Positions 1 to 64,000 of a DNA stretch of 64,000 bases are shown piece after piece. Below the pieces are notes generated by a model. That model was not told the origin of the DNA, made no database searches, and saw nothing but the letters and a program-made list of their open reading frames with translations. Within the stretch, counting starts at the first letter, position 1, and each line of letters begins with the position of its first letter. The stretch is from Opitutales bacterium (GTDB taxonomy: Bacteria > Verrucomicrobiota > Verrucomicrobiia > Opitutales > PNEW01): NCBI GenBank assembly GCA_963692525.1, contig OY829953.1, positions 4,420,720 to 4,484,719 on the forward strand, given 5' to 3'. The position numbers were made by a program, and so were the translations under genes.

Positions 1-687
1 GAAAACGAGGATATTGTGCAGGTAGAGTTTTCAGGCACAGGGACCTTTACCGTAACCCTCGACCCTGCCACTTTCCTGCCCCCGGCCGTCCCCCCACGCT
101 ACAACCAGACCGTAGAATATGTGACGGGCAAACCGAGCGTGGTCATTGATGGAGCGGATGCCAATACCTTCTTCAGCATCTTCACTGTAGGCACGATCAA
201 CGCGTTTAACCAGGCCCTCTTCCCCGAGGGACAGGTCTATGACGCCCAGGCCGATGTGGCCCTCGTGGAAGTCGTTAATTCCACCGGACTTGGAGGGGTG
301 CAGTTATCGAACACCGTGTTCAGTGGAAGCACGGGCAAGGTCGGTGTTGATGCGCGCGGGGTACCGATCGCAGTACGCCTGACAGTTGGCGACATCGACG
401 CGGATGGCGACGCAGTCCCGCACCTTCTGTTCGGTGAAGGTTCCTTCACTGTTGCCGCCGGTAACCCCGGCTTGCGGATCACTGGTGGTGACCTCTTGCA
501 GACAAACGGCGCCGCAGTCGTGGTCGCTGAGAGTGGATCGACAACAACCGGATTTGATACCCTGATCACACAGAACAACTTCAAGTCCGACAACACGCCT
601 CAGCCGACCCTGAGTATCGATGCTACCTTCGCCAATGAAGATGGCGATGAAATCGAAGTTGTTACCGAGGAGATCACTATTGAGTAA
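1..687 (+). CDS. C-terminal part of secreted surface protein, paralog A (5' end outside window)
   Basis: Frame 1 is open from base 1 (ENEDIVQVEFSG...). It is about 90% identical at nt and aa level to the C-termini of 981..3202 and 33761..35974, and a hairpin terminator follows. Confidence 0.7.
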   Translation, partial: ENEDIVQVEFSGTGTFTVTLDPATFLPPAVPPRYNQTVEYVTGKPSVVIDGADANTFFSIFTVGTINAFNQALFPEGQVYDAQADVALVEVVNSTGLGGVQLSNTVFSGSTGKVGVDARGVPIAVRLTVGDIDADGDAVPHLLFGEGSFTVAAGNPGLRITGGDLLQTNGAAVVVAESGSTTTGFDTLITQNNFKSDNTPQPTLSIDATFANEDGDEIEVVTEEITIE

Positions 688-715
688 TCTCTTCGATAAG
701 TGTTAGGTTTTATAC

Positions 716-750
716 AAAGAGGTGGGACTACGAGTCCCACCTCTTTTTTT
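716..750 (+). terminator. Rho-independent terminator
   Basis: Stem 'agaggtggga' (718-727) pairs with 'tcccacctct' (735-744), followed by a T6 run. Confidence 0.8.
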
Positions 751-980
751 AATTACACCTGAATGTTGATTATCGTTCCCTTCATCTGAATATCGATCAC
801 TTAATGCTGTTAGCTATGATGCAAGTCACTACGTATAATATACTTAAACCTATTTAATAGCGTCGTATTCTTAACCTATCCATAAAGATTTCATTAAAAG
901 AAGAATAATATTTGACGCCTTGTATTTCTCTTTTTAGAAATTTCATCCCTTTTGAAATTCAATCTATTAAAAAGCTCACT

Positions 981-3202
981 ATGATACTAAAAAAATCGCT
1001 CGCATTACTAATCGTAGCCTTATCCCCCATTCTACTCATCGCCCTCCCTCAAGATCTGGAAATTTTCGAAGATTTTGAAAACATCAGCGGTGAAGGGACT
1101 ATCTTCATCGGCGTGGAGCCAAACGTGATTACGCTCATCGGTTTCACGGTGGAAACGCTAGAGGATCCAGCTCAATTACATTCGGGAACGAAGGCTTTAA
1201 CCCTGGGACCGGGACAGGAGGGAAGGATTGTCACCAACAGGGGATGCAATTTCTCCAATTTTATGCTGGTGAGAGCACCGGAGCGGGTAGAATTGAAATA
1301 AGAGGAGAAATAAATACCGGCGATACAGGTGCTTCTGACACTAGAATTAACACCGTCCTCCCTGAAAATGGTACTACAGTTGGATTACCGACAAACATCA
1401 GCCCAGGTGCTAACCCCACATTATTCAGCTTTGTCGCCGACAGCGGTAGTTTTTTTGATCAAGATGATTTTAATTTCCTAAACGGCATACAAGAAGTGAA
1501 ATTTCTGAATGTTACGGGAAAACTCGTGATCGACGACCTGGGATTCACTCTGACCGACTTCCCCTCTAACAACACAGTTTACACTACTTTTGTAGAATTT
1601 GGAGCAGGTGCAGGACAGTCAGAACCCTTGGTTTTTGGAACTTCGCCAGTAACAGCAACTTTTGAGGGAGGATCTATTATCGTTGAATTTTCAGATGGGA
1701 CCGCTTATGTGCGCTCGTCGCCAACTGCCTATGGAGTATTTAATGGAGAATCTGCAACCATCACTTTTGAAACCCCGGCGTATGAAATAGTCACGTTTGC
1801 AGCTCAGAGTACTGCACCCAAAGAGGGCATCGAACCAGATGGTTTTATCGACGTCTATGATACAAACGACAACTTGATCTTTACAGTTGATAATTTAGAA
1901 GGGAATCTTTTACCTTTGTTCAAACCCGGTTTTACAATTATTAATGCGGATGAATTAGGAGCTCCGGGTGGCATCGGCAAGATTGTCTTGAGAGATGATC
2001 CTGATGTAAATCCCTCCGGTCGTACTTCAATCGATGATTTTGGCTTTACCCCGATCGGCGCACCGGGCACCGGCTCCGACGGTCCGCCACCCGCTGATGC
2101 TCCCTCTATCACCACACAACCCGCTAGCCAGGAAGTAGCATCCGGCGCCTCGGCGAGCTTATCTGTTGCCGCCAGTGGGGACGATCTTACTTACCAGTGG
2201 TTTACCGGCAACAGCGGTGACACCGCGGCTCCTGTCGCCGGCGCGACGACTGGAACTTTAGACACGGGCGCGCTCACCGCGAGCACAAGTTTCTGGGTAC
2301 AGATTACCAACGCCGGTGGGACAGCGGACAGTGAAACCGCGGTCGTCACGGTAGCGGCTCCTGCTGTTCCCCTCGTTCTCGACGGCTCAGGTGATATCGC
2401 CGGTGAAGACATTCAGCATGCCAACGGCAACGTCTTCGACCAGATATTACTCACCGGAGAGTTCGTCCAACTCCAGGCCAAACCGGGACAGATCACCCGC
2501 GTTTCCTTCATGGACGAAAACGAGGACATTGTGCAGGTAGAGTTCTCAGGCAACGGGACCTTTACCGTAACCCTCGACCCGGCCACTTTCCTGCCTCCGG
2601 CCGTCCCCCCACGCTACAACCAGCAGGTTGAGTACGTGACGGGCAAGCCCAGCGTGGTCATCGATGGAGCGGACGCCAATACCTTCTTCAGCATCTTCAC
2701 AGTGGGCAGGATCAACGCCTTTAACCAGGCGCTGTTCCCCGAAGGACAGGTCTATGACGCCCAGGCCGATGTGGCCCTCGTGGAAGTAGTCAACTCCACG
2801 GGAATGGGAGGGGTACAGTTATCGAACACCGTCTTCAGTGGAAGCACGGGCAAGGTCGGCTTCGATGCGCGCGGCGTGCCGATCGCGGTACGCTTAACGA
2901 TCGGTGATATCGATGCTGATGGCGATGCAGTACCTCACATTCTCTTCGGTGAAGGCTCCTTTACCGTTGCCGCAGGTAACCCCGGGTTGAGAATCACCGG
3001 TGGTGATCTATTGCAGACGAACGGCGCCGCAGTCGTCGTCGCGGAGAGTGGATCGACAACGACCGGGTTTGATACCCTGATCACACAGAACAACTTCAAG
3101 TCTGACGAAACGCCTCAGCCGACACTGAGCATTGACGCCACCTTTGCCAATGAAGACGGCGATGCGATCGAGGTTACGACTGAAGAATTGACGATCGAGT
3201 GA
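981..3202 (+). pseudogene. Secreted Ig-like surface protein, paralog B, interrupted by a 1-nt frameshift near 1245-1250
   Basis: The signal-like N-terminus MILKKSLALLIVALSPILLIALP is in the frame of 981, and the rest is in the frame of 1244. Both parts are colinear with intact paralog C (..GQEGVIVSERGLDEIQFYAAENTGAGKIEYRG..). An Ig-like block is present (TTQPASQEV..LTYQWF..AVVTVA). Confidence 0.6.
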
Positions 3203-3230
3203 TCTATCGATCAGTTTTAAGTTTTAAGCA

Positions 3231-3264
3231 GAAGAGGTGGAACCACACGTTCCACCTCTTTTTG
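3231..3264 (+). terminator. Rho-independent terminator
   Basis: Stem 'agaggtggaac' (3233-3243) pairs with 'gttccacctct' (3249-3259), followed by TTTT. It is homologous to the terminator at 716-750. Confidence 0.8.
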
Positions 3265-3342
3265 CTACAGTTACCGGGAGCAAAAGCATTTCATATATGA
3301 ATTGTCTCGTTTTTCGAGACCTTTTAAAATCAGGATAGCAAA

Positions 3343-4800
3343 GTGAATATTACCCTAAACGGTAAACAGGAAAATCTGGATGAAATAGTTCTTTTTCCGT
3401 TTGATGATTACGCGTTACCGCTGCAAAGAGGAGTCAAACTTCACCTTAATTCTTACCGGGCGCTCACTAATAAAGCGCCTATCGGTGTGGGGTTAGGTAG
3501 CCCCGGAGAACCAGACAGCTTGATCTGCGCTTATTATGGTTCCGTTAAACGGGTAGGAGACGAACTCTGGATGTGGTACTGCGGGCAAGGTGACAATGTT
3601 GATGATAAGTGGCATCAAAAACTCTGTTTTGCCAAAAGCAAAGACGGACGAAACTGGGAGAAACCCAATTTGGGTCTCGTTGAATACAACGGTTCAAAAA
3701 GCAATAATTTAATTGAGATTGATATTAGTGAACATATTCAAGCCTGTGTCGTCTACTATGAACCGGATGACCCTAACCCGGACCGGCATTTCAAAATGGT
3801 CTTTGAGACCGCACGCTACAGTAACAAGATAGCCATAGCATTCAGCGCTGACGGTTTACAGTGGAAGTTACACCCCGGAAATCCAGTAGGCCCTATATTT
3901 GAAGAGGCTGGTGGCACGAAATTCAATGGCGTTTACTATATCAACGGACAGGGATTGAGAGATGAACACTGGTCTCCGAGTGGGTTCGCGCGAGTGCTGA
4001 TGACCTATTTCTCTTATGACTTTGAGAATTGGTCCGAAGCTTCATGCATGAGTATGCGCCGAGACGCCCTGCCCCCCCGCCCTACTCTCTATGGAACGAA
4101 TAACGGACCCCAGGTACATCTGGGTGCAGCTCTCTGGAATCGGGGTAATACTTTAATCGGGTTTTACGGTATGTGGGATGGACATCCCTCTAACGACCGA
4201 CGTTTGATGAGTATGAACCTGGGACTCGTGGTAAGTCATGATGCGATGCACTTTCGCGAACCCATCCCGGATTTTCCCATTGTCGACGCTGCGGAAATCC
4301 GTTGGAAAAGAGCGTATGAATCACATATAAACTTTAATTACCCGGCTTTAATCCAAGGCCAGGGTTTCGAAAACGTTGGAGATGAGACACTCTTTTGGTA
4401 CGCCCCCTGGCCTGAGCAAAGTAGTGACGGAATCAGAGTGGCAAGCTGGCCCAAAGACAGGCTCGGACATTTTTCACCCTTTAATGGACCTGACAGTAAA
4501 GCTCATATCACATCGCAGCCCATTTTTATCGAAGGGAAAACAACTCGCATTCTTTTGAATGTCGATGGTTTATCAGAAGACTCTCGAATTAAAGTTTCTA
4601 TTCTCGACGAAAAGCTAAATGAACTTTCTGATTATAGCTGCGCCGACTCCTTGGATCTTTTAGAATCCGGTTTCCGACAGGTAGTCCGTTGGAAAAATCA
4701 GGACCGTGTGCGATCAGATGAACCGATCCGCGTGCGCGTTGATTTCGAAGGTCGACGACCTGAGGAGGTCAAACTCTACGCGATATACCTGGAGCAATAA
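3343..4800 (+). CDS. Glycoside-hydrolase-like beta-propeller protein with C-terminal beta-sandwich (family not assignable by eye)
   Basis: 485-aa ORF with a GTG start and no signal peptide. Motifs resemble GH32/43/130-type propellers (WMWYCGQGD, AKSKDGRNWEKP, FSADGLQWK). The layout matches 21880..23556 and 23940..25628. Confidence 0.45.
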   Translation: MNITLNGKQENLDEIVLFPFDDYALPLQRGVKLHLNSYRALTNKAPIGVGLGSPGEPDSLICAYYGSVKRVGDELWMWYCGQGDNVDDKWHQKLCFAKSKDGRNWEKPNLGLVEYNGSKSNNLIEIDISEHIQACVVYYEPDDPNPDRHFKMVFETARYSNKIAIAFSADGLQWKLHPGNPVGPIFEEAGGTKFNGVYYINGQGLRDEHWSPSGFARVLMTYFSYDFENWSEASCMSMRRDALPPRPTLYGTNNGPQVHLGAALWNRGNTLIGFYGMWDGHPSNDRRLMSMNLGLVVSHDAMHFREPIPDFPIVDAAEIRWKRAYESHINFNYPALIQGQGFENVGDETLFWYAPWPEQSSDGIRVASWPKDRLGHFSPFNGPDSKAHITSQPIFIEGKTTRILLNVDGLSEDSRIKVSILDEKLNELSDYSCADSLDLLESGFRQVVRWKNQDRVRSDEPIRVRVDFEGRRPEEVKLYAIYLEQ

Positions 4801-4897
4801 GGTCATTGGTGTTTAGTTTTAAGATGATAAAGGATATAGAGATTGCGGATTGTTCCTTACGCTTTTCTAGTATAAATCTTTACTTTTTAATTTTCCT

Positions 4898-5008
4898 TTT
4901 GTCATTGCGAGTCACAACGCGACGAAGCAATCCAGGGGACTGAACTTACGCAATAGACAGCCTCCTGGATCGCCGCAGTCGGCTTCGCCTTCTTCGCGAG
5001 GACAAAAG
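4898..5008. repeat. Hairpin element of the 'gtcattgcgag / caatccagg' family (short form)
   Basis: Left arm 'ttgtcattgcgagtcacaacgcgacgaagcaatccagggg', loop of about 26 nt, right arm 'ctggatcgccgcagtcggcttcgccttcttcgcgaggacaa'. Confidence 0.7.
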
Positions 5009-5088
5009 AATACGTTCGAAAATCGAAAATCGACATATCTCTTATGACATCATCTTCAGATCCGAAGGATACAACGAGAGGACTGCGC

Positions 5089-6819
5089 ATGGATCCGATC
5101 GAGTTTGAAGTCATGCGAAGCGCGTTCAACGCGGCGGCGGAAGAAATGAGCGCGGCCTTACGCAAAACTGCTTACTCAACAAACATCAAGACGAGAGCTG
5201 ATTATTCCTGTGCGATCTACGATAAAAAGTTACGCGTCGTTGCCCAGGCTTTTACGCAACCTATTCATTTGGCATCGATGACACGCATGATACCGGCGGC
5301 GGTAGGTCAATACGGTGCAGAGAAGTTGTCACCCGGTGATGGAATCGCGATGAATGATTCCCACAACGGCGCCATGCATCTGAACGACATCGCGATCATT
5401 GTGCCCTTGTTCTATAAGAACAGACTGACGGGGTACACGGCGGCGGTAGCACACCATGTTGATATCGGCGGCATGGCTCCGGGCGGGTTGTGCCTTTCAA
5501 CCGATATATATCAAGAGGGTATCATCATTCCTTCAACACAGATTCTTCGTGAAGGGAAAATTATTGATAACGTCTTTAACTTAATCGTCGCCAACATCCG
5601 GTCTCCCAAGCAAATGGCCGGTGACCTGCGCGCTCAAGTCGCCTCGACAATGCTGGGTCAAAAGCGTGTCTTTGAGATCCTCGAACGATTTGGTGAAAAA
5701 GCGATCTTCAGCTTTACCGATGAACTGATTGGCTATACCCAACGTTGGACGAAGAGTGAGATATTAAAACTACCTGAGGGAAAACATTGCGCTGAAGGTG
5801 AAATGGACGATGACGGCATTACCGATCAGCCGATCAAACTCGTCATGCAAGCAGAGGTTAAAGATGGAAGGGTGAGCTTTGACCTGACCGGATCCGACAA
5901 GCAGCGCCCCTCACCGATGAATGCTAATTTAACTTATTCCTATTCCGCCGTATCCTATGTAGTGAAGTGTTTAATTGATTCTGAAGTTCCGGTAAACGCA
6001 GGGTTCTATTCACAAATCGATGTCCATGCCCCCGAAGGAACAGTTGTAAACGCGCTGCATCCCGCGGGTGTTGTCGGTGGAAACGATATATGCCTGCGCC
6101 TTGTCGATCTCGGCTTCAAGGCATTTTCGGCTGCAATCCCGGAGAAGGTCGTCGCCTGCAGCAAAAGTATGGTTTGTAACATGGGGTGCGGTGGAGTTGA
6201 TCCGCGCTCAGGTGACTACTATACTTTCATGGAAACCCTTGCCGGTGGTTACGGTGGACGACCTACCAAAGACGGCCTCGACGCCATACAACCTCATATC
6301 CAGAACACGGAGAACTCGGCTATTGAGGAAACGGAAAACAACTACCCCATGCGCATCACACGCTACGAGTTGGTTCCCGACTCTGATGGTGCAGGTAAAT
6401 TTCGCGGCGGGCTGGGCCTCCGCCGCGATTGGCAGTTCCCTGATCACGAAACGACATTTACAATCATCGCGGACCACCGTAAAAAAGGACCCTGGGGGTT
6501 GTTCGGAGGCCAGAGTGGACAACCCTCCACTTACACGCGCAATCCGGAGGGAGAACATAAAGAACTGCCGTCCAAAATTACTCTCACCCTCAATGCCAAT
6601 GACACTATAAGTTATAAGACACCCGGCGGTGGCGGGTATGGCAATCCACTCGAACGCAACCCCCTCGCGGTGCTCGAGGATGTTATCGATGGTAAAGTCA
6701 GCGCGCAGCGCGCCCGCGAAGTATACGGTGTGGTCATCGCTATCGACCGACGAGAAGTCGATGAAAATGGAACTACGAAGTTGCGAGAAGAACTTCAAAA
6801 ATCGCAAGAAGCACGATGA
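5089..6819 (+). CDS. hyuB: Hydantoinase B / oxoprolinase family protein
   Basis: Long ORF. MDPIEFEVMRSAFNAAAEEM is a typical HyuB N-terminus and 'gagagga' lies about 10 nt upstream; ATG 5044 is an alternative start. It overlaps hyuA by 4 nt (ATGA). Confidence 0.85.
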   Translation: MDPIEFEVMRSAFNAAAEEMSAALRKTAYSTNIKTRADYSCAIYDKKLRVVAQAFTQPIHLASMTRMIPAAVGQYGAEKLSPGDGIAMNDSHNGAMHLNDIAIIVPLFYKNRLTGYTAAVAHHVDIGGMAPGGLCLSTDIYQEGIIIPSTQILREGKIIDNVFNLIVANIRSPKQMAGDLRAQVASTMLGQKRVFEILERFGEKAIFSFTDELIGYTQRWTKSEILKLPEGKHCAEGEMDDDGITDQPIKLVMQAEVKDGRVSFDLTGSDKQRPSPMNANLTYSYSAVSYVVKCLIDSEVPVNAGFYSQIDVHAPEGTVVNALHPAGVVGGNDICLRLVDLGFKAFSAAIPEKVVACSKSMVCNMGCGGVDPRSGDYYTFMETLAGGYGGRPTKDGLDAIQPHIQNTENSAIEETENNYPMRITRYELVPDSDGAGKFRGGLGLRRDWQFPDHETTFTIIADHRKKGPWGLFGGQSGQPSTYTRNPEGEHKELPSKITLTLNANDTISYKTPGGGGYGNPLERNPLAVLEDVIDGKVSAQRAREVYGVVIAIDRREVDENGTTKLREELQKSQEAR

Positions 6820-8900
6820 GTGACTACCGAATCGGTGTCGATATAGGCGGTACTTTCACCGATCTCGTGATGATGGATGAAGCGACGGGAAATTTACGCC
6901 TGATCAAAATGTCGAGTACGCCTCACGATCCATCGATAGGTTTTATGAATGTGACTGAACGGGTTCTCAAGGAATCCGCTATAGACCCGGCGCGTGTCTC
7001 CTACCTGGTCCACGGCACCACAGTGGCGACAAATACGATCATCGAAGGAAAAGGAGCCAAGACAGGCTTTATTGCAACCGAGGGATTTCGCGACGTCTTT
7101 GAGATTGGCCGGCAGATCCGTCCCACGCTCTATGACATTTTCTGTGATAAACCAAAGCCATTAATCCCGCGCTACCTTTGTCGTGAAGCACCCGAGAGGT
7201 TAGATTATGCCGGGGATGTTTTGAAGCCTCTGGAAACAGAGCGTGTCCGCGAAGTGATTCGCCAGTTAAAGGTTGAAGGCGTGGAGTCTATCGCCGTTTG
7301 CCTGCTTCATGCTTACGTCAATGCCGAGCATGAAAGACAGGTGAAGGAAATCATCGACGTAGAGATGCCAGAAGTATTCGTGTCGATCTCTTCAGATCTA
7401 TGCCCGGAAATGCGTGAGTATTTTCGCGCCAGCACGACGGCGATCAACTCACTCCTGATGCCAATCGTTACCCGTTATCTCGGCCAACTGGAAAACCGAC
7501 TTGAGTCTCTGGGGGTTAAAGCCGGACTGCACTTAATGACTTCCGCCGGCGGCATGTCATCCTCGGACGTAGCCCGCAAAGAACCCGTTCACCTGATCGA
7601 GTCGGGGCCGGCAGCGGGAGTTATCGCTTCGACCTTCATCGGTAAGATGGCGGGCGTTGATAACCTTATCAGCTTTGATATGGGCGGGACGACAGCAAAA
7701 GTGGGTTTGGTTGAAGACGGTATGCCCAAGGTCGCACCCCACTTCGAAGTCGGAAGCGCAGCCGTGGCTGACAACCGGGCTGCCGGTTATCCCGTCAGGA
7801 CCCCCGTCATCGACCTCGTTGAGATTGGCGCGGGCGGCGGCAGCATCGCATGGGTCGATCCGGGAGGTGCGTTGCGGGTCGGTCCTCGAAGCGGCGGTGC
7901 CGATCCCGGTCCAGCATGCTATGGCAAAGGCCAGAAAAATCCTTGTATTACCGATGCCAATCTTTTGCTCGGACGCCTTAACCCGGAATACTTTATCGGG
8001 GGGGAGCAGAAACTGTTTCCCGAGCTTGCCGAAACTGCAATTAAAAAACTGTCTGATCAACTGGGAATGAATGTCATCGAAGCGGCTGACGGAATCATCC
8101 AGATAGCCAACGCGAGCATGGTGGGAGCGATTCGCTTGATCTCGGTTCAACGCGGTTTTGATCCCCGTGAATTCGTCCTTGTCGCTTTTGGCGGCGCTGG
8201 TCCTCTGCACGCCAATGACCTCGCACAAGAATTGGAAATTCCAAAAATTCTTATCCCGATGAGCCCCGGTGTTACCTCGGCTTTGGGACTGCTCGTGAGC
8301 GATGTTAAACATGACTACGTACAAGCTAACATTGCACCGATGGAGACCGTAGACCTGCAGGCTAACAGTCGTATTTTCGAAGACCTTGAAACCCGGGCGC
8401 GACAGGTGCTCACTTCGGAGGATATCCCTGCATCTGATATATCTTTTCTTCGCTATCTCGACATCCGTTACATCGGTCAATCCTACGAATTAAAAATTCC
8501 CGTTGAGAATCGACTGCTTGAACCGGATGATAAAGAATCAATCAATGCCGCTTTTTTTAAGGAGCATGAACGGGCTTACGGCTACGCCACCGCAAGTGAA
8601 CCCACGGAAGTCGTCAACTTGAGGTTAACGGCAATCGGCTCAATCAGTAAACCGACATTGCGAGAACTGGAAGCAGGTGACGGTGACAGCTCGGGTGCGG
8701 TTAAATCCAAACGTCCGGTCTACTTTTCAAAGCTGGGGAAAAATGTTACCTGCAAGATATACGATCGCTATAAATTAAAAGCCGACGATTGTATCGACGG
8801 CCCTGCTATTGTCGAAGAATTCGATTCCACGGTCGTCATCCTACCCGACTACTTCGCAAAGGTGGATCGTTTTGGTAATTTATTTATAGAGGAAAAATAG
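6816..8900 (+). CDS. hyuA: Hydantoinase A / oxoprolinase family protein
   Basis: 694 aa. The N-terminus YRIGVDIGGTFTD is typical of the family and the gene is translationally coupled to hyuB. Confidence 0.9.
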   Translation: MSDYRIGVDIGGTFTDLVMMDEATGNLRLIKMSSTPHDPSIGFMNVTERVLKESAIDPARVSYLVHGTTVATNTIIEGKGAKTGFIATEGFRDVFEIGRQIRPTLYDIFCDKPKPLIPRYLCREAPERLDYAGDVLKPLETERVREVIRQLKVEGVESIAVCLLHAYVNAEHERQVKEIIDVEMPEVFVSISSDLCPEMREYFRASTTAINSLLMPIVTRYLGQLENRLESLGVKAGLHLMTSAGGMSSSDVARKEPVHLIESGPAAGVIASTFIGKMAGVDNLISFDMGGTTAKVGLVEDGMPKVAPHFEVGSAAVADNRAAGYPVRTPVIDLVEIGAGGGSIAWVDPGGALRVGPRSGGADPGPACYGKGQKNPCITDANLLLGRLNPEYFIGGEQKLFPELAETAIKKLSDQLGMNVIEAADGIIQIANASMVGAIRLISVQRGFDPREFVLVAFGGAGPLHANDLAQELEIPKILIPMSPGVTSALGLLVSDVKHDYVQANIAPMETVDLQANSRIFEDLETRARQVLTSEDIPASDISFLRYLDIRYIGQSYELKIPVENRLLEPDDKESINAAFFKEHERAYGYATASEPTEVVNLRLTAIGSISKPTLRELEAGDGDSSGAVKSKRPVYFSKLGKNVTCKIYDRYKLKADDCIDGPAIVEEFDSTVVILPDYFAKVDRFGNLFIEEK

Positions 8901-8901
8901 A

Positions 8902-10074
8902 ATGGAGAATACAGCCGATGCAGTAGTGATTGGCGGTGGCATTATGGGAGCCAGTATCGGACATTTCCTGGCGAAAAAAGGTTTTGGTAAAATACTGTTA
9001 TTTGAAAAGCGGAACCTGGCTGCTGTCAGCACCGGTCACTCGGCAGCACATGTCCGGACTTACTACTCCAACCCGGTAACAGTCCAACTTGCCTGGCGCG
9101 CGGTACAGATGTTTGAAAATGACCGTGAAGAACTCGGAGGGGATTGCGGGTTTCAACAGGTGGGATTTCTCACGGTTTTTGGTGAAAAAAATTCTGCACC
9201 CGGGAAACACGTCCTTGAGATGCAGAAGGAATACGGTGTCGAAATCGAAAATATTTCGACTAAGGTGATTAGTGAACTCGCGCCACAAATTGATCTCGAC
9301 GGTGTCGTCGGAGGATTATACGAGCGTCGATCAGGGTATGCCAATCCGGTGAAAACGACCCGCTCGCTCGTCGAGCGGGCAGCGGAGTGGAGACTGAAAG
9401 CTTACGAAGGCGTTGGCGTCAAAGAGATTCGACTTCAAGGTGATCGCGTAAGCGGAGTCGTTCTCGAGACTGGTGAAACCATCGAGACTAAAGTTGTCGT
9501 GAACGCAGCCGGACCCTGGGGTCGACAAGTTGGATTTACGGCAGGCATTAACAACTCCATACGCTGGAGCAGGGAAACTGACATGATCCTGAAAACACCT
9601 GCTGACTTCGGTCCCATTCCGGTCTTTTCAGACACCGATTTAAGGATGTATCTTCGCCCGAACGGTAGTGACGAGATTTTAGCCGGACTTGGCTGGCCCA
9701 AAGAGATCGAACCCCTCGATATCGACGAGTACGACCCAAACCTTGACGAAGATTCACGCGCTCGAATTGAAGCTGTGTTATTTAAGCGGATACCCGCCCT
9801 TCGCAAGGCAAGCTATGTTCGCGGATGGGCATCGATCTACACTATCACCGACGACTGGCATCCCCTGGTCGGGGCGGAACCCGGTCTCGAAGGGTATTAT
9901 GCTTTTTTCGGGGGATGCGGTCATTGCTTCAAGCTATCGCCACCCATTGGTGAATGTCTTGCCGACGTAATTACAGGTAGCACTCCGAAGATTGACATCA
10001 GCCCGTTCCGGCCGAGTCGATTTCTCGACGGAGAACCCCTCACCTCGGCATGGGGCGGTGGAAACCGGGCGTGA
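8902..10074 (+). CDS. FAD-dependent oxidoreductase (DAO / sarcosine-oxidase-beta-like)
   Basis: N-terminal dinucleotide fold VVIGGGIMGASIGHFLAKKGF. It starts 2 nt after the hyuA stop. Confidence 0.85.
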   Translation: MENTADAVVIGGGIMGASIGHFLAKKGFGKILLFEKRNLAAVSTGHSAAHVRTYYSNPVTVQLAWRAVQMFENDREELGGDCGFQQVGFLTVFGEKNSAPGKHVLEMQKEYGVEIENISTKVISELAPQIDLDGVVGGLYERRSGYANPVKTTRSLVERAAEWRLKAYEGVGVKEIRLQGDRVSGVVLETGETIETKVVVNAAGPWGRQVGFTAGINNSIRWSRETDMILKTPADFGPIPVFSDTDLRMYLRPNGSDEILAGLGWPKEIEPLDIDEYDPNLDEDSRARIEAVLFKRIPALRKASYVRGWASIYTITDDWHPLVGAEPGLEGYYAFFGGCGHCFKLSPPIGECLADVITGSTPKIDISPFRPSRFLDGEPLTSAWGGGNRA

Positions 10075-10116
10075 GGGGAGAATCGATTAATATGTTATAA
10101 TTTAGCTTCTTCTACC

Positions 10117-10366
10117 TTTTCGTCTTCGTCCGCATCTGCGTCAGTGTCTCTTTGTCATTGCGAGGGAGGCTATCAGCCGACCGCGGCAATCCAGGGGGAT
10201 GTCTGTTGTGTAATTACAGTCCCTAGATATTAGAGTTCACTCTAAGCTGGACGAATCCTCAATGGAAAGATCTGAGTTGTGCTTGGCAATTTAAGACACA
10301 ATGACTATTCGCCTGGATTGCCACGTCGCGTTGCTCCTCGCAATGACAATTGGGACGAAGACGAAG
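10117..10366. repeat. Nested palindrome: 'acgaagacgaag' outer arms around a 200-bp 'gtcattgcgag / caatccagg' element (X arm + ... Y arm -)
   Basis: Outer arms are 'cgtcttcgtcc' (10121-10131) and 'ggacgaagacgaag' (10353-10366). Inner arms are 10151-10203 and 10301-10350. The same element is inverted at 38491-38722. Confidence 0.8.
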
Positions 10367-10389
10367 ATTATTATGAATCAATATTATCC

Positions 10390-11301
10390 CTAAACCAAAG
10401 TATTCTCAACGGAACCGATAATCCCCATTTTCTGCGCCAGCAACTCCACTTCTCTTAAATGCCAATCGTAGGCGACACGGTACGGGGGCCTGACGATTAC
10501 ATGGTCAATGACTCCCTTCCATTTAAGAATATGTTTCATCGTGGAATAATTGTAAGGCAGGAGTTGTCCCCCATAAGCGATCATCGGTAACATCTGTTCC
10601 ACGAAATAGTTTCTTGCATCTTCCCATTTTTCTTCTTTTACCAATTTGTGCAACGCGACCTCGCGTTCGGGCATAACCGCGGCAGACCCCGCGACGACCC
10701 CGTCACTCCCCGCGCCATATGTAATCAAGGTGTACATATCCGACCCGCATAAACAGGGAATAGTTAATGCCTCCGTTTTCAGCGCATCGAATGAACCAAC
10801 ATCACCGCTTACTTTCATCGCCACGATACGATCACAGGAACGAACTATGGGCAGAACATCTTTTTGTATGTCGAGACTGCCATTGTCAGTCATATCATAA
10901 ATCATGACTGAAATTTCATCTGCCATTTTCAGAAAAAACGAGCGCAGGTTCTGGTAGGATTTCTTTTTAACCATCGCAAAACTGGCACCCTGCTTTGCAG
11001 CGATCCTGGCTACTTTTATCCCTTCATCCAGATCGACCGAAATCGCTCCCAGGCCTACAGGAACCCGACCATTTACATGTTCAACTACGTGGCTTATCAC
11101 CTGCTCGATTTCATTGAGGTTCAGGCCCTCAAACTCACCCGCTTTACCACAAGCGACAAGTCCATTTACTCCCGCATCGAGAACGTAATCAATCTGGCGA
11201 TTCATGCTGAGAGGATCAAATTTGCTCCCATCTTTATTAAAGGGTGTAAGCAGCAGCGTGTATACTCCACCCTTTAAATGAATATCTTTTTCGCTCGTCA
11301 T
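10390..11301 (-). CDS. Dihydrodipicolinate synthase / N-acetylneuraminate lyase family aldolase
   Basis: 303 aa with family-like blocks LTPF, GLVACGKAGEF and IVAMKVSGD (putative Schiff-base Lys). Confidence 0.8.
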   Translation of the reverse strand: MTSEKDIHLKGGVYTLLLTPFNKDGSKFDPLSMNRQIDYVLDAGVNGLVACGKAGEFEGLNLNEIEQVISHVVEHVNGRVPVGLGAISVDLDEGIKVARIAAKQGASFAMVKKKSYQNLRSFFLKMADEISVMIYDMTDNGSLDIQKDVLPIVRSCDRIVAMKVSGDVGSFDALKTEALTIPCLCGSDMYTLITYGAGSDGVVAGSAAVMPEREVALHKLVKEEKWEDARNYFVEQMLPMIAYGGQLLPYNYSTMKHILKWKGVIDHVIVRPPYRVAYDWHLREVELLAQKMGIIGSVENTLV

Positions 11302-11404
11302 CGTATATTTTCGTGTGAATTAAATTGCATCAGTGACAGATAACAGTCCAAGTTAAAAACGCCATGTTTATTAAATCAACCCATTAAGTTTCGGACTGAT
11401 TCTT

Positions 11405-11538
11405 TTTGTCATCGCGAGGCTGATTGTCAGCCGTGGCGATCCAGGGGAATATCGGACGCATATTGTAAGCCCCCTGGAATGGAAGATGTCGCTACGCTCG
11501 GTAGCGGCAGTCGGCCACGCCTCCTTCGCAATGACAAG
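11405..11538. repeat. Hairpin element of the 'gtcatcgcgag / cgatccagg' family carrying a 25-nt module insertion
   Basis: Same element as 50311-50421, but with 'ggaagatgtcgctacgctcggtagc' (11481-11505) inserted in the right arm. Confidence 0.8.
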
Positions 11539-11790
11539 ATTGAATAATGATGGGAGAAGACGCTCTGAGAAAAAGTAATGGAGGGCCACGCTCCGTCGTG
11601 GCCGTTAATTTTAAAATTAACCCTACATATCTTATTATAGGAATATAGAAAAAGGTTATATTAAAGAAATAAAGGGACGAAGACGAAGCTGTTTCGATAG
11701 TAGGTCACTCATCTTCTCATTCACGCATATCCCTTTTGACTTTTTGACTATTATCATGTGATTTTAGGTTTTAGAGATGGGAGATAAATT

Positions 11791-13569
11791 TTGAAAATTG
11801 CGAGTTTTGTACGGGATGGAGAAATCGATTGTGGGCTGGTCGACGGTGATCAGGGTTACCGGGTTTTTGACAATCACCCTGTAATCGGCAGCTTAAACTC
11901 CGAAAGCAGAATCTTCCACCTCCTCGGTCTATCGCCTGAAGAGAGAGATCGAGTCGATGAGGAGATGAAGGGTGCACCACTGATTTCTAGCAGTGAAATC
12001 AAACTGCTTCCCGCCATTCCTCACTGTCCGCTTTATATTTATAATCATGCGAATAATCCAACTGTATGGAAGCGGCAGATAAACAGAGAGTGGGAAGTCA
12101 CGCGATTGCCCTATATGCGGATCAGATCCTACAATTGCTTCAGCGGTGATGGGTGGGAAATTCCGATACACCCCGGGACAACGCTGTCTTGTGGGGCCGA
12201 GCTGGGTGTCGTGATCGGCCGTGAAGCCTACCGGGTTCCCCCCGAAAAAGCCGTGGAGCATATCGCCGGCCTCGTCTGTCTGAACGACAACTTCATCGAA
12301 GGTGATCACGAAGCATTCATCGACAACTCATCACCTGAGTCGGAGATGCACCAACACCAGGGTCTGCACGTTCTTTTTAAAACCGGTGATGGTAACGGCG
12401 GAATGGGACCCTGGATAACAACCGCTGAAGAATTTGAAAAGGTCATTGAAAACCGTTTACAACAGCAAGCATCTGATCGTTATCGGAATGTCCATGCCGC
12501 ATCCTGGATCTATGACAAAATGATGTGGACAAAAATAAACGGAGAAATCTGTGACGAGGCTTATACCGGCACCTATCTCTTCGGTGCGGAGTGGATGATT
12601 ACCTACCTCTCTCGATTTATGACCTTGCCCACAGGATCTATTATCGGCCTGGGAGCAGCGGGTTGGGACGGCGTGCACTTGCCCAGCATGGATGAACCGG
12701 GAGCAGCGTTTGAGGTGGCGGTCGAGTTACAGGGTGTAGGTGCATCCCGCACGACGGTCAGAAGACAAGCTGTCGATGAAGCAAGTGAGAGTCCCTTTAT
12801 TAAAAACATTACCGCTGCCGGTCTCAATCCTTCAAAGGCTATAATAAAACGCCCGTGCCGTGCGCTCTGGGTTCAACGCGGAAACAATCCCGAATCGGAT
12901 CCGGGTCTCCCCGTGACCGGTTTAAATCCTATTCTCTTTCCCACGACCGCATTGAAAGAAGATGCCAGCCCTATTATCCTTCCCCCTCACGCCACAAGTA
13001 TTCATCTTTCCGTCCAGGTTGCCGGAATTGTCGGCCCCGGAACACTCTATGGGCTCGGCAGTGACGGGCGGAAAATTAATGAAGAGGAATGTATTGAAAG
13101 GATCTCTCTTTTCGTGTCGGTAAGAGATACCTCGCTCATAGATGCGATAAAAGATCCATTCCCCTATGAAATGCGTGCAGCATATTTTTTCAGTTCTTGT
13201 GCTGACGGATTTTTCAGGCTCGGCGATCCCCTCCCCTATAAAGATATTGTGGACCTTTCAGCACAGACTATAAAGATGTCACTCCCTGGAATTGGGGAAC
13301 GCAATTGCAGCATAGCTGATTACCGTTTCGGGTTTTCAGAGATGCTCGCGATGATCAGCCGGACGATCACCCTATTTCCCGGTGATGTTGTCTCCCTCGG
13401 AGCGGCGGGCGCAGAAATTGTAATTCCGTCAGACTCGAAGATAGAAAAAGTGGAGAACAACGACGATAATGGAGAAGGCATTTTATCAGTCGACTCTTCC
13501 TGGGGCGCAACGATGCGTTTGACATTTGACGATCAGAGAGATTCCCGGTTTTTGGAAGTAAGGAGATAG
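11791..13569 (+). CDS. Fumarylacetoacetate hydrolase (FAH) family protein, apparently two tandem FAH-like domains
   Basis: 592 aa with a TTG start. MKIASFVRDGE.. is a typical FAH-family N-terminus. Blocks GAELGVVIGREA..LNDNF (domain 1) and ILFPTTAL..VQVAGIVGPG (domain 2). Confidence 0.7.
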   Translation: MKIASFVRDGEIDCGLVDGDQGYRVFDNHPVIGSLNSESRIFHLLGLSPEERDRVDEEMKGAPLISSSEIKLLPAIPHCPLYIYNHANNPTVWKRQINREWEVTRLPYMRIRSYNCFSGDGWEIPIHPGTTLSCGAELGVVIGREAYRVPPEKAVEHIAGLVCLNDNFIEGDHEAFIDNSSPESEMHQHQGLHVLFKTGDGNGGMGPWITTAEEFEKVIENRLQQQASDRYRNVHAASWIYDKMMWTKINGEICDEAYTGTYLFGAEWMITYLSRFMTLPTGSIIGLGAAGWDGVHLPSMDEPGAAFEVAVELQGVGASRTTVRRQAVDEASESPFIKNITAAGLNPSKAIIKRPCRALWVQRGNNPESDPGLPVTGLNPILFPTTALKEDASPIILPPHATSIHLSVQVAGIVGPGTLYGLGSDGRKINEEECIERISLFVSVRDTSLIDAIKDPFPYEMRAAYFFSSCADGFFRLGDPLPYKDIVDLSAQTIKMSLPGIGERNCSIADYRFGFSEMLAMISRTITLFPGDVVSLGAAGAEIVIPSDSKIEKVENNDDNGEGILSVDSSWGATMRLTFDDQRDSRFLEVRR

Positions 13570-13576
13570 GAGATTA

Positions 13577-13712
13577 GTCAAAACGTCAAAAGGTCAAAAA
13601 GTTGAAGACGATTAGAGTATAAATGCGATCTTAGAATGGGATTAATCTTTCTTTAAATGACGTATCAGAGCAGCATCTACCTTTTGACTTTTTGACCTTT
13701 TGACGTTTTGAC
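13577..13712. terminator. Perfect 26-bp inverted repeat of TTTTGAC words between convergent genes (candidate bidirectional terminator or processing stem)
   Basis: 'gtcaaaacgtcaaaaggtcaaaaagt' (13577-13602) is the exact reverse complement of 13687-13712. The loop is 84 nt. Confidence 0.75.
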
Positions 13713-13720
13713 CCATTGCA

Positions 13721-16700
13721 TTACCGCGCTCCGCCTTCCAAGCGTATGCGTGGGTCCAGCCACATGAGCAGGAGATCACTGACGAGGGTACCCATTACGC
13801 CCAACAGACTCAAAACCATGAGCATGGATCCCGCGAGATAAGTGTCTTCCATCATCAGCGCTTCCAACATCAACGGTCCCACGGTGGGTAAACTGAGTAC
13901 CATCGCGACAATCGCCCCGCCGGAAACGAGATGCGGGAAGAGCGCACCTATACCCGAGATAAAAGGATTAATCGCGATACGTACCGGGTATTTAATCAGC
14001 AATTTGAATGGACGCACGCCCTTGGCCATCGCGGTCGTGACATAGGGCTTTCGCAGCTCGTCGAGTAGATTACCGCGCATCACACGGACCATACCTGCAG
14101 TACCGGCAACGCCCAAAACCACAATCGGCACCCAGATATGTTGTAAAAGATCGATTATTTTTCCGACAGTCCATTCCGGCTGACCGGCGTGTTCAGGTGA
14201 AAAGAGCCCGGTCATACTGATACCGAAATAGACTTTGCTCCAGTACATGATTAGCAGCGCGAGGAGAAAGCTGGGTACGCACATTCCAATGAAGCCGAGG
14301 AAAGTGAAAAAGTAATCGGCAATTGAATACTGGCGCATGGCCGAATAAATGCCAATAGGCAGAGCAACTGCCCAGGTAAAAAGGACCGAACCCAACGCGA
14401 TAAGGACCGTGAGCAGTATACGATCACCAATCACATCGTTGACCGGTCTCCGGCTCTCCATGGAATAACCCAGGTGGCCTTGGAGTAATCCGCGATCCTC
14501 TGATCTATAGGATAAAAACCAGGGCAGACCTAACCAATCCATGTACTGGTTTAAAATAGGTTCATCGAGAGGAAATAACTCACGCAGCTGCTCGGCTTCA
14601 ATAATGTGCTGTTGCTCACCCGATATTTCCACCTCTAAAATCTTAATATCAATATAATTGCTTGGGGGAAGTTGAATGATCGTAAAGGTAACAATAGACA
14701 TGAAAAGGAGGGTGGGCAGCATAATTAATAAGCGTCGTCCAACATAAGGATGTCTCAGCCCGGCAAGGATAAGTCCCAATGTAAATATACCCAGGAAGAG
14801 ATGGCGAACAAACCTGCCAAACGGAATTTCATTACGGCGTTCAAGTGAATCCCTGATCGGGACATTACCTCGCGGTGTGATTTTAATTATTTCTTTTTTT
14901 ATTTGTGCAATTGTTCCGAGTGAATCTTTCGGGTTTTCGAAATAGAAAGTTTCCGGGCCGCCATGAGAGGGTGCCCACCAACCCCCGTATAAAAGTTTAC
15001 GTGGCACGTTTTTGAAATCATTCTTCACAATAGCAAGCTTGGGAAACGCTGTAGAGATGCCAATTACCCAGCGTTCATCAGCCATGATATCCTGGATTTC
15101 CCGAATAATCTTCCTCTGCTCTTGAAGGGTGAGGGCCTGGTGCGAAGCATCAAACAATTCCATCGTTCGCCGCACCGGGTGGCCTGGAGGCGGCTCGATC
15201 CTGCCTACTTTCTTCGCCTCGGGGTTACCGTAAAGCCCACCATCATTATACCATGCGTAATAGCCAAGCGCTTGGGCCGAACTGCCGAGGAAACCATCAC
15301 CTTTAAGCAGTGGATTGTTAGATCCCGTCCCACCCCAGATAAGAAAATCAGATTTTCGCGCAAGGTGAATTACCGTTCTGAGATTGACCGACATTTGACG
15401 CTCGATGGCATGGATGCCAACTTTTTTCCAATCCTCGACGATAAAGGAGAGCGTGCCTTCAGCAAAGTTAGGGATTATATCGAGATTCCAAATCATCCGC
15501 CTACCATCAGCAAAAGTACGATACCCTTCAGCATCACGCCCCGTTAATCCGATATCATCCAATATCCGGTTGGCTCGTTTGGGATCGTACTCGGTATAAC
15601 CTTTTTGCAATTCTTCATGATAAAAATAAGATTTTCTAACGGGCGCGTCTTGCGCCGGTTCTCCCCATCCATCATAGATCGCATCAATGATGTCCCACCT
15701 GTTTATCGCCAGCGAAAGCGCTTTGCGGAACCGCTTGTCATTAAGCAATTCCCATTTATTTTTTGTTCTTGGATCCTCGGGATCGATGTAACGATTCAGA
15801 TTGGGATAAAGCGCATAACTGGATACCTCATTACCGTACCAGTGGTAGACTTCATAATCATTTTCTTCACGCTGCGACATGAGGAGGGTGTAATATCTTT
15901 GGTAAATATTCATCGCCTGCATCGTTATACCTCCTTCTGCGGCGGTGATCGGAACCAATGCCGCGTTTTTAACATCGAGTAAAATACGGTCGACATAGGG
16001 AAGTTGATTACCCTCTGGATCGACCGCCCAGTAGTAGGGATTGCGTACGTATGATCTTGGAGGATTTGCTTTATTCGTGCGATAAAGCCATGGCCAGAGT
16101 CGGGGATGTTGAACGTTGTCAAAGAGCTGAAGCTCCGCATAGAGCCCACGTCGCGTGGAAATATCTCTCGCCTTCATCTCGACTTCAATCAGTTCATCAT
16201 CGCCGAATTCAGGGTGATATTTTTCCAGGTAATGGCGGGGGACACAGAACCCGTAATCACCCGTCAATCGCTCCAGAAACAACACGTGTGGAACGGGGAA
16301 GACAAATTTAACCGTATGGCTGTCTATTTTTATGATTTCACCCGTGTGACCGGCAATCTTCATCGCTGCGCTTATTGCCTTTAGTGACATTTTCGATTCA
16401 AAAATCCATTGGTAGAGAATGTCATCCGCGGTGAAAGGGTGGCCATCAGACCATTTCATCCCCTTGCGAAGGTAAACTGTCCACTCTTTGCGGTCAGGTG
16501 ATACTTTCCAACCCTTAGCGATGTGGGGCACAATCGGATAACCGAGAGGAGACCAGCGCACCAGGGGCGACCCCCCATACCGGTTTCCAATTAAATCTTT
16601 AAGATAATGTGGACTGTTTAAAACACCTAACCAGGTGCCACCGTAATTACCGATGCCGTCTACTCCTTCGATCACAACCGGTTCAGGTCCAACCCGTTCA

Positions 16701-16999
16701 GCCACCGGTGGCAACTTTCCCTCTTTGACTAATTCCGCGATGATAGGTGACTCGCCTTTTGGGTACCACCGCGCTGACTCGCCTTCAGTGTAATCGACAT
16801 CGACCTGAATAGTGTATTCATCTTCCGGACCCAAACGATTATCGCGAACCGATTTCGTTTCCTCAATAATCTCCGGCGCGTATTGAAGGGGTTCTTCCAG
16901 CAAATCCGTTTTTAAAACACGACTCCAAAGGTAGATGAATCCATAAAAAAAACATCCCGCAAGAACGAGAAACCCGAGATGTTTGAAAACTATTTTCAT
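13721..16999 (-). CDS. Fusion protein: family-5 (Opp/Dpp-type) ABC substrate-binding domain + OppB/DppB-like permease domain
   Basis: N-terminal TM anchor, an SBP-like region of about 680 aa, an extra TM, then a permease domain (YVGRRLLIMLPTLLFMS.., YVTTAMAKGVRPFKLLIKYPVRIAINPFISG). I chose the ATG at 16999, because the 15 codons upstream are translated repeat words. Confidence 0.8.
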   Translation of the reverse strand: MKIVFKHLGFLVLAGCFFYGFIYLWSRVLKTDLLEEPLQYAPEIIEETKSVRDNRLGPEDEYTIQVDVDYTEGESARWYPKGESPIIAELVKEGKLPPVAERVGPEPVVIEGVDGIGNYGGTWLGVLNSPHYLKDLIGNRYGGSPLVRWSPLGYPIVPHIAKGWKVSPDRKEWTVYLRKGMKWSDGHPFTADDILYQWIFESKMSLKAISAAMKIAGHTGEIIKIDSHTVKFVFPVPHVLFLERLTGDYGFCVPRHYLEKYHPEFGDDELIEVEMKARDISTRRGLYAELQLFDNVQHPRLWPWLYRTNKANPPRSYVRNPYYWAVDPEGNQLPYVDRILLDVKNAALVPITAAEGGITMQAMNIYQRYYTLLMSQREENDYEVYHWYGNEVSSYALYPNLNRYIDPEDPRTKNKWELLNDKRFRKALSLAINRWDIIDAIYDGWGEPAQDAPVRKSYFYHEELQKGYTEYDPKRANRILDDIGLTGRDAEGYRTFADGRRMIWNLDIIPNFAEGTLSFIVEDWKKVGIHAIERQMSVNLRTVIHLARKSDFLIWGGTGSNNPLLKGDGFLGSSAQALGYYAWYNDGGLYGNPEAKKVGRIEPPPGHPVRRTMELFDASHQALTLQEQRKIIREIQDIMADERWVIGISTAFPKLAIVKNDFKNVPRKLLYGGWWAPSHGGPETFYFENPKDSLGTIAQIKKEIIKITPRGNVPIRDSLERRNEIPFGRFVRHLFLGIFTLGLILAGLRHPYVGRRLLIMLPTLLFMSIVTFTIIQLPPSNYIDIKILEVEISGEQQHIIEAEQLRELFPLDEPILNQYMDWLGLPWFLSYRSEDRGLLQGHLGYSMESRRPVNDVIGDRILLTVLIALGSVLFTWAVALPIGIYSAMRQYSIADYFFTFLGFIGMCVPSFLLALLIMYWSKVYFGISMTGLFSPEHAGQPEWTVGKIIDLLQHIWVPIVVLGVAGTAGMVRVMRGNLLDELRKPYVTTAMAKGVRPFKLLIKYPVRIAINPFISGIGALFPHLVSGGAIVAMVLSLPTVGPLMLEALMMEDTYLAGSMLMVLSLLGVMGTLVSDLLLMWLDPRIRLEGGAR

Positions 17000-17000
17000 T

Positions 17001-17418
17001 GTGCTTAGCCATAAAAAGTTAGCCACAAGAGACATGAGAGGCACAAGATTAAATTATTTCAGTAGAGCGGTCCAACATCTTTCATTCCAGAGGCAGTCAT
17101 TGTGATTACGAATACTAGTCTTTGCACTAGAACATGGGTAACTTAATATATAGTGAAGACAGGCAAACGTCTACTGAACGAAGTTTTACATCCCGGGACT
17201 GTGGTTACGCAACAGACATTCCCCTGGAGTGGAAGATGTCGCTGCGCTCGGTAGCTTCGTTGTTTCACTCCTCGCAATGACAATAGTGGGGCGGGCTGCC
17301 TGGCTCTCCGACTTGAAAGATGTCGTTCCGCTATTGCGGAACTCGGAACTGGTCCTCAGGCCTTCCGGCCATTTGGCTTTCTCGCCATCTGGATGTCAGG
17401 CCTTCCGGCTTTCTATTC
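17001..17418. repeat. Composite of repeat modules
   Basis: 'tagccacaagag..aggcacaag' words (17001-17048); a half 'caatccagg/gcaatgac' arm with an inserted 'ggaagatgtcgctgcgctcggtagc' (17212-17285); a hairpin module (17312-17352); 'ccttccggctttc' words (17353-17418). Confidence 0.7.
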
Positions 17419-17796
17419 CTAACCGTAAGCACCGTGTTCAAGAAAGCCGAGCAGGCATTTAAGCCTGGGGTTGGCGTCCTTGTAGATTTGCTCGGGCATC
17501 GTGTAATTCATGAAGGGAAAATATTTATGTCCGATAAATCGGCGGGCATAGGAAACCTGGGTAATGTAACGATTCTTATCAGTGCGGTTAGGATTAGTTC
17601 TGAGTTGGTCATCGGGTTCATTGCCGGCTGAATGGTTATTGTCTATCGCCCATTCGAATTCGGCTTTCAACTGGGAAACATGAGCTTCGGTCAGAACATT
17701 TTTCAGGAAGAGGAAACCCTGGCGGTTAAAGGTGTCCACCCATTCCTCGATCTGTTTGGGATCGAGTGGGTAGTTGGATTCAAAGCGCTGGGACAT
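17419..17796 (-). pseudogene. N-terminal fragment of a PhyH-like (phytanoyl-CoA dioxygenase family) gene
   Basis: 125-aa ORF. Its start (LDPKQIEEWVDTFNRQGFLFLKNVLTEAHVSQLKAEF) resembles PhyH N-termini. It ends before any HxD motif, and the stop abuts a word array. Confidence 0.4.
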
Positions 17797-17816
17797 GCCG
17801 ATTTCGGATTTCAGAT

Positions 17817-18150
17817 GATGGATGTCGAGCGTAGCTCTCGGTAGTCGATTGCGGATTGATTAGAGTAAAAAGGTCATAGCGATTGCCGATTGTCGATTAT
17901 TTCTGATGGATACATCAATCTTTCTTTTAACCTCATAACCCTGCCTGCCCTGAGAATAGTCGAAGGGAACCCTTGATCCTTCTCTACTTAACACCTAACA
18001 CCCTTGGCACGTCATAGCGGAGCGAAGACGGCTAAAACTAAACACTAACATAGTTACCGATCACAGCTCTCTTGTTGTCTGACCTTCTCGTTTTCCGGCT
18101 CTCTGTCAGTCTGGTATTCTAATCCTCTGGCTTTTCGGCTTTCCGGTCTT
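17817..18150. repeat. Composite of repeat modules
   Basis: 'ggatgtcgagcgtagctctcggtag', 'attgcggattg / attgccgattgtcgatt' words, 'cctgccctgagaatagtcgaagggaaccc' (compare 40162-40194 rc), 'acttaacacctaacaccc', and 'ttccggctctctg..ggctttccggtcttc' words. Confidence 0.6.
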
Positions 18151-18206
18151 CATTTTACTCGAGCGAATCGACGAAAAAACTTAGAAGATTACAGATTGGG
18201 AAAAGT

Positions 18207-18770
18207 ATGGATATTAAATTCTATAGATTTTACTTCAGTTCTATTTTATTGATCGGGATGTGTGCGTTCGCAGAAGCGAATATACCAGTTCATGCTCCCA
18301 CGCTTCGTTCTACCTATATTCATATAAATGGACTCAGCTACCATTTCGACGCGAGTCCTAGCGCCAACGAATTCCTTTATGGAGTTGGTTTTCACTACGA
18401 CTGGTTCTATACGCAGGACATCCAATTCAAATTCTTAAACGGAATATTGATAGCCTTGGAAGCTGAAATTTTTAATGATTCCCAGCACCACTGGGCTTAC
18501 GCCGCCGGCCTCTCCTTCACTCGCACTCTGCAAAAAACAGAAAAATTGAGCTTCGATCTTGGAATCACAACTGGCCTTACTTACAAAAAGAATCTTCGGA
18601 GAGATTCGGACCTCCCGGTCTACCCCTTTGCACTTCCTTTTTTCCAGATCGGGACCCAAAAGATTAAGATTAGGACTACGTGGATTCCACCAGTAAGACA
18701 TGACAGCGATAACCAACTTATTATTCAGCTCGTGCTCCGTTGGAAAGATGGTAGAAAAAAATATCAATGA
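18207..18770 (+). CDS. Small outer-membrane beta-barrel protein, PagP-like by eye
   Basis: 187 aa with a signal-like N-terminus and alternating beta-strand pattern. The C-terminal half (LGITTGLTYKKN..PVYPFALPFFQIG..IRTTWIPP..LIIQLVLRW) resembles the E. coli PagP layout. The gene is AT-rich. Confidence 0.4.
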   Translation: MDIKFYRFYFSSILLIGMCAFAEANIPVHAPTLRSTYIHINGLSYHFDASPSANEFLYGVGFHYDWFYTQDIQFKFLNGILIALEAEIFNDSQHHWAYAAGLSFTRTLQKTEKLSFDLGITTGLTYKKNLRRDSDLPVYPFALPFFQIGTQKIKIRTTWIPPVRHDSDNQLIIQLVLRWKDGRKKYQ

Positions 18771-18910
18771 ACAATAAATCGAGCTGTTTTTAGTGTATAA
18801 ATTTTTTATACTTTCATCACTTAATAATGATATGATGCCGTGAATTTTGAGTTTTCATGATACTTTGAACTGCCTTTGTCCCATACTTAGTCGGGAGCTA
18901 CACACTTCAT

Positions 18911-19726
18911 TTATGATTTTTTCTCGTGTATATTTTCTACACCCAGTTCCTCAAGTCGAGCGACCATCTTTTTACGCGCGGGTCCGGCATTTTGTATCAT
19001 CTCATCACTATACATGTACGGTCGATCTTCGTTCAAATGATATTTCACCTGATCTCTAAACTCCAAAATCTCAAGCAGATCATTTCCAGGATCGGGTGTG
19101 TAACCGATAAACAGCGTCCTTCGCGGGAGACCGTCTTCTCGTTGAAAGGCCGAGTGCCAGATGTGGTTGTTCCACAAAACTATGTCTCCCGGCAACGTAT
19201 GCAGGGAAATTGCTCCGGGAATTTTATCCGGATCTAGATGCAGACGCGGGCGGCTTCCTTTTTCCCAGTAACCACAGGACTGGAAAAGAGATGCCGAAAA
19301 TTCCGGGTGATGGCTTCCGGGAATTACATTTAACGATCCCGTATTTTTATCCATTTCATCGAGGTAAAGAGCAATTTTAAGGGTAACTGTTTTTCTCGCC
19401 GGGGAGCCATCACAATGCCAGGGTGTTTCATCTCTGTTTTCCCACATATCCTGACCCCCGTTGTATAGGCATTCAGTTCCCCAAATGTCACGCATCACCT
19501 CCATTATTTTGGGGTGTTCGATTAAATTACCAAGGGTTTCGTCCTCAAAAACAAAACGGGCTGTCATCCGTGTTCCGATTTTTGTGAAATAGTTATAGAG
19601 CGGAGCACTTGGGATTATACGCCTATAGGCCTTTTCGATTTGCTCAAATTCATCCGCGTTCATACAATTTCTTATCACGGTAAAACCAAAGGCGTGGAAC
19701 TGTCCGACTTCAAGTGCTGACAACAT
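18911..19726 (-). CDS. Phytanoyl-CoA dioxygenase (PhyH) family Fe(II)/2-oxoglutarate oxygenase
   Basis: 271 aa with an HCD motif (PWHCDGS), SLNVIPGSHH and NHIWHSA. Confidence 0.75.
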   Translation of the reverse strand: MLSALEVGQFHAFGFTVIRNCMNADEFEQIEKAYRRIIPSAPLYNYFTKIGTRMTARFVFEDETLGNLIEHPKIMEVMRDIWGTECLYNGGQDMWENRDETPWHCDGSPARKTVTLKIALYLDEMDKNTGSLNVIPGSHHPEFSASLFQSCGYWEKGSRPRLHLDPDKIPGAISLHTLPGDIVLWNNHIWHSAFQREDGLPRRTLFIGYTPDPGNDLLEILEFRDQVKYHLNEDRPYMYSDEMIQNAGPARKKMVARLEELGVENIHEKKS

Positions 19727-19783
19727 TGCTATGAGTTTATTGAAGTATCGTTAACTTTCAAGTGCCTCTTCTTGAGACTGCTG

Positions 19784-20161
19784 CTACAGCGAGCCAGGAT
19801 CGAGGTTAATTAGAATCCGGTCGCCTTCGACGCGCAAGGGATAACTGCGGACTCTTATCGTTTCAGGATCGAAAATTGATCGCCCAGTGCGCAAGTTGTA
19901 CTCGTGACCGTGCCACGGACAGACCAGAATCTGACCATCAGAACCGTAAGGTATGCTTTCTCCTGGTTTGCAGTAAAGTGTAGTGCCGCTCACGTGACCC
20001 TGGGATAGACTGGCACCTTGATGGGGGCAGGTATCGTGTAAGGCGTAAAACTCATCTTTCTCGCGTACGACCACTAAAGCGCGGCCATTTACTTCCACCC
20101 GTTTGGGTTTGCTCTGAACGAAGTCGTTGACAGCTCCTATATCAAGCTCGCTCGAAGTCAT
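19784..20161 (-). CDS. Rieske [2Fe-2S] domain protein
   Basis: CPHQGASL and CPWHGHEY motifs. I chose ATG 20161 (MTSSELDIG..), which overlaps the upstream gene's stop by 20 nt. Confidence 0.85.
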
Positions 20162-21245
20162 AAAAGTCTGCGGCGTTATCAACCATGATCCGTCGGCGTA
20201 AAGCATCCGGCACGATGCTTGGGATCGCCTTGTCGGGGGCATCGAAGTCCCAGTGAGGATAATCGGTGGCAAAGAGGAGAAAATCATCTCGACCGATCAT
20301 CTCCATTATCTGCATCAGGTGCTCGGGATTTGCCGGCTCTTCCATCGGTTGAGTCGTTGCGCGAAAATGTTCCTGGATGTACTCGCTTGGTAGCTTCTTG
20401 AGCCAGGGCACTTCACTGCGCAATCCCCGGTAATTTTTGTCCAGACGCCACATCAGTGGTGGCAGCCAGGCAAAGCCTCCTTCTATGAGACAGACCCGTG
20501 TCTGAGGAAATTTTTCGAACACGCCCTCGCATACAAGGCTGACAACCTGGGCCTGAAATGCCTGCGCCATGGCGGTGTGGTCCTCAATGTAGTAAGAAGG
20601 CCATCCGCAGGCCGTAATCGGGTTTCCGTTACCACCAAAATGAATACCAATCGGTAGATTCACTTCGGCAGCCGCCTGAAAAATGGGATGAAATTCACGT
20701 CGACCATAGGGCGCGTGTGAACGCACGAGTAAAAGCACCTGGACAAAGCGGGGGTCACGAGCCACCCGTTTTATTTCCTCGGCCGAACTTGCAGCATCAC
20801 ACACGTTGACTGCGATCGACCCTCGCCAGCGCTCATCAGTACTCAGCCAGTCATTCGCTGTCCAGTCATTGACCGCTCGCATCAGCGCATTGGCAAAGTC
20901 AAGATTGAACACGGCCGACACTCCATATAACGGATTAAGAATAGCCCGATCAATTCCCCAGGTGTCCAGCAATTGACGGCTCGCAAAGACTGGATCGCTT
21001 CCCGGTTTTTTTCCGTTAGGCGGCCAGGCGTCCCGGCGCGCAGCCATATCAAAACCTTTCGGGTAGACGGGCCCCGGCGGACTTTTGAATCCCGACTGCT
21101 TGATGTAGGCCTGCCACCTGTCGGGTAAATAGGGCATCAGCTCATCGACCGAATCGGGGTAATTGTGGACGTCGCTATCGATAAGAGAAATAGCCGTCCG
21201 CTCCTGAGCTCCATTCGTCGAGGCTGGTGCAAGTGATTGTTTCAT
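20142..21245 (-). CDS. Amidohydrolase-2 (ACMSD-like TIM-barrel metal hydrolase) family protein
   Basis: [13 protein letters not shown]-terminal metal motif. ATG at 21245 follows a purine-rich stretch; TTG 21284 is an alternative start. Confidence 0.8.
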
Positions 21246-21307
21246 GGAAATCTTCTTTCTATATTCCGGAGTTTGAAATACCAACCGACAGGGTCATTTG
21301 CAACCGG

Positions 21308-21324
21308 AAAAAAAAGGGGGGGGG
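21308..21324. repeat. A8G9 double homopolymer tract
   Basis: 'aaaaaaaaggggggggg' lies between the four-helix-bundle gene's stop and the amidohydrolase start. Confidence 0.95.
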
Positions 21325-21328
21325 ATAA

Positions 21329-21357
21329 GTGAACAGTAAACAGTGAACAGTGAATAG
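21329..21357. repeat. 'gtgaacagt' word array, left arm of cassette 1
   Basis: 'gtgaacagtaaacagtgaacagtgaatag' is complementary to 21817-21850. Confidence 0.85.
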
Positions 21358-21369
21358 ATAGCTATCTCG

Positions 21370-21801
21370 TTATGGTGTGCTGTATTCGGCACCATCTTCT
21401 CTCATGTCAAATGGGTCCTTGACGCAAAAGGATGCGGATTTGAATGTCATACTATTCAGCATGCGTCCAATTTTGGAAAGCTTTTCACATAACTCGTTCG
21501 CTTTATCTTCGTTTAAATACATGCAATCTACCGCCGTTTCAATCCAGTGCTGCGTTTCATATTGTTCAGCATCTGCATCTGTAAGTTTACTCACAAAATG
21601 TTTCTCATAACGTCGTTTTCCCCATGCCTCAGCAATTTGGGCACCAATTGATCTGGATGACCGCCTTACTTGGTCTGTAAGCGAATAGATTTCTTCCTTA
21701 GGAACTTCTTTTGAGATTATGAAGATCTCAACAGAAACTGTTCTTGCCTTACGATAAACAATCAGGTCCCTGAAATTGGAAGCATGTGGATTTTTATGCA
21801 C
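21370..21801 (-). CDS. Four-helix-bundle protein (23S rRNA intervening-sequence protein / Avd-like family)
   Basis: 143 aa. NFRDLIVYRKA..EIYSLTDQVRRSSRSIGAQIAEAWGKR is typical of this family. GTG start, with 'gaggagg' upstream. Confidence 0.85.
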   Translation of the reverse strand: MHKNPHASNFRDLIVYRKARTVSVEIFIISKEVPKEEIYSLTDQVRRSSRSIGAQIAEAWGKRRYEKHFVSKLTDADAEQYETQHWIETAVDCMYLNEDKANELCEKLSKIGRMLNSMTFKSASFCVKDPFDMREDGAEYSTP

Positions 21802-21816
21802 GATCTACTTCCTCCT

Positions 21817-21850
21817 CTTACTGTTCACTGTTTACTGTTTACTGTTCACT
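21817..21850. repeat. 'actgttcac' word array, right arm of cassette 1
   Basis: 'cttactgttcactgtttactgtttactgttcact' has 16-20 bp of perfect complementarity to 21329-21357, depending on register. Confidence 0.85.
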
Positions 21851-21879
21851 CCTACCTATCGTCCTTTCCTCTTAAAATC

Positions 21880-23556
21880 TTAACCCTGCTTATCAATAAA
21901 CTGAAATGCGTAAATACTGGCTTGATGGAGATGAAAAATTAGGCGAACCGGCTTGTTCCACAGCGCACTCAGATCCGTTTTCCCTTTCCAACTGACGGTG
22001 TGCCAGATTTCATTGGGATCGTCACTGACCACGGGATCGCAGTCCTCAGTGGAAAAACCAGCAAAGGGTTTAAAGTGAGCATCAACTATCTCCACCTCAA
22101 TGTATCCGCCATAGGTATCCGCATTTACTTTTAAGGTATCGCCTTCGAAGACAAACTGCCGGGTAATCACCTTGCCGTTTTCATAATTTGGTTTCAGTTC
22201 TGCCCAGCCATCTTCGCGCAGGATGAGGGTGCTGATCCCTCCATCTTCCCTCGGAAATTTACCCATATTCTCAACCAGGCTCGCGTAATCGCGATCCCCT
22301 TTTTCAAAATTTTCTTCGGGCACAAAGGTTGTCGGCAGTGGGCGAATGTTTTTATATTTCGGTTGCGGTGGTCGGCCGTGCCAACTTTGTTTCTTAGGAC
22401 CTGTAGAGTGGACGATGTAGATTTTACCGTCATGGACAAGTTGCCCGGCAACCGAAGCAGCTACGAATCCACTATTATAACTGCCAGGCCGTCCATTATC
22501 TACCCATGGCTCCGAACCGCTTGCCCGCTGCCAATGTATTCCATCGCGACTGACGTAGAGACTTAAGTTCGCATAAGCCTGGTCGCGCCAATTCCGTGTC
22601 TTACCGACAACCCAAATCGGTTCGGAGTGAAATTCTGTCGCGATGCCGATGTAGAGACCACCCACCTTGCGCACCGACATTTCATGAAATTCTACATTGG
22701 GCGGTAAATGGGGGTCACCATCAACCGACAGCACCACCTCTTTAGGTGACCAATTGATGAAGTCCTCACTCACCTGCCGGCCAACCTGCCGCTTTAGGTG
22801 GAGAAAGTTCCAGTGATGGGAATACTGGCTGTAAGCAATCCATTTATTTATCGAATCATCCCAGATCGCGCGTTGATAATGATGATGGCGCATCGGCGTA
22901 TCCTCACTGACGGTGGTCCATTGCAAGCCGTCTGGCGAGACGGCCACTGTCGACATTGTTTTTTGCCCTCTCTCCTGCGCTTTGTCATTAGGATTGTAAA
23001 GTAGCATGAATTTACGTGCGGGATCGCTTTGGTCGGGATTCACCACCAGGGCAATATGATGACCGGAATCTTCAAGAACGATATTGGTTGCTTTGTGTTC
23101 TTTATAAGGGAAACATTTTTCACTGAGTGGTTTTTCCCAATGCCGACAATCCTGTGACTCGGCATAACAAAGGATCATGCCCGAATCACCCCAGGCTCCA
23201 CCGACATAAGATTGGCAGTACCAGAGCATGAACTTGCCGTCATCCGGATCCTGGAGAGCCGCGGCAGGAAAAATACCCGGTTTCAATTCCCAGGGTAGTT
23301 CCCTCGACTTGAAGATTGGATTTTTCGGTCGTTGGGGCTTGCATATGACACGCTTTACATCTTCGAGATGATCGAGGATGAAGTTATCAAGAAATAACTG
23401 CCTCTCCGTGCCAATGTGTAAGGTGTGTACTGCGTAATCGGGCGTGAAATAAGGATAATTGTCATCGATGGGCCGCGTGCCGGCTTGGGTCTCTTCAATC
23501 CTGCGCCGCACATCGAGCGCTTCCGTCGGGTTTTTCTTCTCAGGTTTTTCTTTCAT
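21880..23556 (-). CDS. Glycoside-hydrolase-like beta-propeller protein with C-terminal beta-sandwich, paralog 1
   Basis: 558 aa with no signal peptide. Motifs LCYAESQDCRHWEKP and VSPDGLQWT. About 70% identical to 23940..25628. Confidence 0.5.
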   Translation of the reverse strand: MKEKPEKKNPTEALDVRRRIEETQAGTRPIDDNYPYFTPDYAVHTLHIGTERQLFLDNFILDHLEDVKRVICKPQRPKNPIFKSRELPWELKPGIFPAAALQDPDDGKFMLWYCQSYVGGAWGDSGMILCYAESQDCRHWEKPLSEKCFPYKEHKATNIVLEDSGHHIALVVNPDQSDPARKFMLLYNPNDKAQERGQKTMSTVAVSPDGLQWTTVSEDTPMRHHHYQRAIWDDSINKWIAYSQYSHHWNFLHLKRQVGRQVSEDFINWSPKEVVLSVDGDPHLPPNVEFHEMSVRKVGGLYIGIATEFHSEPIWVVGKTRNWRDQAYANLSLYVSRDGIHWQRASGSEPWVDNGRPGSYNSGFVAASVAGQLVHDGKIYIVHSTGPKKQSWHGRPPQPKYKNIRPLPTTFVPEENFEKGDRDYASLVENMGKFPREDGGISTLILREDGWAELKPNYENGKVITRQFVFEGDTLKVNADTYGGYIEVEIVDAHFKPFAGFSTEDCDPVVSDDPNEIWHTVSWKGKTDLSALWNKPVRLIFHLHQASIYAFQFIDKQG

Positions 23557-23572
23557 TTAGATATATTTGGTT

Positions 23573-23928
23573 AGAAAGAGATAGCCACAAAAAGCACAAG
23601 ATGCACAAGAAATAAAATTATGAACTCAAGAACTCAGGAATTTAAGAAAGTTAACCACGAATGAACACGAATAAACACGAAAATAATATTTAGAGAAAAT
23701 TGAATAGCCACAAAAAGCACAAAAGACAAAAAAATTAGAAATATATTTAATAGTAAAATTGAATATTTTTGCCTCTATTTTCGTAACTAGTTATTTCCAC
23801 TCTCTAATTATTCGTGCTATTGGTGGATGTTGTCCCGCAACAGCGGGCCTCGGTAGTGTTCATTCGTGGTATATTCTCTCACCATAATCTTTTCTGTGCT
23901 TTATGTGCCTCTTGTGGCTATCTCTTTT
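23573..23928. repeat. Nested palindrome filling the intergenic region between the GH-like paralogs
   Basis: Outer arms are 'agagatagccacaaaaagcacaag..' (23578-23612) and 'tgtgcctcttgtggctatctct' (23893-23925). Inner arms are 'aaccacgaatgaacacgaataaacacgaa' (23653-23681) and 23811-23870, the latter split by a hairpin module at 23827-23855. Confidence 0.8.
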
Positions 23929-23939
23929 CCCTATATTTC

Positions 23940-25628
23940 TCATAGCTTAGAATCCACAAACTGAAATGCGTAGAGACTGGCTTGATGGAGGTGGATGATG
24001 AGGCGAACTGGCTTATTCCACAGTGCACTAAGATCTGATTTTTCTTTCCAACTGACGGTGTGCCAGATTTGATTGGGATCATCGCTGGCGATGGGATCGC
24101 AGTCTTCAGTGGAAAAACCATCAAAGGGATTAAAGTGCGGATCGACCAACTCTACACTGATGTACCCGCCATAGGCCTCGGCATTTATTTTTAAGGTATC
24201 GCCTTCGAAGACGAATTGCCGGGTAATCACTTTACCGTTTTCATAAGTCGGTTTCAACTCCGCCCAACCATCTTCGCGCAGGATAAGGGTGCTGATCGTT
24301 ATATAATCCCACTTCTGATATTTCCCAACATATTTAGCTAAATTCGCATGGTCTTGTTTACTTTTTTCAAAAACTGCTTCAGGCACGGGTTTAAATGATG
24401 CTTCACCTCCCCTGTCATCCGGTCTCTCGATGCCGTGCCAATTCTGTTTTTCGGTGCGCGCACTGTAAACAATGTAGGTTTTTCCATTATGAACGAGCTG
24501 CCCGGCAACCGTGTCACAGACAAATCCATAATCATAACTTCCCGGCCGTCCCGTATCCACCCATGGCTCAGCTCCACTCGCCCGCTGCCAGCGAATACCG
24601 TCGCGGCTAGAATATAGACTCAAGGTCCCATAGGCATGATCGCGCCAATTCTCATCTCCGAAAGCACCCCAGATGGGTTCGGTATTAAATTCTGTCGCTA
24701 TTCCGATGTAGAGGCCGCCCACTTTTCGTACCGACATTTCATGAAATTCTACATTGGGCGGAAGGTGAGGATCCCAATCCACAGAGAGCACCACCTCTTT
24801 GGGTGACCAGTGTATAAAGTCTTCACTCTCCTGCCGCCCAACCTGCCGTTTGCGGTGGAGAAAGTTCCAGTGAGGAGAATACTGACTGTAAGTTATCCAT
24901 TTATTTATCGAATCATCCCAAATCGCGCGCTGAAAATGGTGATGACGCTGCGTTGAATCCTCGCTGACCGTTGTCCAACGCAGACCGTCGGGTGACACGG
25001 CCATCGTTGACATGAACTTGAGACCCCGCGATTGCGCCCGGTCATGGGGGTTGTAAACCATCAGGTATTTCCGCGCGGAATCACTCTGGTCGGGATTCAA
25101 AACCAGTGCAATGTGGTGGCCTGAATCTTCGAGAACAATATTCGTAGCTTTGTGCTCTTTATAAGGGAGACACTTTTCACTGAGAGGTTTCTCCCAGTGT
25201 TGACAGTCGGTCGATTCAGCATAGCAGAGAATCATGCCTGAATCGCCAAACGCCCTATCGACATCTTCTTCATCAACTGAAGATTGGACGTACCAAATTT
25301 TGAACTTACCATCATCCGGATCATGGAGGGCCGCGGCGGGAAAAGTTTCATCGTCCACCTCCCAGGGATGATCCCTGGCATTGAGAATAGGTGCATCGGG
25401 TCGCTCCGGCTTGGGAATGATTCGCTCAACATCTTCGAGATGATCGAGGATGAAGTTGTCGACGAACAACTGCTTCTCCTTGCCAATGTGTAAAGTTTGC
25501 ACCGCGTAGTCGGGCTCGAAATATGGGTAGTTGTCATCGATAGGCCGCGTGCCGGCAATCGTCTCTTCAATCCTGCGCCGCACATCAAACGCCTCGGTCG
25601 GGTTTTTTTTCTCGGGCAATTCTTTCAT
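23940..25628 (-). CDS. Glycoside-hydrolase-like beta-propeller protein with C-terminal beta-sandwich, paralog 2
   Basis: 562 aa, colinear with 21880..23556. Confidence 0.5.
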   Translation of the reverse strand: MKELPEKKNPTEAFDVRRRIEETIAGTRPIDDNYPYFEPDYAVQTLHIGKEKQLFVDNFILDHLEDVERIIPKPERPDAPILNARDHPWEVDDETFPAAALHDPDDGKFKIWYVQSSVDEEDVDRAFGDSGMILCYAESTDCQHWEKPLSEKCLPYKEHKATNIVLEDSGHHIALVLNPDQSDSARKYLMVYNPHDRAQSRGLKFMSTMAVSPDGLRWTTVSEDSTQRHHHFQRAIWDDSINKWITYSQYSPHWNFLHRKRQVGRQESEDFIHWSPKEVVLSVDWDPHLPPNVEFHEMSVRKVGGLYIGIATEFNTEPIWGAFGDENWRDHAYGTLSLYSSRDGIRWQRASGAEPWVDTGRPGSYDYGFVCDTVAGQLVHNGKTYIVYSARTEKQNWHGIERPDDRGGEASFKPVPEAVFEKSKQDHANLAKYVGKYQKWDYITISTLILREDGWAELKPTYENGKVITRQFVFEGDTLKINAEAYGGYISVELVDPHFNPFDGFSTEDCDPIASDDPNQIWHTVSWKEKSDLSALWNKPVRLIIHLHQASLYAFQFVDSKL

Positions 25629-25661
25629 TCAAACCTTCTTCCTATTTAATTAGATTAGAAA

Positions 25662-25850
25662 GAGATAGCCACAAAATGTAAGGAGTGATAATGCGTGAAT
25701 GCGTATAAGCGATAATGCGGAGAGAATAGTCAAAAAGTTAAAAGGTCAAAATAAATGCTGGAATTGCCAGGATTAACTTTATTCTGTATCATCTATTCTG
25801 AATCCTGCGCATTCACGCATTCACGCATTCACGCATTCACGCACATCCGC
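25662..25850. repeat. Nested palindrome with a 4x tandem 8-mer
   Basis: 'gcattcac' x4 (25808-25843) faces 'aatgcgtgaatgcgtataagcg' (25690-25711). 'gtcaaaaagttaaaaggtcaaaa' lies at 25729-25753 and 'agatagccacaaaatg' at 25664-25680. Confidence 0.75.
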
Positions 25851-26627
25851 TTATGACGGCATGATTATTCCTCCACCAACTTCGATGACCTGGCCGTTAA
25901 TGTAGCTGCCATCGTCACTGGCGAGCAAGAGCACTGGGCCCACGCAATCTTCGGGTTCGCCAAAGCGACCCAGGGGGCTGCGGGCAATAATCTCATCGTA
26001 TGCTTTCTGATCGATGTTACCTTTAAATATTCGAGTCCAGATGGGGCCGGGCGCAATCGCATTTACGGTAATACCGCGCGCGCCGTATTCCTTGGCCCAA
26101 CCGCGCACCATATTGTTAACCGCGCCCTTGGATGCGGCATAGGTAATCATTCCCGGTCCGGCACCCGATCGCGCGCTGCCGGAAGAATTAACAATGATCC
26201 GACCGGTAGTATCAGGCAAATGAGGAACGGTGTGTTTTACGCAGTAAAAAACTGATTTGCAGTTTATTCCCATTCCCCGATTCCAATCTTCTTCCTCTAA
26301 ATCAACGGTGGGTTTATGCTCGGTAGGCCCTCCAGCATTCGCCACGAGAATATGTAAACCGCCAAATTCACGAAGAGAAGTATCCACCAGTTGCTCGACT
26401 TGATCTTCATCGGTTAAATCCGCTTTTACCGCTATCGCCCTACCCCCCTCAGCTTTTATCGATTCAACGGTTTCCTCCGCGCCTTTTTCACTGCGCGAAT
26501 AATTTACGACGACGGTTGCACCACAACGTGCCAATCCAATACATAGCGCGCTGCCGATACCCGTCCCACCACCAGTCACCAGCGCATGTCTGCCTTTTAG
26601 ATCAACCAGCATGGGTGTTGGGTTCAT
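25851..26627 (-). CDS. Short-chain dehydrogenase/reductase (SDR)
   Basis: TGGGTGIGSA, NAGG and YAASKGA motifs. Confidence 0.9.
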   Translation of the reverse strand: MNPTPMLVDLKGRHALVTGGGTGIGSALCIGLARCGATVVVNYSRSEKGAEETVESIKAEGGRAIAVKADLTDEDQVEQLVDTSLREFGGLHILVANAGGPTEHKPTVDLEEEDWNRGMGINCKSVFYCVKHTVPHLPDTTGRIIVNSSGSARSGAGPGMITYAASKGAVNNMVRGWAKEYGARGITVNAIAPGPIWTRIFKGNIDQKAYDEIIARSPLGRFGEPEDCVGPVLLLASDDGSYINGQVIEVGGGIIMPS

Positions 26628-26798
26628 GTCGAAAGTCGAAAGAGCGCTACCGCGCGTTTTAGGTTTTACGTGTTATGTTTTAAGGAAAGAAAGGATTGAG
26701 ATTGCAGGTTGTATCTTATGTAATATTTATCTCTTCATAGATCAGCGTTTGTCAACACGCGGTCGCAAACACAGTGGAACAATCATAGAGGTTGAGTT

Positions 26799-27887
26799 AT
26801 GAAAATTACAGAAATCACAACCGAGAGCTATCGCTGGCCGCTTAATATACCGATTACCAATGGCAAGCATACTTACACTCACGCGAGCCTGGGGTTGGTT
26901 AAAATCGAACCTGATACGGGACAAACAGGAATCGGACTCGGTGACATAAACCCCATCACTAAAGCCACCGTTGAGTATCTAAAACCGGAACTGATTGGTG
27001 AAGACCCATTGGATGTGGAACGTTTGTGGGAAAAGATGTGGGTTCCCAAACTGATTGGTAGACGGGGCATGACAACACGAGCAATCAGTGCGATTGACAT
27101 CGGTCTGTGGGACCTGAAGGCAAAGATTGCCGGCATGCCACTTTACAAATTACTGGGCGGCTATCGCAATCGCGTTCCAACCTATATCGCTGGGGGGTAC
27201 TATGAAGAAGGCAAGGGTCTTAAAGAGCTGGCTGAAGAAATGATAACGAATCTCGAGATGGGAGCTAAAGCGATTAAGATGAAAGTTGGCGGGGTCTCAA
27301 TCCGCGAGGACGTCGAGCGAGTAAAAACTGTCCGCCATGCTATTGGGGCCGAGATTAAACTGATGATCGATGCCAACTGTGCCTACCGTTACTACGAGGC
27401 CATCCAGTTAGCCAAACAGGTCGAGGAGTACGATGTCTTTTGGTTTGAGGAACCCGTAGCCGCAGACGACTATGAGGGCCACCGCAAACTTGCGGCGGCC
27501 ACTTCGATCCCTATCGCCACTGGTGAAAATGAATATACCCGATACGGTTTCCGTGACCTGATCGCCCAGCAGGCGGTGGCGATTTTTAATGCCGATGCGA
27601 TCATCCTTGGCGGTGTAACTGAGTTTATGAAAGTAGCGGCACTGGCATCCGCTTATAATTTGGACATCGCGCCACACGGTCCGCAGGAGATCCATGTCCA
27701 CCTCGTAGCAGCAATTGCCAACGGTCTGATTCTAGAGTTTTACCGCGATACTGTTGATCCCATGTGGGGAGAGATTTTCCTCCACACCCTAAACCTCAAT
27801 GCGGATGGAACGGTGAGCCCACCTGACGTACCCGGGATTGGCATAGATCCCAACTACGAGTCGCTCGCACCATATCGGGAAGCCTGA
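26799..27887 (+). CDS. Mandelate racemase / muconate lactonizing enzyme (enolase superfamily) protein
   Basis: 362 aa with family blocks AISAIDIGLWDLKAK, KMKVGG, LMIDANCAY, WFEEP and ATGENE. Confidence 0.85.
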   Translation: MKITEITTESYRWPLNIPITNGKHTYTHASLGLVKIEPDTGQTGIGLGDINPITKATVEYLKPELIGEDPLDVERLWEKMWVPKLIGRRGMTTRAISAIDIGLWDLKAKIAGMPLYKLLGGYRNRVPTYIAGGYYEEGKGLKELAEEMITNLEMGAKAIKMKVGGVSIREDVERVKTVRHAIGAEIKLMIDANCAYRYYEAIQLAKQVEEYDVFWFEEPVAADDYEGHRKLAAATSIPIATGENEYTRYGFRDLIAQQAVAIFNADAIILGGVTEFMKVAALASAYNLDIAPHGPQEIHVHLVAAIANGLILEFYRDTVDPMWGEIFLHTLNLNADGTVSPPDVPGIGIDPNYESLAPYREA

Positions 27888-28080
27888 AGACCGGAGGGCC
27901 GGAAAGCCAGAAAACCGGATATCCAGTTCCGAGTTCCGCCGTCGCGGAACGACATCTTCCAAGCCAGCGTTCCGGAAAGCCGGAAGACCAGACAGCCTGA
28001 TAGCCAGAAAGCAGTGATTAGTAAATTATCTAGTGTTAGAGCTCCTGCCTTTTGACCTTTTGACTTTTTGACATTTTGAC
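27886..28080. repeat. Composite: 'ccggaaagcc' words - hairpin module - 'ccggaaagcc' words - TTTTGAC array
   Basis: Hairpin module at 27923-27965 (stem gttccgc/gcggaac). Flanking purine-rich words at 27886-27919 and 27966-28012. 'ccttttgaccttttgactttttgacattttgac' at 28047-28080. Confidence 0.75.
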
Positions 28081-28166
28081 TCAACTCTTTAACTGTCCCA
28101 ACCACGATTGATAGCAATATTGAAGGTGATTGACCGTTTATCTTTAATATATATTCATTAAAAATA

Positions 28167-29231
28167 ATGACGGCTGTAAGGACAGAACCGGTGACGGATT
28201 CCAGTGCGTGGAGGAAAAACGATCTCATAAGAGATAGATCCTGGGAACATACCTTGTCGGACGATCATAGAGCTGATCTCGATAGCGCGCTGCAAAGCGT
28301 AAAAAGACTTGAATTGCAGTTGGCTGAGATCACACCAAATAATTTTCCTCTCCCTTCGCTTGAAAGTACGCTCACAAAGATTCAAGACGAATTGAAAACA
28401 GGACGTGGTTTTGCATTAATGCACGGGTTCCCGGTAAATGATTATAACTTGGAAGATCAGGTAATGCTCTATTGGGGGCTCTGCACTCATCTCGGTATCG
28501 GTGTCACGCAGAACAGCCAGGGAGACCTCGTCCAATACGTCACCGATGGACGCCTGCAGCCACAACAAGGCGCTCGTAGAGTTGGTAGTCCCAGAGCGGC
28601 ATCGCTTCACAACGATTTGACGGATTGTGTTTCTCTGCTCTCTGTCCGTCAGCCCCCCGATAGTCCACTCAGTTACGCTGCCAGTTCTACGACTCTGTAT
28701 AATGAAATACTGCGACAACACCCAGAATACCTGCCTCAATTGTTTAATGGTTTTATATGGGATCGACAGGATGAAGAAGGAGATGGGGAAACACCTACAT
28801 CAAACTATGCCGTCCCGTTGTTTAGCGAGGAGGATGGAATACTATCGTGTCGATACAATCGGGCTTGGATTCGAAAGGGATTCGAACGACGAGGTCTGGA
28901 ATTTACCCCCGAAGAGACTGAAGTCCTGGACTTCATCGATCAATTGACATATGAAAATCGATTTGAATTTGAATTTCCGGCGGGTGATATTCAATTTTGT
29001 AACAACTACTTCGTAATGCATGGTCGGGCCGCCCATGAACCGGTTGAAGACGAATCACTCAAGCGACTATTGCTGCGCATCTGGATGGATATACCGAATG
29101 TTCGCCCTTTCACCGATGAGTCCGTCATCCGTTATGGTGTCGTGCGTCACGGTCAATTAGGGTGGACCGCTGCTGACTTGCTCTCAGGTCGCCATCATCA
29201 TCCCCGTCAGCGACGGAGCGCCGCTGATTGA
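28167..29231 (+). CDS. TauD/TfdA-family Fe(II)/2-oxoglutarate dioxygenase
   Basis: 354 aa with an HND motif (SLHNDLTD) and a distal His (FVMHGRAAH). Confidence 0.7.
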   Translation: MTAVRTEPVTDSSAWRKNDLIRDRSWEHTLSDDHRADLDSALQSVKRLELQLAEITPNNFPLPSLESTLTKIQDELKTGRGFALMHGFPVNDYNLEDQVMLYWGLCTHLGIGVTQNSQGDLVQYVTDGRLQPQQGARRVGSPRAASLHNDLTDCVSLLSVRQPPDSPLSYAASSTTLYNEILRQHPEYLPQLFNGFIWDRQDEEGDGETPTSNYAVPLFSEEDGILSCRYNRAWIRKGFERRGLEFTPEETEVLDFIDQLTYENRFEFEFPAGDIQFCNNYFVMHGRAAHEPVEDESLKRLLLRIWMDIPNVRPFTDESVIRYGVVRHGQLGWTAADLLSGRHHHPRQRRSAAD

Positions 29232-29243
29232 GAATTAAGGGTA

Positions 29244-29267
29244 ACGCGCGAAGGCGTCTTCGCGCGT
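29244..29267 (+). terminator. Perfect 10-bp GC-rich hairpin 13 nt after the stop (no clean T-run)
   Basis: 'acgcgcgaag' - gcgt - 'cttcgcgcgt'. Confidence 0.45.
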
Positions 29268-29465
29268 GTGTTAAGTGTTAGGTGTTATGTTTTAAGTGGA
29301 GAAGGGTACAACCAGGACATCATTTACAGATTTAGTTCAAGACATGGTTTACACTTTGTGAGTAATGCTGAACGGTAATCGGGTTCTCCGTTTTGGAAGA
29401 TGTCGTTCCGCAACTGCGGAACTCGGTACTGGCCTTCTGGCCCACCGGTTTTCTGGTTGTCAGGA
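29267..29465. repeat. Composite of repeat modules
   Basis: 'gtgttaagtgttaggtgttatgttttaagtg' (29267-29298; rc copy at 40331-40368). Hairpin module at 29393-29432. 'ggccttctggcccaccggttttctgg' words follow. Confidence 0.65.
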
Positions 29466-29555
29466 TTTTCATATTGCTTTTGAGAGTAATATATCATATA
29501 ATCTTTGCGACGTAGTTAAAAACCCCACTATCCCCTAATTAAAATCAGTTACGTT

Positions 29556-30008
29556 TTGAGAAGTAAAATAAGTTTTACTTTAGTTGAAATCATGATCGCT
29601 ATTACCGTGATCGGATTATTGATGAGCGCGGCGATACCGGCGTTCTTTAAGATAATCGATTCGACGAAAGTAAATCGCTTTTTAAATGACATTAAAGTGG
29701 TTAGTAATGCATTTGAATTTTACAGCTTTGATAAAGGAGTCTATCCGCCTGATGCCGTTGTATCCGTGGTGCCGGATGGTATGGCTTATTACTTAAAAGA
29801 TTTTCCATGGACCGAATCGACCACCATTGGAGGTATGTGGGACTGGGATAACTTTAATGGTATAAGCGGCGGTATTACGGTAAATGGCTACTCTATATCA
29901 GCTGCTCAACTTTTGTCCATAGACATGAAGATTGATGATGGAGATCTCAGCAGCGGTATATTTATCGGCCAATTGGGATTAGGTAAATGTATTTATCTTT
30001 TGAATTAA
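29556..30008 (+). CDS. Prepilin-type N-terminal cleavage/methylation domain protein (pseudopilin-like)
   Basis: TTG start. N-terminus is ..KISFTLVEIMIAITVIGLL.. The gene is isolated, with no secretion or pilus genes nearby. Confidence 0.65.
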   Translation: MRSKISFTLVEIMIAITVIGLLMSAAIPAFFKIIDSTKVNRFLNDIKVVSNAFEFYSFDKGVYPPDAVVSVVPDGMAYYLKDFPWTESTTIGGMWDWDNFNGISGGITVNGYSISAAQLLSIDMKIDDGDLSSGIFIGQLGLGKCIYLLN

Positions 30009-30193
30009 ACGCGTGCAGTCATTGACTGTGACAGTTGGACTATGGACGACAGGTGCTCGATCGAATGAGACTGATTCCTGGGATTACAAATTACGAAAAT
30101 CGCCAGGGAATATTTCATTCTGAATCATTTAACTTTTTGATCTTCTAACATTATCCCATCGACAATCGGCATTCGAAAATCGACAATCGATGG

Positions 30194-31672
30194 ATGCGAA
30201 TAGCCGTTGGCTGTATTGGACATGAAACCAATACCTTTTCCCTAGTCCCGACGACGATTGATAGTTTCAAGAAAAGGGAGTATTTTGTTGGCGAGGAAAT
30301 GTTCCCGGTCTTTAGAAATACGAACACGATCATGGGCGGGTACATGGACGCCGCTGAGGAACGAGATATGGAGCTTGTTCCCCTCCTCTGGACTTTTGCT
30401 ATTCCCTCCGGAATTGTGGAGCAGTCTGCCTACGACACTCTCAAATCTGAATTCATGGAAATACTGCACAATGCAGGAAATCTTGACGGCGTTCTTCTTG
30501 ATTTGCACGGGGCGATGGCGGTGGAAGAGATCGAAGACGGTGAGGCAGACTTAATTGCCGCTGTTCGCGAATATGTTGGCACGCTGCCCATTGTCACAAC
30601 GCTTGATCTTCATGCAAATATAGGGCCTCAAATGGTCAAATTTTCCGATGTCATTATCGGGTACGATACTTATCCGCATATCGATATGTATGATCGCGGG
30701 TACGAGGCCGGACAATTGCTGCATAAAGTCATCGAAGGTAAAGTTGTGCCGACAATGGCTTACCGACAGCTCCCATTGCTGACCTCACCACCCGGTCAGT
30801 GCACGATGAAACAGCCGATGATTAACGTTATGGAAAAACTTCACGCTCTCGAAGAGGGGCCCGGAGTGGAGACCGCGACACTGTCAATGGGATTTCCCTT
30901 TGCCGACATTTCTATCGCCGGCGTAACGGTGCTGGTGACGACGAACAATGATCAAGCGCTTGCCGATAGATTGGCCGATGAATTTTCAGCTTACGTGTGG
31001 GATACTCGAGAAGTTTTCCAGGTCAACCTTGTATCGATCGATGAGGCAATCGCACACGCCAATAAATCTGATGGAAAACCGATAGTGCTCGCTGAAGGTT
31101 CGGACAACCCCGGTGGTGGAGCGCCCTGTGATGGCACCCATATTCTCCGCGCATTTATTGAAGCAGAAGTGCAGGACGCGGTTTTTGCGATCATTGCTGA
31201 TCCTGAATCCGTTAATCTCGCGATTGAAGCGGGTGTCGGTAACACGGTTTCACTCCAAGTTGGGGGCAAGACAGACCCCAGGCATGGAGAACCAGTCGCG
31301 CTCGATGGCTATGTGAAATTAATTTCTGATGGAAGTTTTGTCCACAAAGGGCCGATGAGCCGGGGGATAAAATCGGGAATGGGAAAGACCGCGGTAATCG
31401 TAACCGGTGGCATCGAAATCATCCTGACCGAAAACCGAACGCAACCCTATGATGCCGAAGTCCTTCGATGCGTCGGTATTGAACCCACCGACCGAAAAAT
31501 AATCGTGCTTAAATCCGCGGTCCACTTTCGAGCGGATTACACGCCGATCGCACATAAAATTCTGGATGTCGATACCCCCGGTGTGCATAGTCCAAATCTG
31601 TTAAGCTATGAATATAGAAATGTTCGGCGCCCAATTTATCCGCTCGATGAGGATGCAGAATTTAAGAGATGA
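30194..31672 (+). CDS. M81 family metallopeptidase (MlrC-like)
   Basis: MRIAVGCIGHETNTF N-terminus, and the 492-aa length is typical. Confidence 0.8.
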   Translation: MRIAVGCIGHETNTFSLVPTTIDSFKKREYFVGEEMFPVFRNTNTIMGGYMDAAEERDMELVPLLWTFAIPSGIVEQSAYDTLKSEFMEILHNAGNLDGVLLDLHGAMAVEEIEDGEADLIAAVREYVGTLPIVTTLDLHANIGPQMVKFSDVIIGYDTYPHIDMYDRGYEAGQLLHKVIEGKVVPTMAYRQLPLLTSPPGQCTMKQPMINVMEKLHALEEGPGVETATLSMGFPFADISIAGVTVLVTTNNDQALADRLADEFSAYVWDTREVFQVNLVSIDEAIAHANKSDGKPIVLAEGSDNPGGGAPCDGTHILRAFIEAEVQDAVFAIIADPESVNLAIEAGVGNTVSLQVGGKTDPRHGEPVALDGYVKLISDGSFVHKGPMSRGIKSGMGKTAVIVTGGIEIILTENRTQPYDAEVLRCVGIEPTDRKIIVLKSAVHFRADYTPIAHKILDVDTPGVHSPNLLSYEYRNVRRPIYPLDEDAEFKR

Positions 31673-31713
31673 TAATCCGAGAAGATTTAGACTTCGACGC
31701 TAAGCGTTCCAGT

Positions 31714-32601
31714 TCAGCACCCGCTTATAAAAAAATCAGAAACGGACCAGACATTCTGTTGATAGCTGGCTCCGCCTACAATCGTAGCGAAGGCACCGCC
31801 GGCGACACAATCAGGAGAGGAACTAAAAAAACCGGAGATATCAACCGTATCCATTAATTTTCCATCCAGAAGCCAGGATAAAGAATTACCGTCATCAGTA
31901 AGCAGCAAGCCATAACAATGGCCCCAACCCGTGTTATCACCGAGCGGATCGTGCTTGACCGCTAGTGAAATGGAATTACCCGGAATCGTTATAACTGGGC
32001 AATCGACACTATGAGTGCTAGGCCATTTTTCTTTGTCCCCATTCTTTCCCCAAACACGTATCTTTTCCTTGTCACCAGAGAGCAGGTTACGATTGAGACA
32101 ATACGAGAGCCCAAACTTTGAATACCAGTCGAAATGAATCTGAACTACCCGATTGATATACGTTTCCGCGGGGATGGACTTAACTACTGGTCCAGTCCCG
32201 ACAAGCCCCCGAAAAGTACCAATCGCGAGGCTAAAGCCCATCAGGTAATTTCCACTATAGGGATCCTCGTGATCGGAACTTGCTCCGTCGGCCGTCATAT
32301 ATTGATTGAGGAAGGGTCCTTTATGCCTGTAGTCGACCAGAGTAAGTTCAAGAAGGTTGGTTCCAGCTAAATGGGGAGTGAACTGACGGTTTCTGGTGGC
32401 AAAACCGCAGTAGGCCATAATACCGGGCCCTGCGGGTGATGAGGTGCTCGCTTCCATGTGCGCTGATCCGTTGTCGGCAGTCACTTTGCCACCCGGCCAT
32501 CCAGCGACATCCGTAGTCCAAATGTCCGGGTCGAAACCTTGATTAAAATTATCAGAGAAGAGGACGTTTAAATCAGATCTTGTCATACGTAATTCAGTCA
32601 T
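31714..32601 (-). CDS. Hypothetical protein, possibly a concanavalin-A-like lectin/glucanase fold
   Basis: Clean 295-aa ORF. The FSDNFNQGFDPDIWT start resembles LamG/glucanase-fold proteins. No stronger evidence. Confidence 0.4.
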   Translation of the reverse strand: MTELRMTRSDLNVLFSDNFNQGFDPDIWTTDVAGWPGGKVTADNGSAHMEASTSSPAGPGIMAYCGFATRNRQFTPHLAGTNLLELTLVDYRHKGPFLNQYMTADGASSDHEDPYSGNYLMGFSLAIGTFRGLVGTGPVVKSIPAETYINRVVQIHFDWYSKFGLSYCLNRNLLSGDKEKIRVWGKNGDKEKWPSTHSVDCPVITIPGNSISLAVKHDPLGDNTGWGHCYGLLLTDDGNSLSWLLDGKLMDTVDISGFFSSSPDCVAGGAFATIVGGASYQQNVWSVSDFFISGC

Positions 32602-32629
32602 CTCTACTTAAAATTATTGTTTATATGCG

Positions 32630-33496
32630 ATGGCTTACAAATTAAATCCAGAAAAAATGTACATGATGCCGACGCACTTTGGCCCGGGATTGGGCCCGAG
32701 GCAGGGGCCGGACGGAAGAAAATTCGACTGTAAAGACTCACCCAAGGTGACGTCGCGGTCTGTCAATTTCTTAACCAATCGCGAACAGCTTGATGCTCTG
32801 ATACCCGATGGCATGGGCCTGGATCTAGGTGAAGAACCTATTGTTACCGTTTATGCCACCTACATGACAGAGATCGAATGGTTGGCCGGTCGTGGATACA
32901 ATGTCCTTGGTGTAAGTTTTCCCGTTATTTTTAATGGAAAGCAGGACCGCGCTGTCGGCAGCTTCCTTACCGTGCTCTGGGAAAATTTAACCGATCCGAT
33001 ACTGACCGGGCGCGAGCAATTGGGTTTCTCTAAAATCTATTGCGAACTACCAGAGCCGACGGTGCTGGATGGAGAAACACATTGTATTGCCAGTTGGCTT
33101 GGCTTCAAGTTTATGGATATGCATCTTCATAACATGAAACCCGTGGAAATGAATAACCCCTCTGATCCTTCAGCCGAACAAAACGCTGATAATCAGGACA
33201 GTGATGTTTTGACGGGAATCCTGCACTATAAGTATATGCCTCGAACGGGTGAGTGGGGAGTTGCCGATGCCAATTACATTGTTATGACACCAGAAGCTAC
33301 ACCTAATTCCAAAGTGCAAGAATCATGGGAAGGAGAAGGAACCGTGCAGTTTCATAAAGCTCGCTGGGAAGACCTCCCAACGCAGTACTCAATCGTCAAC
33401 GCCTTTCATGAACTAGAAATTAAGGAATACCGCGGCGCTACTATTACGAAGAGTGTTGGAGGCAAAGACCTCAGCGATCAACGCATCCTCCGGTAG
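32630..33496 (+). CDS. Acetoacetate decarboxylase (ADC) family protein
   Basis: 288 aa with blocks YMMPTHFGP and LTDPILTGREQLGFSKIY, which are typical of the ADC-like family. Confidence 0.6.
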   Translation: MAYKLNPEKMYMMPTHFGPGLGPRQGPDGRKFDCKDSPKVTSRSVNFLTNREQLDALIPDGMGLDLGEEPIVTVYATYMTEIEWLAGRGYNVLGVSFPVIFNGKQDRAVGSFLTVLWENLTDPILTGREQLGFSKIYCELPEPTVLDGETHCIASWLGFKFMDMHLHNMKPVEMNNPSDPSAEQNADNQDSDVLTGILHYKYMPRTGEWGVADANYIVMTPEATPNSKVQESWEGEGTVQFHKARWEDLPTQYSIVNAFHELEIKEYRGATITKSVGGKDLSDQRILR

Positions 33497-33757
33497 GCCG
33501 GAGGACCGGAAGGCCAATACCGAGCTCCGCAATCGCGGAACGACATCTTCCAAGCCGGAGAGCCAGTTTTTATTAAATAAGGTGGAACGCGCTGCCTGAC
33601 CGACATAGCCTTGGCGACGGCTGATCCCTAGCCCGTTTAATTAATGCGATACTCTCAAACGCGGTAGGGACACCGCGTTCCACCATTGCAAAGATAATCT
33701 GAAAGTATTAATTTCCGTTACGTAAAATCCGAAATCCGCATTCCGAAATCCGAAATT
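33496..33757. repeat. Composite: word array, hairpin module, interrupted terminator stem and 'aatccgaaatccg' words
   Basis: Hairpin module at 33514-33556. The 11-bp stem 'ggtggaacgcg' (33581-33591) / 'cgcgttccacc' (33674-33684) encloses an 82-nt insert. Word array at 33726-33757. Confidence 0.7.
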
Positions 33758-33760
33758 GGC

Positions 33761-35974
33761 TCACTCAATAGTGATCTCCTCGGTAACAACCTCGATCGGA
33801 TCGCCATCTTCATTGGCGAAGGTGGCGTCGATGCTCAGTGTCGGCTGGGGAGTGTTGTCTGATTTGAAGTTGTTCTGGGTGATCAGGGTCTCAAATCCTT
33901 TCGTCGTCGATCCGCTCTCCGCAACAACAACCGCGGCGCCATTTGTCTGCAGGAGGTCACCACCGGTGATTCTCAACCCGGGATTGCCGGCTGCTACGGT
34001 GAAGGAGCCTTCACCGAAGAGAATGTGAGGTACTGCATCGCCATCAGCATCGATATCACCGATGGTTAAGCGCACCGCGATCGGCACGCCGCGCGCATCA
34101 ACACCGACCTTGCCCGTGCTTCCACTAAACGTGGTGTTCGATAACTGTACCCCTCCCAGTCCCGTGGAGTTGACTACTTCCACGAGGGCCACATCGGCCT
34201 GGGCGTCATAGACCTGTCCTTCGGGGAACAGCGCCTGGTTAAAGGCGTTGATCGTGCCTACGGTGAAGATGCTGAAGAAGGTATTGGCATCCGCGCCGTC
34301 GATGACCACGCTCGGTTTGCCCGTCACATACTCTACGGTCTGGTTGTAGCGTGGGGGGATAGATGGGGGCAGGAAGGTAGCCGGGTCGAGGGTTACGGTA
34401 AAGTTCCCATTACCTGAAAATTCTACCTGCACAATATCCTCGGTTTCATCCATAAAGGAGACGCGTGTAATCTGTCCCGGTTTGGCCTGGAGTTGGACAG
34501 ACTCTCCGGTGAGTAAAATCTGGTCGAAGACATTACCGTTGGCATGCTGAATATTCTCACCGGCGATATCGCCCGAGCCGTCGAGAACGAGGGGAATAGC
34601 CGGGGCCGCTACCGTGACGACCGCGGTTTCGCTGTCCGCTGTCCCGCCGGCGTTAGTTATCTGCACCCAGAAGCTTGTGCTCGCGGTGAGAGCGCCCGTA
34701 TCCAGGGTGCCAGCGGTCGCACTGGCGACGGGACTGGCGGTATCGCCACTGTTGCCGGTATACCACTGGTAAGTAAGATCATCACCGCTGGCGGCCACTG
34801 ACAAGCTCGCCGAAGCGCCAGACTGCACTTCCTGGCTTGCCGGTTGCGTGGTGATAGTGGGTGCATCAGCGGGCGGGGGCCCCTCACCGCCACTGCCGGG
34901 CGCGCCGATCGGGGTAAACCCAAAAGTGTCTATGACTGTCCGGCTTCTCGCTACATTTAAATTGGGATTGTCTTTAACAATCAGTCTGCTGATACCGCCC
35001 GGAGCTCCCAATTCAACTGCATTGATCGTTAAAAAAGGGGGTTTGAATTCAAAGCGTAGAGCACCAGAAGCCAAAAAATCCGTAAAAGTAGCAATCAGGT
35101 TATCATCAGTATCATAGACTTCAATCGAGCCATCGGATTCTGAAGAGCTTGATAATAAAAGTGCGCCTGCATAAGTATCTATTTCATAAGCCGGGGTTTC
35201 AAAGACAACTTCGAATGAGTCGCCATTAACTTGAATCCCAAAGGACAGTTCTCCCGAATGAGTGGGGTTTTCTGATGCTCCGGACATAATTATACCGCCT
35301 TCAAAAGAAGCAGTATAGGGTGATGTCCCAATAACAATGGGTTCGAACTGTCCAAGACCTACACTGAATTCATCAAAATAAGTATAAACCGTGTTATTGG
35401 ACGGTCTGGACGTAAGCGTGAAGCCCAGATCGTCGATGGATAATTTACCTGTAACATTTTTAATTTTTAATTCTCTGATGCCATCGATAAAGTCAAAGTC
35501 GTCGTTATCGATAAAAATACCACTGTCTGCAATACCACTCTGTAAGGGGGGATTTGCACCGGGGCTGATATTATTGGGCAAACCATTGACTACGCCATTG
35601 TCGGCGAGAATGATTCCTATAGTTCCATCAGCTAGAATGTAGTTTCCTCGGTACTCGATTTTGCCTGCTCCCGTATTCTCAGCCGCATAGAATTGGATTT
35701 CATCAAGTCCTCTTTCCGATACAATTACCCCCTCCTGACCAGGCCCGAGAGTTATCGCCTTTGTTCCGGAGTGTAAGAGCGCCGGATCTTCCAGCGTTTC
35801 CACGGTGAATCCGACTAACTTGACCCTGTTGGGTTCCTCCCCAATGAAAAATTGTCCTTCACCGCTGATGTCCTCGAAATCGGTGAACACCTCGAGATCT
35901 TGCGGAAGAGCTGAGAGTAACACCGGAAACAGCAAGTAAATTAAAGATAGTGATACTAGATTTTTTGTGCGCAT
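33761..35974 (-). CDS. Secreted Ig-like surface protein, paralog C (intact)
   Basis: 737 aa with a signal-like N-terminus and an Ig-like block. The C-terminal ~385 aa are about 93% identical to paralog B. Confidence 0.8.
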   Translation of the reverse strand: MRTKNLVSLSLIYLLFPVLLSALPQDLEVFTDFEDISGEGQFFIGEEPNRVKLVGFTVETLEDPALLHSGTKAITLGPGQEGVIVSERGLDEIQFYAAENTGAGKIEYRGNYILADGTIGIILADNGVVNGLPNNISPGANPPLQSGIADSGIFIDNDDFDFIDGIRELKIKNVTGKLSIDDLGFTLTSRPSNNTVYTYFDEFSVGLGQFEPIVIGTSPYTASFEGGIIMSGASENPTHSGELSFGIQVNGDSFEVVFETPAYEIDTYAGALLLSSSSESDGSIEVYDTDDNLIATFTDFLASGALRFEFKPPFLTINAVELGAPGGISRLIVKDNPNLNVARSRTVIDTFGFTPIGAPGSGGEGPPPADAPTITTQPASQEVQSGASASLSVAASGDDLTYQWYTGNSGDTASPVASATAGTLDTGALTASTSFWVQITNAGGTADSETAVVTVAAPAIPLVLDGSGDIAGENIQHANGNVFDQILLTGESVQLQAKPGQITRVSFMDETEDIVQVEFSGNGNFTVTLDPATFLPPSIPPRYNQTVEYVTGKPSVVIDGADANTFFSIFTVGTINAFNQALFPEGQVYDAQADVALVEVVNSTGLGGVQLSNTTFSGSTGKVGVDARGVPIAVRLTIGDIDADGDAVPHILFGEGSFTVAAGNPGLRITGGDLLQTNGAAVVVAESGSTTKGFETLITQNNFKSDNTPQPTLSIDATFANEDGDPIEVVTEEITIE

Positions 35975-36099
35975 ATTTCCCCCATAATTCTGTGATGTGA
36001 CTTAAGTAGTTCTCGACGAGATAACTTTTATTTAATTGTCAAATGAACATATTTCAAGCGTTTAAGTATAATTGAATTAAATCCAAACGTGTTACTCTT

Positions 36100-36270
36100 A
36101 AGACCAGCGTTCCGGTTCCGAGTTCCACAATCGCGGAATGACGTCTTCCAAATCGAAAAACTGAATTGATAGAGGATGCAAATTTCACTTCGAAACCCGT
36201 TAGGCACAATCTGCAATCCAATATCCGCAATCAGCAATTGTCTGGCTTTTTGACTTTTTGACCTTTTGAC
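36100..36270. repeat. Composite of repeat modules
   Basis: Hairpin module at 36112-36154. 'caatctgcaatccaatatccgcaatcagcaattg' at 36207-36240. 'ggctttttgactttttgaccttttgac' at 36244-36270. Confidence 0.7.
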
Positions 36271-36286
36271 TCTATCCAATCGGATA

Positions 36287-37075
36287 ATGAATTTAGACTT
36301 AAAAGGAAAACGGGCGATAGTAACGGGTGGAAATCGTGGAATCGGACGGTGTTGTGCGCTGGCGCTTGCTCGCGAAGGGGCCCGTATATGCATCACCGCG
36401 CGTGACGAGCAACGTCTGAATAATACCCTCGAAAAGATTAAAGAAGCCGGTGGAGACGGGTATGCGGTTACCGCCGACCTGACCGAACTGGAAAACTGTA
36501 AGAAAGTTGTCGATGAAACGGTGGGGGCGTTCGGCGGCGTTGACATCCTCGTCAATTGTGCCGGTGCCGCGAAGGGTGGTGATATCTTGGATCTCCCCAC
36601 TGAATTGATCGATGACGCGCTGGGTTTAAAGAGTTACAGCTACCTGCGCATGTCACAATTGGTTTTTCCTCATATGAAGAAAAACAATTGGGGTCGTATC
36701 ATTAATATCGCCGGTGGAGCGGGAACGAGTCCCACCCAAAAAAACATTCCTGTTAGTCTCGCCAATATCAGTATCCTGAATATGACACGCGCTCTCTCGG
36801 ATGCGACTTCCAAATATGGTATTCTCGTAAATGCGATCTGTCCGGGAATTACCAATACTCAACGGGCGCGCAATATACACCAGGCGAGAGCGGATAAAGA
36901 AGGTCGAGACGTTGAGGAGATTCTCCGGGAACTCGGAGCTGACCTTCCCGCCGGACGCATGGCTGAGCCGGAGGAAATTGCCAGCGTCGTAACCTTCCTG
37001 GCCTCTGAACCGTGTTCTTATATGTTCGGCAGTTCTCTTTACATGGATGGCGGAGAAAGACGGGGCACGCCATAA
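36287..37075 (+). CDS. SDR-family protein lacking the canonical catalytic Ser/Tyr/Lys
   Basis: MNLDLKGKRAIVTGGNRGIGR N-terminus. The expected YxxxK region reads VSLANISILNMT. I chose ATG 36287, because the TTG 36266 extension is translated repeat. Confidence 0.8.
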   Translation: MNLDLKGKRAIVTGGNRGIGRCCALALAREGARICITARDEQRLNNTLEKIKEAGGDGYAVTADLTELENCKKVVDETVGAFGGVDILVNCAGAAKGGDILDLPTELIDDALGLKSYSYLRMSQLVFPHMKKNNWGRIINIAGGAGTSPTQKNIPVSLANISILNMTRALSDATSKYGILVNAICPGITNTQRARNIHQARADKEGRDVEEILRELGADLPAGRMAEPEEIASVVTFLASEPCSYMFGSSLYMDGGERRGTP

Positions 37076-37131
37076 ATGCATATTCATATTTATCGATACA
37101 AATCCCTACCTGAATTAAAGGAATCCCCCTT

Positions 37132-38022
37132 ATGAAAGTTGGTTTCATAGGTCTGGGAAATATGGGTAATGCGATGGCACACAATGTCCTAAAGGCAGGG
37201 CATAAATTAACCATCTACGACATCGATCGCGTCAAGGGTCGGAACCTCGAAAAAGTCGGTGCCAACTGGGCGATAAGTCCGCGGGACGTAGCGACATACT
37301 CCGAAGTGGTGCTGTCATCGTTGCCTGGACCTAAAGAAGTCGAAACCGTGGTCCTTGGTGAAACGGGTGTTTTTGCAGGGTTGGCTAAAGGTGCGGCTTA
37401 CATCGACACCACTACAAATTCGCCTGTCGTCATGCGAAATCTCGCTGAGATCGGATTGTCGAGCGGATTTCATGTGCTCGATGCCCCGATCAGCGGCGGC
37501 ATATTCGGTGCCAGGGACGCAACGCTTTCCATTTTTGTGGGAGGCACAAAGGGGACCTTCGACCGCTATCAAGCTCTGTTGCAAATCATCGGTAAAAATG
37601 TCTTTTATATGGGTCCAGCTGGAAGTGGCAATGTAACCAAGCTGGTTAATAATCTGATGCTGTTCATTAATTTAATCGGTGCGTGCGAGGGTATGTCGAT
37701 TGGGGCAAAAGCCGGCATCAATCTTCAGGCTCTGCTAAGTGTAATTACACGGAGTATGGGTCAGAGTGTGATGATGGAACGATGCATGACCTTGCTGCTA
37801 AAAAATGAAAGGATGTACTCTGCCACGGATCTGGCCGTCAAGGACATGCATCTTGGTGTTGAACTGGGGCGGGAACTGGGTGTGCCGTTAGAACTCAGTC
37901 CGTTAGTTGAAGAAGTCATTACCCGTTTTAGCGATAACGGGCATGGCCAGGCAGATATTAACGAGATAATTCGCGATTACCTGCAACGCTCAGGTGTGGA
38001 CACAGGATCAAAAAAGGGTTAG
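37132..38022 (+). CDS. NAD(P)-dependent 3-hydroxyisobutyrate dehydrogenase-like oxidoreductase
   Basis: KVGFIGLGNMGNAMAHNV N-terminal Rossmann motif; 296 aa. Confidence 0.85.
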   Translation: MKVGFIGLGNMGNAMAHNVLKAGHKLTIYDIDRVKGRNLEKVGANWAISPRDVATYSEVVLSSLPGPKEVETVVLGETGVFAGLAKGAAYIDTTTNSPVVMRNLAEIGLSSGFHVLDAPISGGIFGARDATLSIFVGGTKGTFDRYQALLQIIGKNVFYMGPAGSGNVTKLVNNLMLFINLIGACEGMSIGAKAGINLQALLSVITRSMGQSVMMERCMTLLLKNERMYSATDLAVKDMHLGVELGRELGVPLELSPLVEEVITRFSDNGHGQADINEIIRDYLQRSGVDTGSKKG

Positions 38023-38073
38023 CAACTGCTAAAGCGACAAGGATACAAATAACACAAGAGGAGGAACAAGACA

Positions 38074-38460
38074 ATGACCGAGAAAACAACCAAGGCATTT
38101 GCTTCACATGCAAAGGACGCACAATGGACGACGGGATTGCGGCCCTATTTTAAGTACCGTGATCTTGGAATCAAGGATGCCACCGAAGGCAAAGTAATGG
38201 CGCACGTCATTCGCGCCGTTCAACCTTGCGAGGAAGCCATGGGCTACCACTCCCATGTTCTGGATTTCCAATGGAACTATCTGCTCCGTGGGTGGGCGCG
38301 ATTAGACTTTGAAGACATCGGCGAAATCCGCGTCGAGGCCGGTGATGCCTGGTACCAGTCGTCTGGAATCAAACACGAGGTGCTGGAGTATTCCGATGAC
38401 TTTGAGGTTATCGAGATCACGATGCCGGCCGATTTTCCCACACAGGACGAATCAAGATAG
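38074..38460 (+). CDS. Cupin domain protein
   Basis: 128 aa with GYHSHVLDF..GWARLDF and IKHEV motifs. 'aggagg' RBS upstream. Confidence 0.7.
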   Translation: MTEKTTKAFASHAKDAQWTTGLRPYFKYRDLGIKDATEGKVMAHVIRAVQPCEEAMGYHSHVLDFQWNYLLRGWARLDFEDIGEIRVEAGDAWYQSSGIKHEVLEYSDDFEVIEITMPADFPTQDESR

Positions 38461-38464
38461 TTTG

Positions 38465-38790
38465 CTTATTCGTTTTCGTGTTTTGTCACTATTGTCATTG
38501 CGAGGAGTGAAACGACGAAGCAATCCAGGCGAATAGTCATTTAACTTACGAATACCAGTCGCTGCTCAGATTTTCCAATGTGGGTTCGATGAACAAATTA
38601 TTGTATATTGAAAATCGGCATTCGTACTCCAGAGTGTAGCTTTACATGCAAGGATTGTGATAATGCAACTGACATCCCCCTGGATTGCCGCGGTCAGCTG
38701 ATAGCCTCCCTCGCAATGACAAGTGAGCATCATGTATCAATCCGGTCTTCCGGTTTTCCTTCTTTCTGACCTTCTGGAATTCCGGCTTTC
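38465..38790. repeat. 232-bp 'gtcattgcgag / caatccagg' element (Y arm + ... X arm -) flanked by word arrays
   Basis: Arms at 38491-38540 and 38671-38722. The rc of 38671-38722 matches 10151-10203 at 51 of 53 nt. 'ccggtcttccggttttcc..ccggctttc' words at 38731-38790. Confidence 0.8.
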
Positions 38791-38799
38791 TATCCCAAT

Positions 38800-39231
38800 T
38801 TAAGGATTCGGAGGCGAAGTGCAGATAAGGATTTCGAGGCTGACATTACCCGTGTTCTCGACACCGTGCTCACACCAGGGAGGTAAATACACAAAATCTC
38901 CGGCTTTAACTTTCTCTTGCTTGCCCTCGGCAAAAGTCATCGTCCCCTCGCCTCTCATGATAACATAAGTTTCCTCCGTCTCATGTGAACCCGGTGGCAA
39001 GAGTGTCGCATGCGGCGGTAGACAAAACATCACGAGGCCGAGATTCTTTGCAGGTGCTTCCGGGTTTGAAGGGTGAACAATACGCACGCCAACACCCTGA
39101 CAACCTTTATACCTTACGGGCCTGCCGTTTTTAGCCGATACAATCTTCGGGAAAACGGGGTGATCAGGTTTGGGTATTTTAGGAACGTAATCCTCTGGTG
39201 TATAACTTTTAAAGTCTTCTATCTTAGCCAT
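38800..39231 (-). CDS. Cupin domain protein
   Basis: 143 aa with GSHETEETYVIMRGEG..CEHGVEN. Confidence 0.7.
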   Translation of the reverse strand: MAKIEDFKSYTPEDYVPKIPKPDHPVFPKIVSAKNGRPVRYKGCQGVGVRIVHPSNPEAPAKNLGLVMFCLPPHATLLPPGSHETEETYVIMRGEGTMTFAEGKQEKVKAGDFVYLPPWCEHGVENTGNVSLEILICTSPPNP

Positions 39232-39268
39232 CTTCTCCTCAATTTGAATTATTTATTTTAACCAATTT

Positions 39269-40054
39269 CTAAAAATCACGAATAAAGCCTGCCGTCCATC
39301 CACCGTCAACGGCCAACACCTGGCCCGTTATATACGCGCTCTCTGGAGCCGCTAAAAAAAGTACTGCATGGGCAATCTCCTCCGGCTGGGCGGGCCTACC
39401 TAAGGGCACATGATCCAAGTGACGCTGCACGTGTTCAGAAAAGCTGCCGTCCTCGCTATAAAATATTTTACGCGTCCCATCGGTCAAAGTAGATCCAGGG
39501 GCAATAGCATTGATCGTTATCCCATGTCCCCCCATTTCAACCGCCAAGGCTTTCGTGAGTTGAATGAGCCCGGCTTTGGACGCATCATAGGCACACTGCA
39601 ACTGCAGGGGCACGATACCGGCGACGGAGGCGATGTTGATGATGCGACCGGACTTCTGCGGGATCATACAATCAGTTAACACTTTCTTAGATATTTTGAA
39701 CGGACTATTTAAATTCATGTCGACGGCCATCGCCCACGATTTATCGGGAAGACGGTCGCCTGTCACCCGCTGGTTGGGATCGCCACCTCCAGCATTATTT
39801 ACCAGGATATCGATGGGGCCGCATTCTTTTATAATCCTGGAAATGGTCTCCTCGATATGATCGTCGTTGAGAACATCTAACTCGTAGACACTATGATTAT
39901 CACCTTTTGGAGGATTCTCCCTAAGCAGTGCCTCATCGACATCCGTATAGGCGACATGGGCACCGTTTTCTGTAAAGGTTTCCGCGATTGCGCGTCCGAT
40001 ACCCTTCCCCGCGCCCGTCACTAAAGCGATTTTTCCCTTAAGGTCTACTTTCAT
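39269..40054 (-). CDS. Short-chain dehydrogenase/reductase (SDR)
   Basis: TGAGKGIGRA, NNAGG and YDASKAG motifs. Confidence 0.9.
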   Translation of the reverse strand: MKVDLKGKIALVTGAGKGIGRAIAETFTENGAHVAYTDVDEALLRENPPKGDNHSVYELDVLNDDHIEETISRIIKECGPIDILVNNAGGGDPNQRVTGDRLPDKSWAMAVDMNLNSPFKISKKVLTDCMIPQKSGRIINIASVAGIVPLQLQCAYDASKAGLIQLTKALAVEMGGHGITINAIAPGSTLTDGTRKIFYSEDGSFSEHVQRHLDHVPLGRPAQPEEIAHAVLFLAAPESAYITGQVLAVDGGWTAGFIRDF

Positions 40055-40130
40055 TACTTCTTCTTATGCTCCCACAAATTAATCTCAAGAATTAAGAATA
40101 GAGGTCAAGCGGTTATGTGGACGGAGGGGA

Positions 40131-40415
40131 GAAGGTGTCGGGTTTCAGGTGTCGGTGAAGCGGGTTCCCATCGACTACGCTCAGTGTAGACAGGTTTCAG
40201 AGTTTAGCCGGAGTACCGGTTCCGAGTTCCGCCTTTGCGGAACGACATCTTCCAAACCAGACAACCGGAAAGTCGGAAGGCCGAGGTACGAGATAGGCAA
40301 CTTGTCCTAAGCCCAGTACCTGGAAACTATCTTCACTTAAAACCTAACACCTAAAACTTAACACGCGCGTAGCGCTCCCCTCCTTTTGACTTTTTGACAT
40401 TTTGACATTTTGACC
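40131..40415. repeat. Composite of at least five module types
   Basis: 'gaaggtgtcgggtttcaggtgtcgg' (rc copy at 45879-45907). 'gggttcccatcgactacgctcag' follows. Hairpin module at 40213-40258. 'cttaaaacctaacacctaaaacttaacac' follows. TTTTGAC array at 40382-40415. Confidence 0.75.
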
Positions 40416-40420
40416 AAATC

Positions 40421-41308
40421 TCAAGCTCGATTAACGAGGTAAATTCCGTATGCGACGAAGATTGCGCCAAAGGCAAGATTGATCGTAATTGGTTCATTCA
40501 ATATGAGATAGCTCAACGCCACACCAAAGAGCGGGGTCGCGAAAAAAAACGCAGTTAGTTTTGTCGGGCTGTGTTGTTTTAAGATAAGTGTCCAGCAGAC
40601 GAAGCAAAAACCTCCCACGACAAGCCCTTGATAAACGATTGCCAGCAAAGCAATGGGAGTAAAATGATAACTATCCAATCCTTCGAAGCAAAAACTGAGA
40701 CCAAAAAATATCGGAAGACTTATAGCCATTTGCCAAATGAGCAGTCGATAGATATTTATATGTTGAATGAGAAGTTTTGTGTAGATATTACATATACCGA
40801 GAACAAAAGCACTCGCTAAGACGAAAAGGTCACCAATTAAAAAATCACTCCCTAAAGAAAAATTAGCGCGGAAAACAATAATTACCCCGATAATTGCAAC
40901 CAATAAGCCTAAACACTTTTTCAGATTTAATTCATCACCTTTAAAATAGAAATGAGCCAGCCCAGCAGTAAATAATGGATTTATGTTGATGAGAATAGTG
41001 GTGTGCGAGGCGTAGGTGTAGTGCGTTCCAATATTTATAAGCCCAATCTGTGTAGTGAATAACAACGACATGATAAGAAGCAGAATTCTCTCTGATTTAG
41101 GCGGCATTATCGGAATCCGGTAAATTACTGCCCAAAGAATAATCCCCAGGATTGCCAGTGAAAAACGAAGCCCGCCAACCATAAATGGCGGCATATCGAC
41201 GAGGGAAGTTTTGAGCGCTACCGAATTCCCACCCCAGAGAAATCCGAGAAAAAGCGCTATCGCTATGACCTTTGCACTCGGCTGATCAACCGGTATCGTT
41301 TTTTTCAT
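40421..41308 (-). CDS. EamA/DMT-family transporter
   Basis: 295 aa, about 10 TM segments, AT-rich. Confidence 0.8.
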   Translation of the reverse strand: MKKTIPVDQPSAKVIAIALFLGFLWGGNSVALKTSLVDMPPFMVGGLRFSLAILGIILWAVIYRIPIMPPKSERILLLIMSLLFTTQIGLINIGTHYTYASHTTILININPLFTAGLAHFYFKGDELNLKKCLGLLVAIIGVIIVFRANFSLGSDFLIGDLFVLASAFVLGICNIYTKLLIQHINIYRLLIWQMAISLPIFFGLSFCFEGLDSYHFTPIALLAIVYQGLVVGGFCFVCWTLILKQHSPTKLTAFFFATPLFGVALSYLILNEPITINLAFGAIFVAYGIYLVNRA

Positions 41309-41330
41309 CGAAAAATAATTTGTTTAGCGT

Positions 41331-41682
41331 AATGAACAAGAATGATTCACCACGAATATGCACGAATGAGAGATAGCCACAAAATGCACAAAAAGCACAA
41401 GCTAGAATTCAGGGGTTACGCATAGTCTGATTTCAAAATTGTCCCGCTAAAAATTATGAATGAGACTGACAAAGCTCAGCTATTGCTCAGCATGCGATCA
41501 TACACCAAGATTCATCTTATAATTCTTTTAGATTCTTTCCATATATACTCTCACATGTTCTTCTAATTTTTTGAGTCTTTTGTGCCTCTTGTGGCTAATC
41601 AATCTGCTTTTTACAGTGTATGTGTCTTTATCCGCGTTGATCCAGCGGGCTATATAACGTTAAGCTATGGCCGACAGGCAGC
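41331..41682. repeat. Palindrome of 'cacgaat' and 'atagccacaa..gcacaag' words, plus further modules
   Basis: 41331-41402 faces 'tgtgcctcttgtggctaatc' (41576-41600). 'ttatccgcgttgatccagcggg' and 'gctatggccgacaggcagc' follow. Confidence 0.7.
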
Positions 41683-41715
41683 ACATTCCACCTTTTCTGC
41701 ATTATCGCCTATCGG

Positions 41716-42975
41716 TTAAAAACTAATAAAGCGAATACTGAGGTAGCTGAGCAAACCGACAGCTGCAGCGGCGATAAAGCCTACGAAGAGAGGGGTGAAT
41801 CCGAGATTTTTTATTTTTGCCATGCTGGTGCTCAGCCCAAGCGAGGCCATGGCCAAGGTTAGACACCAGGTCGCCAATGTTTGTGCATTGATTAAAATAA
41901 TCTCCCACGTTTCCGGATCGAGAACGGCAAATGGTTTTTCCCCAATATCACCCAATGAGCGGACAACAGCCAAACAGACAAAAACGACAACGAAAAGAGG
42001 AACCATGTGATACCAGCGCGGCGCCAGATGAGATGATCCGTCAGTATTTTTTGAGCGCTGATAAAGCAAGGCCATTAATGGTATGACGATAATCATGAAG
42101 AGATTTCTCAGCAACTTCGTTACCGTTGCCGCATCTAATGTTTCCGGCACGAGATAGTGCTGTGAGTAAATTAATCCAGCTCCAGCAACCTGGGAGGTGT
42201 CATGTATCGCGGTACCCAGGAAGATACCAACCATTTGCGCATCGCCATGAAATAACCAATGGGCAAGGAAGGGATAGAAAATGAGACCGCACAATCCATA
42301 AATAGTCACACAGGCAACCGCGTAACTGACTTCATCATCTTCTGCTTTAATGCTTTGCGAGGTAGCGACAACCGCACTTACACCGCAGATGCTCGTCCCC
42401 ACGGCAATAAGTGTGCCCAGGCGAGATGGTATATTTATAAAACGGGTAAGTGCTGAAACGATAAGCAATGCTCCTGCAATGCAAATGACAACGACCGGGA
42501 GGCTGACCAGACCGATTTGACCAACAACGGAGATACTTAATCTCAAGCCCAGGAGCGCAATTCCAATTCTCAGGATATACCGTACGCAATATTTTAAACC
42601 CGCCACATATTCATTGGGGACACCGATGAAATTCCTACATGCGATGCCCAGAATTATGATAAACATTATGGGACTGAATGGACTTTTTTCGAAACTGAAA
42701 AGCGAGGTTCCCAGCCATCCCGCTATGAATTTACCGATTATCGCCAGGAGCAAAGCCAGGGCAATTCCCGGAATTATAGCCGCTAAATCAGAAAAATGTT
42801 TATATACTGTTGTATCGGCTTTTTGCGCATCGGAAACCTCAGCTTCTGGCTCAGCATAATGTCCCCATTCCAGGTCTCCCTCCATACTCGAAAGAGAATT
42901 TGCCTGTTCAGGGGTGAGATAGGAAAACCCGCTATTCTTTTTCGATGGTTTCTCCAATTCGTCACTCATCCACAC
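41716..42975 (-). CDS. YeiH/UPF0324-family putative sulfate exporter-type membrane protein
   Basis: 419 aa and polytopic. The family call is from overall pattern recognition only. Confidence 0.6.
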   Translation of the reverse strand: MWMSDELEKPSKKNSGFSYLTPEQANSLSSMEGDLEWGHYAEPEAEVSDAQKADTTVYKHFSDLAAIIPGIALALLLAIIGKFIAGWLGTSLFSFEKSPFSPIMFIIILGIACRNFIGVPNEYVAGLKYCVRYILRIGIALLGLRLSISVVGQIGLVSLPVVVICIAGALLIVSALTRFINIPSRLGTLIAVGTSICGVSAVVATSQSIKAEDDEVSYAVACVTIYGLCGLIFYPFLAHWLFHGDAQMVGIFLGTAIHDTSQVAGAGLIYSQHYLVPETLDAATVTKLLRNLFMIIVIPLMALLYQRSKNTDGSSHLAPRWYHMVPLFVVVFVCLAVVRSLGDIGEKPFAVLDPETWEIILINAQTLATWCLTLAMASLGLSTSMAKIKNLGFTPLFVGFIAAAAVGLLSYLSIRFISF

Positions 42976-43132
42976 TGCCTATCGCGATAAAAGTGAAACC
43001 AAAACCTACCCATGACAAAATAGAAAATGGATAAGTGTATTATTTCAATATTAATAATCACACTTTTTTCACCCGAACAAATAATGATTACTGGACAGCT
43101 ATACCGACTGAGCACATCGTTATGCTGTCCTC

Positions 43133-45700
43133 ATGAATCTCTCCTATGCTGTCACTTTATGTTTAACCACCTTCCTATGCTTTATCGGGCGCGCCGAAGG
43201 TGAAACGCGAAGACCAGAGAACATCACCTGGGAAGAACTGCCAGAACTCCCCAACGCCCAAGGTCTGGGAGGGGCTTTTGCCGGGGTCAGCAATGGCGCG
43301 CTCATCGTCGCTGGAGGTTCGAATTTTTCACAGGCCGCGGAAACAGGACTCGGAAGCAAAGTCTGGTATGCGGATATTTACGTTCTGCCCGAAACTGAGC
43401 GAGCAACTTGGCTAACGGGTTATAAACTGAATGAGCCGCGAGCTTACGGAGCATCCGTTAGTAGTGGTAAGCATTTAATCCTGATTGGCGGAAGCAGTGC
43501 AGAGGGTTATCACAATGAGGTTACGCAAATTACCTGGGAGGCCACTACTCAGAGAGTGAAACAAGAGTTGCTTCCTTCCCTGCCGCTAAATCTAACATTA
43601 AACGGCGCTGTTGAAATTGATGATATTGTATACGTTGTGGGGGGTCAGATCGATGACGAGAGAGCGAACTTGAAGAAGATCTTCTGGTCACTCAACCTGA
43701 ATAACCCCGAAGCGGGATGGGAATCGTTAGAAACCTGGGGGGGACCTGCCCGGAGAAGCGCTGTTGTTGTGAGTCAGAATACCGGCAATAGAAGAAACAT
43801 ATACATTATGGGCGGTGAAACACTCATCGAAAATGAAATGGGTGAAATTCACTCCAAGCAGTTGACTGACGGCTACCGCTACTCACTGCATAAGGATAAG
43901 TGGGAACAGACTAAGGATATCCCCCACCCCGTAACCGCGGCTCCCGGTATTGCTTATGGTCAATCACACATACTTATTTACGGTGGGAAAACACATGAGG
44001 ATATCGCACTGGACCCCTCTTATTCACGCGATCTTCTTGTCTATCATACGATCACGGACACCTGGCTAATAAAAGCCGAGATGCCTTTAAGCCTGGTGTC
44101 AGCAGAAGCGGTATCCTGGGGTGAAGGAATCGCCTTAACCGGTGGCGAGACCGAACCTGGGACGATGACCCCAAAGGTGCAATTAATGATTCACGACCCA
44201 GGAGCTGGCGCGTCGTTTGGAATTATAAATTACACTTTTCTCACTCTCTATCTCATGGGCATAGTTTACCTTGGCTTTTACTTTTCCAAAAGAGAAAAAG
44301 GAACGGATGATTACTTTCTTGCGGGGCGCCGTGTTCCCTGGTGGGCGGCAGGGCTCAGTTTACTGGGCACAGGGCTTAGCGCCGTTACTTATATTGCCCA
44401 TCCCGCCTTAACTTTTTCTACGGACTGGTTTTATTTTCCGGTTCGGATCGGGTTCTTTTTCGCACCGATCATGATAATTTATTTCTACCTGCCATTTTAT
44501 CGAAGGTTAAATATTACGACCGCTTACGAATACCTGGAGCTACGTTTTAACGTGGCCGTACGCTTATTCGGCAGTGCTCAATTTATTTTATTTCAATTGT
44601 TGAGGATCAGTCTAATCATGTATCTACCCGCCATTGTTCTTACCACGATCACGGGGATAAATATTTATGTATGCATACTGTCTTTAGGATTGATCAGCAC
44701 TTTTTACACGGTACTGGGCGGCATTGAAGCGGTGATTTGGTCGGATGTTATCCAAGTGTTCATATTCATTGCCGGACTCATAGTTGCCCTGATCGTCGTC
44801 TTCTTTAATGTCGATAACGGTTTTAAAGGGATGATCGATATTGGTCTCGCCGATGATAAATACCGGATGTGGTACCTGGACTGGGATTTTACCGAACCAA
44901 CATTGTGGGTATTATTAATTAGCGGTGCGATGGGTACCTTTATAGTCTTATCCTCCGACCAAAGCAGAATACAAAGATTTCTAACAACAAAAGATGAAAA
45001 AGGTGCGGCGAAAGGGTTATGGTTAAACGTAATTGCCAGTCTTCCGCTGGGGGTAATCGTCCTTGCCATGGGATCAGCACTTTACGCTTATTACAAAACA
45101 CACCCGAGCAGTGTCAGCTTGGGGATGCGGAACGACGCGATTTTTCCTCTCTTCATCGCGCAAAATCTTCCCACAGGTATTGCCGGTTTCGTCATCGCGG
45201 CCATCTTTTCCGCGGCGATGTCGAGTCTGGACAGCGGGATGAACTCTATCGCTACAGTCTTTGTCACCGATTTTTATCGTCGGTTTAAAGCGAATAATTC
45301 TGATAAATTTTATTTAAACCTCGCGCGTTCCATTACCTTGCTCATTGGTATTTTTGCAACCTCTGTCGCCCTCCTCCTGGTTACCTTGAATATTTATTCT
45401 GCTGTTATCTTCGCCAGCTCCGTCTTAGGGCTTTTTATTGGGGGATTGGGGGGATTATTTGCCCTCGGTATTTTTACTCGACGGGCGAATGGGTATGGGG
45501 CCTTCGTCGGCGCGGTCATCAGTGCAATAATCCTTTATTATGTAAAATACCATACTCCGATAAGTATATTCCTCTACCCCACGATTGGATTCACCGTCTG
45601 TCTTGTCGCCGGGTATTTTGCCAGTCTGATTATACCCGAGCGGAAAAAATCCCTCGAAGGACTGACTATTTACACGGTCCTACCGAGGGGTGATCAGTGA
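43133..45700 (+). CDS. Fusion: periplasmic kelch/NanM-like beta-propeller + sodium:solute symporter (SSS) family transporter
   Basis: Signal peptide. Kelch-like blocks GGAFAGVSNGALIVAGGSNF and YGASVSSGKHLILIGG resemble E. coli NanM. From about aa 365 it carries the SSS hallmark DYFLAGRRVPWWAAGLS and about 13 TMs. Confidence 0.8.
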   Translation: MNLSYAVTLCLTTFLCFIGRAEGETRRPENITWEELPELPNAQGLGGAFAGVSNGALIVAGGSNFSQAAETGLGSKVWYADIYVLPETERATWLTGYKLNEPRAYGASVSSGKHLILIGGSSAEGYHNEVTQITWEATTQRVKQELLPSLPLNLTLNGAVEIDDIVYVVGGQIDDERANLKKIFWSLNLNNPEAGWESLETWGGPARRSAVVVSQNTGNRRNIYIMGGETLIENEMGEIHSKQLTDGYRYSLHKDKWEQTKDIPHPVTAAPGIAYGQSHILIYGGKTHEDIALDPSYSRDLLVYHTITDTWLIKAEMPLSLVSAEAVSWGEGIALTGGETEPGTMTPKVQLMIHDPGAGASFGIINYTFLTLYLMGIVYLGFYFSKREKGTDDYFLAGRRVPWWAAGLSLLGTGLSAVTYIAHPALTFSTDWFYFPVRIGFFFAPIMIIYFYLPFYRRLNITTAYEYLELRFNVAVRLFGSAQFILFQLLRISLIMYLPAIVLTTITGINIYVCILSLGLISTFYTVLGGIEAVIWSDVIQVFIFIAGLIVALIVVFFNVDNGFKGMIDIGLADDKYRMWYLDWDFTEPTLWVLLISGAMGTFIVLSSDQSRIQRFLTTKDEKGAAKGLWLNVIASLPLGVIVLAMGSALYAYYKTHPSSVSLGMRNDAIFPLFIAQNLPTGIAGFVIAAIFSAAMSSLDSGMNSIATVFVTDFYRRFKANNSDKFYLNLARSITLLIGIFATSVALLLVTLNIYSAVIFASSVLGLFIGGLGGLFALGIFTRRANGYGAFVGAVISAIILYYVKYHTPISIFLYPTIGFTVCLVAGYFASLIIPERKKSLEGLTIYTVLPRGDQ

Positions 45701-45948
45701 ACAGTGAGAAAATGTAGCAGATTGTGCAGAAAAATCCACATGCCGCGAATTGCTTAGATTATATTGCATCGTGAATCATGCATCTTGCATCCTGAACCTT
45801 GAACTATCTTCACCTAAAACCTAAAACTTAACACTGCTACTGCATTTTCACCGTTCACTGTTTACTGTTCACTTCTTCCCTGAAACCTGACACCCGACAC
45901 CCTCTCCGCACTTTTCACTTTCCACTTATCATTTCTCACTTCTCTCTC
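45697..45948. repeat. Word-array intergenic region containing a decayed four-helix-bundle cassette
   Basis: 'gtgaacagtgag' (45697-45708) overlaps the stop codon. 'ccgttcactgtttactgttcac' at 45852-45873. 'cctgaaacctgacacccgacaccc' at 45879-45907. 'cttcacctaaaacctaaaacttaacac' at 45808-45834. Confidence 0.8.
45724..45774 (+). pseudogene. Remnant of a third four-helix-bundle gene (first ~10-16 codons only)
   Basis: 'gtgcagaaaaatccacatgccgcgaat' (MQKNPHAAN) aligns with the 5' ends of both intact copies (MHKNPHASNF and MQRNPHAVNF). It is flanked by the same words in the same relative order. Confidence 0.55.
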
Positions 45949-48528
45949 ATGAAACAATCCTGTGTTATCTTATTGTGCTTAGCTGCCTTGAATTGCATAG
46001 CAGGGCACAGTGAAAGCGCAGCGCCGACACAGGAAGCCATCAGTTGGAGTGAACTTCCCGAACTGCCTAACCGCTTAGGTCTGGGAGGGGCTTTTGCCGG
46101 GGTCAGCAATGGCGCGCTCATCGTCGCTGGTGGTTCGAATATTCCACAAGGTTCGGAAGCAGAAGTAGGAAGCAAAGTCTGGCATGCGGACATTTACGTT
46201 CTGCCCGAATCTGAGCAAGACGCATGGCTAACGGGATATAAACTGGAAAATCCTCAAGCTTACGGAGCATCCGTAAGTAGTGGTGAGCATTTGATCCTGA
46301 TTGGCGGAAATAATGCAGAGGGTTATCACAAAGAGGTTACGCAAATTACATGGGATACCACGACCCAGAAAATGAATCAAGAGTTCCTGCCGCCCCTTCC
46401 CCAGGCTCTCGCATACACCGGCGCTGCAGAAATAGATGATATTGTATATGTTGTGGGTGGTCAGGTTGACGGCGAGAGATCAAGTCTGAAGAATATTTTT
46501 TGGTCACTTGACCTGAATAATCGGGAAGCGGGATGGAAATTGCTAAAATCCTGGGAGGGCCCGGCGAGGAGAAGGGCCATCGTTGTAGGCCAGAATATTA
46601 GTAATGGCAGATATGTATACATTATTGGCGGTGAAGAAAGGATTCAGAATGAAAATGGTGAGATTCAAAGCAGGCAATTGACCGACGGCTACCGCTATTC
46701 CCTTCGTTATGAGCAATGGGAACCTATCGCCGACGCCCCCCACCCCGTAACCGGGGCCTCTGGAGTTGCCTATGGGCAATCACATATTCTTATCTTTGGA
46801 GGCAATACCTGGAAGCACAAGGATGTGAATTCAAGTAAGGATCATCCCAGCTATTCACGCGATCTTCTCGTCTATCACACGGTCACTGATACCTGGTTGG
46901 TAAAAGGTGAAATACCATTAGGGGTTGTGTCTTCTGAAGCGGTGTTATGGGAAGAAGGGATCGCCATTACCGGTGGAGAGACAGAACCAGGGATAATGAC
47001 CCCTAAGGTTCAAATAATGATTCATGATGCGGGAGCGAATGCATCGTTTGGAATCATAAATTATGCTTTTCTCCTGCTGTATATGGTGGCGCTTATCTAT
47101 ATGGGTTTTTATTTTTCCAGGCGGGAGAAAGGAACAAAAGATTATTTTCTCGCCGGTCATCGTATACCGTGGTGGGCGGCAGGGCTCAGTATTCTGGGAA
47201 CCGGACTTAGCGCCCTAACTTATATTTCCTATCCCGCATTGGCTTACACCACGGACTGGTTCCTATTTCCCGGAAGGATTGGGTTAATCTTTGCTCCAAT
47301 AATTGTTATCTATTTTTTCCTGCCGTTTTACCGAAGGCTTAATGTTACTACCGCTTACGAATACCTGGAGAAACGATTTAATCTGCCTGTTCGCTTATAC
47401 GGGAGTGTACAATTCATAATTTATCAATTAATCAGGATCAGTATTATTCTTTATCTACCGGCAGTCGTTCTCTCCACCATCGCGGGGATTAATATCTACT
47501 TATGTATTCTCTTTATGGGATTAATCAGCACCTTTTACACCGTGCTGGGTGGTATCGAAGCGGTCATATGGTCGGATGTTTTACAGGTCATTATATTTTT
47601 TATCGGTATCATTATTGCCCTCATCGTCATTCCTTTTCATATCGATAATGGTTATAAGGGGATAATCGATATCGGTTTGGCTGATGATAAATACCGCATG
47701 TTGTATCTGGAGTGGGACTTTACTGCGCCCGTCCTATGGGTGTTATTAATTAGTAGTGCTTTTGGTGCCTTTTTGGGACCATCCACCGATCAAACCACGA
47801 TCCAAAGGTATCTTACGACGAAGGACGAAAAAGCGGCCGCGAAAGGGATATGGTTAAGTGCTATAATAGGTATTCCCGTCGGTTTTTTATTTTATGGAAT
47901 GGGTACCGCCCTCTACGCCTATTATAAAACGCACCCAGCCACAGTCAGCATGGGAATGCAGAATGACGCGATTTTTCCTCTCTTCATCGCACAAAATCTT
48001 CCCTTCGGGCTTGCCGGTTTTGTCATTGCAGCCATCTTTTCCGCAGCGATGTCGAGTCTTGACAGCGGGATGAACTCGGTGGCCACGGTCATTGTCACAG
48101 ATTTTTACCGACGCTTCAAACCCAAGAAACCCGATCGTCTCTATTTGTATCTGGCTCGCTCGGTTACCTTAGTCATCGGTCTCATTGTCACCGTTATCGC
48201 CCTCTCTCTGGTTACTTTTGATATTCATAATGCCGCATTGTTTGCTACCGCTATCGCCGGATTGTTTATCAGCGGATTGGGCGGACTGTTTGCCCTGGGT
48301 ATTTTTACTCGACGTGCGAATGGTATTGGTGCCTTAGTCGGTGCGATTACCAGTGCGATAGTCCTTTATTTTGTGAAATTTGAAACACCGATACACTTTC
48401 TCCTCTACTCATCTATCGGATTCATCACCTGTTTTGTCGTTGGCTATTTATCCAGTCTATTTATACCCGAGCGAAAAAAGTCTCTCGAGGGGCTGACGAT
48501 TTATTCCATGCTCGCGAGGAAGGAATAG
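45949..48528 (+). CDS. Fusion: periplasmic kelch/NanM-like beta-propeller + sodium:solute symporter, tandem paralog
   Basis: 859 aa, colinear with 43133..45700 and roughly two-thirds identical to it. Confidence 0.8.
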   Translation: MKQSCVILLCLAALNCIAGHSESAAPTQEAISWSELPELPNRLGLGGAFAGVSNGALIVAGGSNIPQGSEAEVGSKVWHADIYVLPESEQDAWLTGYKLENPQAYGASVSSGEHLILIGGNNAEGYHKEVTQITWDTTTQKMNQEFLPPLPQALAYTGAAEIDDIVYVVGGQVDGERSSLKNIFWSLDLNNREAGWKLLKSWEGPARRRAIVVGQNISNGRYVYIIGGEERIQNENGEIQSRQLTDGYRYSLRYEQWEPIADAPHPVTGASGVAYGQSHILIFGGNTWKHKDVNSSKDHPSYSRDLLVYHTVTDTWLVKGEIPLGVVSSEAVLWEEGIAITGGETEPGIMTPKVQIMIHDAGANASFGIINYAFLLLYMVALIYMGFYFSRREKGTKDYFLAGHRIPWWAAGLSILGTGLSALTYISYPALAYTTDWFLFPGRIGLIFAPIIVIYFFLPFYRRLNVTTAYEYLEKRFNLPVRLYGSVQFIIYQLIRISIILYLPAVVLSTIAGINIYLCILFMGLISTFYTVLGGIEAVIWSDVLQVIIFFIGIIIALIVIPFHIDNGYKGIIDIGLADDKYRMLYLEWDFTAPVLWVLLISSAFGAFLGPSTDQTTIQRYLTTKDEKAAAKGIWLSAIIGIPVGFLFYGMGTALYAYYKTHPATVSMGMQNDAIFPLFIAQNLPFGLAGFVIAAIFSAAMSSLDSGMNSVATVIVTDFYRRFKPKKPDRLYLYLARSVTLVIGLIVTVIALSLVTFDIHNAALFATAIAGLFISGLGGLFALGIFTRRANGIGALVGAITSAIVLYFVKFETPIHFLLYSSIGFITCFVVGYLSSLFIPERKKSLEGLTIYSMLARKE

Positions 48529-48663
48529 AAAGCCGGAGGACCAGAGAACCAGAAGACCGAAAAGCCGTAGGACTAGTGAGAGAGGGTGGAAGATGTCGAG
48601 CTACGCTCTCGGTACGGGGTTCAGAGGATAGTGAACAGTGAACGGTAAACAGTGAACAGTGGG
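48529..48663. repeat. Left flank of cassette 2: 'ccggaggaccag' words, hairpin-type module and 'gtgaacagt' array
   Basis: Module 'gtggaagatgtcgagctacgctctcggtacggggttcagagg' at 48586-48627. Array at 48631-48663. Confidence 0.8.
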
Positions 48664-48678
48664 AAAATGATTGACGCC

Positions 48679-49113
48679 CTACAGGGTGAAATAATCGGCG
48701 TCATCTTCTTTAATAATAAATGGGAATTTCTCACAAAATGATGCGGACTTGTCTATCATGCTATTCAACATACGTCCGATTTTGGAAAGCTTTTCACATA
48801 GCTTGTTCGAATTATCATCACTTAAATACCCGCTATCTACAGCAGTCTCAATCCAATGCTGCGTTTCATATTGTTCAGCATCTGCATCTGTAAGTTTACT
48901 CACAAAATGTTTCTCGTAACGTCGTTTCCCCCATGCTTCCGCTATTTGGGCCCCAATCGATCTTGACGATCTCCGCACCTGGTCAGTAAGTGAATAGATT
49001 TCTTCCATTGGGAATTGTTTTGAGATAATGAAGATTTCCTCAGCAACATTCCTTGCTTTCTGATAAACGATCAGATCCCTGAAATTTACAGCGTGCGGGT
49101 TTCTCTGCATCAT
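48679..49113 (-). CDS. Four-helix-bundle protein (23S rRNA intervening-sequence protein / Avd-like family)
   Basis: 144 aa. A 57-aa central block is identical to 21370..21801. Confidence 0.85.
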   Translation of the reverse strand: MMQRNPHAVNFRDLIVYQKARNVAEEIFIISKQFPMEEIYSLTDQVRRSSRSIGAQIAEAWGKRRYEKHFVSKLTDADAEQYETQHWIETAVDSGYLSDDNSNKLCEKLSKIGRMLNSMIDKSASFCEKFPFIIKEDDADYFTL

Positions 49114-49123
49114 CAGCTTCCCT

Positions 49124-49249
49124 CTTACTGTTCACTGTTTACTGTTCACATCTAACTATCGGCATTTTTCCTGAACCCTGTACCGAGGGCGTAGTCCGAC
49201 ATCTTCCACTCTGAACCCTTTCTCACTGTTCACTGTTTACTGTTCACAG
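49124..49249. repeat. Right flank of cassette 2: 'actgttcac' array, inverted hairpin-type module, second 'actgttcac' array
   Basis: 49127-49149 is complementary to 48631-48663 with 1 mismatch in 23. 49170-49210 is the inverted copy of 48586-48627 (about 37 of 41). A second array lies at 49222-49249. Confidence 0.8.
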
Positions 49250-49257
49250 ATTACTGA

Positions 49258-50274
49258 TCAACTCGTCCAGACTTCACGGAAGAGTCGCAGCCAGTTTCCG
49301 CCCAGGATAAGGGTGATGTCGGCTGGCTTGTAGCCCCGAGCGAGGAGTGAATCGGCGAGGGCGGGCATCTTATCCGGTGTTTCCAGTCCTTTGGGCGCAT
49401 GTGCTAATTCCGCATAACCTTTGGGTCCGTCGAAAAAAGTGGAAGGGAGTTTTGTCCCCTGCTGCGCACCGATGTAATTCCAGAATTCCTGTGGCTGATC
49501 CTGAGTAAAGTCCGTTCCGAACCCCACGTGTTCAACACCGATTCGTTGAACGAGGTCGTCAATCGCGTCTACGAAATTCTCGATCGTGGATTCGCGGCCA
49601 GCGGGCAGAAACATGTTGAATGCCGTCGCGCCACACACGCCCCCTCGATCCGCCAATAATTTCAGTGCTTCATCCGTTTTATTTCTCGGGTGCATGTGAA
49701 AGCTCTGCGCATTGGCGTGCGTGCAGGCGACCGGTTTGCTCGACATCTCAATCGCATCGATCGTTGTCCGTTCACCACAGTGGGAGAGATCAATCAATAT
49801 ACCCAATCGGTTCATCTCATGCACTGCGTCGATACCAAAGTTGCTGAGGCCGGCATCACCGCGTTCCAAACAACCATTGCCGATAAAATTTCGCTCGTGA
49901 AAAGTGAGTTGCATGATGAGCACACCGAGGGAGCGAAACAGTTCGATGCGCCGCAAATCGTTTTCAATCGGAGTCGCGTTCTGCCATCCCAGAATAACAC
50001 CGACTTTACCGTCCTGCTTTGCTTTCAGGATGTCATCTACGCTGTTGACTTGAATGATTTGTGCACTTCGCTCCCTGAAAATATCCTGCCAGTCAGCGAT
50101 AGTGCCCAAAGTCTGTTGAAAATTTTCCCACGTCACGAGGGTCGCATTTATCGCAGTGGTACCGCTTGCGGCCAGACTCTCATAGACGGCGGGACTCTTC
50201 CAATTACTCACATTAAGCGCATCGATTACAATCGCTTCATCGTAGATTTCTTTCGCAGTATTTTCTTTTGGCAT
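49258..50274 (-). CDS. Membrane dipeptidase (peptidase family M19)
   Basis: 338 aa with VIDALN.. and DLSHCGERTTIDAIEMSSKPVACTHANA blocks. Confidence 0.85.
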   Translation of the reverse strand: MPKENTAKEIYDEAIVIDALNVSNWKSPAVYESLAASGTTAINATLVTWENFQQTLGTIADWQDIFRERSAQIIQVNSVDDILKAKQDGKVGVILGWQNATPIENDLRRIELFRSLGVLIMQLTFHERNFIGNGCLERGDAGLSNFGIDAVHEMNRLGILIDLSHCGERTTIDAIEMSSKPVACTHANAQSFHMHPRNKTDEALKLLADRGGVCGATAFNMFLPAGRESTIENFVDAIDDLVQRIGVEHVGFGTDFTQDQPQEFWNYIGAQQGTKLPSTFFDGPKGYAELAHAPKGLETPDKMPALADSLLARGYKPADITLILGGNWLRLFREVWTS

Positions 50275-50285
50275 TGTCAGTTTCT

Positions 50286-50602
50286 GATTTACGATTGTCG
50301 TTTGATTCTATTTGTCATCGCGAGGCTGCTTGTCAGCCGTGGCGATCCAGGGGAATATCGGACGCATATTGTTAGCCCCCTGGATTGCCGCAGTCGGCTT
50401 CGCCTCCTTCGCAATGACAAGAGAGAATGCAGGATACATGTTGTAAGATTCAAGATTATCCCTAGCGGTTGCCACTTTTTTTTATGACCACATACTCGCA
50501 TTTCCGCATTCACGCTTGTCCGCTTTTTCGCATTTCCCTTTTTGACATTTTGACCTTTCTTGCCGGCCATAGCCTTGGCGACGGCTGGTGACTTTTTGAC
50601 CC
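50286..50602. repeat. Composite: word arrays + 111-bp 'gtcatcgcgag / caatccagg' hairpin element + TTTTGAC arrays
   Basis: The element at 50311-50421 is the uninterrupted version of 11405-11538. 'ggccatagccttggcgacggctgg' at 50565-50588. TTTTGAC words at 50538-50556 and 50590-50602. Confidence 0.8.
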
Positions 50603-50603
50603 G

Positions 50604-51404
50604 CTACGCACAGCGACAGGTGAGTCCGCCATCGACGACGAGTTGGGTGCCGGTAACATATCTTGCTTCGTCAGAGGCGAGAAAGAGAGCGGCATAAGCG
50701 ACATCCCAGGCATCACCCATTTTTCCCGTGGGGCAAAGATTATCTCTGATTTCGACCATTTTATCCAAATCACCCCCTGCATAGTACTCACCCAGGGCTT
50801 TAGCTACTAAGGGTGTGTTCATTAAACCGGGAAGGATAGAGTTAGCCCGGATATTTTTCTTCGCGTACTGTATGGCGATACTCTGGGTAAGTTGATTGAT
50901 CGCTCCTTTACTTGCATTGTATGCAACAGAAGCTATTCCGTACCACCGAATTGAGGCGATGGATGATAAGTTTACGATGGCCCCTCCTCCCTGTTTTTCC
51001 ATCAGGGGTAATACGTGTTTACAGGTCAAAAACATACTCTTAACGTTTACATCCATTACGCGATCCCAGCTTTCCTCGCTTGCTTCGACACAACCTCCAA
51101 TTTCATTTATCCCCACATTATTATGCAGGATGTCTATTCTGTCATAAGTCTCAAGGCAGCGCGCGACCATGTCCTCAACCTTATTTGCTTGAGAAACATC
51201 GGCTTTGTGAACAATGCATTCCCCTCCCTCATCTTCGATAAGGCTTTTCGTTTCCTCGGCCGCAGCGAGGTTGATATCAACGGCGAAAACTTTTGCTCCT
51301 TCGCGAGCAAAAAGAACCGCAGTTGCTTTACCATTCCCCCAACCGGGCCCACCGGATCCCGCACCCGTAACGAGGGCTACTTTGTCTTTCAATCGATCAC
51401 TCAT
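50604..51404 (-). CDS. Short-chain dehydrogenase/reductase (SDR)
   Basis: VTGAGSGGPGWGNGKA, NNVG and YNASKGA motifs. Confidence 0.9.
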   Translation of the reverse strand: MSDRLKDKVALVTGAGSGGPGWGNGKATAVLFAREGAKVFAVDINLAAAEETKSLIEDEGGECIVHKADVSQANKVEDMVARCLETYDRIDILHNNVGINEIGGCVEASEESWDRVMDVNVKSMFLTCKHVLPLMEKQGGGAIVNLSSIASIRWYGIASVAYNASKGAINQLTQSIAIQYAKKNIRANSILPGLMNTPLVAKALGEYYAGGDLDKMVEIRDNLCPTGKMGDAWDVAYAALFLASDEARYVTGTQLVVDGGLTCRCA

Positions 51405-51433
51405 AGTTTACTCCCTTTAATTAAATTTTACGA

Positions 51434-52288
51434 TCACCTTTGCCGACGACGGATAATAGCCGCGGCATTATTATAATAAATGTCCTGAATCTCTTTTTTG
51501 GAAAATCCACGGTATTCTGTTCGCAGCATTTCCACCGTCTGCTTCATGGTGTTAAATGGCAGGACTGGGGCGGCGTCCGAGGCGAACAACAAACGCTTGG
51601 GCGTAAAATGATCACGCAAAAAATCCACCGCGGGAAACATATCGTCCTGAGGGTACTTCCACCCTTTCGCAGATAAAGCATAAAAGCCGGATAATTTAAC
51701 AAACACATTGGGGTAATTTTTCAGTTCCTTCATGACTAGAAAAGCTTTGTTCAATTTTCCGTTTTTAACGACTGGGAAGACCATGTGAGCGAGCAACAAG
51801 ATACAATTTGGGTAACGATCCAGCGCTTTCAGCAGGAAGGGCAAATTTGTGTGATTCATGTTTATACTAACCGGCACCTCTTGCTCCTCCACCAGGGCCC
51901 AGAAGTCATTCATTTTACGCTCGGCCATCCAACGGGGGCTTTTGGTGAGCCAAACGGCGTCCCTGGAATCCGGGTATAACGTCAAGCCGAAAAATTTCTT
52001 CTTTAAAAGCCGCTCCGCATCCCTCGCCATCGTGGATGGGTTGGACTTCAGATATCCAAAGGGAAGGATCCACTTGCGACGTTTGGAAAGATTTAAGACG
52101 TATTCGTTATTCCTGGAGTTCGGGCGATATTCGTAGCATATGACGAATGCATGAGAAATATCGTGAGTGCGGCGAAAATTTTCATACTGGGTCACCTCAC
52201 CTTCCGGACCGTTCTTGATATGGTCGGCATTGAAAGCCAAGGCAAAAGGACGATCGAATAAATGAATGTGGGTATCAATAATGGGCAT
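51434..52288 (-). CDS. Amidohydrolase-2 family TIM-barrel hydrolase
   Basis: MPIIDTHIHLFD N-terminus; 284 aa. Confidence 0.8.
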   Translation of the reverse strand: MPIIDTHIHLFDRPFALAFNADHIKNGPEGEVTQYENFRRTHDISHAFVICYEYRPNSRNNEYVLNLSKRRKWILPFGYLKSNPSTMARDAERLLKKKFFGLTLYPDSRDAVWLTKSPRWMAERKMNDFWALVEEQEVPVSINMNHTNLPFLLKALDRYPNCILLLAHMVFPVVKNGKLNKAFLVMKELKNYPNVFVKLSGFYALSAKGWKYPQDDMFPAVDFLRDHFTPKRLLFASDAAPVLPFNTMKQTVEMLRTEYRGFSKKEIQDIYYNNAAAIIRRRQR

Positions 52289-52305
52289 AGATTACTTTTT
52301 TTAAG

Positions 52306-52676
52306 AGTCAAAAAGGGAGATGCGATTATGAGTGTAAGCGAAAATGCGGTAATGCGGTAATTTGGAAAGAATAAACCGCGAATAGACACCGATATATATA
52401 AGAATAAGATTTAGGAAATTAGAACTCAGGAATTCAGGAAATGAGTGGAGAATATTATAGAGTAGAATATGATTGAACAGCAGAGACGCTGAGATCGAAG
52501 AGAATACAACAAGGGTTATTTTATATGAAACACGATACTATTAATTTTTTAAATAATTATTTTACTCTCTAATTATTTGTGCTCATTGGTGTTCATTCGT
52601 GGTTTTTTACTTGTATTCCTGAGTTCTTAAGTTCCAAATTTTCACTCATTTGTTTTTTGTGCCTTTTGTGGCTATA
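52306..52676. repeat. Composite element (copy a of the 'ggaaagaataaaccgcgg' family) plus paired word arrays
   Basis: 52364-52520 is homologous to 56724-56890. 'agaactcaggaattcaggaaa' (52421-52441) faces 'attcctgagttcttaagttcc' (52615-52635). 'actctctaattatttgtgctcattggtgttcattcgtggt' matches 23799-23870. Confidence 0.75.
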
Positions 52677-52740
52677 TCTTCTATACACCGCGAACTCCGT
52701 GTCTTCATGTAGAAATCTTTGTCGTTCTTTTCTTTTGACT

Positions 52741-55536
52741 CTACTCAAAACGGACTTCCTTAAGCTTGGGAGAACCGCATCCGTAAAGGGAAATGAAAGT
52801 CGCTTTGTACTGCAACCATCGGGACCTACTCGGGATGTTTGCTATGGATTCACCGGAAGTTTCATAATATGACTCCTCACCCTCGGGACCCATCCATGTG
52901 GCATCATCCAGTCCCGCTTGTGTTTCACTTTCTCTTAACTGGAATTTAATTCTCAAAAGATCGGTTTCTTCACTTATCCATTTAATGGCATTCACCTTTT
53001 CTTTGCCCAGTTCATATGGTGGTGAAATATAATTTTCTTCAGGTTTCCGCGTAAAAGCATTGCCGTGATCACGCTTGTACATCCCATGTGGTCCCAAACC
53101 AGGAATGCCAGTTCTCCTCGTAATGGAAAATCCATCCGGGCTATTCCAGTATATTAAAGAATCTAACTTGTGCGTGATATCATTTCGGTGATTACCCAAG
53201 ACAATATCCGCCCAGCCATCGCGGTTTAAATCGAGCTGCATGATGGCATTGGCTCCGTAAGTATGAAGCCGATCTGGATTTTCAAAATCCAGTTTCGTCC
53301 CATCACCATGAAAAATCAGGGTGGGATATGACCGATGGACGGCATTGACACTGTCGCTGTAATAAACGGTGGCCGCGATATCCAGGTTCCCATCCTTATT
53401 AAAATCAGCAACGCCAATCGCCTTTGTCGTATACCCGGCTTCGAGTTGCTGTGTATTTTCTGGAAGGTAACCCTGGGGACTGCCATAAAAGACTTCCATC
53501 GTATCGCGAAAACGCATTCGTGTCGGGAATTTTGAAACCACAATATCCAACCAGCCGTCTTTATTCAGATCTGCCAGGTAAGGCATGGCCGAATCATAGA
53601 TCGTATCGCAGGGAACTTTCCAAATATGATCTTCAGAGTATCCGTCATCACCTCCGAGGAAAATTAATAGATAATTCCATTTATCATGAAAAAGGATATC
53701 GAGATGACCGTCATTGTTTACATCTCCAAGGGTGGAGTAATTTCCATAATTATCCAGCCGTTTAATATTATTTTCTGAAAAACCGTCCTTCGAACCATAA
53801 AAAATAGTCGATGGTTTATGATCTTTCTTCATAATCATTTCACCCCTTTCAACGGCCAGTAGATCGAGATACCCGTCACGATTGAAATCAGCTACATCGA
53901 GATCAAAGTTGGGCGGATTGGCGGTGGGCAGAATTGAGAATTGACCCGGTATCGGTCCCTCCGGCGTTCCCTCGTAGATCTGAACACCCTTTTTCGCGGT
54001 AAAAATCGTCTCCGGATATCCATCGAGATTCAAATCACTGACAATCGCGACAACCCCGTGATCGGTCTGGAGCTCAAGACGATTTTCCGGTCCGTACTTT
54101 GCCTCTTTATTACCATAATAGATATAAGAGGGCGTTGATGCCACCGGTCCACTCATGTGATTATGGAAAATTACTTCACTTTGACCATCGCCATTCAGAT
54201 CCCCGACCGTATTGCCTATCGCCCCTTCAGTGGAAATCCAACTGACGTTCTTTTCAGAGAAACCTGAGTGACTATTCCAGAATATGGGTGATTCAGATTC
54301 ATACATCACTTCACCGTGGAACTTGCTGACAACGAGTTCCGGTAGCTTATCACCATTGAGGTCAGAGACTGTAATCCATCTTGCATTTTCTACAGCGAGA
54401 GTGGTTTTCACGGTAAGCAAATCGTCAACCGAGTGTATCTCTACACCATTATCGGTGGCCATAATCATATCCTTTACCTTATCACCATCAACATCAGCAA
54501 AAGTGATGTGTAATTGGCTTTTTGATCTACCCTCTTCTCCAGCTTTCCTCATTACTTCTATGATTAAGGGTTCGTCTGAATTGAACTTTCCATTTTCGTT
54601 CCAATAGATACACGCGTGCCCCCGACAGCTGAAGATGATATCTTTATCACCATCTCCATTGAGGTCTTCCAGGACAACCTGTCGCACCCCACTGGTGGGT
54701 AAATAATGGGGTGTCTTTGTATCGAATCCTTCCGCTGTACCCCAGTAAAGGACCGAATCTATACTTGTATCATATTCGCGTCTTAAATTGGCCAAAACGA
54801 GATCGCCATAGCCGTCATCATTCAAGTCAGCGATATCAACCGAGGTTGCCGCCATCCCCCACAAGTCATAGTACTCAGTGGCGAATTCAAATTGACGATC
54901 TTCCTGTTGAAGATAAACCTGAGCCAACAATGGCATACCGGGGTTGTGCGGGTCTTTCCACGCGGAGGGATAGACAACATCTAACCGCCCATCACGGTTG
55001 ATATCGTAAACCGCGAAATCATAAGCGCCAATCGTTGGCAGGTCAGAGCGGTTGACCCCCAGTCCGTTCGGTCCACCCCAGTAAATGTATGATGGCACTT
55101 CACAAGTAACTTCATTATAGGAATTGGCGGTAACGAGATCCATGTATCCATCTTCATCCAGATCGATAATCCGGCTCATCCATAAACAGTAACTGCCGAC
55201 AAACATTTGCTCACGTTTCCACTGATCCGAGGGTCCCTCATCGACGGTAAATACATGGGTGGGGCCCCACTCTGTTTTTCCATGCGCATTTGCCAGGATG
55301 ATATCCGCATAGCCATCGTTGTTGACATCGAAATTATTGATCATCTCGATGATCCCGTTCGCATTCACGTAAAGGTTGGCTCCCCCATTTTCAAACCAGC
55401 CCTGGGAAAAATCTTCAAAACCTCCATGCACCCATGCCTTTTTGGCGATCAAAGAGAGTGGGAAGACAAAAACGAAGAGTGTTAATAGAAATATATGCGA
55501 TAGGTAACAAGTTTTTATTTCCATTTTATAACCCAT
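52741..55536 (-). CDS. FG-GAP/VCBS-repeat protein (about 14 repeats, consistent with two 7-bladed propellers)
   Basis: 931 aa with a signal-like N-terminus and 14 Ca-binding-type motifs of the form D(V/L/F/I)N.DG..D(I/L/V). Confidence 0.8.
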   Translation of the reverse strand: MGYKMEIKTCYLSHIFLLTLFVFVFPLSLIAKKAWVHGGFEDFSQGWFENGGANLYVNANGIIEMINNFDVNNDGYADIILANAHGKTEWGPTHVFTVDEGPSDQWKREQMFVGSYCLWMSRIIDLDEDGYMDLVTANSYNEVTCEVPSYIYWGGPNGLGVNRSDLPTIGAYDFAVYDINRDGRLDVVYPSAWKDPHNPGMPLLAQVYLQQEDRQFEFATEYYDLWGMAATSVDIADLNDDGYGDLVLANLRREYDTSIDSVLYWGTAEGFDTKTPHYLPTSGVRQVVLEDLNGDGDKDIIFSCRGHACIYWNENGKFNSDEPLIIEVMRKAGEEGRSKSQLHITFADVDGDKVKDMIMATDNGVEIHSVDDLLTVKTTLAVENARWITVSDLNGDKLPELVVSKFHGEVMYESESPIFWNSHSGFSEKNVSWISTEGAIGNTVGDLNGDGQSEVIFHNHMSGPVASTPSYIYYGNKEAKYGPENRLELQTDHGVVAIVSDLNLDGYPETIFTAKKGVQIYEGTPEGPIPGQFSILPTANPPNFDLDVADFNRDGYLDLLAVERGEMIMKKDHKPSTIFYGSKDGFSENNIKRLDNYGNYSTLGDVNNDGHLDILFHDKWNYLLIFLGGDDGYSEDHIWKVPCDTIYDSAMPYLADLNKDGWLDIVVSKFPTRMRFRDTMEVFYGSPQGYLPENTQQLEAGYTTKAIGVADFNKDGNLDIAATVYYSDSVNAVHRSYPTLIFHGDGTKLDFENPDRLHTYGANAIMQLDLNRDGWADIVLGNHRNDITHKLDSLIYWNSPDGFSITRRTGIPGLGPHGMYKRDHGNAFTRKPEENYISPPYELGKEKVNAIKWISEETDLLRIKFQLRESETQAGLDDATWMGPEGEESYYETSGESIANIPSRSRWLQYKATFISLYGCGSPKLKEVRFE

Positions 55537-55587
55537 GATTGATGCGTATGATAGCTATACATTCATATGAAGAATAGTCACAAGAAA

Positions 55588-55680
55588 CACTTCCGAGTCC
55601 CGCAGCTGCGGGACGACTTCTTCCAAAGACGCATAAAGATTAAGGGGAAAGGATTGCCAATTAAATTTCAATGACAATAT
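55588..55680. repeat. Hairpin module plus a degenerate 'ggattgcc..caatgacaat' arm
   Basis: 'cacttccgagtcccgcagctgcgggacgacttcttccaaag' at 55588-55628 (stem gtcccgc/gcgggac). Confidence 0.6.
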
Positions 55681-55782
55681 AGAGTTAAAGAGGGATGAAC
55701 TTTACAAATCAAATAAATAAGATATTCTCCACGATCAAGGAAATGATCGTCTTGAATATAAAACTCTAAGAATCGTACTAAA

Positions 55783-56574
55783 ATGACTCCAGAAGAAAGA
55801 TATTTATTTGATTTGAAAGGGTACCTTGTTATTCGGCAAGCGCTGCCAGAAGATCTGGTAAAAAGTTTAAATGAAGAGATCGATTTCATGGAAACACTTA
55901 CCACAGAGGAAGTGACGGCAAGAGGAGTAATTCGACAGTACAATAACAAGAATGAAAATTACGATGTATCGCGACATAATTACAGCTGTAACCCTTTACC
56001 CATGGGCGGGTCTTTTGAGAAGCTGATCGACTGTCCGAGTACACTTCCCTACATCCGTGCCATGATCAACGAACCTGTTCGGCTCGATGCCTATTCATTT
56101 TTTTCAAGAAAACAGGGACAATGCAGCCCATTACATCATGGCTACGCAGAGCTTTTGGCCTATAGTGAATTTGCCATCGAAAACGGACAGTTTAAATGTG
56201 TCAGTGTGAAAGTGGCCTATGCTTTAACGGATGTCTCCGAAGAAAAAGGCTCATTCGTGGTTATACCGGGAAGCCATAAGAGTAATTTTGATAATCCGTT
56301 TAGCGGTAGCGTCCCCGATGAGAATCACCCATTAATTGAAACCTGTCCCTGTAAAGCAGGGGATGCCGTACTTTTTTCGGAAGACCTTACTCATGGAGCG
56401 TTGATTAACCAGAGCAATAACACACGCCGGACATTTTTTATATCTTATGCCCCGGCTTTTCAAACACCATGGGGTAAATTAGTAGATACCGCGGAAGGAT
56501 TTGAAGAGAGAGCTACTCCCGGGCAATTGGAATTAATTAAGAGTCCTTCGCCTTTTGCAATCGCAGAAAGTTGA
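55783..56574 (+). CDS. Phytanoyl-CoA dioxygenase (PhyH) family oxygenase
   Basis: 263 aa with ERYLFDLKGYLVIRQAL, VIPGSHKSN and LTHGA blocks. Confidence 0.8.
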   Translation: MTPEERYLFDLKGYLVIRQALPEDLVKSLNEEIDFMETLTTEEVTARGVIRQYNNKNENYDVSRHNYSCNPLPMGGSFEKLIDCPSTLPYIRAMINEPVRLDAYSFFSRKQGQCSPLHHGYAELLAYSEFAIENGQFKCVSVKVAYALTDVSEEKGSFVVIPGSHKSNFDNPFSGSVPDENHPLIETCPCKAGDAVLFSEDLTHGALINQSNNTRRTFFISYAPAFQTPWGKLVDTAEGFEERATPGQLELIKSPSPFAIAES

Positions 56575-56599
56575 CACTTGATTGATTTTTATCCCGTCA

Positions 56600-56999
56600 C
56601 CTCCAACGGAGGGTAAAATGACAATGCGATTGTGCGTAAAAGCGTACCGAGGGCAAAGTCCGCCTGTCGTCCATAGCCTCGTGCGACGGTTGGGCATCCT
56701 CAAATGCTTGTATACGGTAATGTGGAAAGAATAAACCGCGGATGGACGCGGATTAATACGGATATAATATAAGAATAAGATTTAGAAATTTAGAACTCAG
56801 GAAATCAGGAAAAAAGAAGATAATATTACAAGTAGAATATAATTGAACCGCAAAGCCGCTGAGATCGCTTCGCTCGGGAAGGGGTTATTTCCTCATTCGA
56901 CTTTCGACCTTTGACTTTAGACTCCTCTAAAACAAAATCCGCGCATATCCGCGTAATCCGCGGTTATTGATTCTTTATTTCCTGAGTTCATGAGTTCCA
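56600..56999. repeat. Composite element (copy b of the 'ggaaagaataaaccgcgg' family), itself a nested palindrome
   Basis: 'aataaaccgcggatggacgcggatt' (56730-56754) faces 'aatccgcgcatatccgcgtaatccgcggttatt' (56936-56968). 'agaactcaggaaatcaggaaa' faces 'tttcctgagttcatgagttcc' (56977-56997). Confidence 0.75.
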
Positions 57000-57003
57000 A
57001 ATT

Positions 57004-58098
57004 TCACCTTAACCATTTTTCCAAAAACCGCAGGCCGGGTTCGATGACTACTTCATGGGTTCCTTCGTGGCAGAGAAATTCGACATTCTCCTTCAAGTCA
57101 AGCTTGTCATAGTGTTGGTATAACTTTTGAAATTCTTTTTCTTGTAAGGGCCACCAGCTGGTGGAATCTTTTTTACCTTCCGCTATCTGCAGTGCGCGTG
57201 GACAGACCATGCTCAATAGATTAGCGTCGGTAAATCCACCTTTAAACCAACCCGGTATGAGCAGGTGTTCTTCATGAGGGAGGAACCAACTACCGTAGTG
57301 TGGTGACTCTACGGTTATTTTTTCTAAGCGGTCCATAAAAAATGCACACATGATCGCCGCCTTTATCCTTTTGTCCAAAGCAGCTATGCACATCGTGTAG
57401 AGTCCGCCCAGTGATATTCCCCACATCCCTATTCGCTCCTCGTCAATCTCGGGCAAACTTAAAACATAATCCAACAATCTTCTTATTTTTCCCACCTCCA
57501 GACCAGTAATTGAACTGCCCACGAGCATACTCAATCGATGCACTCTGATCCGTGGAGTGGATTCGTTAATGCTTGCCGGCGCCAAGACAGCAAACCCCTT
57601 TTTTAATAACTCTCTTCCGTACCCATGATAGGCTTCTTCCTGCGAGTCTTTAAAGCCAAACACCACGGAGGGAGACCCCAGCATCCCATGCAGAGCGACA
57701 ACGAGTGGCAAGGGACCTGTCTTATTCTTTGGCAGAGCCAACACCGCTTTCGCCGTTAAGTCAGATTGCACATTAATCGATACCCACTCAGCTATCGCAT
57801 CATCATCTTCAAAAAAAGGTTCTTTTTCCGGATGAAATTCACTATCACAATTTATCTCCCCCATCGTATCACGCCAGCTATCTCTATAGGGATCCATACT
57901 TTTTTCATAGGCACCTGCGGATGTATAGTCCCACTCCCATTGAGAATTTTCTTCAAGTATCCTTTTACATTCAGAGACCACCCAGTTTTGATTTTCTTCA
58001 AGCAGTGAGGCCTGCAGTTCTTTATTCTGCTTTTGGATCTCGCTGTCGGAAATATTCATACTGTTATTCCGACTAGAGGATAAATTATTTTTAGCCAT
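57004..58098 (-). CDS. Alpha/beta hydrolase (dienelactone hydrolase / acetyl-esterase-like)
   Basis: 364 aa with nucleophile elbow GISLGG. Confidence 0.7.
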   Translation of the reverse strand: MAKNNLSSSRNNSMNISDSEIQKQNKELQASLLEENQNWVVSECKRILEENSQWEWDYTSAGAYEKSMDPYRDSWRDTMGEINCDSEFHPEKEPFFEDDDAIAEWVSINVQSDLTAKAVLALPKNKTGPLPLVVALHGMLGSPSVVFGFKDSQEEAYHGYGRELLKKGFAVLAPASINESTPRIRVHRLSMLVGSSITGLEVGKIRRLLDYVLSLPEIDEERIGMWGISLGGLYTMCIAALDKRIKAAIMCAFFMDRLEKITVESPHYGSWFLPHEEHLLIPGWFKGGFTDANLLSMVCPRALQIAEGKKDSTSWWPLQEKEFQKLYQHYDKLDLKENVEFLCHEGTHEVVIEPGLRFLEKWLR

Positions 58099-58117
58099 CG
58101 CAGGAATTAAAGAAAGT

Positions 58118-58350
58118 TAAATACGAATGAACACTAATAAACACGAAAACAATATTTCGAGAAAATTGAATAGCCACAAAAAGCACAAGAAAGAAAATTA
58201 AGAACTCAGGAATTTAAAAAAATAAACCACGGATAAACGCGGATGCAGTATTCTCTACTCTTTTCCTGATTTCCTGAGTCCTAAATTCCTAAATCTTCTC
58301 CTTATATCATATCCGTGTTTATCCGCGTCCATCCGCGGTTCATTCTTTCC
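58118..58350. repeat. Composite element (copy c, inverted) plus 'cacgaat' and 'atagccacaa' words
   Basis: The rc of 58262-58350 matches 56724-56812. 58118-58190 matches 23647-23730. Confidence 0.8.
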
Positions 58351-58383
58351 CTTATCCGCAATCCGGAATTGATAGTCATTCAG

Positions 58384-58857
58384 TCATTCCACGAGGGGTA
58401 ACCACTGAATATTCTTCAAATTCGCCCTTCTCCCAATTCCTTCAGGAGGTGAATAATTTCTGGCCAGGTAATCCAGGATAATAGTTTCATTATCACCCAG
58501 GTCCCAAAAATTCTGCGTTTCCTGCATCCACCGGATAGTACTTAACCAGCCGTCACGTGTTGCCCTATTTTGTGTGACGAGGAGAGATGAATGGCATCCC
58601 ATGCAGTTCGCCCTGACTTCTTCGAAACCTGAATCGATAATAAAGCCAGTGGTATCATCAATCCCTGGTTCTGCTTTTTCCATCTCTGGAGAGGTACTTG
58701 TGTTAACGATCAACACTTTATTTTCTCCAGATGGGGGGGAGCTTGTACTATTTTTATCGGTGAGGGGCTGTTGAAATAAATTTTTAAAAAAAACACCGTT
58801 TGAGAAAATGATCGCAACAACAATTAATGTACCGAACAAAAGCTTGGTTTTACACAT
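58384..58857 (-). CDS. Monoheme c-type cytochrome, probable partner of the molybdoenzyme
   Basis: 157 aa with an N-terminal TM/signal and a single CMGCH (CxxCH) site. It lies 7 nt downstream of the SorA-like gene. Confidence 0.6.
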   Translation of the reverse strand: MCKTKLLFGTLIVVAIIFSNGVFFKNLFQQPLTDKNSTSSPPSGENKVLIVNTSTSPEMEKAEPGIDDTTGFIIDSGFEEVRANCMGCHSSLLVTQNRATRDGWLSTIRWMQETQNFWDLGDNETIILDYLARNYSPPEGIGRRANLKNIQWLPLVE

Positions 58858-58864
58858 CGTTCGC

Positions 58865-60169
58865 TTATCCCGTTTGGGGTGAACTTAATTTACTCTTCGG
58901 ATCGACGACTTTGAGCGCAATTCGATGACAGGCATTGTTCAAGTAACCTTTAGGATTCCAACCGGGCAGGACTATCGGTTGCATCACTCCTCTACTATCT
59001 GTTGCTCTTGCCCAAACTTCGTAGTAACCTTTACCATTTGGTAGAATCTCAGTTTGAAAATGTTGCCAGGCAAAGCGATTGATTGGTGATTTGAGATCAC
59101 ATTCCTGCCAGGTAGCGCCATAGTCTATGGACAGATGCATAGCCGCCACTTCAAAGTCTCCAGCCCAGGCATGCCCTCTTACCATCACTGCTTTACCTTT
59201 ATTGATAATCGAGCCCGTTCGGGGATAGGTGATGAGCGATTTAACCGGCATCGATTCAATGATACGCATATCCTCTTTCGCTACTTCAGTTCCAGGTGCG
59301 ACCGGATAGCGGGGCACACGGTAGGAATAGCCACCCATTTTTGTGCCGTCATGGACCTTGTTTCTAATATCAATCTGCTCCAACCATTTTCCTGATGTCG
59401 AGCCGGGCCAACCGCCAAAAATTAAACGCAAAGGATAACCATTCATCAGCGGCAGGGCCTCCCCGTTCATCGCCCAGGCGATTAGCGATTCATCCTCGAG
59501 AGCCTTGGACATGGGCACCCCCCGAGAGATAGGATCTTTATTCGGGTCTCCGCTTAAATGAGTATCCTTACCGTAATAACCGATATATACCGCATCGTCT
59601 TTAATGCCCGCGTACTCCAATACATCTCGCAATCTAACTCCTGTCCACTTGGGACAGCCCACCGCACCTAGCGTCCATTGATTGCCTTTAGCGGGGGGAT
59701 TGAATTCACTGCGCCCGTTTCCCCCGCATTCTAAAGTCAATTGATAAGTGTGATGCGTAAATTCTGATTTTAATTCTTTTAATGTAAGAACTTTTTTATT
59801 TTTAACCGACTCTCCCCCGATTGTTAAAGTCCAGTTATCGACATCAATCTTTGTCGGGACGAGTCCATTATTCCTGACGAATAATTTATCCGCTGGGGTA
59901 ATCTCATCATCTAAAAGGTGTGCGGGAGTTTCCGCATTCCACGGTCTATTATTTAAAATAGTCAGCCCGGGATGTTTCCCCTTCAAGATCATGGGTTCAA
60001 TTTCTCCAGCAAAAGCAGAAGAGTTAATCATTGCCTGGACCTTGGGTGATAACACGAATTGTGATCCCAACGTCGCGCTTAGCGCGGCCCATAAGCTTTT
60101 TTTAATAAATCTTCGCCTCGAAGTGAGAACGCTTAACCAATGATTCTTCCTGTATTCATCCATTCTCAT
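58865..60169 (-). CDS. Sulfite-oxidase-family molybdopterin oxidoreductase (SorA-like), Tat-exported
   Basis: Twin-arginine motif SRRRFIKK and Mo-binding Cys block TLECGGNGR; 434 aa. Confidence 0.85.
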   Translation of the reverse strand: MRMDEYRKNHWLSVLTSRRRFIKKSLWAALSATLGSQFVLSPKVQAMINSSAFAGEIEPMILKGKHPGLTILNNRPWNAETPAHLLDDEITPADKLFVRNNGLVPTKIDVDNWTLTIGGESVKNKKVLTLKELKSEFTHHTYQLTLECGGNGRSEFNPPAKGNQWTLGAVGCPKWTGVRLRDVLEYAGIKDDAVYIGYYGKDTHLSGDPNKDPISRGVPMSKALEDESLIAWAMNGEALPLMNGYPLRLIFGGWPGSTSGKWLEQIDIRNKVHDGTKMGGYSYRVPRYPVAPGTEVAKEDMRIIESMPVKSLITYPRTGSIINKGKAVMVRGHAWAGDFEVAAMHLSIDYGATWQECDLKSPINRFAWQHFQTEILPNGKGYYEVWARATDSRGVMQPIVLPGWNPKGYLNNACHRIALKVVDPKSKLSSPQTG

Positions 60170-60240
60170 ATCTACTTATAATTATTTAATGCCAATGATT
60201 TTAAAACGAGAAAAATCCATTTCCCATTCAAACTTAAAAA

Positions 60241-60510
60241 AGAAGAATTGCCACCAGTCGTCGTCCCGCAGTCGCGGGACTATGCCCGACAGGCATCGAT
60301 CGATATGCGAAATGCAGGGTTCCCGTCTTCGCTTCGCTTCGCCGTGACAGGCAGGGTTCGGGGTTCGGGGTTTAGAGAAGATAGATATACGATTTCCGAT
60401 ATCCGATATGCGATATGCGATATTCGAAGTATCGATAAGGTTCAACCCCTCGCAAATCGAATATCGAATATCAAACGTCGGATATCATTTCCCTCGCATA
60501 TCAAACATCA
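60241..60510. repeat. Composite: hairpin module, 'cttcgcttcgcttcgcc' words and unit U1 of the 'gatatgcgatat' family
   Basis: 'gtcgtcccgcagtcgcgggac' at 60258-60280. U1 at 60376-60510 is about 85% identical to U3 at 61906-62036. Confidence 0.75.
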
Positions 60511-61577
60511 ACTCCCCGTCTCCGTTCCTTCATCGAGCCAGGCGATAAACAATTTGTATCCCAGGGACAGGATTATTGCGCCGATAAACATGCCGACAAA
60601 TCCCGAGGTAATGAATCCACCAATCGTTCCGAGAAATATGACTAGCATCGGCACGGGTGCTCCTTTTCCAAGGAGGATCGGCTTGAGGAAACTGTCCGAA
60701 ATCATCACGATCACGAGGTATACAGTCCACAATATTGCCCCCAACAGTTCCATCGTAGAAAAGAGATAGATGATGACCGGAATGATCACCAGTCCCGGAC
60801 CGATTTGGATGATGGCGAGGATCAGGCATATCAGCGCCATAGACCCGCATAGGGCACACCCGCCAGTATAAAACCTATACCGGCCAATGTGGATTGAATA
60901 AAAGCAACACCCAGGATACCCTTCGCCACATTCTTGATTGTGACATTGCTTATCTCGGCAAATTCATCTCCGCGCTCACCCACAATCTTACGAAAGAAAT
61001 TTCTGGCGAATAGGGATCCCTTTTCGGATGTGGCTAATAAAATTCCTGCAATGATGATGGAAAGAATAAATTGCAATACCCCCAGCCCGGTTCCTAAGGC
61101 CGAATTAAGCATCATCTTACCAACAGCAGACAATTGTTTATCGTATTTCTCTAACGCCGCATCCAGGTTTTCAGAGGCAAGTTTCCATGCTTTATAGGTT
61201 TTTTCTCCTATCAGTGGCCAATCCGCCACCTTTTCACTTGGAAGCGGTAGATGGAATTCATTGTTTTCCAACTGCGTGCCAATGGTCCTCGTTCCGGAAA
61301 CAAGAGAATCAAAGAAGACATAGCTGGCAAGGAGGACAATAGCTAACAGGACGATAGAAATTATCGTCGCACTCAATTTACCCCGCCCCCCAATACGGAT
61401 TTTGAGTGTCTCATATAATGGCTTCAATATTACGGCAATGAGAAGCCCCCAAAGTACGGGCGTGAAAAAAGGAGTCAGGATCTGAAAGCACCAGGCAATC
61501 AGGGCCAATAAAAAACCAACACGGATAATTATGTCGACAACGGTTTGTGTGGTTGTGTCTGTTCGTGACTGATTCAT
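60508..61577 (-). pseudogene. AI-2E (PerM/TqsA) family transporter interrupted by a frameshift near 60835-60845
   Basis: ORFs 60831..61577 and 60508..60840 are consecutive parts of one transporter. The break falls at ..LAGVPYAGLW / ALICLILAIIQIGPG... Confidence 0.7.
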
Positions 61578-61620
61578 ATATGCATCGTCAGTTTGTCAAC
61601 GAGTACGGAGAGGTCAATAT

Positions 61621-62036
61621 TAAGATAGATATACGATGTTTGATATACGATATGCGATGTAAGCTATGCGATAATGCGTATAAGCGTGAATGAGGTAATG
61701 CGGATTTAACATCACTCAATCCGCCATCGAAAATCGGATATCGATAAGATAGATATGCGATATCCGAAGTAAGAAAGAAATCTCCAACCCTTCACAAATC
61801 GAACGTCGGATATCAAACGTCGGATATCAAATCCCTCGATACGCGGTCATGCATATATGCGTGAATGAGGTTATGGGGATTTAACATCACTCAATCCGCC
61901 ATCGATAAGAAAGATATACGATTTAGGATATCAGATATATGATATTCGAAGTATGGATAAGGTTCAATCCCTCGCACATCGAATATCGGATATCAAACAT
62001 CGGATATCAATTCCCTCGGATATCAAATCAATCGAT
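61621..62036. repeat. Tandem composite units (V, U2, V', U3) of the 'gatatgcgatat / atcggatatcaaac' family
   Basis: U2 at 61745-61840 and U3 at 61906-62036. There is a ~45-bp direct repeat 'gcgtgaatgagg.ta.tg.ggatttaacatcactcaatccgccatcga' at 61683-61730 and 61859-61903. Confidence 0.8.
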
Positions 62037-62042
62037 AGACTC

Positions 62043-63113
62043 TCATGCACTCGTCGGATCGGCAACGACCATGTAAACCACGTCGCTGCCCGCGTAAAAG
62101 GGGCGATAATAGGTCTCTGCGTAGACAAAATATTCGGTGTCTTTGATCTTCTTGGTAACGGTCCCCTCGGGTAAGGTGTCGACCGTGGCGCCCACCGGGG
62201 GAGTTACAACTTCGTACGCAGGCACACCGCCTTCTTCTTCGGGGGGTTTTACATCGTAATAGGCTCCGTTCGAATAGCCGTATTGCTGGTCATTGACATA
62301 AACATTGGTAACCTGTGCAGGTGCGTTTTGCACCGTTGCGCCGACGGGTGGCGCAACGACTGTATAGCCGTCGCCAGTGGGTGCTGGTGAGTAATAGCTT
62401 CCATTGGAATAGTAGTAGGTATGGTTTTCTACAACTACGACCTCGTTCTTCTCGGGAATGGATGCGATGGCCGCACCGAGGACGAGCCCACCAAAGAAGG
62501 CCCAAGCCGCGTCGTCGTTGCCCCAATAGCCGCCATGGTGATGGTGACCCCAGTAGTTGCCGTAGTCGTTAAAGTTGCGGTAGTATTCCTCGCGCGACCC
62601 GGTGCGTGACTCCGTTCGGTCGCTTCGTCCATCCTGGCGCGAATCGGTGCGATCGGTGCTACCCTCCTGACGATTTCCCTGCCGCTCCGTGCGGTCGTCG
62701 CCACGTTCTGTACGATCACTCGAACTATTGGAACGGTTCTCCGAACGACCGCTCGTGCGTTCGCTGGAGGCTGCGCTCGAACGGCTAGAGCTTCCCTGCC
62801 CTTGCGCATTGCTCCTGCGGTCCTGGGAAGCACCTCCACTGAACCCGCCACCGGAAAACTGGCCCGACGTGTTATAACTGCGCTGCGACGATGACGATGC
62901 CCGGCTCGACGAACCGGAGCCGAACCGGCCCTGCACAGAGCTTCCACCTCCGCCGCTACGGGAGCCACCTCCGCCACTACGGCCGCCGCCTCCACCACCG
63001 CGCCGTTGCGCCTGGGCAAAATCCATCAGCGTCACCGACGCCGATACGATAAGAACAACGGTCGTTAACGTGATGCGCCATACTCTTTTTCTTCTCATCA
63101 ATCCCAAAATCAT
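62043..63113 (-). CDS. Secreted or membrane-anchored protein with a ~150-aa Gly/Ser/Arg low-complexity region and a C-terminal Tyr-rich repeat domain
   Basis: 356 aa with an N-terminal hydrophobic segment. RRGGGGGGRSGGGGSRSGGGG.. is followed by DRTERGDDRTERQGNRQ... A HHHH tract is present. The motif YTVVAPPVGATV / YEVVTPPVGATV occurs twice. Confidence 0.6.
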   Translation of the reverse strand: MILGLMRRKRVWRITLTTVVLIVSASVTLMDFAQAQRRGGGGGGRSGGGGSRSGGGGSSVQGRFGSGSSSRASSSSQRSYNTSGQFSGGGFSGGASQDRRSNAQGQGSSSRSSAASSERTSGRSENRSNSSSDRTERGDDRTERQGNRQEGSTDRTDSRQDGRSDRTESRTGSREEYYRNFNDYGNYWGHHHHGGYWGNDDAAWAFFGGLVLGAAIASIPEKNEVVVVENHTYYYSNGSYYSPAPTGDGYTVVAPPVGATVQNAPAQVTNVYVNDQQYGYSNGAYYDVKPPEEEGGVPAYEVVTPPVGATVDTLPEGTVTKKIKDTEYFVYAETYYRPFYAGSDVVYMVVADPTSA

Positions 63114-63877
63114 GACGCCCTCCCTTTAATTTTTATCGGTTCGGCACGTACAGAGCCGGCGGGTAATTGCGCGGTGAAAAGAGCGTCCTCAAGCGGCGGG
63201 TTGGCCACAAATTCGGTTATTACGGTGGCATGTTGCGGTGCGCCTTCAAGCTCCTTATAAGTGACTACGATCTTACGCAGCACAGGATCGCCATCGGCGT
63301 CTATCCATAGTTGCCAGTCGACCGCATCGCCAACGAATAATAGGTGATGACAGGTGATTCCATCTGCATCATGGAGGCCCAGGTTACGTTGTTTGGATGA
63401 ACCATCTTGAAAAACCTGGCTAGCGTTTTCGCGCAGCAAGCTCGCCAGTGGTAGAAATAATCCGTAATCGTTCTCCAGTTGCTTCAATGCATCCTGAATC
63501 CGTGGAGCCGCATCCATCTGCATGTAAACTTTCTTCAAATGGTCGAGGAAGGTAACGGTCTTGCCGTTATACCACATTTCCTTAGCGCTCAGATCGTCGC
63601 CATAGTCAATATGAATGCCGTCGGGACGGCGGATGGAAAGGGTCGCTGCTCCGGCGAACTGCACCTTTGCGCCGTCGGACAGGACGTCGTCGAACACCTT
63701 TTCCGTATAGAGTGTAAAGGAGTCTAACGATAGCAGGTACGCTGCCATGGACTCCAGCAACGCACCGGGGTCAACCGGAGCGCTCGATTCTCCGGGTGCA
63801 ACTCTGACCATCAGGACGAGCGGTAGAACGATTAAAATAACAGTTAATTTTCTCATGGGCTGCCAGCTTGAATTCAT
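63110..63877 (-). CDS. Periplasmic LolA-like protein (DUF2092-like by eye)
   Basis: 255 aa with a signal peptide and blocks FTLYTEKVFDDV, RRPDGIHIDY and VDWQLWIDADGDPVLRKIVVTYK. Overlaps the next gene by ATGA. Confidence 0.55.
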   Translation of the reverse strand: MNSSWQPMRKLTVILIVLPLVLMVRVAPGESSAPVDPGALLESMAAYLLSLDSFTLYTEKVFDDVLSDGAKVQFAGAATLSIRRPDGIHIDYGDDLSAKEMWYNGKTVTFLDHLKKVYMQMDAAPRIQDALKQLENDYGLFLPLASLLRENASQVFQDGSSKQRNLGLHDADGITCHHLLFVGDAVDWQLWIDADGDPVLRKIVVTYKELEGAPQHATVITEFVANPPLEDALFTAQLPAGSVRAEPIKIKGRAS

Positions 63878-63940
63878 CTAATGCGCCATAATCAATACGG
63901 CGATCCATTGCATGGCAAGGCGGAATTTTAACCCCTCGGA

Positions 63941-64000
63941 GATCGCAATAAATGATATATGATGTTTGATATTCGATATACGAAGTAAGCTATGCGATAA
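63941..64000. repeat. Start of another V-type unit of the 'gatatgcgatat' family (cut by the window end)
   Basis: 'gatatatgatgtttgatattcgatatacgaagtaagctatgcgataa' matches 61628-61675. Confidence 0.7.

What the first reader, a model, noticed from the sequence alone, without database searches (positions are those of the whole stretch)
21329..21850. Cassette 1: a four-helix-bundle (23S-IVS / Avd-like) gene in the loop of a word-array stem
The 143-aa ORF 21370..21801 (-) is enclosed by 'gtgaacagtaaacagtgaacagtgaatag' (21329-21357) and 'cttactgttcactgtttactgtttactgttcact' (21817-21850). These arms offer 16-20 bp of perfect complementarity depending on register. They start 13 nt beyond the stop and 16 nt beyond the start, and the RBS 'gaggagg' lies inside the stem-enclosed unit. 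Established knowledge: this protein family was first found as ORFs inside 23S rRNA intervening sequences, whose flanking inverted repeats form a stem cut by RNase III. The DGR accessory protein Avd has the same fold. Here the same ORF-in-a-stem architecture lies between protein-coding genes on the same strand, a GH-like gene upstream and an amidohydrolase operon downstream. That suggests an IVS-like element living in mRNA spacers rather than in rRNA.
Basis: partly seen in the sequence, partly recalled or inferred. Interest (0 to 1): 0.75.

Follow-up and report, generated by a model that had tools for sequence, protein, structure and literature searches.

The report
Mobile four-helix-bundle gene in heptamer stem
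A small, conserved gene of the '23S rRNA intervening-sequence protein' family sits between inverted arrays of 7-base words inside an ordinary operon. The same gene-in-a-heptamer-stem unit recurs across many bacterial phyla and in true rRNA intervening sequences, so it looks like one widespread, gain-and-loss genetic element whose movement and purpose are still unknown.

Summary
ORF 21370..21801(-) is a full-length PF05635/TIGR02436 four-helix-bundle (4HB) protein. It lies between 30-nt inverted arms (93% complementary) built of GTGAACA/GTAAACA heptamers.

The pattern is family-wide. Among 80 homolog loci from at least five phyla, 64% of 4HB genes have such inverted flanks, against 3% of other ORFs. 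Only period 7 is enriched. The two arms of each cassette co-vary.

Cyanobacterial plasmid copies show the same layout. So does a genuine 23S rRNA IVS in Azospirillum. Published Coxiella work puts an RNase III cut at the first heptamer.

The unit is gained or lost as a block. Close relatives have the orthologous spacers empty for cassette 1 and for cassette 2. A 94%-identical cassette sits in another context in another Opitutales genome. A decayed copy lies at 45.7 kb.

The gene is co-directional with its upstream neighbour in 92% of cases, about 80 nt away, with no promoter signal. It is under purifying selection (dN/dS 0.11).

Best reading: an IVS-type cassette riding in host transcripts. RNase III processing, the protein's role and the way the unit moves remain inferred. 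Arm mismatches show no sense-RNA wobble signature.

The parts
21821..21850 (-). Cassette 1 upstream (5') arm: (GTGAACA/GTAAACA) x4 on the sense strand. It starts 29 nt after the stop of the 558-aa gene.
   Evidence: One heptamer fewer in the orthologous cassette of L176.
21811..21817 (-). Shine-Dalgarno GAGGAGG, between the 5' arm and the GTG start, so inside the stem-enclosed unit.
   Evidence: sequence.
21370..21801 (-). 4HB protein gene, 143 aa, PF05635/TIGR02436, Avd-like fold.
   Evidence: dN/dS 0.11 against cassette 2.
21328..21357 (-). Cassette 1 downstream (3') arm, the reverse complement of the 5' array. It lies 12 nt after the stop codon.
21312..21890 (-). Maximal extent of the inserted unit at this site. 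Homology to relatives with an empty site resumes at 21311 (ttttccggttgcaaatga) and at the C-terminus of the 558-aa gene.
48679..49113 (-). Cassette 2 4HB gene, 144 aa, 80% aa identity to cassette 1.
48628..48660 (-). Cassette 2 downstream arm (heptamer array).
49127..49145 (-). Cassette 2 upstream arm (heptamer array).
48584..48627 (.). Outer inverted repeat, left copy (about 45 nt), which extends the cassette 2 stem. It pairs with 49160-49215.
49160..49215 (.). Outer inverted repeat, right copy.
49225..49243 (-). Additional heptamer array upstream of cassette 2, 14 nt after the stop of the M19 dipeptidase gene.
45690..45875 (+). Decayed cassette. Arms are 45695-45708 and 45850-45873. They enclose about 140 nt that keep only the first ~14 codons of a 4HB gene (GTG at 45724; VQKNPHAANCLDYI) on the + strand, directly after the stop of symporter gene 43133..45700.
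   Evidence: (L003 match).

Best explanation
Cassette 1 is one copy of a widespread, block-wise gained and lost genetic unit. The unit is a 4HB (PF05635, Avd-like) gene with its own ribosome-binding site, bracketed by inverted arrays of about five 7-nt words (consensus G-T-R-A-W-C-A in this subfamily).

The unit lodges just downstream of a host gene in the same orientation. It has no promoter of its own and is transcribed by read-through as part of the host transcript. In that transcript the two arrays pair into a 27-30-bp (or longer) duplex enclosing the ORF. This is the same architecture as ORF-bearing 23S rRNA intervening sequences, where RNase III cuts the heptamer stem.

Cleavage would release a stem-closed 4HB mRNA and separate the flanking host cistrons, so insertion in an operon (or in rRNA) is tolerated. 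The protein is functional. It most plausibly binds nucleic acid, possibly the arrays themselves, and serves the element's persistence or spread. Cassettes decay by internal deletion into gene-less heptamer hairpins that remain scattered in spacers.

Shown: the architecture, its specificity, its generality, the empty sites, the orientation bias and purifying selection. Inferred: read-through transcription, RNase III processing, what the protein binds, and how the unit moves.
For: Family and fold: (2gsc TM 0.93, 2rld, Avd 4dwl TM 0.88).

Specific association: an inverted repeat scoring >=13 between the flanks occurs for 64% of 75 4HB genes against 3% of 525 other ORFs. 91 of 158 period-7 arrays lie within 150 nt of a 4HB gene. 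Forward/reverse array pairs enclose either a 4HB gene (25, about 400-700 nt) or 6-150 nt with no ORF (10). Only period 7 is enriched: 53%/50% of flanks against <=1% for periods 4-6 and 8-11. The two arms of a cassette match each other better than arms of other cassettes (15.9 against 10.0, p 1e-9).

Same layout elsewhere: nine of ten cyanobacterial plasmid copies. Also an ORF inside Azospirillum 23S rRNA. The Coxiella IVS has heptamers with the RNase III cut at the first repeat (PMC4990558).

Gain and loss: L083 and L081 have empty sites, while L176 (94.8% nt identity) is occupied with one heptamer fewer. The cassette 2 site is empty in L161-L164. L001 carries a 93.7%-identical cassette beside different genes.

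Transcript dependence: the upstream neighbour is on the same strand in 69/75 cases against 73% background (p 5e-5), median gap 79 nt; the downstream neighbour shows no bias. No sigma-70-like site or terminator lies around cassette 1.

Functional protein: dN/dS 0.11. Folds close on the arrays with z from -3.9 to -9.5. Host neighbours are functionally unrelated.
Against: Arm mismatches give no sign of selection for pairing in the sense RNA: G.U 56 against A.C 72, p 0.18. Gene-less arrays also occur in divergent, presumably untranscribed spacers (4/43, against 11/237 co-directional). So the arrays may act, or be maintained, at DNA level.

No transposase, recombinase or target-site duplication is associated with the unit, so mobility has no mechanism yet.

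About a third of homologs lack a detectable inverted repeat by my criterion. One cyanobacterial copy (Oscillatoria, L167) has direct, not inverted, arrays.

In Coxiella the ORF is reported as probably not expressed and decaying. A subclade of six cassettes is stably fixed between a histidine kinase and a LuxR-type regulator, which could mean domestication rather than selfishness.

No RNA data exist for this organism.
Confidence: 0.55

Rival explanations
1. DNA-level palindromic element. The inverted heptamer arrays are recombination or protein-binding sites, or ssDNA/cruciform hairpins, in the manner of REP/BIME, REPIN or MITE elements. They are maintained and moved at the DNA level. The RNA stem is incidental, and the 4HB gene is either the trans-acting partner or a passenger.
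For: Mismatches are strand-symmetric. Gene-less hairpins punctuate nearly every spacer of some gene clusters (L034, L009) and occur in all spacer types, including divergent ones. Unit number changes by 7-nt slippage. The decayed copy resembles a MITE derived from an autonomous element.
Against: A purely DNA-level element with symmetric arms should insert in either orientation, yet 92% of genes are co-directional with the upstream host gene. rRNA copies are in the sense orientation and are processed as RNA. No nuclease or recombinase domain is present in the protein or linked to it.
Confidence: 0.25
2. Host-beneficial regulatory or insulator module. The hairpin and its 4HB protein regulate or stabilise neighbouring transcripts, for example as an mRNA stabiliser, attenuator or RNA chaperone. 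On this view it is not a selfish element.
For: Strong purifying selection acts on the protein. There is long-term retention between a kinase and a response regulator in one subclade. The gene also recurs inside cas operons.
Against: Neighbours are functionally unrelated. Close relatives do without the cassette at the same sites. There are multiple copies and decayed copies per genome region. A near-identical copy sits in a different context in another genome.
Confidence: 0.12
3. Leftover or stand-alone accessory gene (Avd) of a diversity-generating retroelement.
For: Weak bAvd/Avd HMM matches and structural similarity to Avd 4dwl.
Against: The NCBIfam Avd score is 40.5 bits against a cutoff of 80. 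No reverse transcriptase is present among the neighbours 18.9-26.6 kb. The best structural matches are the IVS-protein structures.
Confidence: 0.03
4. Coincidence: ordinary simple-sequence spacer arrays that happen to flank a small gene.
For: The window contains other short-period arrays unrelated to 4HB genes.
Against: 16 pattern hits against 0.32 expected, all at 4HB genes or a remnant. Family-wide enrichment with controls.
Confidence: 0.01

Closest known systems
ORF-bearing 23S rRNA intervening sequences (Leptospira, Coxiella, Xanthomonas, Brucella; here also Azospirillum lipoferum AZO_p2)
   Same: Same protein family (PF05635). The ORF is enclosed by inverted repeats that form the closing stem. 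The arms are built of tandem heptamers (Coxiella GACAGAT, Azospirillum GACAGAG/GACGGAG). The ORF is in the sense orientation within the host transcript. Heptamer number varies between strains. Distribution is sporadic. Short ORF-less versions also exist.
   Different: Here the element lies between protein-coding genes of an operon, not in rRNA helix 9/25/45. The SD lies inside the stem-enclosed unit, whereas in Coxiella it is removed by the cut. RNase III cleavage has not been demonstrated for the mRNA-spacer copies.
REP/BIME and REPIN-RAYT systems
   Same: Palindromic repeats dispersed in intergenic spacers, often between co-transcribed genes. A protein gene is itself flanked by inverted copies of the repeat. 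The repeat population varies between strains.
   Different: RAYT is an HUH (Y1) transposase, usually single-copy. The 4HB protein has no catalytic motif and is multi-copy. The repeats here are tandem 7-nt word arrays, not a unique 20-40-nt palindrome.
Cyanobacterial STRR heptanucleotide repeats (named from my own knowledge of Mazel et al. 1990; not read here)
   Same: Tandem heptamers in intergenic regions of unknown function. The cyanobacteria that carry them are also rich in 4HB genes flanked by short-period arrays.
   Different: As far as I know and could find, STRRs were not described as inverted pairs enclosing a specific gene. The Nostoc copies seen here use G-rich 7-8-nt words, not the classical STRR words.
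MITEs and eukaryotic Foldback elements
   Same: Inverted termini. Foldback termini are themselves tandem short repeats. Internally deleted non-coding derivatives outnumber or accompany coding copies.
   Different: No transposase and no target-site duplication were found. The strong orientation bias relative to host transcription is also not a feature of those elements.
DGR accessory protein Avd
   Same: Homologous four-helix-bundle fold (4dwl, TM 0.88). The related crystal entries 2gsc, 2rld and 4dwl all have chains A-E, and the title of the Xcc0516 paper, as cited in the papers read here, describes five four-helix bundles.
   Different: The score is below the Avd family cutoff. There is no RT or template/variable repeats nearby. 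Avd genes are not known to me to be bracketed by heptamer arrays.

Membership tests
PF05635 / TIGR02436 four-helix-bundle ('23S rRNA IVS protein', S23p) family | HMM score above the curated cutoff over the full domain | tested here: met
   PF05635 107.2 bits (cutoff 33.8), profile positions 1-106 of 106; TIGR02436 95.9 bits (cutoff 24). Cassette 2: 110.9 bits.
PF05635 / TIGR02436 four-helix-bundle ('23S rRNA IVS protein', S23p) family | Four-helix-bundle fold like Xcc0516 / BT_0352 | tested here: met
   AF2 model with pLDDT 86.3 and four helices. Foldseek: 2gsc TMt 0.93 and rmsd 1.3; 2rld TMt 0.88.
PF05635 / TIGR02436 four-helix-bundle ('23S rRNA IVS protein', S23p) family | Conserved motif R-x3-S-x3-N-x2-E (quoted in PMC3936711) | tested here: met
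   R46, S50, Q54 (in place of N) and E57 are invariant in the 40-sequence alignment. Motif as quoted.
Bacterial rRNA intervening sequence (IVS) | Located inside a 23S rRNA gene (helix 9, 25 or 45) | tested here: not met
   No Rfam family or tRNA is found in the window. The flanks are protein-coding genes.
Bacterial rRNA intervening sequence (IVS) | Terminal inverted repeats forming a stem that encloses the insert | tested here: met
   compare the true IVS fold.
Bacterial rRNA intervening sequence (IVS) | Excised from the precursor by RNase III without religation | not testable with these tools
   Needs RNA-end mapping in wild type and an rnc mutant. Shown only for rRNA copies in the literature.
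Bacterial rRNA intervening sequence (IVS) | ORF in the sense orientation of the host transcript | tested here: met
   Same strand as both neighbours here. 69/75 across loci.
DGR accessory protein Avd | Score above the NCBIfam DivGenRetAVD cutoff, and an adjacent reverse transcriptase | tested here: not met
   40.5 bits against a cutoff of 80. No RVT domain among the neighbours scanned.
REPIN-RAYT | Repeat-flanked gene encodes an HUH/Y1 transposase | tested here: not met
   Only PF05635/bAvd domains are found.
MITE / insertion sequence | Target-site duplication at the insertion boundaries and a cognate transposase | tested here: not met
   No direct repeat is seen at the boundaries in occupied versus empty comparisons. 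No transposase is linked. The boundaries are blurred by spacer divergence, so a short TSD cannot be fully excluded.
Integron gene cassette | A single attC site at the 3' end, and an integron integrase/attI platform | tested here: not met
   Arms lie on both sides of the ORF. The copies are dispersed, not arrayed.

The most novel reading that the evidence does not exclude
The oligomeric (possibly pentameric) 4HB protein is the sequence-specific binder of the ~5-unit heptamer arrays. It is the trans-acting partner that maintains or mobilises a genome-wide population of heptamer hairpins. This would be a REPIN-RAYT-like association built on a non-enzymatic, Avd-like protein, perhaps recruiting a host nuclease, recombinase or reverse transcriptase. 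It would be present in at least six phyla. ORF-bearing rRNA intervening sequences, the 4HB genes scattered in cas and other operons, and at least part of the cyanobacterial heptamer-repeat phenomenon would then be facets of one system.
Probability: 0.2. Interest if true: 0.9.

Novelty: new variant of a known kind. Interest (0 to 1): 0.78.

Why it matters
ORF-bearing rRNA intervening sequences have been known since 1993. Their origin and the role of their ORF are still described as unclear (PMC4990558). The PF05635 family is large: 18,304 clusters at 50% identity. It is annotated only as 'four helix bundle protein'.

This work shows three things. These genes generally come as a defined unit with inverted heptamer arrays. 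The unit is gained and lost between close relatives. rRNA IVSs share the same heptamer arms. Together these points tie three separate puzzles into one testable object: IVS origin, the function of S23p/Avd-like proteins outside DGRs, and heptamer repeat arrays.

It also explains why these genes turn up inside unrelated operons, including cas operons. It is a likely reason why they break metagenome assemblies. Culturable hosts such as Nostoc punctiforme, Anabaena sp. 90 and Picosynechococcus PCC 7003 make the RNase III and binding predictions directly testable.

Tried and rejected
1. Exact-sequence look-ups of the window's own flanking proteins found nothing. The source genome could not be retrieved, so I have no genome-wide copy count.
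2. The G.U versus A.C mismatch test for sense-RNA pairing gave no signal. Power is low because arrays can pair in several registers.
3. The spacer-type test for gene-less arrays showed no avoidance of divergent spacers. Numbers are small.
4. The search for other cargo between array pairs found only one unclear case, L062, a 319-aa ORF with no Pfam match. Ordinary genes that looked 'flanked' were simply sitting between hairpins in adjacent spacers.
5. I found no target-site duplications. The empty-site spacers are too diverged.
6. Rfam at gathering threshold gave nothing in the window.
7. Seven literature searches found no description of the gene-and-array association beyond the local Coxiella remark. 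The Leptospira IVS paper is not held, and subscription journals are mostly not searchable, so prior description cannot be excluded.
8. I did not test covariation between the protein and the heptamer word. Co-inheritance of gene and arms would produce it with or without binding.
9. The DGR and integron readings were rejected on defining features (see the membership tests).

Full report
OBSERVATION.
The region reads as described. ORF 21370..21801(-) encodes 143 aa from a GTG start, with GAGGAGG 9 nt upstream. The repeat finder gives arms 21328-21357 and 21821-21850, 30 nt and 93% complementary. Each arm is a tandem array of GTGAACA/GTAAACA words. The word pattern occurs 16 times in the window against 0.32 expected, and only at three places. 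Those places are this cassette, a second complete cassette (ORF 48679..49113(-), arms 48628-48660 and 49127-49145) and a short array-flanked unit at 45690-45875. The ORF is a full-length PF05635 / TIGR02436 member. Its AlphaFold model is a confident four-helix bundle (pLDDT 86). The best structural matches are Xcc0516 (2gsc), BT_0352 (2rld) and then the DGR protein Avd (4dwl). Folded as RNA, the sense strand closes on the two arrays (18 + 9 bp; z -3.9). The downstream genes are an Amidohydro_2 protein, a Rieske protein and a PhyH protein. The upstream 558-aa protein has no Pfam match, so 'GH-like' is unconfirmed. No rRNA, tRNA or Rfam family is present in the window.

THE ASSOCIATION IS GENERAL AND SPECIFIC.
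A scan of one genome per species returned 80 loci encoding relatives at 55-81% identity. They come from Verrucomicrobiota (Opitutales closest), Lentisphaerota, Chloroflexota, Bacteroidota, Desulfobacterota and others.
- The best ungapped inverted repeat between the 120 nt upstream and downstream of each homolog is typically a period-7 array. The word differs by lineage: GTGAACA, GTAATCA, GTGATCG, GGTAAGA and others.
- With the other ORFs of the same loci as control, 64% of 75 4HB genes have a flank-to-flank inverted repeat scoring 13 or more, against 3% of 525 other ORFs.
- Of 158 period-7 arrays in 719 kb, 91 lie within 150 nt of a 4HB gene.
- Only period 7 is enriched: 53% and 50% of flanks, against 1% or less for periods 4-6 and 8-11.
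- The arms of one cassette match each other far better than arms from different cassettes (mean 15.9 against 10.0, Wilcoxon p 1e-9).
- The consensus word is G-T-R-A-W-C-A, and both arms have a median of 36 nt, about five units.
- Consecutive forward/reverse array pairs fall into two classes. Twenty-five enclose 400-700 nt with a 4HB gene, and ten enclose 6-150 nt with no ORF. The short ones are clean hairpins.
- In some loci (L034, L009) such hairpins sit in nearly every spacer of a gene cluster, and one of them holds the 4HB gene.

LINK TO TRUE rRNA INTERVENING SEQUENCES AND TO CYANOBACTERIA.
tblastn against plasmids found 35 records, nearly all heterocystous cyanobacteria, annotated 'four helix bundle protein' or 'S23 ribosomal protein'. 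Nine of the ten cyanobacterial copies inspected have short-period arrays upstream and their complement downstream. Examples are GCAGGGA in Nostoc, GGTGACA in Anabaena sp. 90 between cas6 and cas4, and GGAGATAA-type words in Picosynechococcus between cmr2 and cmr3. The Oscillatoria copy has direct arrays.

An eleventh inspected hit, in Azospirillum lipoferum plasmid AZO_p2, is an unannotated ORF inside a 23S rRNA gene (Rfam LSU, 2529 bits) in the sense orientation. Its arms are GACAGAG/GACGGAG/GACAGAA upstream and the complement downstream. Its fold closes on them (z -9.5).

Independently, Warrier et al. 2016 (PMC4990558) report three tandem GACAGAT heptamers upstream of the S23p ORF in the Coxiella IVS. 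The copy number varies among strains. [quoted passage not shown] They treat this as a local feature and call IVS origin and function unclear. Zhang et al. 2014 (PMC3936711) noted 23S_rRNA_IVP genes interspersed in cas operons, with no mention of flanking repeats in the passage read. Seven full-text searches found no description of the general gene-and-array unit.

GAIN AND LOSS.
Cassette 1. A metagenome scan with the downstream amidohydrolase gave syntenic relatives.
- L176 is 94.8% nt identical over 4.6 kb. It has the cassette at the same site, with three rather than four heptamers in the upstream arm.
- L083 has both flanking orthologs abutting and no cassette.
- L081 (89% nt) has an unrelated 185-nt spacer. 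It lacks both the cassette and the 558-aa paralog.
- L082 and L124 carry a methyltransferase-like gene in that spacer.
- Homology to the window resumes at 21311, about 17 nt outside the downstream arm.

Cassette 2. In L161-L164 (M19 dipeptidase 89% aa) the dipeptidase and a single convergent symporter gene are 112 nt apart. The window has an extra 3.5 kb: the decayed cassette, a second symporter paralog and cassette 2.

An Opitutales MAG (L001) carries a cassette 93.7% nt identical to cassette 2 over 615 nt, but between different genes.

The unit at 45.7 kb keeps the arms and the first ~14 codons of a 4HB gene on the + strand. It folds on its arms (z -4.6). It is an internally deleted copy. 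No target-site duplication, transposase or recombinase is associated.

TRANSCRIPT DEPENDENCE AND SELECTION.
The upstream neighbour is on the same strand for 69 of 75 4HB genes. The local background is 73%, giving p 5e-5. The median gap is 79 nt including the array. The downstream neighbour shows no bias (51/75 against 67%). No sigma-70-like promoter site occurs in 20900-22300 (0 against 2.0 expected), and there is no convincing terminator. Upstream host genes are functionally unrelated. The protein is under purifying selection: dN/dS is 0.11 between cassettes 1 and 2 at dS of about 1, and 0.32 between cassette 2 and L001. The family is large, with 18,304 clusters at 50% identity at E of 1e-3 or better. 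Many close relatives sit on contigs under 2 kb, as expected for a repeat.

WHAT ARGUES FOR CAUTION.
- Transition mismatches in the arm pairings are not skewed toward G.U on the sense strand (56 against 72 A.C).
- Gene-less arrays occur in co-directional, convergent and divergent spacers alike (11/237, 8/59, 4/43).
- Both results fit arrays that are maintained, or act, at the DNA level. They do not exclude an RNA stem.
- Six cassettes forming one subclade (71-84% identity) all lie between a histidine kinase and a LuxR-type regulator, and five further cassettes adjoin two-component genes independently. This could reflect long retention or domestication.

MECHANISM AND CLASSIFICATION.
The best-supported reading is an IVS-type cassette that rides in host transcripts. 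The arms form a duplex of RNase III substrate length around a self-contained 4HB cistron. This makes insertion tolerable in operons and in rRNA. The unit is gained and lost as a block and decays to hairpins. Read-through transcription, RNase III cleavage, the protein's ligand and the mobility mechanism are all inferred. The main rival is a DNA-level palindromic element of the REP/REPIN/MITE kind.

The ORF is a member of PF05635. The element is not an rRNA IVS by location, but it shares every other testable feature with one. It is not a DGR Avd, a RAYT, an IS/MITE with a target-site duplication, or an integron cassette.

I rate it a new variant of a known kind. The known kind is the ORF-bearing IVS. 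The new part is its general form, hosts, location, heptamer signature and dynamics.

Noticed in passing
window 11734-11749, 13577-13600, 13682-13713, 28050-28081, 36248-36271, 40384-40415, 50540-50555: A second family of short-period arrays, TTTTGACN (period 8, 2-4 units), is scattered in spacers. Inverted copies flank ORF 11791..13569. It is not associated with 4HB genes. The word contains a -35-like TTGAC.
   Followed up: partly
window 50271-50440, 11397-11545, 4927-5009, 10147-10198, 38676-38730; L001 3564-3701: A dispersed intergenic repeat of about 150 nt with internal palindromes (78-89% identity between copies). It is also present in another Opitutales MAG, and looks MITE-like.
   Followed up: partly
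window 21308-21324: An A8G9 homopolymer run lies immediately outside the downstream arm of cassette 1 and about 65 nt upstream of the amidohydrolase start. Its length differs in the orthologous L176 locus, so it may be slippage-prone.
   Followed up: no
window 45949-48528 and 21880-23556: Both cassettes adjoin a tandem paralog that some close relatives lack. The second symporter gene is absent from L161-L164, and the 558-aa gene is absent from L081. The extra symporter is bracketed by the decayed cassette and cassette 2, which raises the possibility of array-mediated recombination.
   Followed up: partly
L034, L053, L054, L057, L062, L030 (and L009, L019, L021, L032, L077): There is a recurrent histidine kinase -> 4HB cassette -> LuxR-type response regulator arrangement. 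Six loci form one 4HB subclade (71-84% identity). Five others adjoin two-component genes independently.
   Followed up: partly
L082 2665-3413 and L124: In two close relatives, the spacer that holds cassette 1 in the window instead holds a SAM-methyltransferase-like gene, preceded by a ~40-nt palindrome and followed by other period-7 words (CCTGACA, CCGTGAA). The spacer appears to be an insertion hot spot.
   Followed up: no
window 45880-45900, 40130-40160, 60354-60372; L001 4878-4925: Other G-rich period-7 words (GGTGTCG, GGGTTCG/GGGTTCA) occur in spacers, sometimes next to the GTRAACA arrays.
   Followed up: no
L177 237-3462: Two group II intron-type reverse transcriptase genes lie just upstream of a 4HB locus in one metagenome contig. 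They are absent from the otherwise identical locus L178.
   Followed up: no
L167 (Oscillatoria nigro-viridis PCC 7112 plasmid, 1341-2070): This 4HB gene is flanked by long purine-rich GGGGAGAGT-type arrays in direct, not inverted, orientation, and its upstream neighbour is on the opposite strand. It is an exception to the general architecture.
   Followed up: no

Follow-up and report, generated by a model that had tools for sequence, protein, structure and literature searches.

The four-helix-bundle (4HB) protein family PF05635/TIGR02436, also named "23S rRNA IVS protein", was first found inside intervening sequences (IVSs) of 23S rRNA, and Ralph and McClelland reportedly described in 1993 such intervening sequences with an S23p / 23S_rRNA_IVP ORF in Leptospira. 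Tandem heptamer arrays are familiar from the intergenic regions of cyanobacteria, where they are known as STRR. In Coxiella burnetii, the 23S rRNA IVS holds an S23p ORF in a stem loop and is excised by RNase III (Warrier et al. 2016, PMC4990558). Tandem heptamers of varying copy number are located upstream of this ORF, and strain AuQ01 carries a 176-bp ORF deletion in which the stem is kept (PMC4990558). Intergenic heptamer arrays with the repeat GGGAATC occur in Xanthomonas, 70-75 as convergent inverted pairs (Rehm et al. 2015, PMC4692102).

In the current study, a spacer between two co-directional symporter genes was analysed within a window of Opitutales DNA (the window being the whole stretch of 64,000 nucleotides that was analysed), and we consider it, with a probability of roughly two in three, to be the gene-less relic of an 'IVS-like' cassette. 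The term cassette denotes here the hairpin architecture of 23S rRNA IVSs and not an integron cassette. The Coxiella 23S rRNA IVS is the closest precedent: the same protein family is encoded in the loop of a long inverted-repeat stem, heptamers of strain-variable copy number closely precede the ORF, and the stem outlasts this ORF, which is dispensable and subject to decay. The spacer has the inverted repeats of a long stem and tandem heptamers by the ORF start (45690-45710), but it is situated between two protein-coding genes, the end of one of which forms its 5' arm, rather than in helix 25 or 45 of 23S rRNA, and its heptamer is GTRAACA as opposed to GACAGAT in Coxiella.

Results

The spacer follows symporter 1 (43133-45700), which encodes a NanM/kelch beta-propeller fused to a sodium:solute symporter (Pfam SSF 4.5e-45, NANM 5.1e-32), and precedes symporter 2 (45949-48528), identified as its paralogue by profile search; both genes and all parts of the spacer are read on the + strand. 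Its 5' arm (45690-45710) is the heptamer array GTGATCA GTGAACA GTGAGAA, which supplies the last codons (GDQ) and the stop of symporter 1, the TGA being located at 45698-45700 and overlapped by gtgaacagtgag at 45697-45708. A leader (45704-45723) containing gaaaatgtagcag follows, and a block homologous to the 5' ends of 4HB genes (45716-45751) comprises 8 nt of this leader, a GTG start and nine to ten codons (MQKNPHAAN), with gtgcagaaaaatccacatgccgcgaat at 45724-45750. From the GTG, a residual reading frame (45724-45774) encodes MQKNPHAANCLDYIAS and reaches a TGA after 16 codons, in agreement with the frame collapse noted in the preliminary description. The distance from array to start is 18 nt, the same as in cassette 1 (see below), and the Shine-Dalgarno sequence is destroyed (aggagg to aaaatg).

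The ensuing interior (45752-45843, 92 nt) has no detectable similarity to any 4HB ORF and is made of generic word arrays, among them (TTGCATC)n at 45764-45791 and (ACCTAAA)n at 45812-45831; it also holds TAACACTGCTA. The anti-leader ctgctactgcattttcac (45834-45851) is complementary to the leader, its partner there being gaaaatgtagcag, and is followed by the 3' arm (45852-45872), the heptamer array CGTTCAC TGTTTAC TGTTCAC, with cattttcaccgttcactgtttactgttcac located at 45844-45873. Further word arrays, (CCTGACA/CCCGACA) and (CACTTTT)n, occupy 45873-45948 up to the start of symporter 2. The two arms constitute an inverted repeat of 18 nt (45690-45707 and 45855-45872) which is 89% complementary and faces inward. 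All strings quoted in the preliminary description were recovered in place, including the overlap of its 5' string with the symporter 1 stop; the match that it drew between the 3' junctions of the spacer and cassette 2 holds for the shared 'cattttc' and array, but is approximate, with a 2-nt offset.

Two intact cassettes on the - strand provide the comparison. Cassette 1 (21328-21850) consists of a 5' array (21850-21821), a 4HB gene (21801-21370) and a 3' array (21357-21328), its arms of 30 nt being 93% complementary. Cassette 2 (48583-49247) is built of nested inverted repeats, namely an outer array (49247-49223), a REP-like stem (49212-49171, with its partner at 48624-48583), an inner array (49149-49127), a 4HB gene (49113-48679) and a 3' array (48666-48630), and its sense RNA folds at -236 kcal/mol (z = -12). 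On their profile matches both genes can be placed securely in the PF05635/TIGR02436 family (PF05635 6.3e-31 and TIGR02436 1.5e-27 for cassette 1; PF05635 4.4e-32 for cassette 2), and PF05635 genes are the only ones found flanked in the cassettes by profile search. The PF05635 domain comprises ~105 residues, of which the spacer retains ~10 homologous codons before its stop after codon 16, and judged on its sequence it is a fragment of a gene of this family, not a member of it.

Allowing at most one mismatch, GTGAACAGTRAACAG has 15 matches in the window against 0.02 expected, all at three loci (21329-57/21821-50, 48631-60/49127-49/49223-47 and 45690-704/45858-72). Two of the three loci of (GTRAACA)n arrays thus bracket intact 4HB genes and the third is the spacer, and none occurs elsewhere in the window. 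Each cassette stands alone between housekeeping-type genes, and no direct repeat that might represent a target-site duplication was seen by eye to flank cassette 1, cassette 2 or the spacer. A clean empty site for cassette 1 was considered and rejected because the downstream neighbourhoods of the relatives differ; in relatives with 94% and 88% orthologues of the gene upstream of cassette 1, no 4HB gene follows the orthologue.

Concerning the homology of the spacer to these genes, alignment with the arms removed places 45716-45751 in collinear position on cassette 1 with 29 of 36 nucleotides identical, at a score of 42 compared to 17.6 +/- 2.3 for shuffled sequences (z ~10; the maximum of 1000 shuffles was 26). 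The pairwise alignment suggested in the preliminary description therefore returned a significant result, none of the 1000 shuffles reaching the score. Its 27-nt match to both intact gene starts is upheld for cassette 1, whereas the match to cassette 2 taken alone is not significant (score 22, a value reached by 55 of 1000 shuffles). The same block shares 33 of 36 positions with the leader and gene start of a 4HB gene from L008, a MAG assigned to a different genus (Ca. Moanabacter), and 43 of 43 positions with the orthologous spacer of the related locus L003. Within the window, the sole other occurrence of AAAAATCCACATGC is in cassette 1, and the objection that another repeat family might explain the match was accordingly not sustained. 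Past codon 10, similarity to 4HB genes is indistinguishable from chance, with 8 of the next 15 nt matching by eye count. A scan of JGI metagenomes with a 26-nt 4HB block gave no match, hence no 'parent' gene was found there.

The spacer RNA folds with a minimum free energy of -57.1 kcal/mol (z = -3.7), the arms and the leader/anti-leader pair together forming a predicted stem of ~31 bp, of which the latter pair adds ~13 bp, around a loop of ~110 nt; the spacer RNA of L003 folds at -90.5 kcal/mol (z = -8.1). The stem is followed by 'ttcttccctg' with no T-run, and a terminator scan of 45701-45948, which considers loops of 3-8 nt only, found none. A promoter scan found none in the spacer, and an Rfam scan detected no rRNA or other Rfam family in the window. 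Selection on the RNA stem gave no signal in the arms of 34 cassettes, where G:U-compatible mismatches numbered 65 and A:C mismatches 62.

No exact protein is on record for symporter 1 and relatives were reached via homologues, which yielded seven related loci: L001, L003 and L068/L069 with both symporters and a spacer, and L002 and L070/L071 without the second symporter. Wherever symporter 2 is present among the relatives, the symporter-1 frame terminates within the 5' arm, whereas in L002 and L070 symporter 1 ends differently and has no array. The full-length gene that the preliminary description envisaged at this position in related strains is present in none of the seven loci.

The spacer itself is polymorphic among these relatives. 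L003 carries the same relic with a longer 5' array of ~9 heptamer units. The first ten codons of the residual frame are conserved there, and the last six contain four differing positions, all of which change the amino acid (CLDYIAS in the window, CLYYLES in L003). As this tail is unconserved, the residual frame is an ordinary pseudogene fragment and not a small gene. In L068 and L001, a REP-like insert takes the place of the 4HB block and the 16-codon frame is absent, and both share the interior 45752-45843 with the window. L068 keeps both arms around an interior without 4HB sequence, together with the anti-leader, whose 5' partner has been replaced; in L001 the 3' arm is also gone, with the symporter genes intact. 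The one argument for a direction of change is the partnerless anti-leader of L068, which points to the window-type spacer as the older state. The spacer is 94% identical between the window and L003, compared to 98% for the symporter-2 body and background. The idea that the relic is more conserved than its flanks was rejected, since the low flank identity comes from swapped kelch segments and the background is ~98%.

At the site of cassette 2, L003 has the 4HB gene of the window, L068 carries another PF05635 gene and L001 is gene-less. Within a shared outer hairpin, one 4HB gene has thus taken the place of another in L068, and the module from ~45812 to 45900 of the spacer recurs reversed at the gene-less site of L001. 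Three states at one site among relatives indicate that the turnover is real, and this comparison of sequences shows such cassettes coming and going between closely related strains. Together with an independent truncated copy in another Opitutales genome (L067), in which the 4HB gene is cut off after 20 codons, this site lends independent support to the gain and decay dynamics proposed in the preliminary description.

Discussion

An intact cassette comprises, in order, a 5' GTRAACA array, a short leader with a ribosome-binding site, a 4HB gene of ~143 codons, an anti-leader and an inverted 3' array, whereby the pairing of the arrays and of leader with anti-leader places the 4HB gene in the loop of a long hairpin. 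The inward arms, the 18-nt leader, the start with ten 4HB codons and the lost Shine-Dalgarno sequence favour the original proposal of a decayed + strand cassette that has kept both arms. We infer that a full 4HB gene once sat in the spacer, that an internal deletion or replacement took everything after codon 10, and that the ribosome-binding site was mutated away. The relic would make no protein, and its hairpin would remain in the transcript between the co-directional symporter genes, where it may, as in rRNA IVSs, be cut by RNase III or otherwise affect the symporter mRNA. Erosion appears to be still under way in the population, as seen in the replaced block of L068 and the additional loss of the 3' arm in L001, and the turnover would be driven by slippage and recombination at the arrays.

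Against the relic reading stand the fact that no relative has a full gene at this position and the generic word arrays of the interior. Hairpins with these arrays are far more numerous in metagenomes without an ORF than with a gene, and so the hairpin may have preceded the 4HB sequence in the spacer; given how common such array-bracketed hairpins are, the arms alone prove nothing. It is conceivable, if on balance unlikely, that no full gene was ever present, and that short gene conversion or ectopic recombination, initiated from the shared 5' array, copied ~46 nt of 4HB leader and codons into a pre-existing gene-less array hairpin. Such hairpins are the commonest form in the metagenomes, both arms of L068 enclose an interior free of 4HB sequence, and the region is visibly recombinogenic (kelch segment swaps, paralogue conversion); the absence of the full gene from every relative is likewise in its favour. 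The partnerless anti-leader in L068 is, however, more easily explained if the leader and anti-leader arrived as a pair with a cassette, and the 'cattttc' adjoining the 3' array resembles the 3' junction of cassette 2. A chance resemblance, or a match from another repeat family, might be thought of in a genome full of 7-8-nt word arrays, the more so as the cassette 2 match alone is not significant. This reading is highly improbable and has in effect been refuted by the shuffle test against cassette 1, by the identity to an independent 4HB gene of another genus in collinear position, and by the restriction of the block in the window to the spacer and cassette 1.

Whatever its origin, the hairpin may have been retained for a host function in the symporter transcript, by offering an RNase III site, by stabilising the 3' end of the upstream mRNA or by acting as a partial terminator or insulator between the two genes, which we regard as possible yet doubtful. 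The strong folding in two relatives is consistent with such a role, as is the incorporation of the 5' arm into the end of the symporter-1 frame in all relatives with symporter 2; short array hairpins in metagenomes with a G+C clamp and flanking A/T runs resemble bidirectional terminators, and RNase III cleavage of a homologous stem was shown in Coxiella (PMC4990558). L001, however, has lost the 3' arm altogether and retains intact symporter genes, the stem is not followed by a T-run or recognised by the terminator scan (restricted to loops of 3-8 nt), the spacer is not more conserved than its neighbours (94% as opposed to 98% for the symporter-2 body), and there is no covariation or wobble signal. 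The reading of the 16-codon frame as coding for a functional micropeptide or leader peptide has very little to commend it: the frame is open, has a GTG start and its first ten codons are conserved in L003, but it is devoid of a Shine-Dalgarno sequence, its start is buried in the predicted stem, the four differing positions in its last six codons all alter the amino acid, and L001 and L068 do not have it at all.

The relic and the cassettes also share features with other repeat-associated elements. As in REPIN/RAYT systems, a gene is located between inverted short repeats and gene-less hairpins are far more abundant, but the flanked gene is PF05635, with no known catalytic activity, instead of a Y1 transposase, and the arms are tandem heptamer arrays instead of a single palindrome. 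MITEs likewise keep terminal inverted repeats around a deleted interior, with gene-less copies outnumbering gene-bearing ones; in contrast, cassettes 1 and 2 and the spacer have no visible target-site duplication and no transposase, and the metagenome hairpins have the palindromic gaaaagc/gcttttc at their borders instead of direct repeats. Integron cassettes (attC) resemble the present elements in having a small promoter-less ORF, an adjacent imperfect palindrome and presence/absence variation, but here the ORF has an arm on either side, the cassettes occur as scattered single units and no ordered cassette array was seen. STRR and the Xanthomonas arrays are similarly tandem heptamers in intergenic regions, whereas in the window the arrays bracket 4HB genes, a link made in none of the reports on STRR or GGGAATC.

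For the two transporters the relic is without biological consequence, unless the hairpin processes their mRNA. Its value is in recording, in closely related strains, hairpin sites that stay fixed while the genes at them are acquired, exchanged or lost and, by joining the arms of gene-less hairpins to the first codons of a 4HB gene, in tying both forms together. The link between 4HB genes and heptamer arrays is a more novel lead than the relic itself. Inverted heptamer arrays bracket the gene in 31 of 54 loci from five phyla, which were found by protein similarity alone, and different protein clades go with different heptamer words (GTRAACA, GTAAGTA/GTGAATT, GGAGTAA and GGGTTCA, with GACAGAT in Coxiella). 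The exchange of 4HB genes at the cassette-2 site is a further lead. A speculative and rather improbable extension is that the 4HB (S23p / Avd-like) proteins are dedicated and so far unrecognised partners of the heptamer-array hairpins, binding or mobilising their own heptamer as DNA or RNA. Gene-bearing hairpins would then be autonomous, gene-less hairpins and the spacer relic would be non-autonomous or regulatory targets, and such targets would possibly include the STRR-type and Xanthomonas heptamer arrays. A tested link would bear on the function of PF05635/TIGR02436 outside diversity-generating retroelements (DGRs) and on the origin of bacterial intergenic heptamer arrays.

The DGR accessory protein Avd (NF033474 / PF22296 bAvd) has a homologous four-helix-bundle fold, and the window proteins match bAvd weakly, but their 40 bits fall short of the NF033474 cut-off of 80. 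Given the proximity of an Avd-like gene to hypervariable kelch segments, a DGR was considered and rejected. In addition to the missed cut-off, no template/variable repeat was seen for the variable kelch segments, which gave only paralogue matches, and symporter 1 matches the variable segment of symporter 2 at 81% identity, a sign of conversion between paralogues. Near-identical strains differ by exchanged kelch segments, and conversion has occurred between the two symporter paralogues.

A 4HB gene start between the two symporter genes

The DNA separating the two NanM/kelch-SSS symporter fusions (symporter 1, 43133-45700; symporter 2, 45949-48528; both on the plus strand) had been described as a decayed cassette which retained both arms but had lost most of its ORF. 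The strings quoted in that preliminary description were all located where it placed them, and the first indeed overlaps the upstream stop codon, as the 5' array (heptamers GTGATCA, GTGAACA and GTGAGAA; 45690-45710) covers the symporter-1 TGA (45698-45700). On the plus strand, this array is followed by a leader to 45723, which reads aaaatg where cassette 1 has aggagg, by a GTG start with ten codons of four-helix-bundle (4HB) type as far as 45751, and by an interior of 92 nt. The interior consists of the generic word arrays (TTGCATC)n and (ACCTAAA)n and resembles no 4HB ORF in sequence comparison. An anti-leader complementary to the leader (ctgctactgcattttcac; 45834-45851) and the inverted 3' array (CGTTCAC, TGTTTAC and TGTTCAC; 45852-45872) complete the element. 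The GTG-initiated frame terminates early (45724-45774; translation MQKNPHAANCLDYIAS and a stop), which bears out the reported frame collapse; the retention of both arms is likewise borne out, while the likeness of the 3' junction to that of cassette 2 proved approximate only.

With arms removed, positions 45716-45751 align collinearly with the cassette-1 leader and start (29/36; score 42 against 17.6 +/- 2.3 for shuffled sequences), and 18 nt separate the last heptamer from the start codon in both. Alignment to cassette 2 alone, the other intact gene proposed to match codon for codon, was not significant. For the array word GTGAACAGTRAACAG (at most one mismatch), the window has 15 matches where 0.02 are expected, confined to three loci, namely around 21370-21801 (minus strand), around 48679-49113 (minus strand) and in the spacer. 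Chance resemblance, or membership of another repeat family, is excluded: none of 1000 shuffles scored above 26, the spacer block agrees at 33 of 36 positions with the leader/start region of a Ca. Moanabacter 4HB gene (MAG L008), and outside cassette 1 the block has no further copy in the window.

The spacer RNA is predicted to fold into a stem of approximately 31 bp, formed by the arrays and by leader and anti-leader, around a loop of approximately 110 nt (MFE -57.1 kcal/mol, z = -3.7), while Rfam, promoter-like and terminator-like scans of the spacer gave no match. Translation of the 45724-45774 frame into a micropeptide is unlikely given that it has no Shine-Dalgarno sequence, that its start codon lies inside the predicted stem and that the peptide tail is not conserved. 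Abundant gene-less hairpins of the same arrays exist in metagenomes (see below), and therefore the arms alone are no proof of a decayed gene; it is the leader and codons that tie the spacer to the gene-bearing form. Alternatively, a gene-less hairpin may already have occupied the spacer and received a patch of approximately 46 nt from a cassette. Visible signs of recombination at the locus favour such a transfer, yet we regard it as less probable than decay of a gene-bearing cassette.

The N-terminal kelch parts of the symporters (43233-44000 and 46033-46500) are hypervariable, with 63-78% identity between strains otherwise 98-99% identical, and the lower overall symporter protein identities arise because these segments are swapped. 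Since symporter-2 positions 46038-46548 are closer to symporter-1 positions 43222-43732 (81% identical) than to their own orthologues (73%), the sequences point to conversion between the paralogues.

The spacer in related genomes

The window proteins have no exact database record and syntenic contigs were reached through homologues. By its closest genome hits, the organism belongs to the Opitutales (Verrucomicrobiota). The symporter-2 body is 98% identical among the window and two close relatives (L001 and L003) and approximately 90% identical in a more distant one (L068). L003 carries the same relic (spacer 94% identical, 4HB block 43/43); its 5' array (8588-8645) is expanded from the three heptamers of the window to approximately nine (GTGATCA/GTGATCG/GTGAACA), the added copies being predicted to form G:U pairs with a downstream (CACTTTT)n array. 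In L068/L069 the spacer has kept its two arms together with the interior and anti-leader seen in the window, but segment X, an insert of approximately 100 nt with the REP-like motif GGAAGATGTCG at its core, stands in place of approximately 40 nt that comprise the 4HB codons and most of the leader. In L001 the 5' array and segment X are present, while the distal interior and 3' arm are lost. We infer that the window-type spacer is older and the X-type derived, on the single argument that L068 keeps an anti-leader whose sole complement is a 4HB-type leader. A full-length 4HB gene at this site was absent from every relative's locus examined.

The last three codons and stop of symporter 1 (GDQ-stop; 45689-45700) come from the 5' heptamer array. 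This C-terminus is supplied by the element, because symporter 1 ends differently in L002 (10550-10565) and L070/L071 (L070 6535-6548), relatives which lack both the array and symporter 2.

Intact cassettes and their turnover

Both cassette ORFs (21370-21801 and 48679-49113) encode PF05635 members (23S rRNA intervening-sequence protein; E-values 6e-31 and 4e-32) and also match TIGR02436 (four helix bundle protein); the relatives with solved structures, 2RLD and 2GSC/Xcc0516, are four-helix bundles that form pentamers. Their arms are inverted heptamer arrays, of 30 nt and 93% complementarity in cassette 1 (21328-21850, minus strand) and of 37 nt and 86% in cassette 2 (48583-49247, minus strand). 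The latter has a second, outer stem (42 nt, 88%) made up of GGAAGATGTCG and is thus a hairpin nested in a hairpin. Its sense RNA is predicted to form a single giant hairpin whose loop contains the ORF (-236 kcal/mol, z = -12), the stem continuing beyond the arrays as the ribosome-binding site/start region pairs with sequence just past the stop codon. Read in gene orientation, the cassette-1 3' arm runs directly into a C8T9 homopolymer pair (21310-21328), perhaps a terminator tail, perhaps a tract prone to slippage.

Turnover of 4HB genes is real, and the gain and decay dynamics proposed earlier find support in three occupancy states at the cassette-2 site, whose neighbours are symporter 2 and a peptidase M19 gene. 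The window and L003 share the same gene (98% DNA identity); L068 (10420-11110) has, within the same outer hairpin, a different PF05635 gene (133 aa) with (GGGTTCA)n on its flanks, so that the site is fixed and its occupant has been exchanged; L001 has no gene, only a 3'-arm module homologous in reverse orientation to window 45812-45900. An Opitutales MAG (L067, OY762281.2; 2440-2560) carries an independently truncated 4HB gene, in which arrays, start and 20 codons (MQRNPQAANFRDLIVYQ...) give way to unrelated DNA. No 4HB gene follows orthologues of the cassette-1 upstream gene in the relatives; neighbourhoods differ there, and a clean empty site for cassette 1 was rejected accordingly.

Relation to known systems

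The closest documented system is the 23S rRNA IVS of Coxiella burnetii, in which the S23p ORF is enclosed by a stem as its loop, the start is preceded by GACAGAT heptamers (three in tandem, with a copy number that differs between strains), RNase III excises the element at the first repeat, and the ORF, with a poor or removed Shine-Dalgarno sequence, is 'undergoing reductive evolution', one strain having a 176-bp deletion (PMC4990558). By analogy, the window hairpins are probably double-stranded RNA substrates, in which case the relic would cut or insulate the symporter-1/symporter-2 transcript; it would thus work like an IVS, but outside rRNA. Strong selection on the relic is argued against by three results: the 3' arm is missing from L001 with no visible harm, the wobble-asymmetry test showed no signal (65 vs 62) and spacer conservation is no higher than that of its surroundings.

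Other classes of element were rejected: a DGR, as the cassette ORFs match Avd models weakly, below cut-off, and no template repeat was seen for the variable kelch segments; a MITE, as no target-site duplication is visible at either cassette or at the spacer; and a REPIN/RAYT system, as there is no transposase. Integron cassettes differ in organisation, since here arms lie on both sides of the ORF and cassettes are dispersed singly.

Heptamer arrays beyond the locus

Significant inverted repeats (z >= 5) flank 31 of the 54 assessable 4HB loci found by protein, which span Verrucomicrobiota, Lentisphaerota, Chloroflexota, Bacteroidota and others. The repeats consist of heptamers in tandem; GTRAACA predominates, and other protein clades use other words. 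The literature that could be searched yielded no account of 4HB genes outside rRNA being organised as hairpin cassettes whose heptamer arms are clade-specific, and a paper on Xanthomonas heptamer arrays does not link Xcc0516 to them (PMC4692102). The association of 4HB genes with heptamer arrays is the lead worth following, the relic itself being of modest interest.

A metagenome scan with one 22-nt array returned at least 120 loci. Among the matches listed, 45 had inward-facing pairs, most of them short gene-less hairpins (interior 9-107 nt, commonest approximately 38 nt), and full 4HB genes occurred at four loci only, plus a few fragments. The abundant gene-less form, gaaaagc-(GTRAACA)3-4-GGGGGCTCCG-loop-CGGAGCCCCC-(TGTTYAC)3-4-gcttttc (L094, L099, L100, L103, L110, L116, L120, L163, L183, L187, L188 and others), looks like a bidirectional intrinsic terminator made of the same heptamer.

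Copies of the REP-like motif GGAAGATGTCG number 11 in the window, where 1.35 would be expected (11481, 17231, 17315, 27950, 29395, 33541, 40243, 48588, 49197 and others), and usually sit within small hairpins, for example gttccgag...gcggaacgacatct. Short tandem arrays of 7-8-nt words crowd the intergenic regions (79 TRF rows; e.g. 13577-13599/13679-13713, 25808-25843, 28048-28080, 40334-40414 and 60384-60427), several of them arranged as inverted pairs that might form hairpins.

Follow-up and report, generated by a model that had tools for sequence, protein, structure and literature searches.

A small gene coding for a four-helix-bundle protein lies, between two convergent genes, within inverted arrays of short tandem words. 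The question raised by this locus is whether gene and arrays belong together and, if they do, what kind of unit they form. The locus, here called cassette 2, was analysed within the whole 64,000-nt stretch of DNA (the window) and by comparison with homologous loci from other genomes. Its parts, its neighbours and the related copies found in the window are listed in Table 1.

Table 1. Features of cassette 2, of the adjoining genes and of the related copies in the window. L002 is a homologous locus from a related Opitutales genome.
Feature	Positions	Strand	Sequence and remarks
NanM-sodium:solute symporter (SSF) fusion gene	45949..48528	+	stop codon 48526-48528; convergent downstream neighbour of cassette 2
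Octad run (CCRGARRA), from SSF stop codon to cassette 2	48529..48582	.	context; absent from L002
3' outer arm	48583..48626	-	CTGAACCCC, then module in opposite orientation (GTACCGAGAGCGTAGCTCGACATCTTCCA), then CCCT
D1, 3' inner heptad array	48627..48666	-	complementary to U1 (22/23) and to U2
Four-helix-bundle ORF, 144 aa	48679..49113	-	PF05635 / TIGR02436 match
Shine-Dalgarno-like stretch, last heptad to ATG	49114..49126	-	sense AAGAGGGAAGCTG
U1, 5' inner heptad array	49123..49150	-	sense GTGAAC AGTAAAC AGTGAAC AGTAAGA
Conserved spacer between outer and inner 5' tiers, 20 nt	49151..49170	-	sense GAAAAATGCCGATAGTTAGAT
5' outer arm	49171..49218	-	sense GGGTTCAG, then small hairpin module TGGAAGATGTCGGACTACGCCCTCGGTAC, then AGGGTTCAG
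U2, outermost 5' heptad array	49219..49260	-	sense TGATCAG TAATCTG TGAACAG TAAACAG TGAACAG TGAGAAA
M19 dipeptidase gene	49258..50274	-	upstream neighbour of cassette 2
Cassette 1, paralogous unit	21319..21853	-	3' array 21325-21358; ORF 21370..21801; 5' array 21820-21853
Decayed third copy	45691..45900	+	5' array, first ~28 nt of ORF, 3' array 45847-45876, outer-tier remnants; ORF otherwise deleted

The gene, its arms and the copies in the window

Profile searches agree with the first-pass annotation in assigning the ORF to the four-helix bundles. It matches PF05635 (23S_rRNA_IVP) over profile positions 1-106 of 106 with an E-value of 4e-32 (110.9 bits, cut-off 33.8) and TIGR02436 ("four helix bundle protein") with an E-value of 8e-30 (103.3 bits, cut-off 24). 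Two sequence relatives, 2RLD (E 5.5e-7) and 2GSC/XCC0516 (E 7e-5), have solved four-helix-bundle structures, with five chains deposited in each. The net charge of the protein, counted from the translation, is about -3, and its tail is acidic. The family, also called S23p/IVP, was first found inside 23S rRNA intervening sequences (IVS); it is described as functionally uncharacterised and as scattered through cas loci and 16S/23S rRNA insertions (10.1101/2024.02.27.582315; PMC4990558). It is also very large, since over 4,800 proteins reached an E-value of 1e-40 or better among 8,000 candidates scored. No PADLOC defence model matched, and no Rfam family, rRNA included, was detected anywhere in the window at gathering thresholds. 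Cassette 2 is almost certainly a member of the S23p/IVP family set in an arm-gene-arm architecture.

The positions 48529-49260 (plus strand) represent the entire spacer between the two convergent genes. The inverted repeats described there in the first pass were all recovered. In the best register, the inner arms (48638-48660 and 49127-49149) are complementary at 22 of 23 positions; a longer register, 48627-48660 / 49127-49160, extends over 34 nt at 85%. The outer pair (48583-48624 / 49171-49212) is complementary at 37 of 42 nt (88%). A third array, 49221-49255, is an 89% direct repeat of 49123-49157, and the structure, reported as doubly tiered, is in fact triply tiered. The direct repeat formed by U1 and U2 may reflect a duplication, yet this repeat flanks the 5' outer tier only. 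In the predicted fold of the sense RNA (48560-49262; z = -7.4), the ORF is enclosed by a closing stem.

The elements are closely packed. The ORF is separated by 12 nt from D1, and the 13 nt found between the 5' inner array and the ATG contain AAGAGGGAAG; this gap is too small to hold a promoter of its own. Scans revealed no sigma-70-like site upstream of the ORF on the minus strand and no terminator-like site between the dipeptidase gene and the ORF; the evidence is weak, since promoters in Verrucomicrobia may be different. Translation of the dipeptidase gene stops at the first TGA of U2 (49258-49260), and the codon before it, AGT in this window, is GAT in two orthologues.

In order to evaluate how unusual the arms are, the word ACTGTTCACTGTT was searched for with up to 2 mismatches. 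The window contains 23 matches, against 1.1 expected, a number reached in none of 100 shuffles. All but two of them fall at three loci, namely cassette 1, cassette 2 and the decayed copy (45693-45876); the others are isolated, carry 2 mismatches each and are located at 10752 and 16476. The arrangement seen in cassette 2 is non-random. The first-pass annotation had also considered that arrays might be equally frequent around unrelated genes. Around such genes, arrays of other words of 7-8 nt are very common (4.0 per kb of non-coding and 0.15 per kb of coding DNA), whereas the AGTGAAC word family is confined to the three four-helix-bundle loci apart from the two isolated matches.

The arm-gene-arm layout is shared by cassettes 1 and 2, as had been proposed. 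The two ORFs are 80% identical at the amino acid level, and the inverted arrays of cassette 1 match over 30 nt at 93%. In a 98%-identical strain, the corresponding locus also carries cassette 1, shorter by exactly one heptad. In the decayed copy, the residual ORF start matches cassette 1 at 24 of 28 nt, and the stop codon (45698-45700) of another SSF gene, 43133..45700, lies inside the first heptad of the 5' array. Many further inverted array pairs of the window enclose no gene, and no four-helix-bundle remnant was found in them by tblastn (E <= 50) beyond the three loci. The arrays of the window are built from at least eight unrelated words, while a single four-helix-bundle subfamily is present.

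The outer arms contain, as reported, a member of a dispersed hairpin-module family, whose core TGGAAGATGTCG occurs in 8 exact copies in the window (0.42 expected). The module, TGGAAGATGTCG...CTCGGTAC, is a small hairpin with three subtypes. It behaves as a tiny insertion, because at 11480 and 17230 it sits within another, longer hairpin element. The subtype TGGAAGATGTCG-rrCTACGCyCTCGGTAC is found only in the two arms of cassette 2 and in the 3' arm of L002, and all three copies are embedded in (GGGTTCR)n or in its complement. This repeat forms a second arm tier in other Opitutales copies too, and occupies the position of the 5' outer arm in L002 and in the homologous loci L091-L093; the 20-nt spacer that follows is common to L002 and, in part (CGATAGGTAGGA), to cassette 1. 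The cassette had been described as nested inside another repeat type, a view which the data do not sustain. Since its subtype is restricted to the cassette 2 lineage and lies inside the second tier of the cassette arrays, the module is best seen as part of the cassette arms, or as inserted into them. Judging from this distribution, it is not a pre-existing hairpin in which cassette 2 landed, and the nesting is the reverse of that proposed. Its presence at mirror positions in both arms possibly reflects two targeted insertions or the copying of one arm onto the other.

Homologous loci: arms, polarity and presence

One genome per species was scanned for homologues, and the best 80 of 249 relatives were analysed. 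They come from about eight phyla, including Verrucomicrobiota, Lentisphaerota, Chloroflexota, Desulfobacterota and other "delta" lineages, Bacteroidota, Planctomycetota, Acidobacteriota and Ignavibacteria. For each locus, the 200 nt upstream of the gene were aligned with the reverse-complemented 200 nt on its downstream side, and a Smith-Waterman score of at least 34 was taken as positive; equally long intervals, shifted to other positions of these loci, served as controls (n=142). Inverted arrays surround the gene in 48 of the 74 testable loci from this set and in none of the 142 controls. Period-7 arrays, as detected by TRF in the same best 80 relatives, are found upstream in 69 loci and downstream in 56, the modal length being 5 units (30 of 125 arrays).

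The 5' arm carries the sense word RGTRAWC and the 3' arm its complement; the logo of the 48 loci gives values of 0.95 for G2, 0.92 for T3, 0.78 for A5 and 0.83 for C7. L009 and L042 have GATAACT/ACTGATA units in the 3' arm, a point of resemblance to the TAACTGA repeats discussed below. Within the 250-nt flanks, RGTRAWC arrays have a density of 1.9 per kb; the remaining non-coding sequence of these loci has 0.5 per kb, and such arrays therefore exist away from the gene too. More distant relatives, located on cyanobacterial plasmids (45-50% identity), have purine-rich arrays of 7-8 nt upstream and the complement downstream. Their words differ, being GCAGGGGA in Nostocales or GGGGAGA, and contain no stop codons; one Oscillatoria copy has direct, not inverted, arrays.

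Equality of the arms was tried as a sign of stem formation and rejected: the array copy numbers of the two arms are weakly correlated (rho 0.26, p = 0.07), and one arm is sometimes many times longer than the other. Mismatches between arms, read on the sense strand, were assigned to 66 G:U-type and 79 A:C-type pairs. As this shows no G:U excess, and hence no wobble signature, complementarity could be kept at the DNA level.

The position of the cassette is strongly polar. The nearest long upstream ORF is co-oriented in 76 of 79 loci (96%; best 80 of 249 relatives), with p = 4e-7 against a background of 0.75, which is itself generous, whereas co-orientation of the downstream neighbour (56 of 78 loci) equals the background. 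The distance from the upstream ORF to the four-helix-bundle start has a median of 89 nt and consists mostly of array. Of 51 loci, 28 have an upstream open frame that terminates in the array or no more than 3 nt away, and 38 have one that terminates no more than 15 nt away; the corresponding figures for convergent downstream frames and the 3' array are 10 and 14 of 31. On the sense strand of such convergent genes the 3' array reads RGTRAWC. Word positions 3-5 are TRA (TGA/TAA) and the period is 7, so that three units put a stop codon in every frame, whichever the side of entry. Closure of a host gene by an array stop is seen twice in the window, for the dipeptidase gene and for the first symporter gene. 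Stop codons were considered, and rejected, as a full explanation of the word: A5 is less conserved than G2 and C7, and there are no stop codons in the cyanobacterial words. Conservation of G2, T3 and C7 across phyla is not explained by base pairing alone, and is explained in part by stop codons; as far as can be judged from the alignments, it points to sequence-specific recognition or to a copying process acting on DNA.

Whether the arms co-vary with the gene or with the locus had been suggested as a test for a mobile unit, and they follow the gene: a gene with 94% identity, found in an unrelated context in another Opitutales genome, has the same arms and 3' outer module, and homologues in other phyla have inverted heptad arrays of their own. 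In that Opitutales genome, the genes on either side of the element (L002, identity calculated on the protein) code for a 2-hydroxyacid dehydrogenase and an RND pump, and neither has a homologue in the window. DNA similarity to cassette 2 begins at GGGTTCAGG-AAAATGCCGATAGTTAGA, covers array, ORF, array and the whole 3' outer module, and then ends; the two 3' outer arms are about 94% identical. Conversely, a relative with the same gene order and an 89%-identical dipeptidase (L082-L085) has 112 nt between the convergent genes and no cassette. In the alignment of filled and empty sites, the intergenic DNA is too diverged to be aligned outside the coding ends, and no precise insertion junction or target-site duplication was recovered from it. 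As in MITE-type elements, terminal inverted repeats are found at several loci: the window contains three copies, L002 represents a further locus, and one orthologous site is empty. The contig of the closest orthologue (L086) ends in repeats 58 nt after the stop codon, two samples of another locus differ by four heptads, and most contigs with close homologues are shorter than 3 kb, as expected for repeated DNA. The sequence comparisons suggest, with good probability, that the cassette is gained and lost between lineages as a unit; in the pattern of presence and absence, gain is not distinguishable from loss.

Proposed mechanism and rival explanations

The reading that is, by a little, favoured here is that of a promoterless cassette, gained and lost, read through from a host gene and closed by its arms in an RNA stem. 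The unit consists of an (RGTRAWC)n array, a ribosome-binding site, the ORF and a complementary (GWTYACY)n array, with extra outer tiers in this Opitutales lineage. It sits immediately downstream of a co-oriented host gene, whose reading frame is closed by the TGA of the first heptad. With no promoter of its own, it would be transcribed by read-through from the host gene. This part is probable, because of the co-orientation in 76 of 79 loci, the median gap of 89 nt, the 13 nt from array to ATG and the lack of promoter- or terminator-like sites. In the read-through transcript, pairing of the arms may give a long, interrupted stem (about 90 bp) around ribosome-binding site and ORF, and RNase III may cleave this stem, cutting the cassette RNA out of the host transcript. 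Stem and processing are proposed more tentatively, by analogy with the rRNA-borne members; the missing G:U excess, the weak correlation of arm lengths and the conservation of the word itself speak against them. The TRA core, repeated with a period which is not a multiple of 3, would stop translation from either side in any frame, so that an insertion right at the end of a gene would do no harm.

The arms could instead act in DNA, where they would be either the terminal inverted repeats of a non-autonomous mobile cassette or its portable homology arms, the RNA stem being a by-product. An enzyme encoded at another site would then move the cassette, or arrays would recombine and exchange it, for instance into ORF-less inverted pairs. 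Such pairs are numerous in the window and in Xanthomonas (PMC4692102), and the lack of a G:U excess in the arm mismatches fits this explanation. So do the mirroring of the arms, which extends to the order of variant heptads, the same small module at mirror positions of both outer arms, as if one had been copied onto the other, the different loci and the empty site in related genomes, and the shortness of most contigs with close homologues, as for repeated DNA. On the other hand, no transposase or recombinase occurs among the ORFs examined in or beside the cassettes of the window, a target-site duplication was not found, the arms are unequal and vary by slippage, and transposition alone does not predict 96% upstream co-orientation, although selection for expression could add it. 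A role of the arms in DNA with the stem as by-product is regarded as rather improbable. A further proposal, based on sequence and thought unlikely, is that the heptads are RNA or DNA binding sites of the oligomeric four-helix-bundle protein, which would regulate itself through its own operators, arrays elsewhere in such genomes being its regulon or its footprints. The four-helix-bundle family includes Avd, which acts in complex with RNA, and this counts in favour of the proposal, together with the conservation of the word itself, beyond pairing, across phyla, and with the modal array of 5 units (30 of 125), given that 2RLD and 2GSC each hold 5 chains. The word also shifts with the protein subfamily, from RGTRAWC here to GCAGGGGA in Nostocales and GGGAATC beside XCC0516 in Xanthomonas (PMC4692102 supplement). 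Binding is harder to reconcile with the net charge of about -3 and the acidic tail, with at least eight unrelated array words for one four-helix-bundle subfamily in the window, and with the 186 Xanthomonas arrays, one of which is placed beside the IVP-family gene XCC0516 (PMC4692102 table); the 4-unit mode in Xanthomonas has another explanation, the G-quadruplex. The favoured reading, action in DNA and protein binding are not mutually exclusive.

Two further explanations were weighed. A genome that fills its intergenic DNA with word arrays for some unconnected reason might leave a small gene between two of them by chance, and both the densities reported above (4.0 per kb non-coding and 0.15 per kb coding DNA for periods of 7-8) and the inverted pairs which enclose no gene go in this direction. 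Such a coincidence is nevertheless very improbable: the AGTGAAC word is confined to three four-helix-bundle loci, bar two isolated matches with 2 mismatches, inverted arrays surround 48 of 74 homologous genes across phyla and none of 142 controls, and the arms travel with the gene to the other locus (L002). That the ORF is an Avd accessory gene, left behind by a diversity-generating retroelement (DGR), is hardly credible. Weak matches to PF22296 (bAvd-like, E 8e-13) and NF033474 were obtained, but the 40 bits of the latter are below its equivalog cut-off of 80, the neighbours of cassette 2 are a dipeptidase and a transporter gene, and no reverse transcriptase adjoins any copy in the window. 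Because of the score and of the missing reverse transcriptase, the ORF is not considered an Avd.

Relation to known elements and significance

Cassette 2 is best read as the counterpart, in protein-gene territory, of the ORF-bearing IVSs of 23S rRNA. In Coxiella, a 28-bp stem, which RNase III cleaves in vitro, encloses an S23p ORF that is apparently not translated (PMC4990558). As in the IVSs of Leptospira and Coxiella burnetii, a PF05635 protein is encoded between complementary, stem-forming termini, no promoter of its own is recognisable, and transcription would come from the host gene. The sporadic distribution, which suggests horizontal spread, and the existence of ORF-less and decaying versions are also shared (PMC4990558; 10.1101/2024.02.27.582315). 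In contrast, cassette 2 lies behind a protein-coding gene, between dipeptidase and transporter genes, and not in helix 25 or 45 of 23S rRNA. Each of its arms consists of tandem heptads arranged in up to three tiers and covers about 90 nt, whereas the IVS has a unique stem of 28 bp. Excision by RNase III belongs to the rRNA IVSs, while for cassette 2 the stem is a predicted one.

Other classes of elements share single features with the cassette. MITEs and REP (BIME) sequences are likewise short, intergenic, inverted and multicopy, with ORF-less derivatives able to fold in transcripts; they differ in lacking a conserved protein gene and word-array arms changing by slippage, and no target-site duplication was seen here. 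Like integron cassettes, cassette 2 has a single ORF with no recognisable promoter, probable external expression and a structured imperfect inverted repeat as boundary. Integron cassettes have one attC, at the 3' end only, and depend on an integrase and an attI platform, while cassette 2 has array arms on both sides; no integrase-like ORF was present among those examined beside the three cassette loci. With the Avd of DGRs the ORF has in common the fold family and a weak profile match, but neither the reverse transcriptase nor the template and variable repeats, and its score is below the equivalog cut-off.

Cyanobacterial STRR heptamers are one type of intergenic heptamer array. TAACTGA repeats, which contain stops in all three frames, are known from Beggiatoaceae, Cyanobacteria and Bacteroidetes (PMC4679880), and GGGAATC/GGGGAYT repeats from Xanthomonas and Nostoc; the Xanthomonas repeats form 70-75 convergent inverted pairs, close to stop codons (PMC4692102). 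Such arrays occur patchily among phyla; neither a vehicle nor an agreed function is known for them (PMC4679880, PMC4692102). The cassette arrays resemble the TAACTGA and GGGAATC ones in being tandem 7-nt units, mostly in 2-6 copies, located in non-coding DNA beside upstream ORF stop codons or overlapping them; unlike those, as described, they are the two arms of a gene cassette. Four-helix-bundle or IVP genes are not mentioned in PMC4679880 or PMC4692102. Yet the Xanthomonas table (PMC4692102) places repeat #15 between bccP and XCC0516, the crystallised IVP-family protein (2GSC) which is matched by the cassette 2 ORF.

The protein family, the ORF-bearing rRNA IVSs and the intergenic heptamer arrays are thus all known already. 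A search which covered literature outside subscription journals, and which an earlier description may have escaped, found no paper linking PF05635, TIGR02436 or S23p with inverted or heptamer repeats; apparently, IVP genes have not so far been connected with intergenic heptamer arrays. Cassette 2 is classified as an element of the IVS type which lies outside rRNA and has conserved arms made of heptad arrays. The data support a reading as cassette that generalises far beyond the window, with a mechanism that is partly established. A wider proposal, speculative and of low probability, would unite IVP/S23p genes with the intergenic heptamer arrays (TAACTGA, GGGAATC, STRR-like, RGTRAWC) as the two components of a single, widespread system. 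A promoterless cassette would settle on host stop codons, an oligomeric protein would recognise 7-nt arrays, and spread and decay would leave hundreds of solitary or paired arrays, rRNA intervening sequences being only the best-known landing site.

On the practical side, heptad arrays break assemblies, and their stop codons are ascribed to host genes by gene callers. As for the biology of the family, gene and arms form a unit with fixed polarity, upstream co-orientation, host ORFs ending in its arrays, and presence or absence between relatives. This unit offers a candidate RNA or DNA ligand for the protein and a carrier for the arrays, and through it both the function of PF05635 and the vehicle and function of heptamer arrays become testable. 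The rRNA intervening sequences may then be a special case of a general cassette.

Short-word arrays and hairpin repeats of the non-coding DNA

Over the whole window, the non-coding DNA (10.8 kb) holds 43 tandem arrays of 7-8-nt words, or 4.0 per kb, compared with 8 such arrays in the 53 kb that are coding. The words found in the non-coding DNA are of many kinds, including GTCAAAA, CGCATTCA, GATATCC and CCGGAAAG, among others. Several of the arrays form inverted pairs, which enclose 30-315 nt without an ORF.

A small hairpin module, composed of TGGAAGATGTCG, a short stem-loop and CTCGGWAC, is present in the window in 8 exact copies, compared with 0.42 expected, and three subtypes can be distinguished among its copies. 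Octads of the (CCGGAAAG) type often flank it. Two of the copies, at 11480 and 17230, lie inside another repeat element, where about 5 nt are replaced, an arrangement resembling a tiny insertion nested in that element.

A long hairpin repeat family with the architecture TTTGTCATTGCGAGG...GCAATCCAGGGG...CCCCTGGATTGCC...CGCAATGACAA is represented in intergenic positions of the window by at least six copies, some of them possibly only partial; a search for a match in Rfam gave none. Composite intergenic blocks, in which the same words are reused in mirror order (ATTTAGAA/CTCAGGAA, GCCACAAAAAGCACAA, AACACGAAT), look like larger inverted array elements, lacking an ORF and present in several copies.

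Positions of repeats in the window and of enlarged cassette arms in homologous loci (L) from other genomes; (-), minus strand
Feature	Positions
Short-word arrays (examples)	13577-13713, 25690-25843, 28048-28080, 40384-40414, 50497-50558, 60384-60486, 61625-62027
Small hairpin module	11480, 17230, 27950(-), 29394, 33541(-), 40243(-), 48587, 49197(-)
Long hairpin repeat family	4897-5005, 10150-10360, 11400-11540, 17260-17290, 38490-38720, 50310-50420
Composite intergenic blocks	52406-52642 and 56780-57002; also 23575-23927, 41378-41600, 58099-58384
Enlarged arms	L009 2038-2198; L025 2012-2142; L042 2073-2205; L052 1206-1456

Variation of the cassette arms and an array in Xanthomonas

In some genomes, the two heptad-array arms bordering the four-helix-bundle gene are very unequal: one has grown to a length of 130-250 nt, with as many as about 36 heptads, and the other has stayed short. 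L009 and L042 hold ACTGATA/GATAACT units, corresponding to the published TAACTGA repeat. The 3' array of cassette 1 is directly adjoined by A8 and then G10 (+ strand, 21311-21327), a homopolymer pair differing in length between the window and a 98%-identical strain (L090).

In X. campestris, repeat #15 (622956-622983) is a four-unit array of the GGGAATC type, located 6 nt from bccP (XCC0517) and overlapping the start annotated for XCC0516 (S2 File Table A of PMC4692102); the paper makes no remark on this. XCC0516 is an IVP-family protein that has been crystallised (PDB 2GSC).

Surroundings of the cassettes

The decayed cassette occupies the spacer between two tandem paralogues (43133..45700 and 45949..48528), encoding an N-acetylneuraminate-epimerase-like Kelch propeller fused to a sodium:solute symporter; a single copy of this fusion gene is found in the empty-site relative, which has the genes flanking cassette 2 without the cassette, versus two in the window. 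The interior of the decayed cassette (45805-45840) is filled by a module, ACTATCTTCACYTAAAACCTAA..AACTTAACAC, found again at 40334-40364, upstream of a (TTTTGAC)4 array (40384-40414).

One Opitutales sample has a four-helix-bundle cassette preceded on its upstream side by two reverse transcriptase genes of the group II intron type, with RVT_1 + GIIM (L092, 1-1962); in a second sample (L093), their place at this locus is taken by a DDE transposase fragment. The region is a mobile-DNA hotspot.
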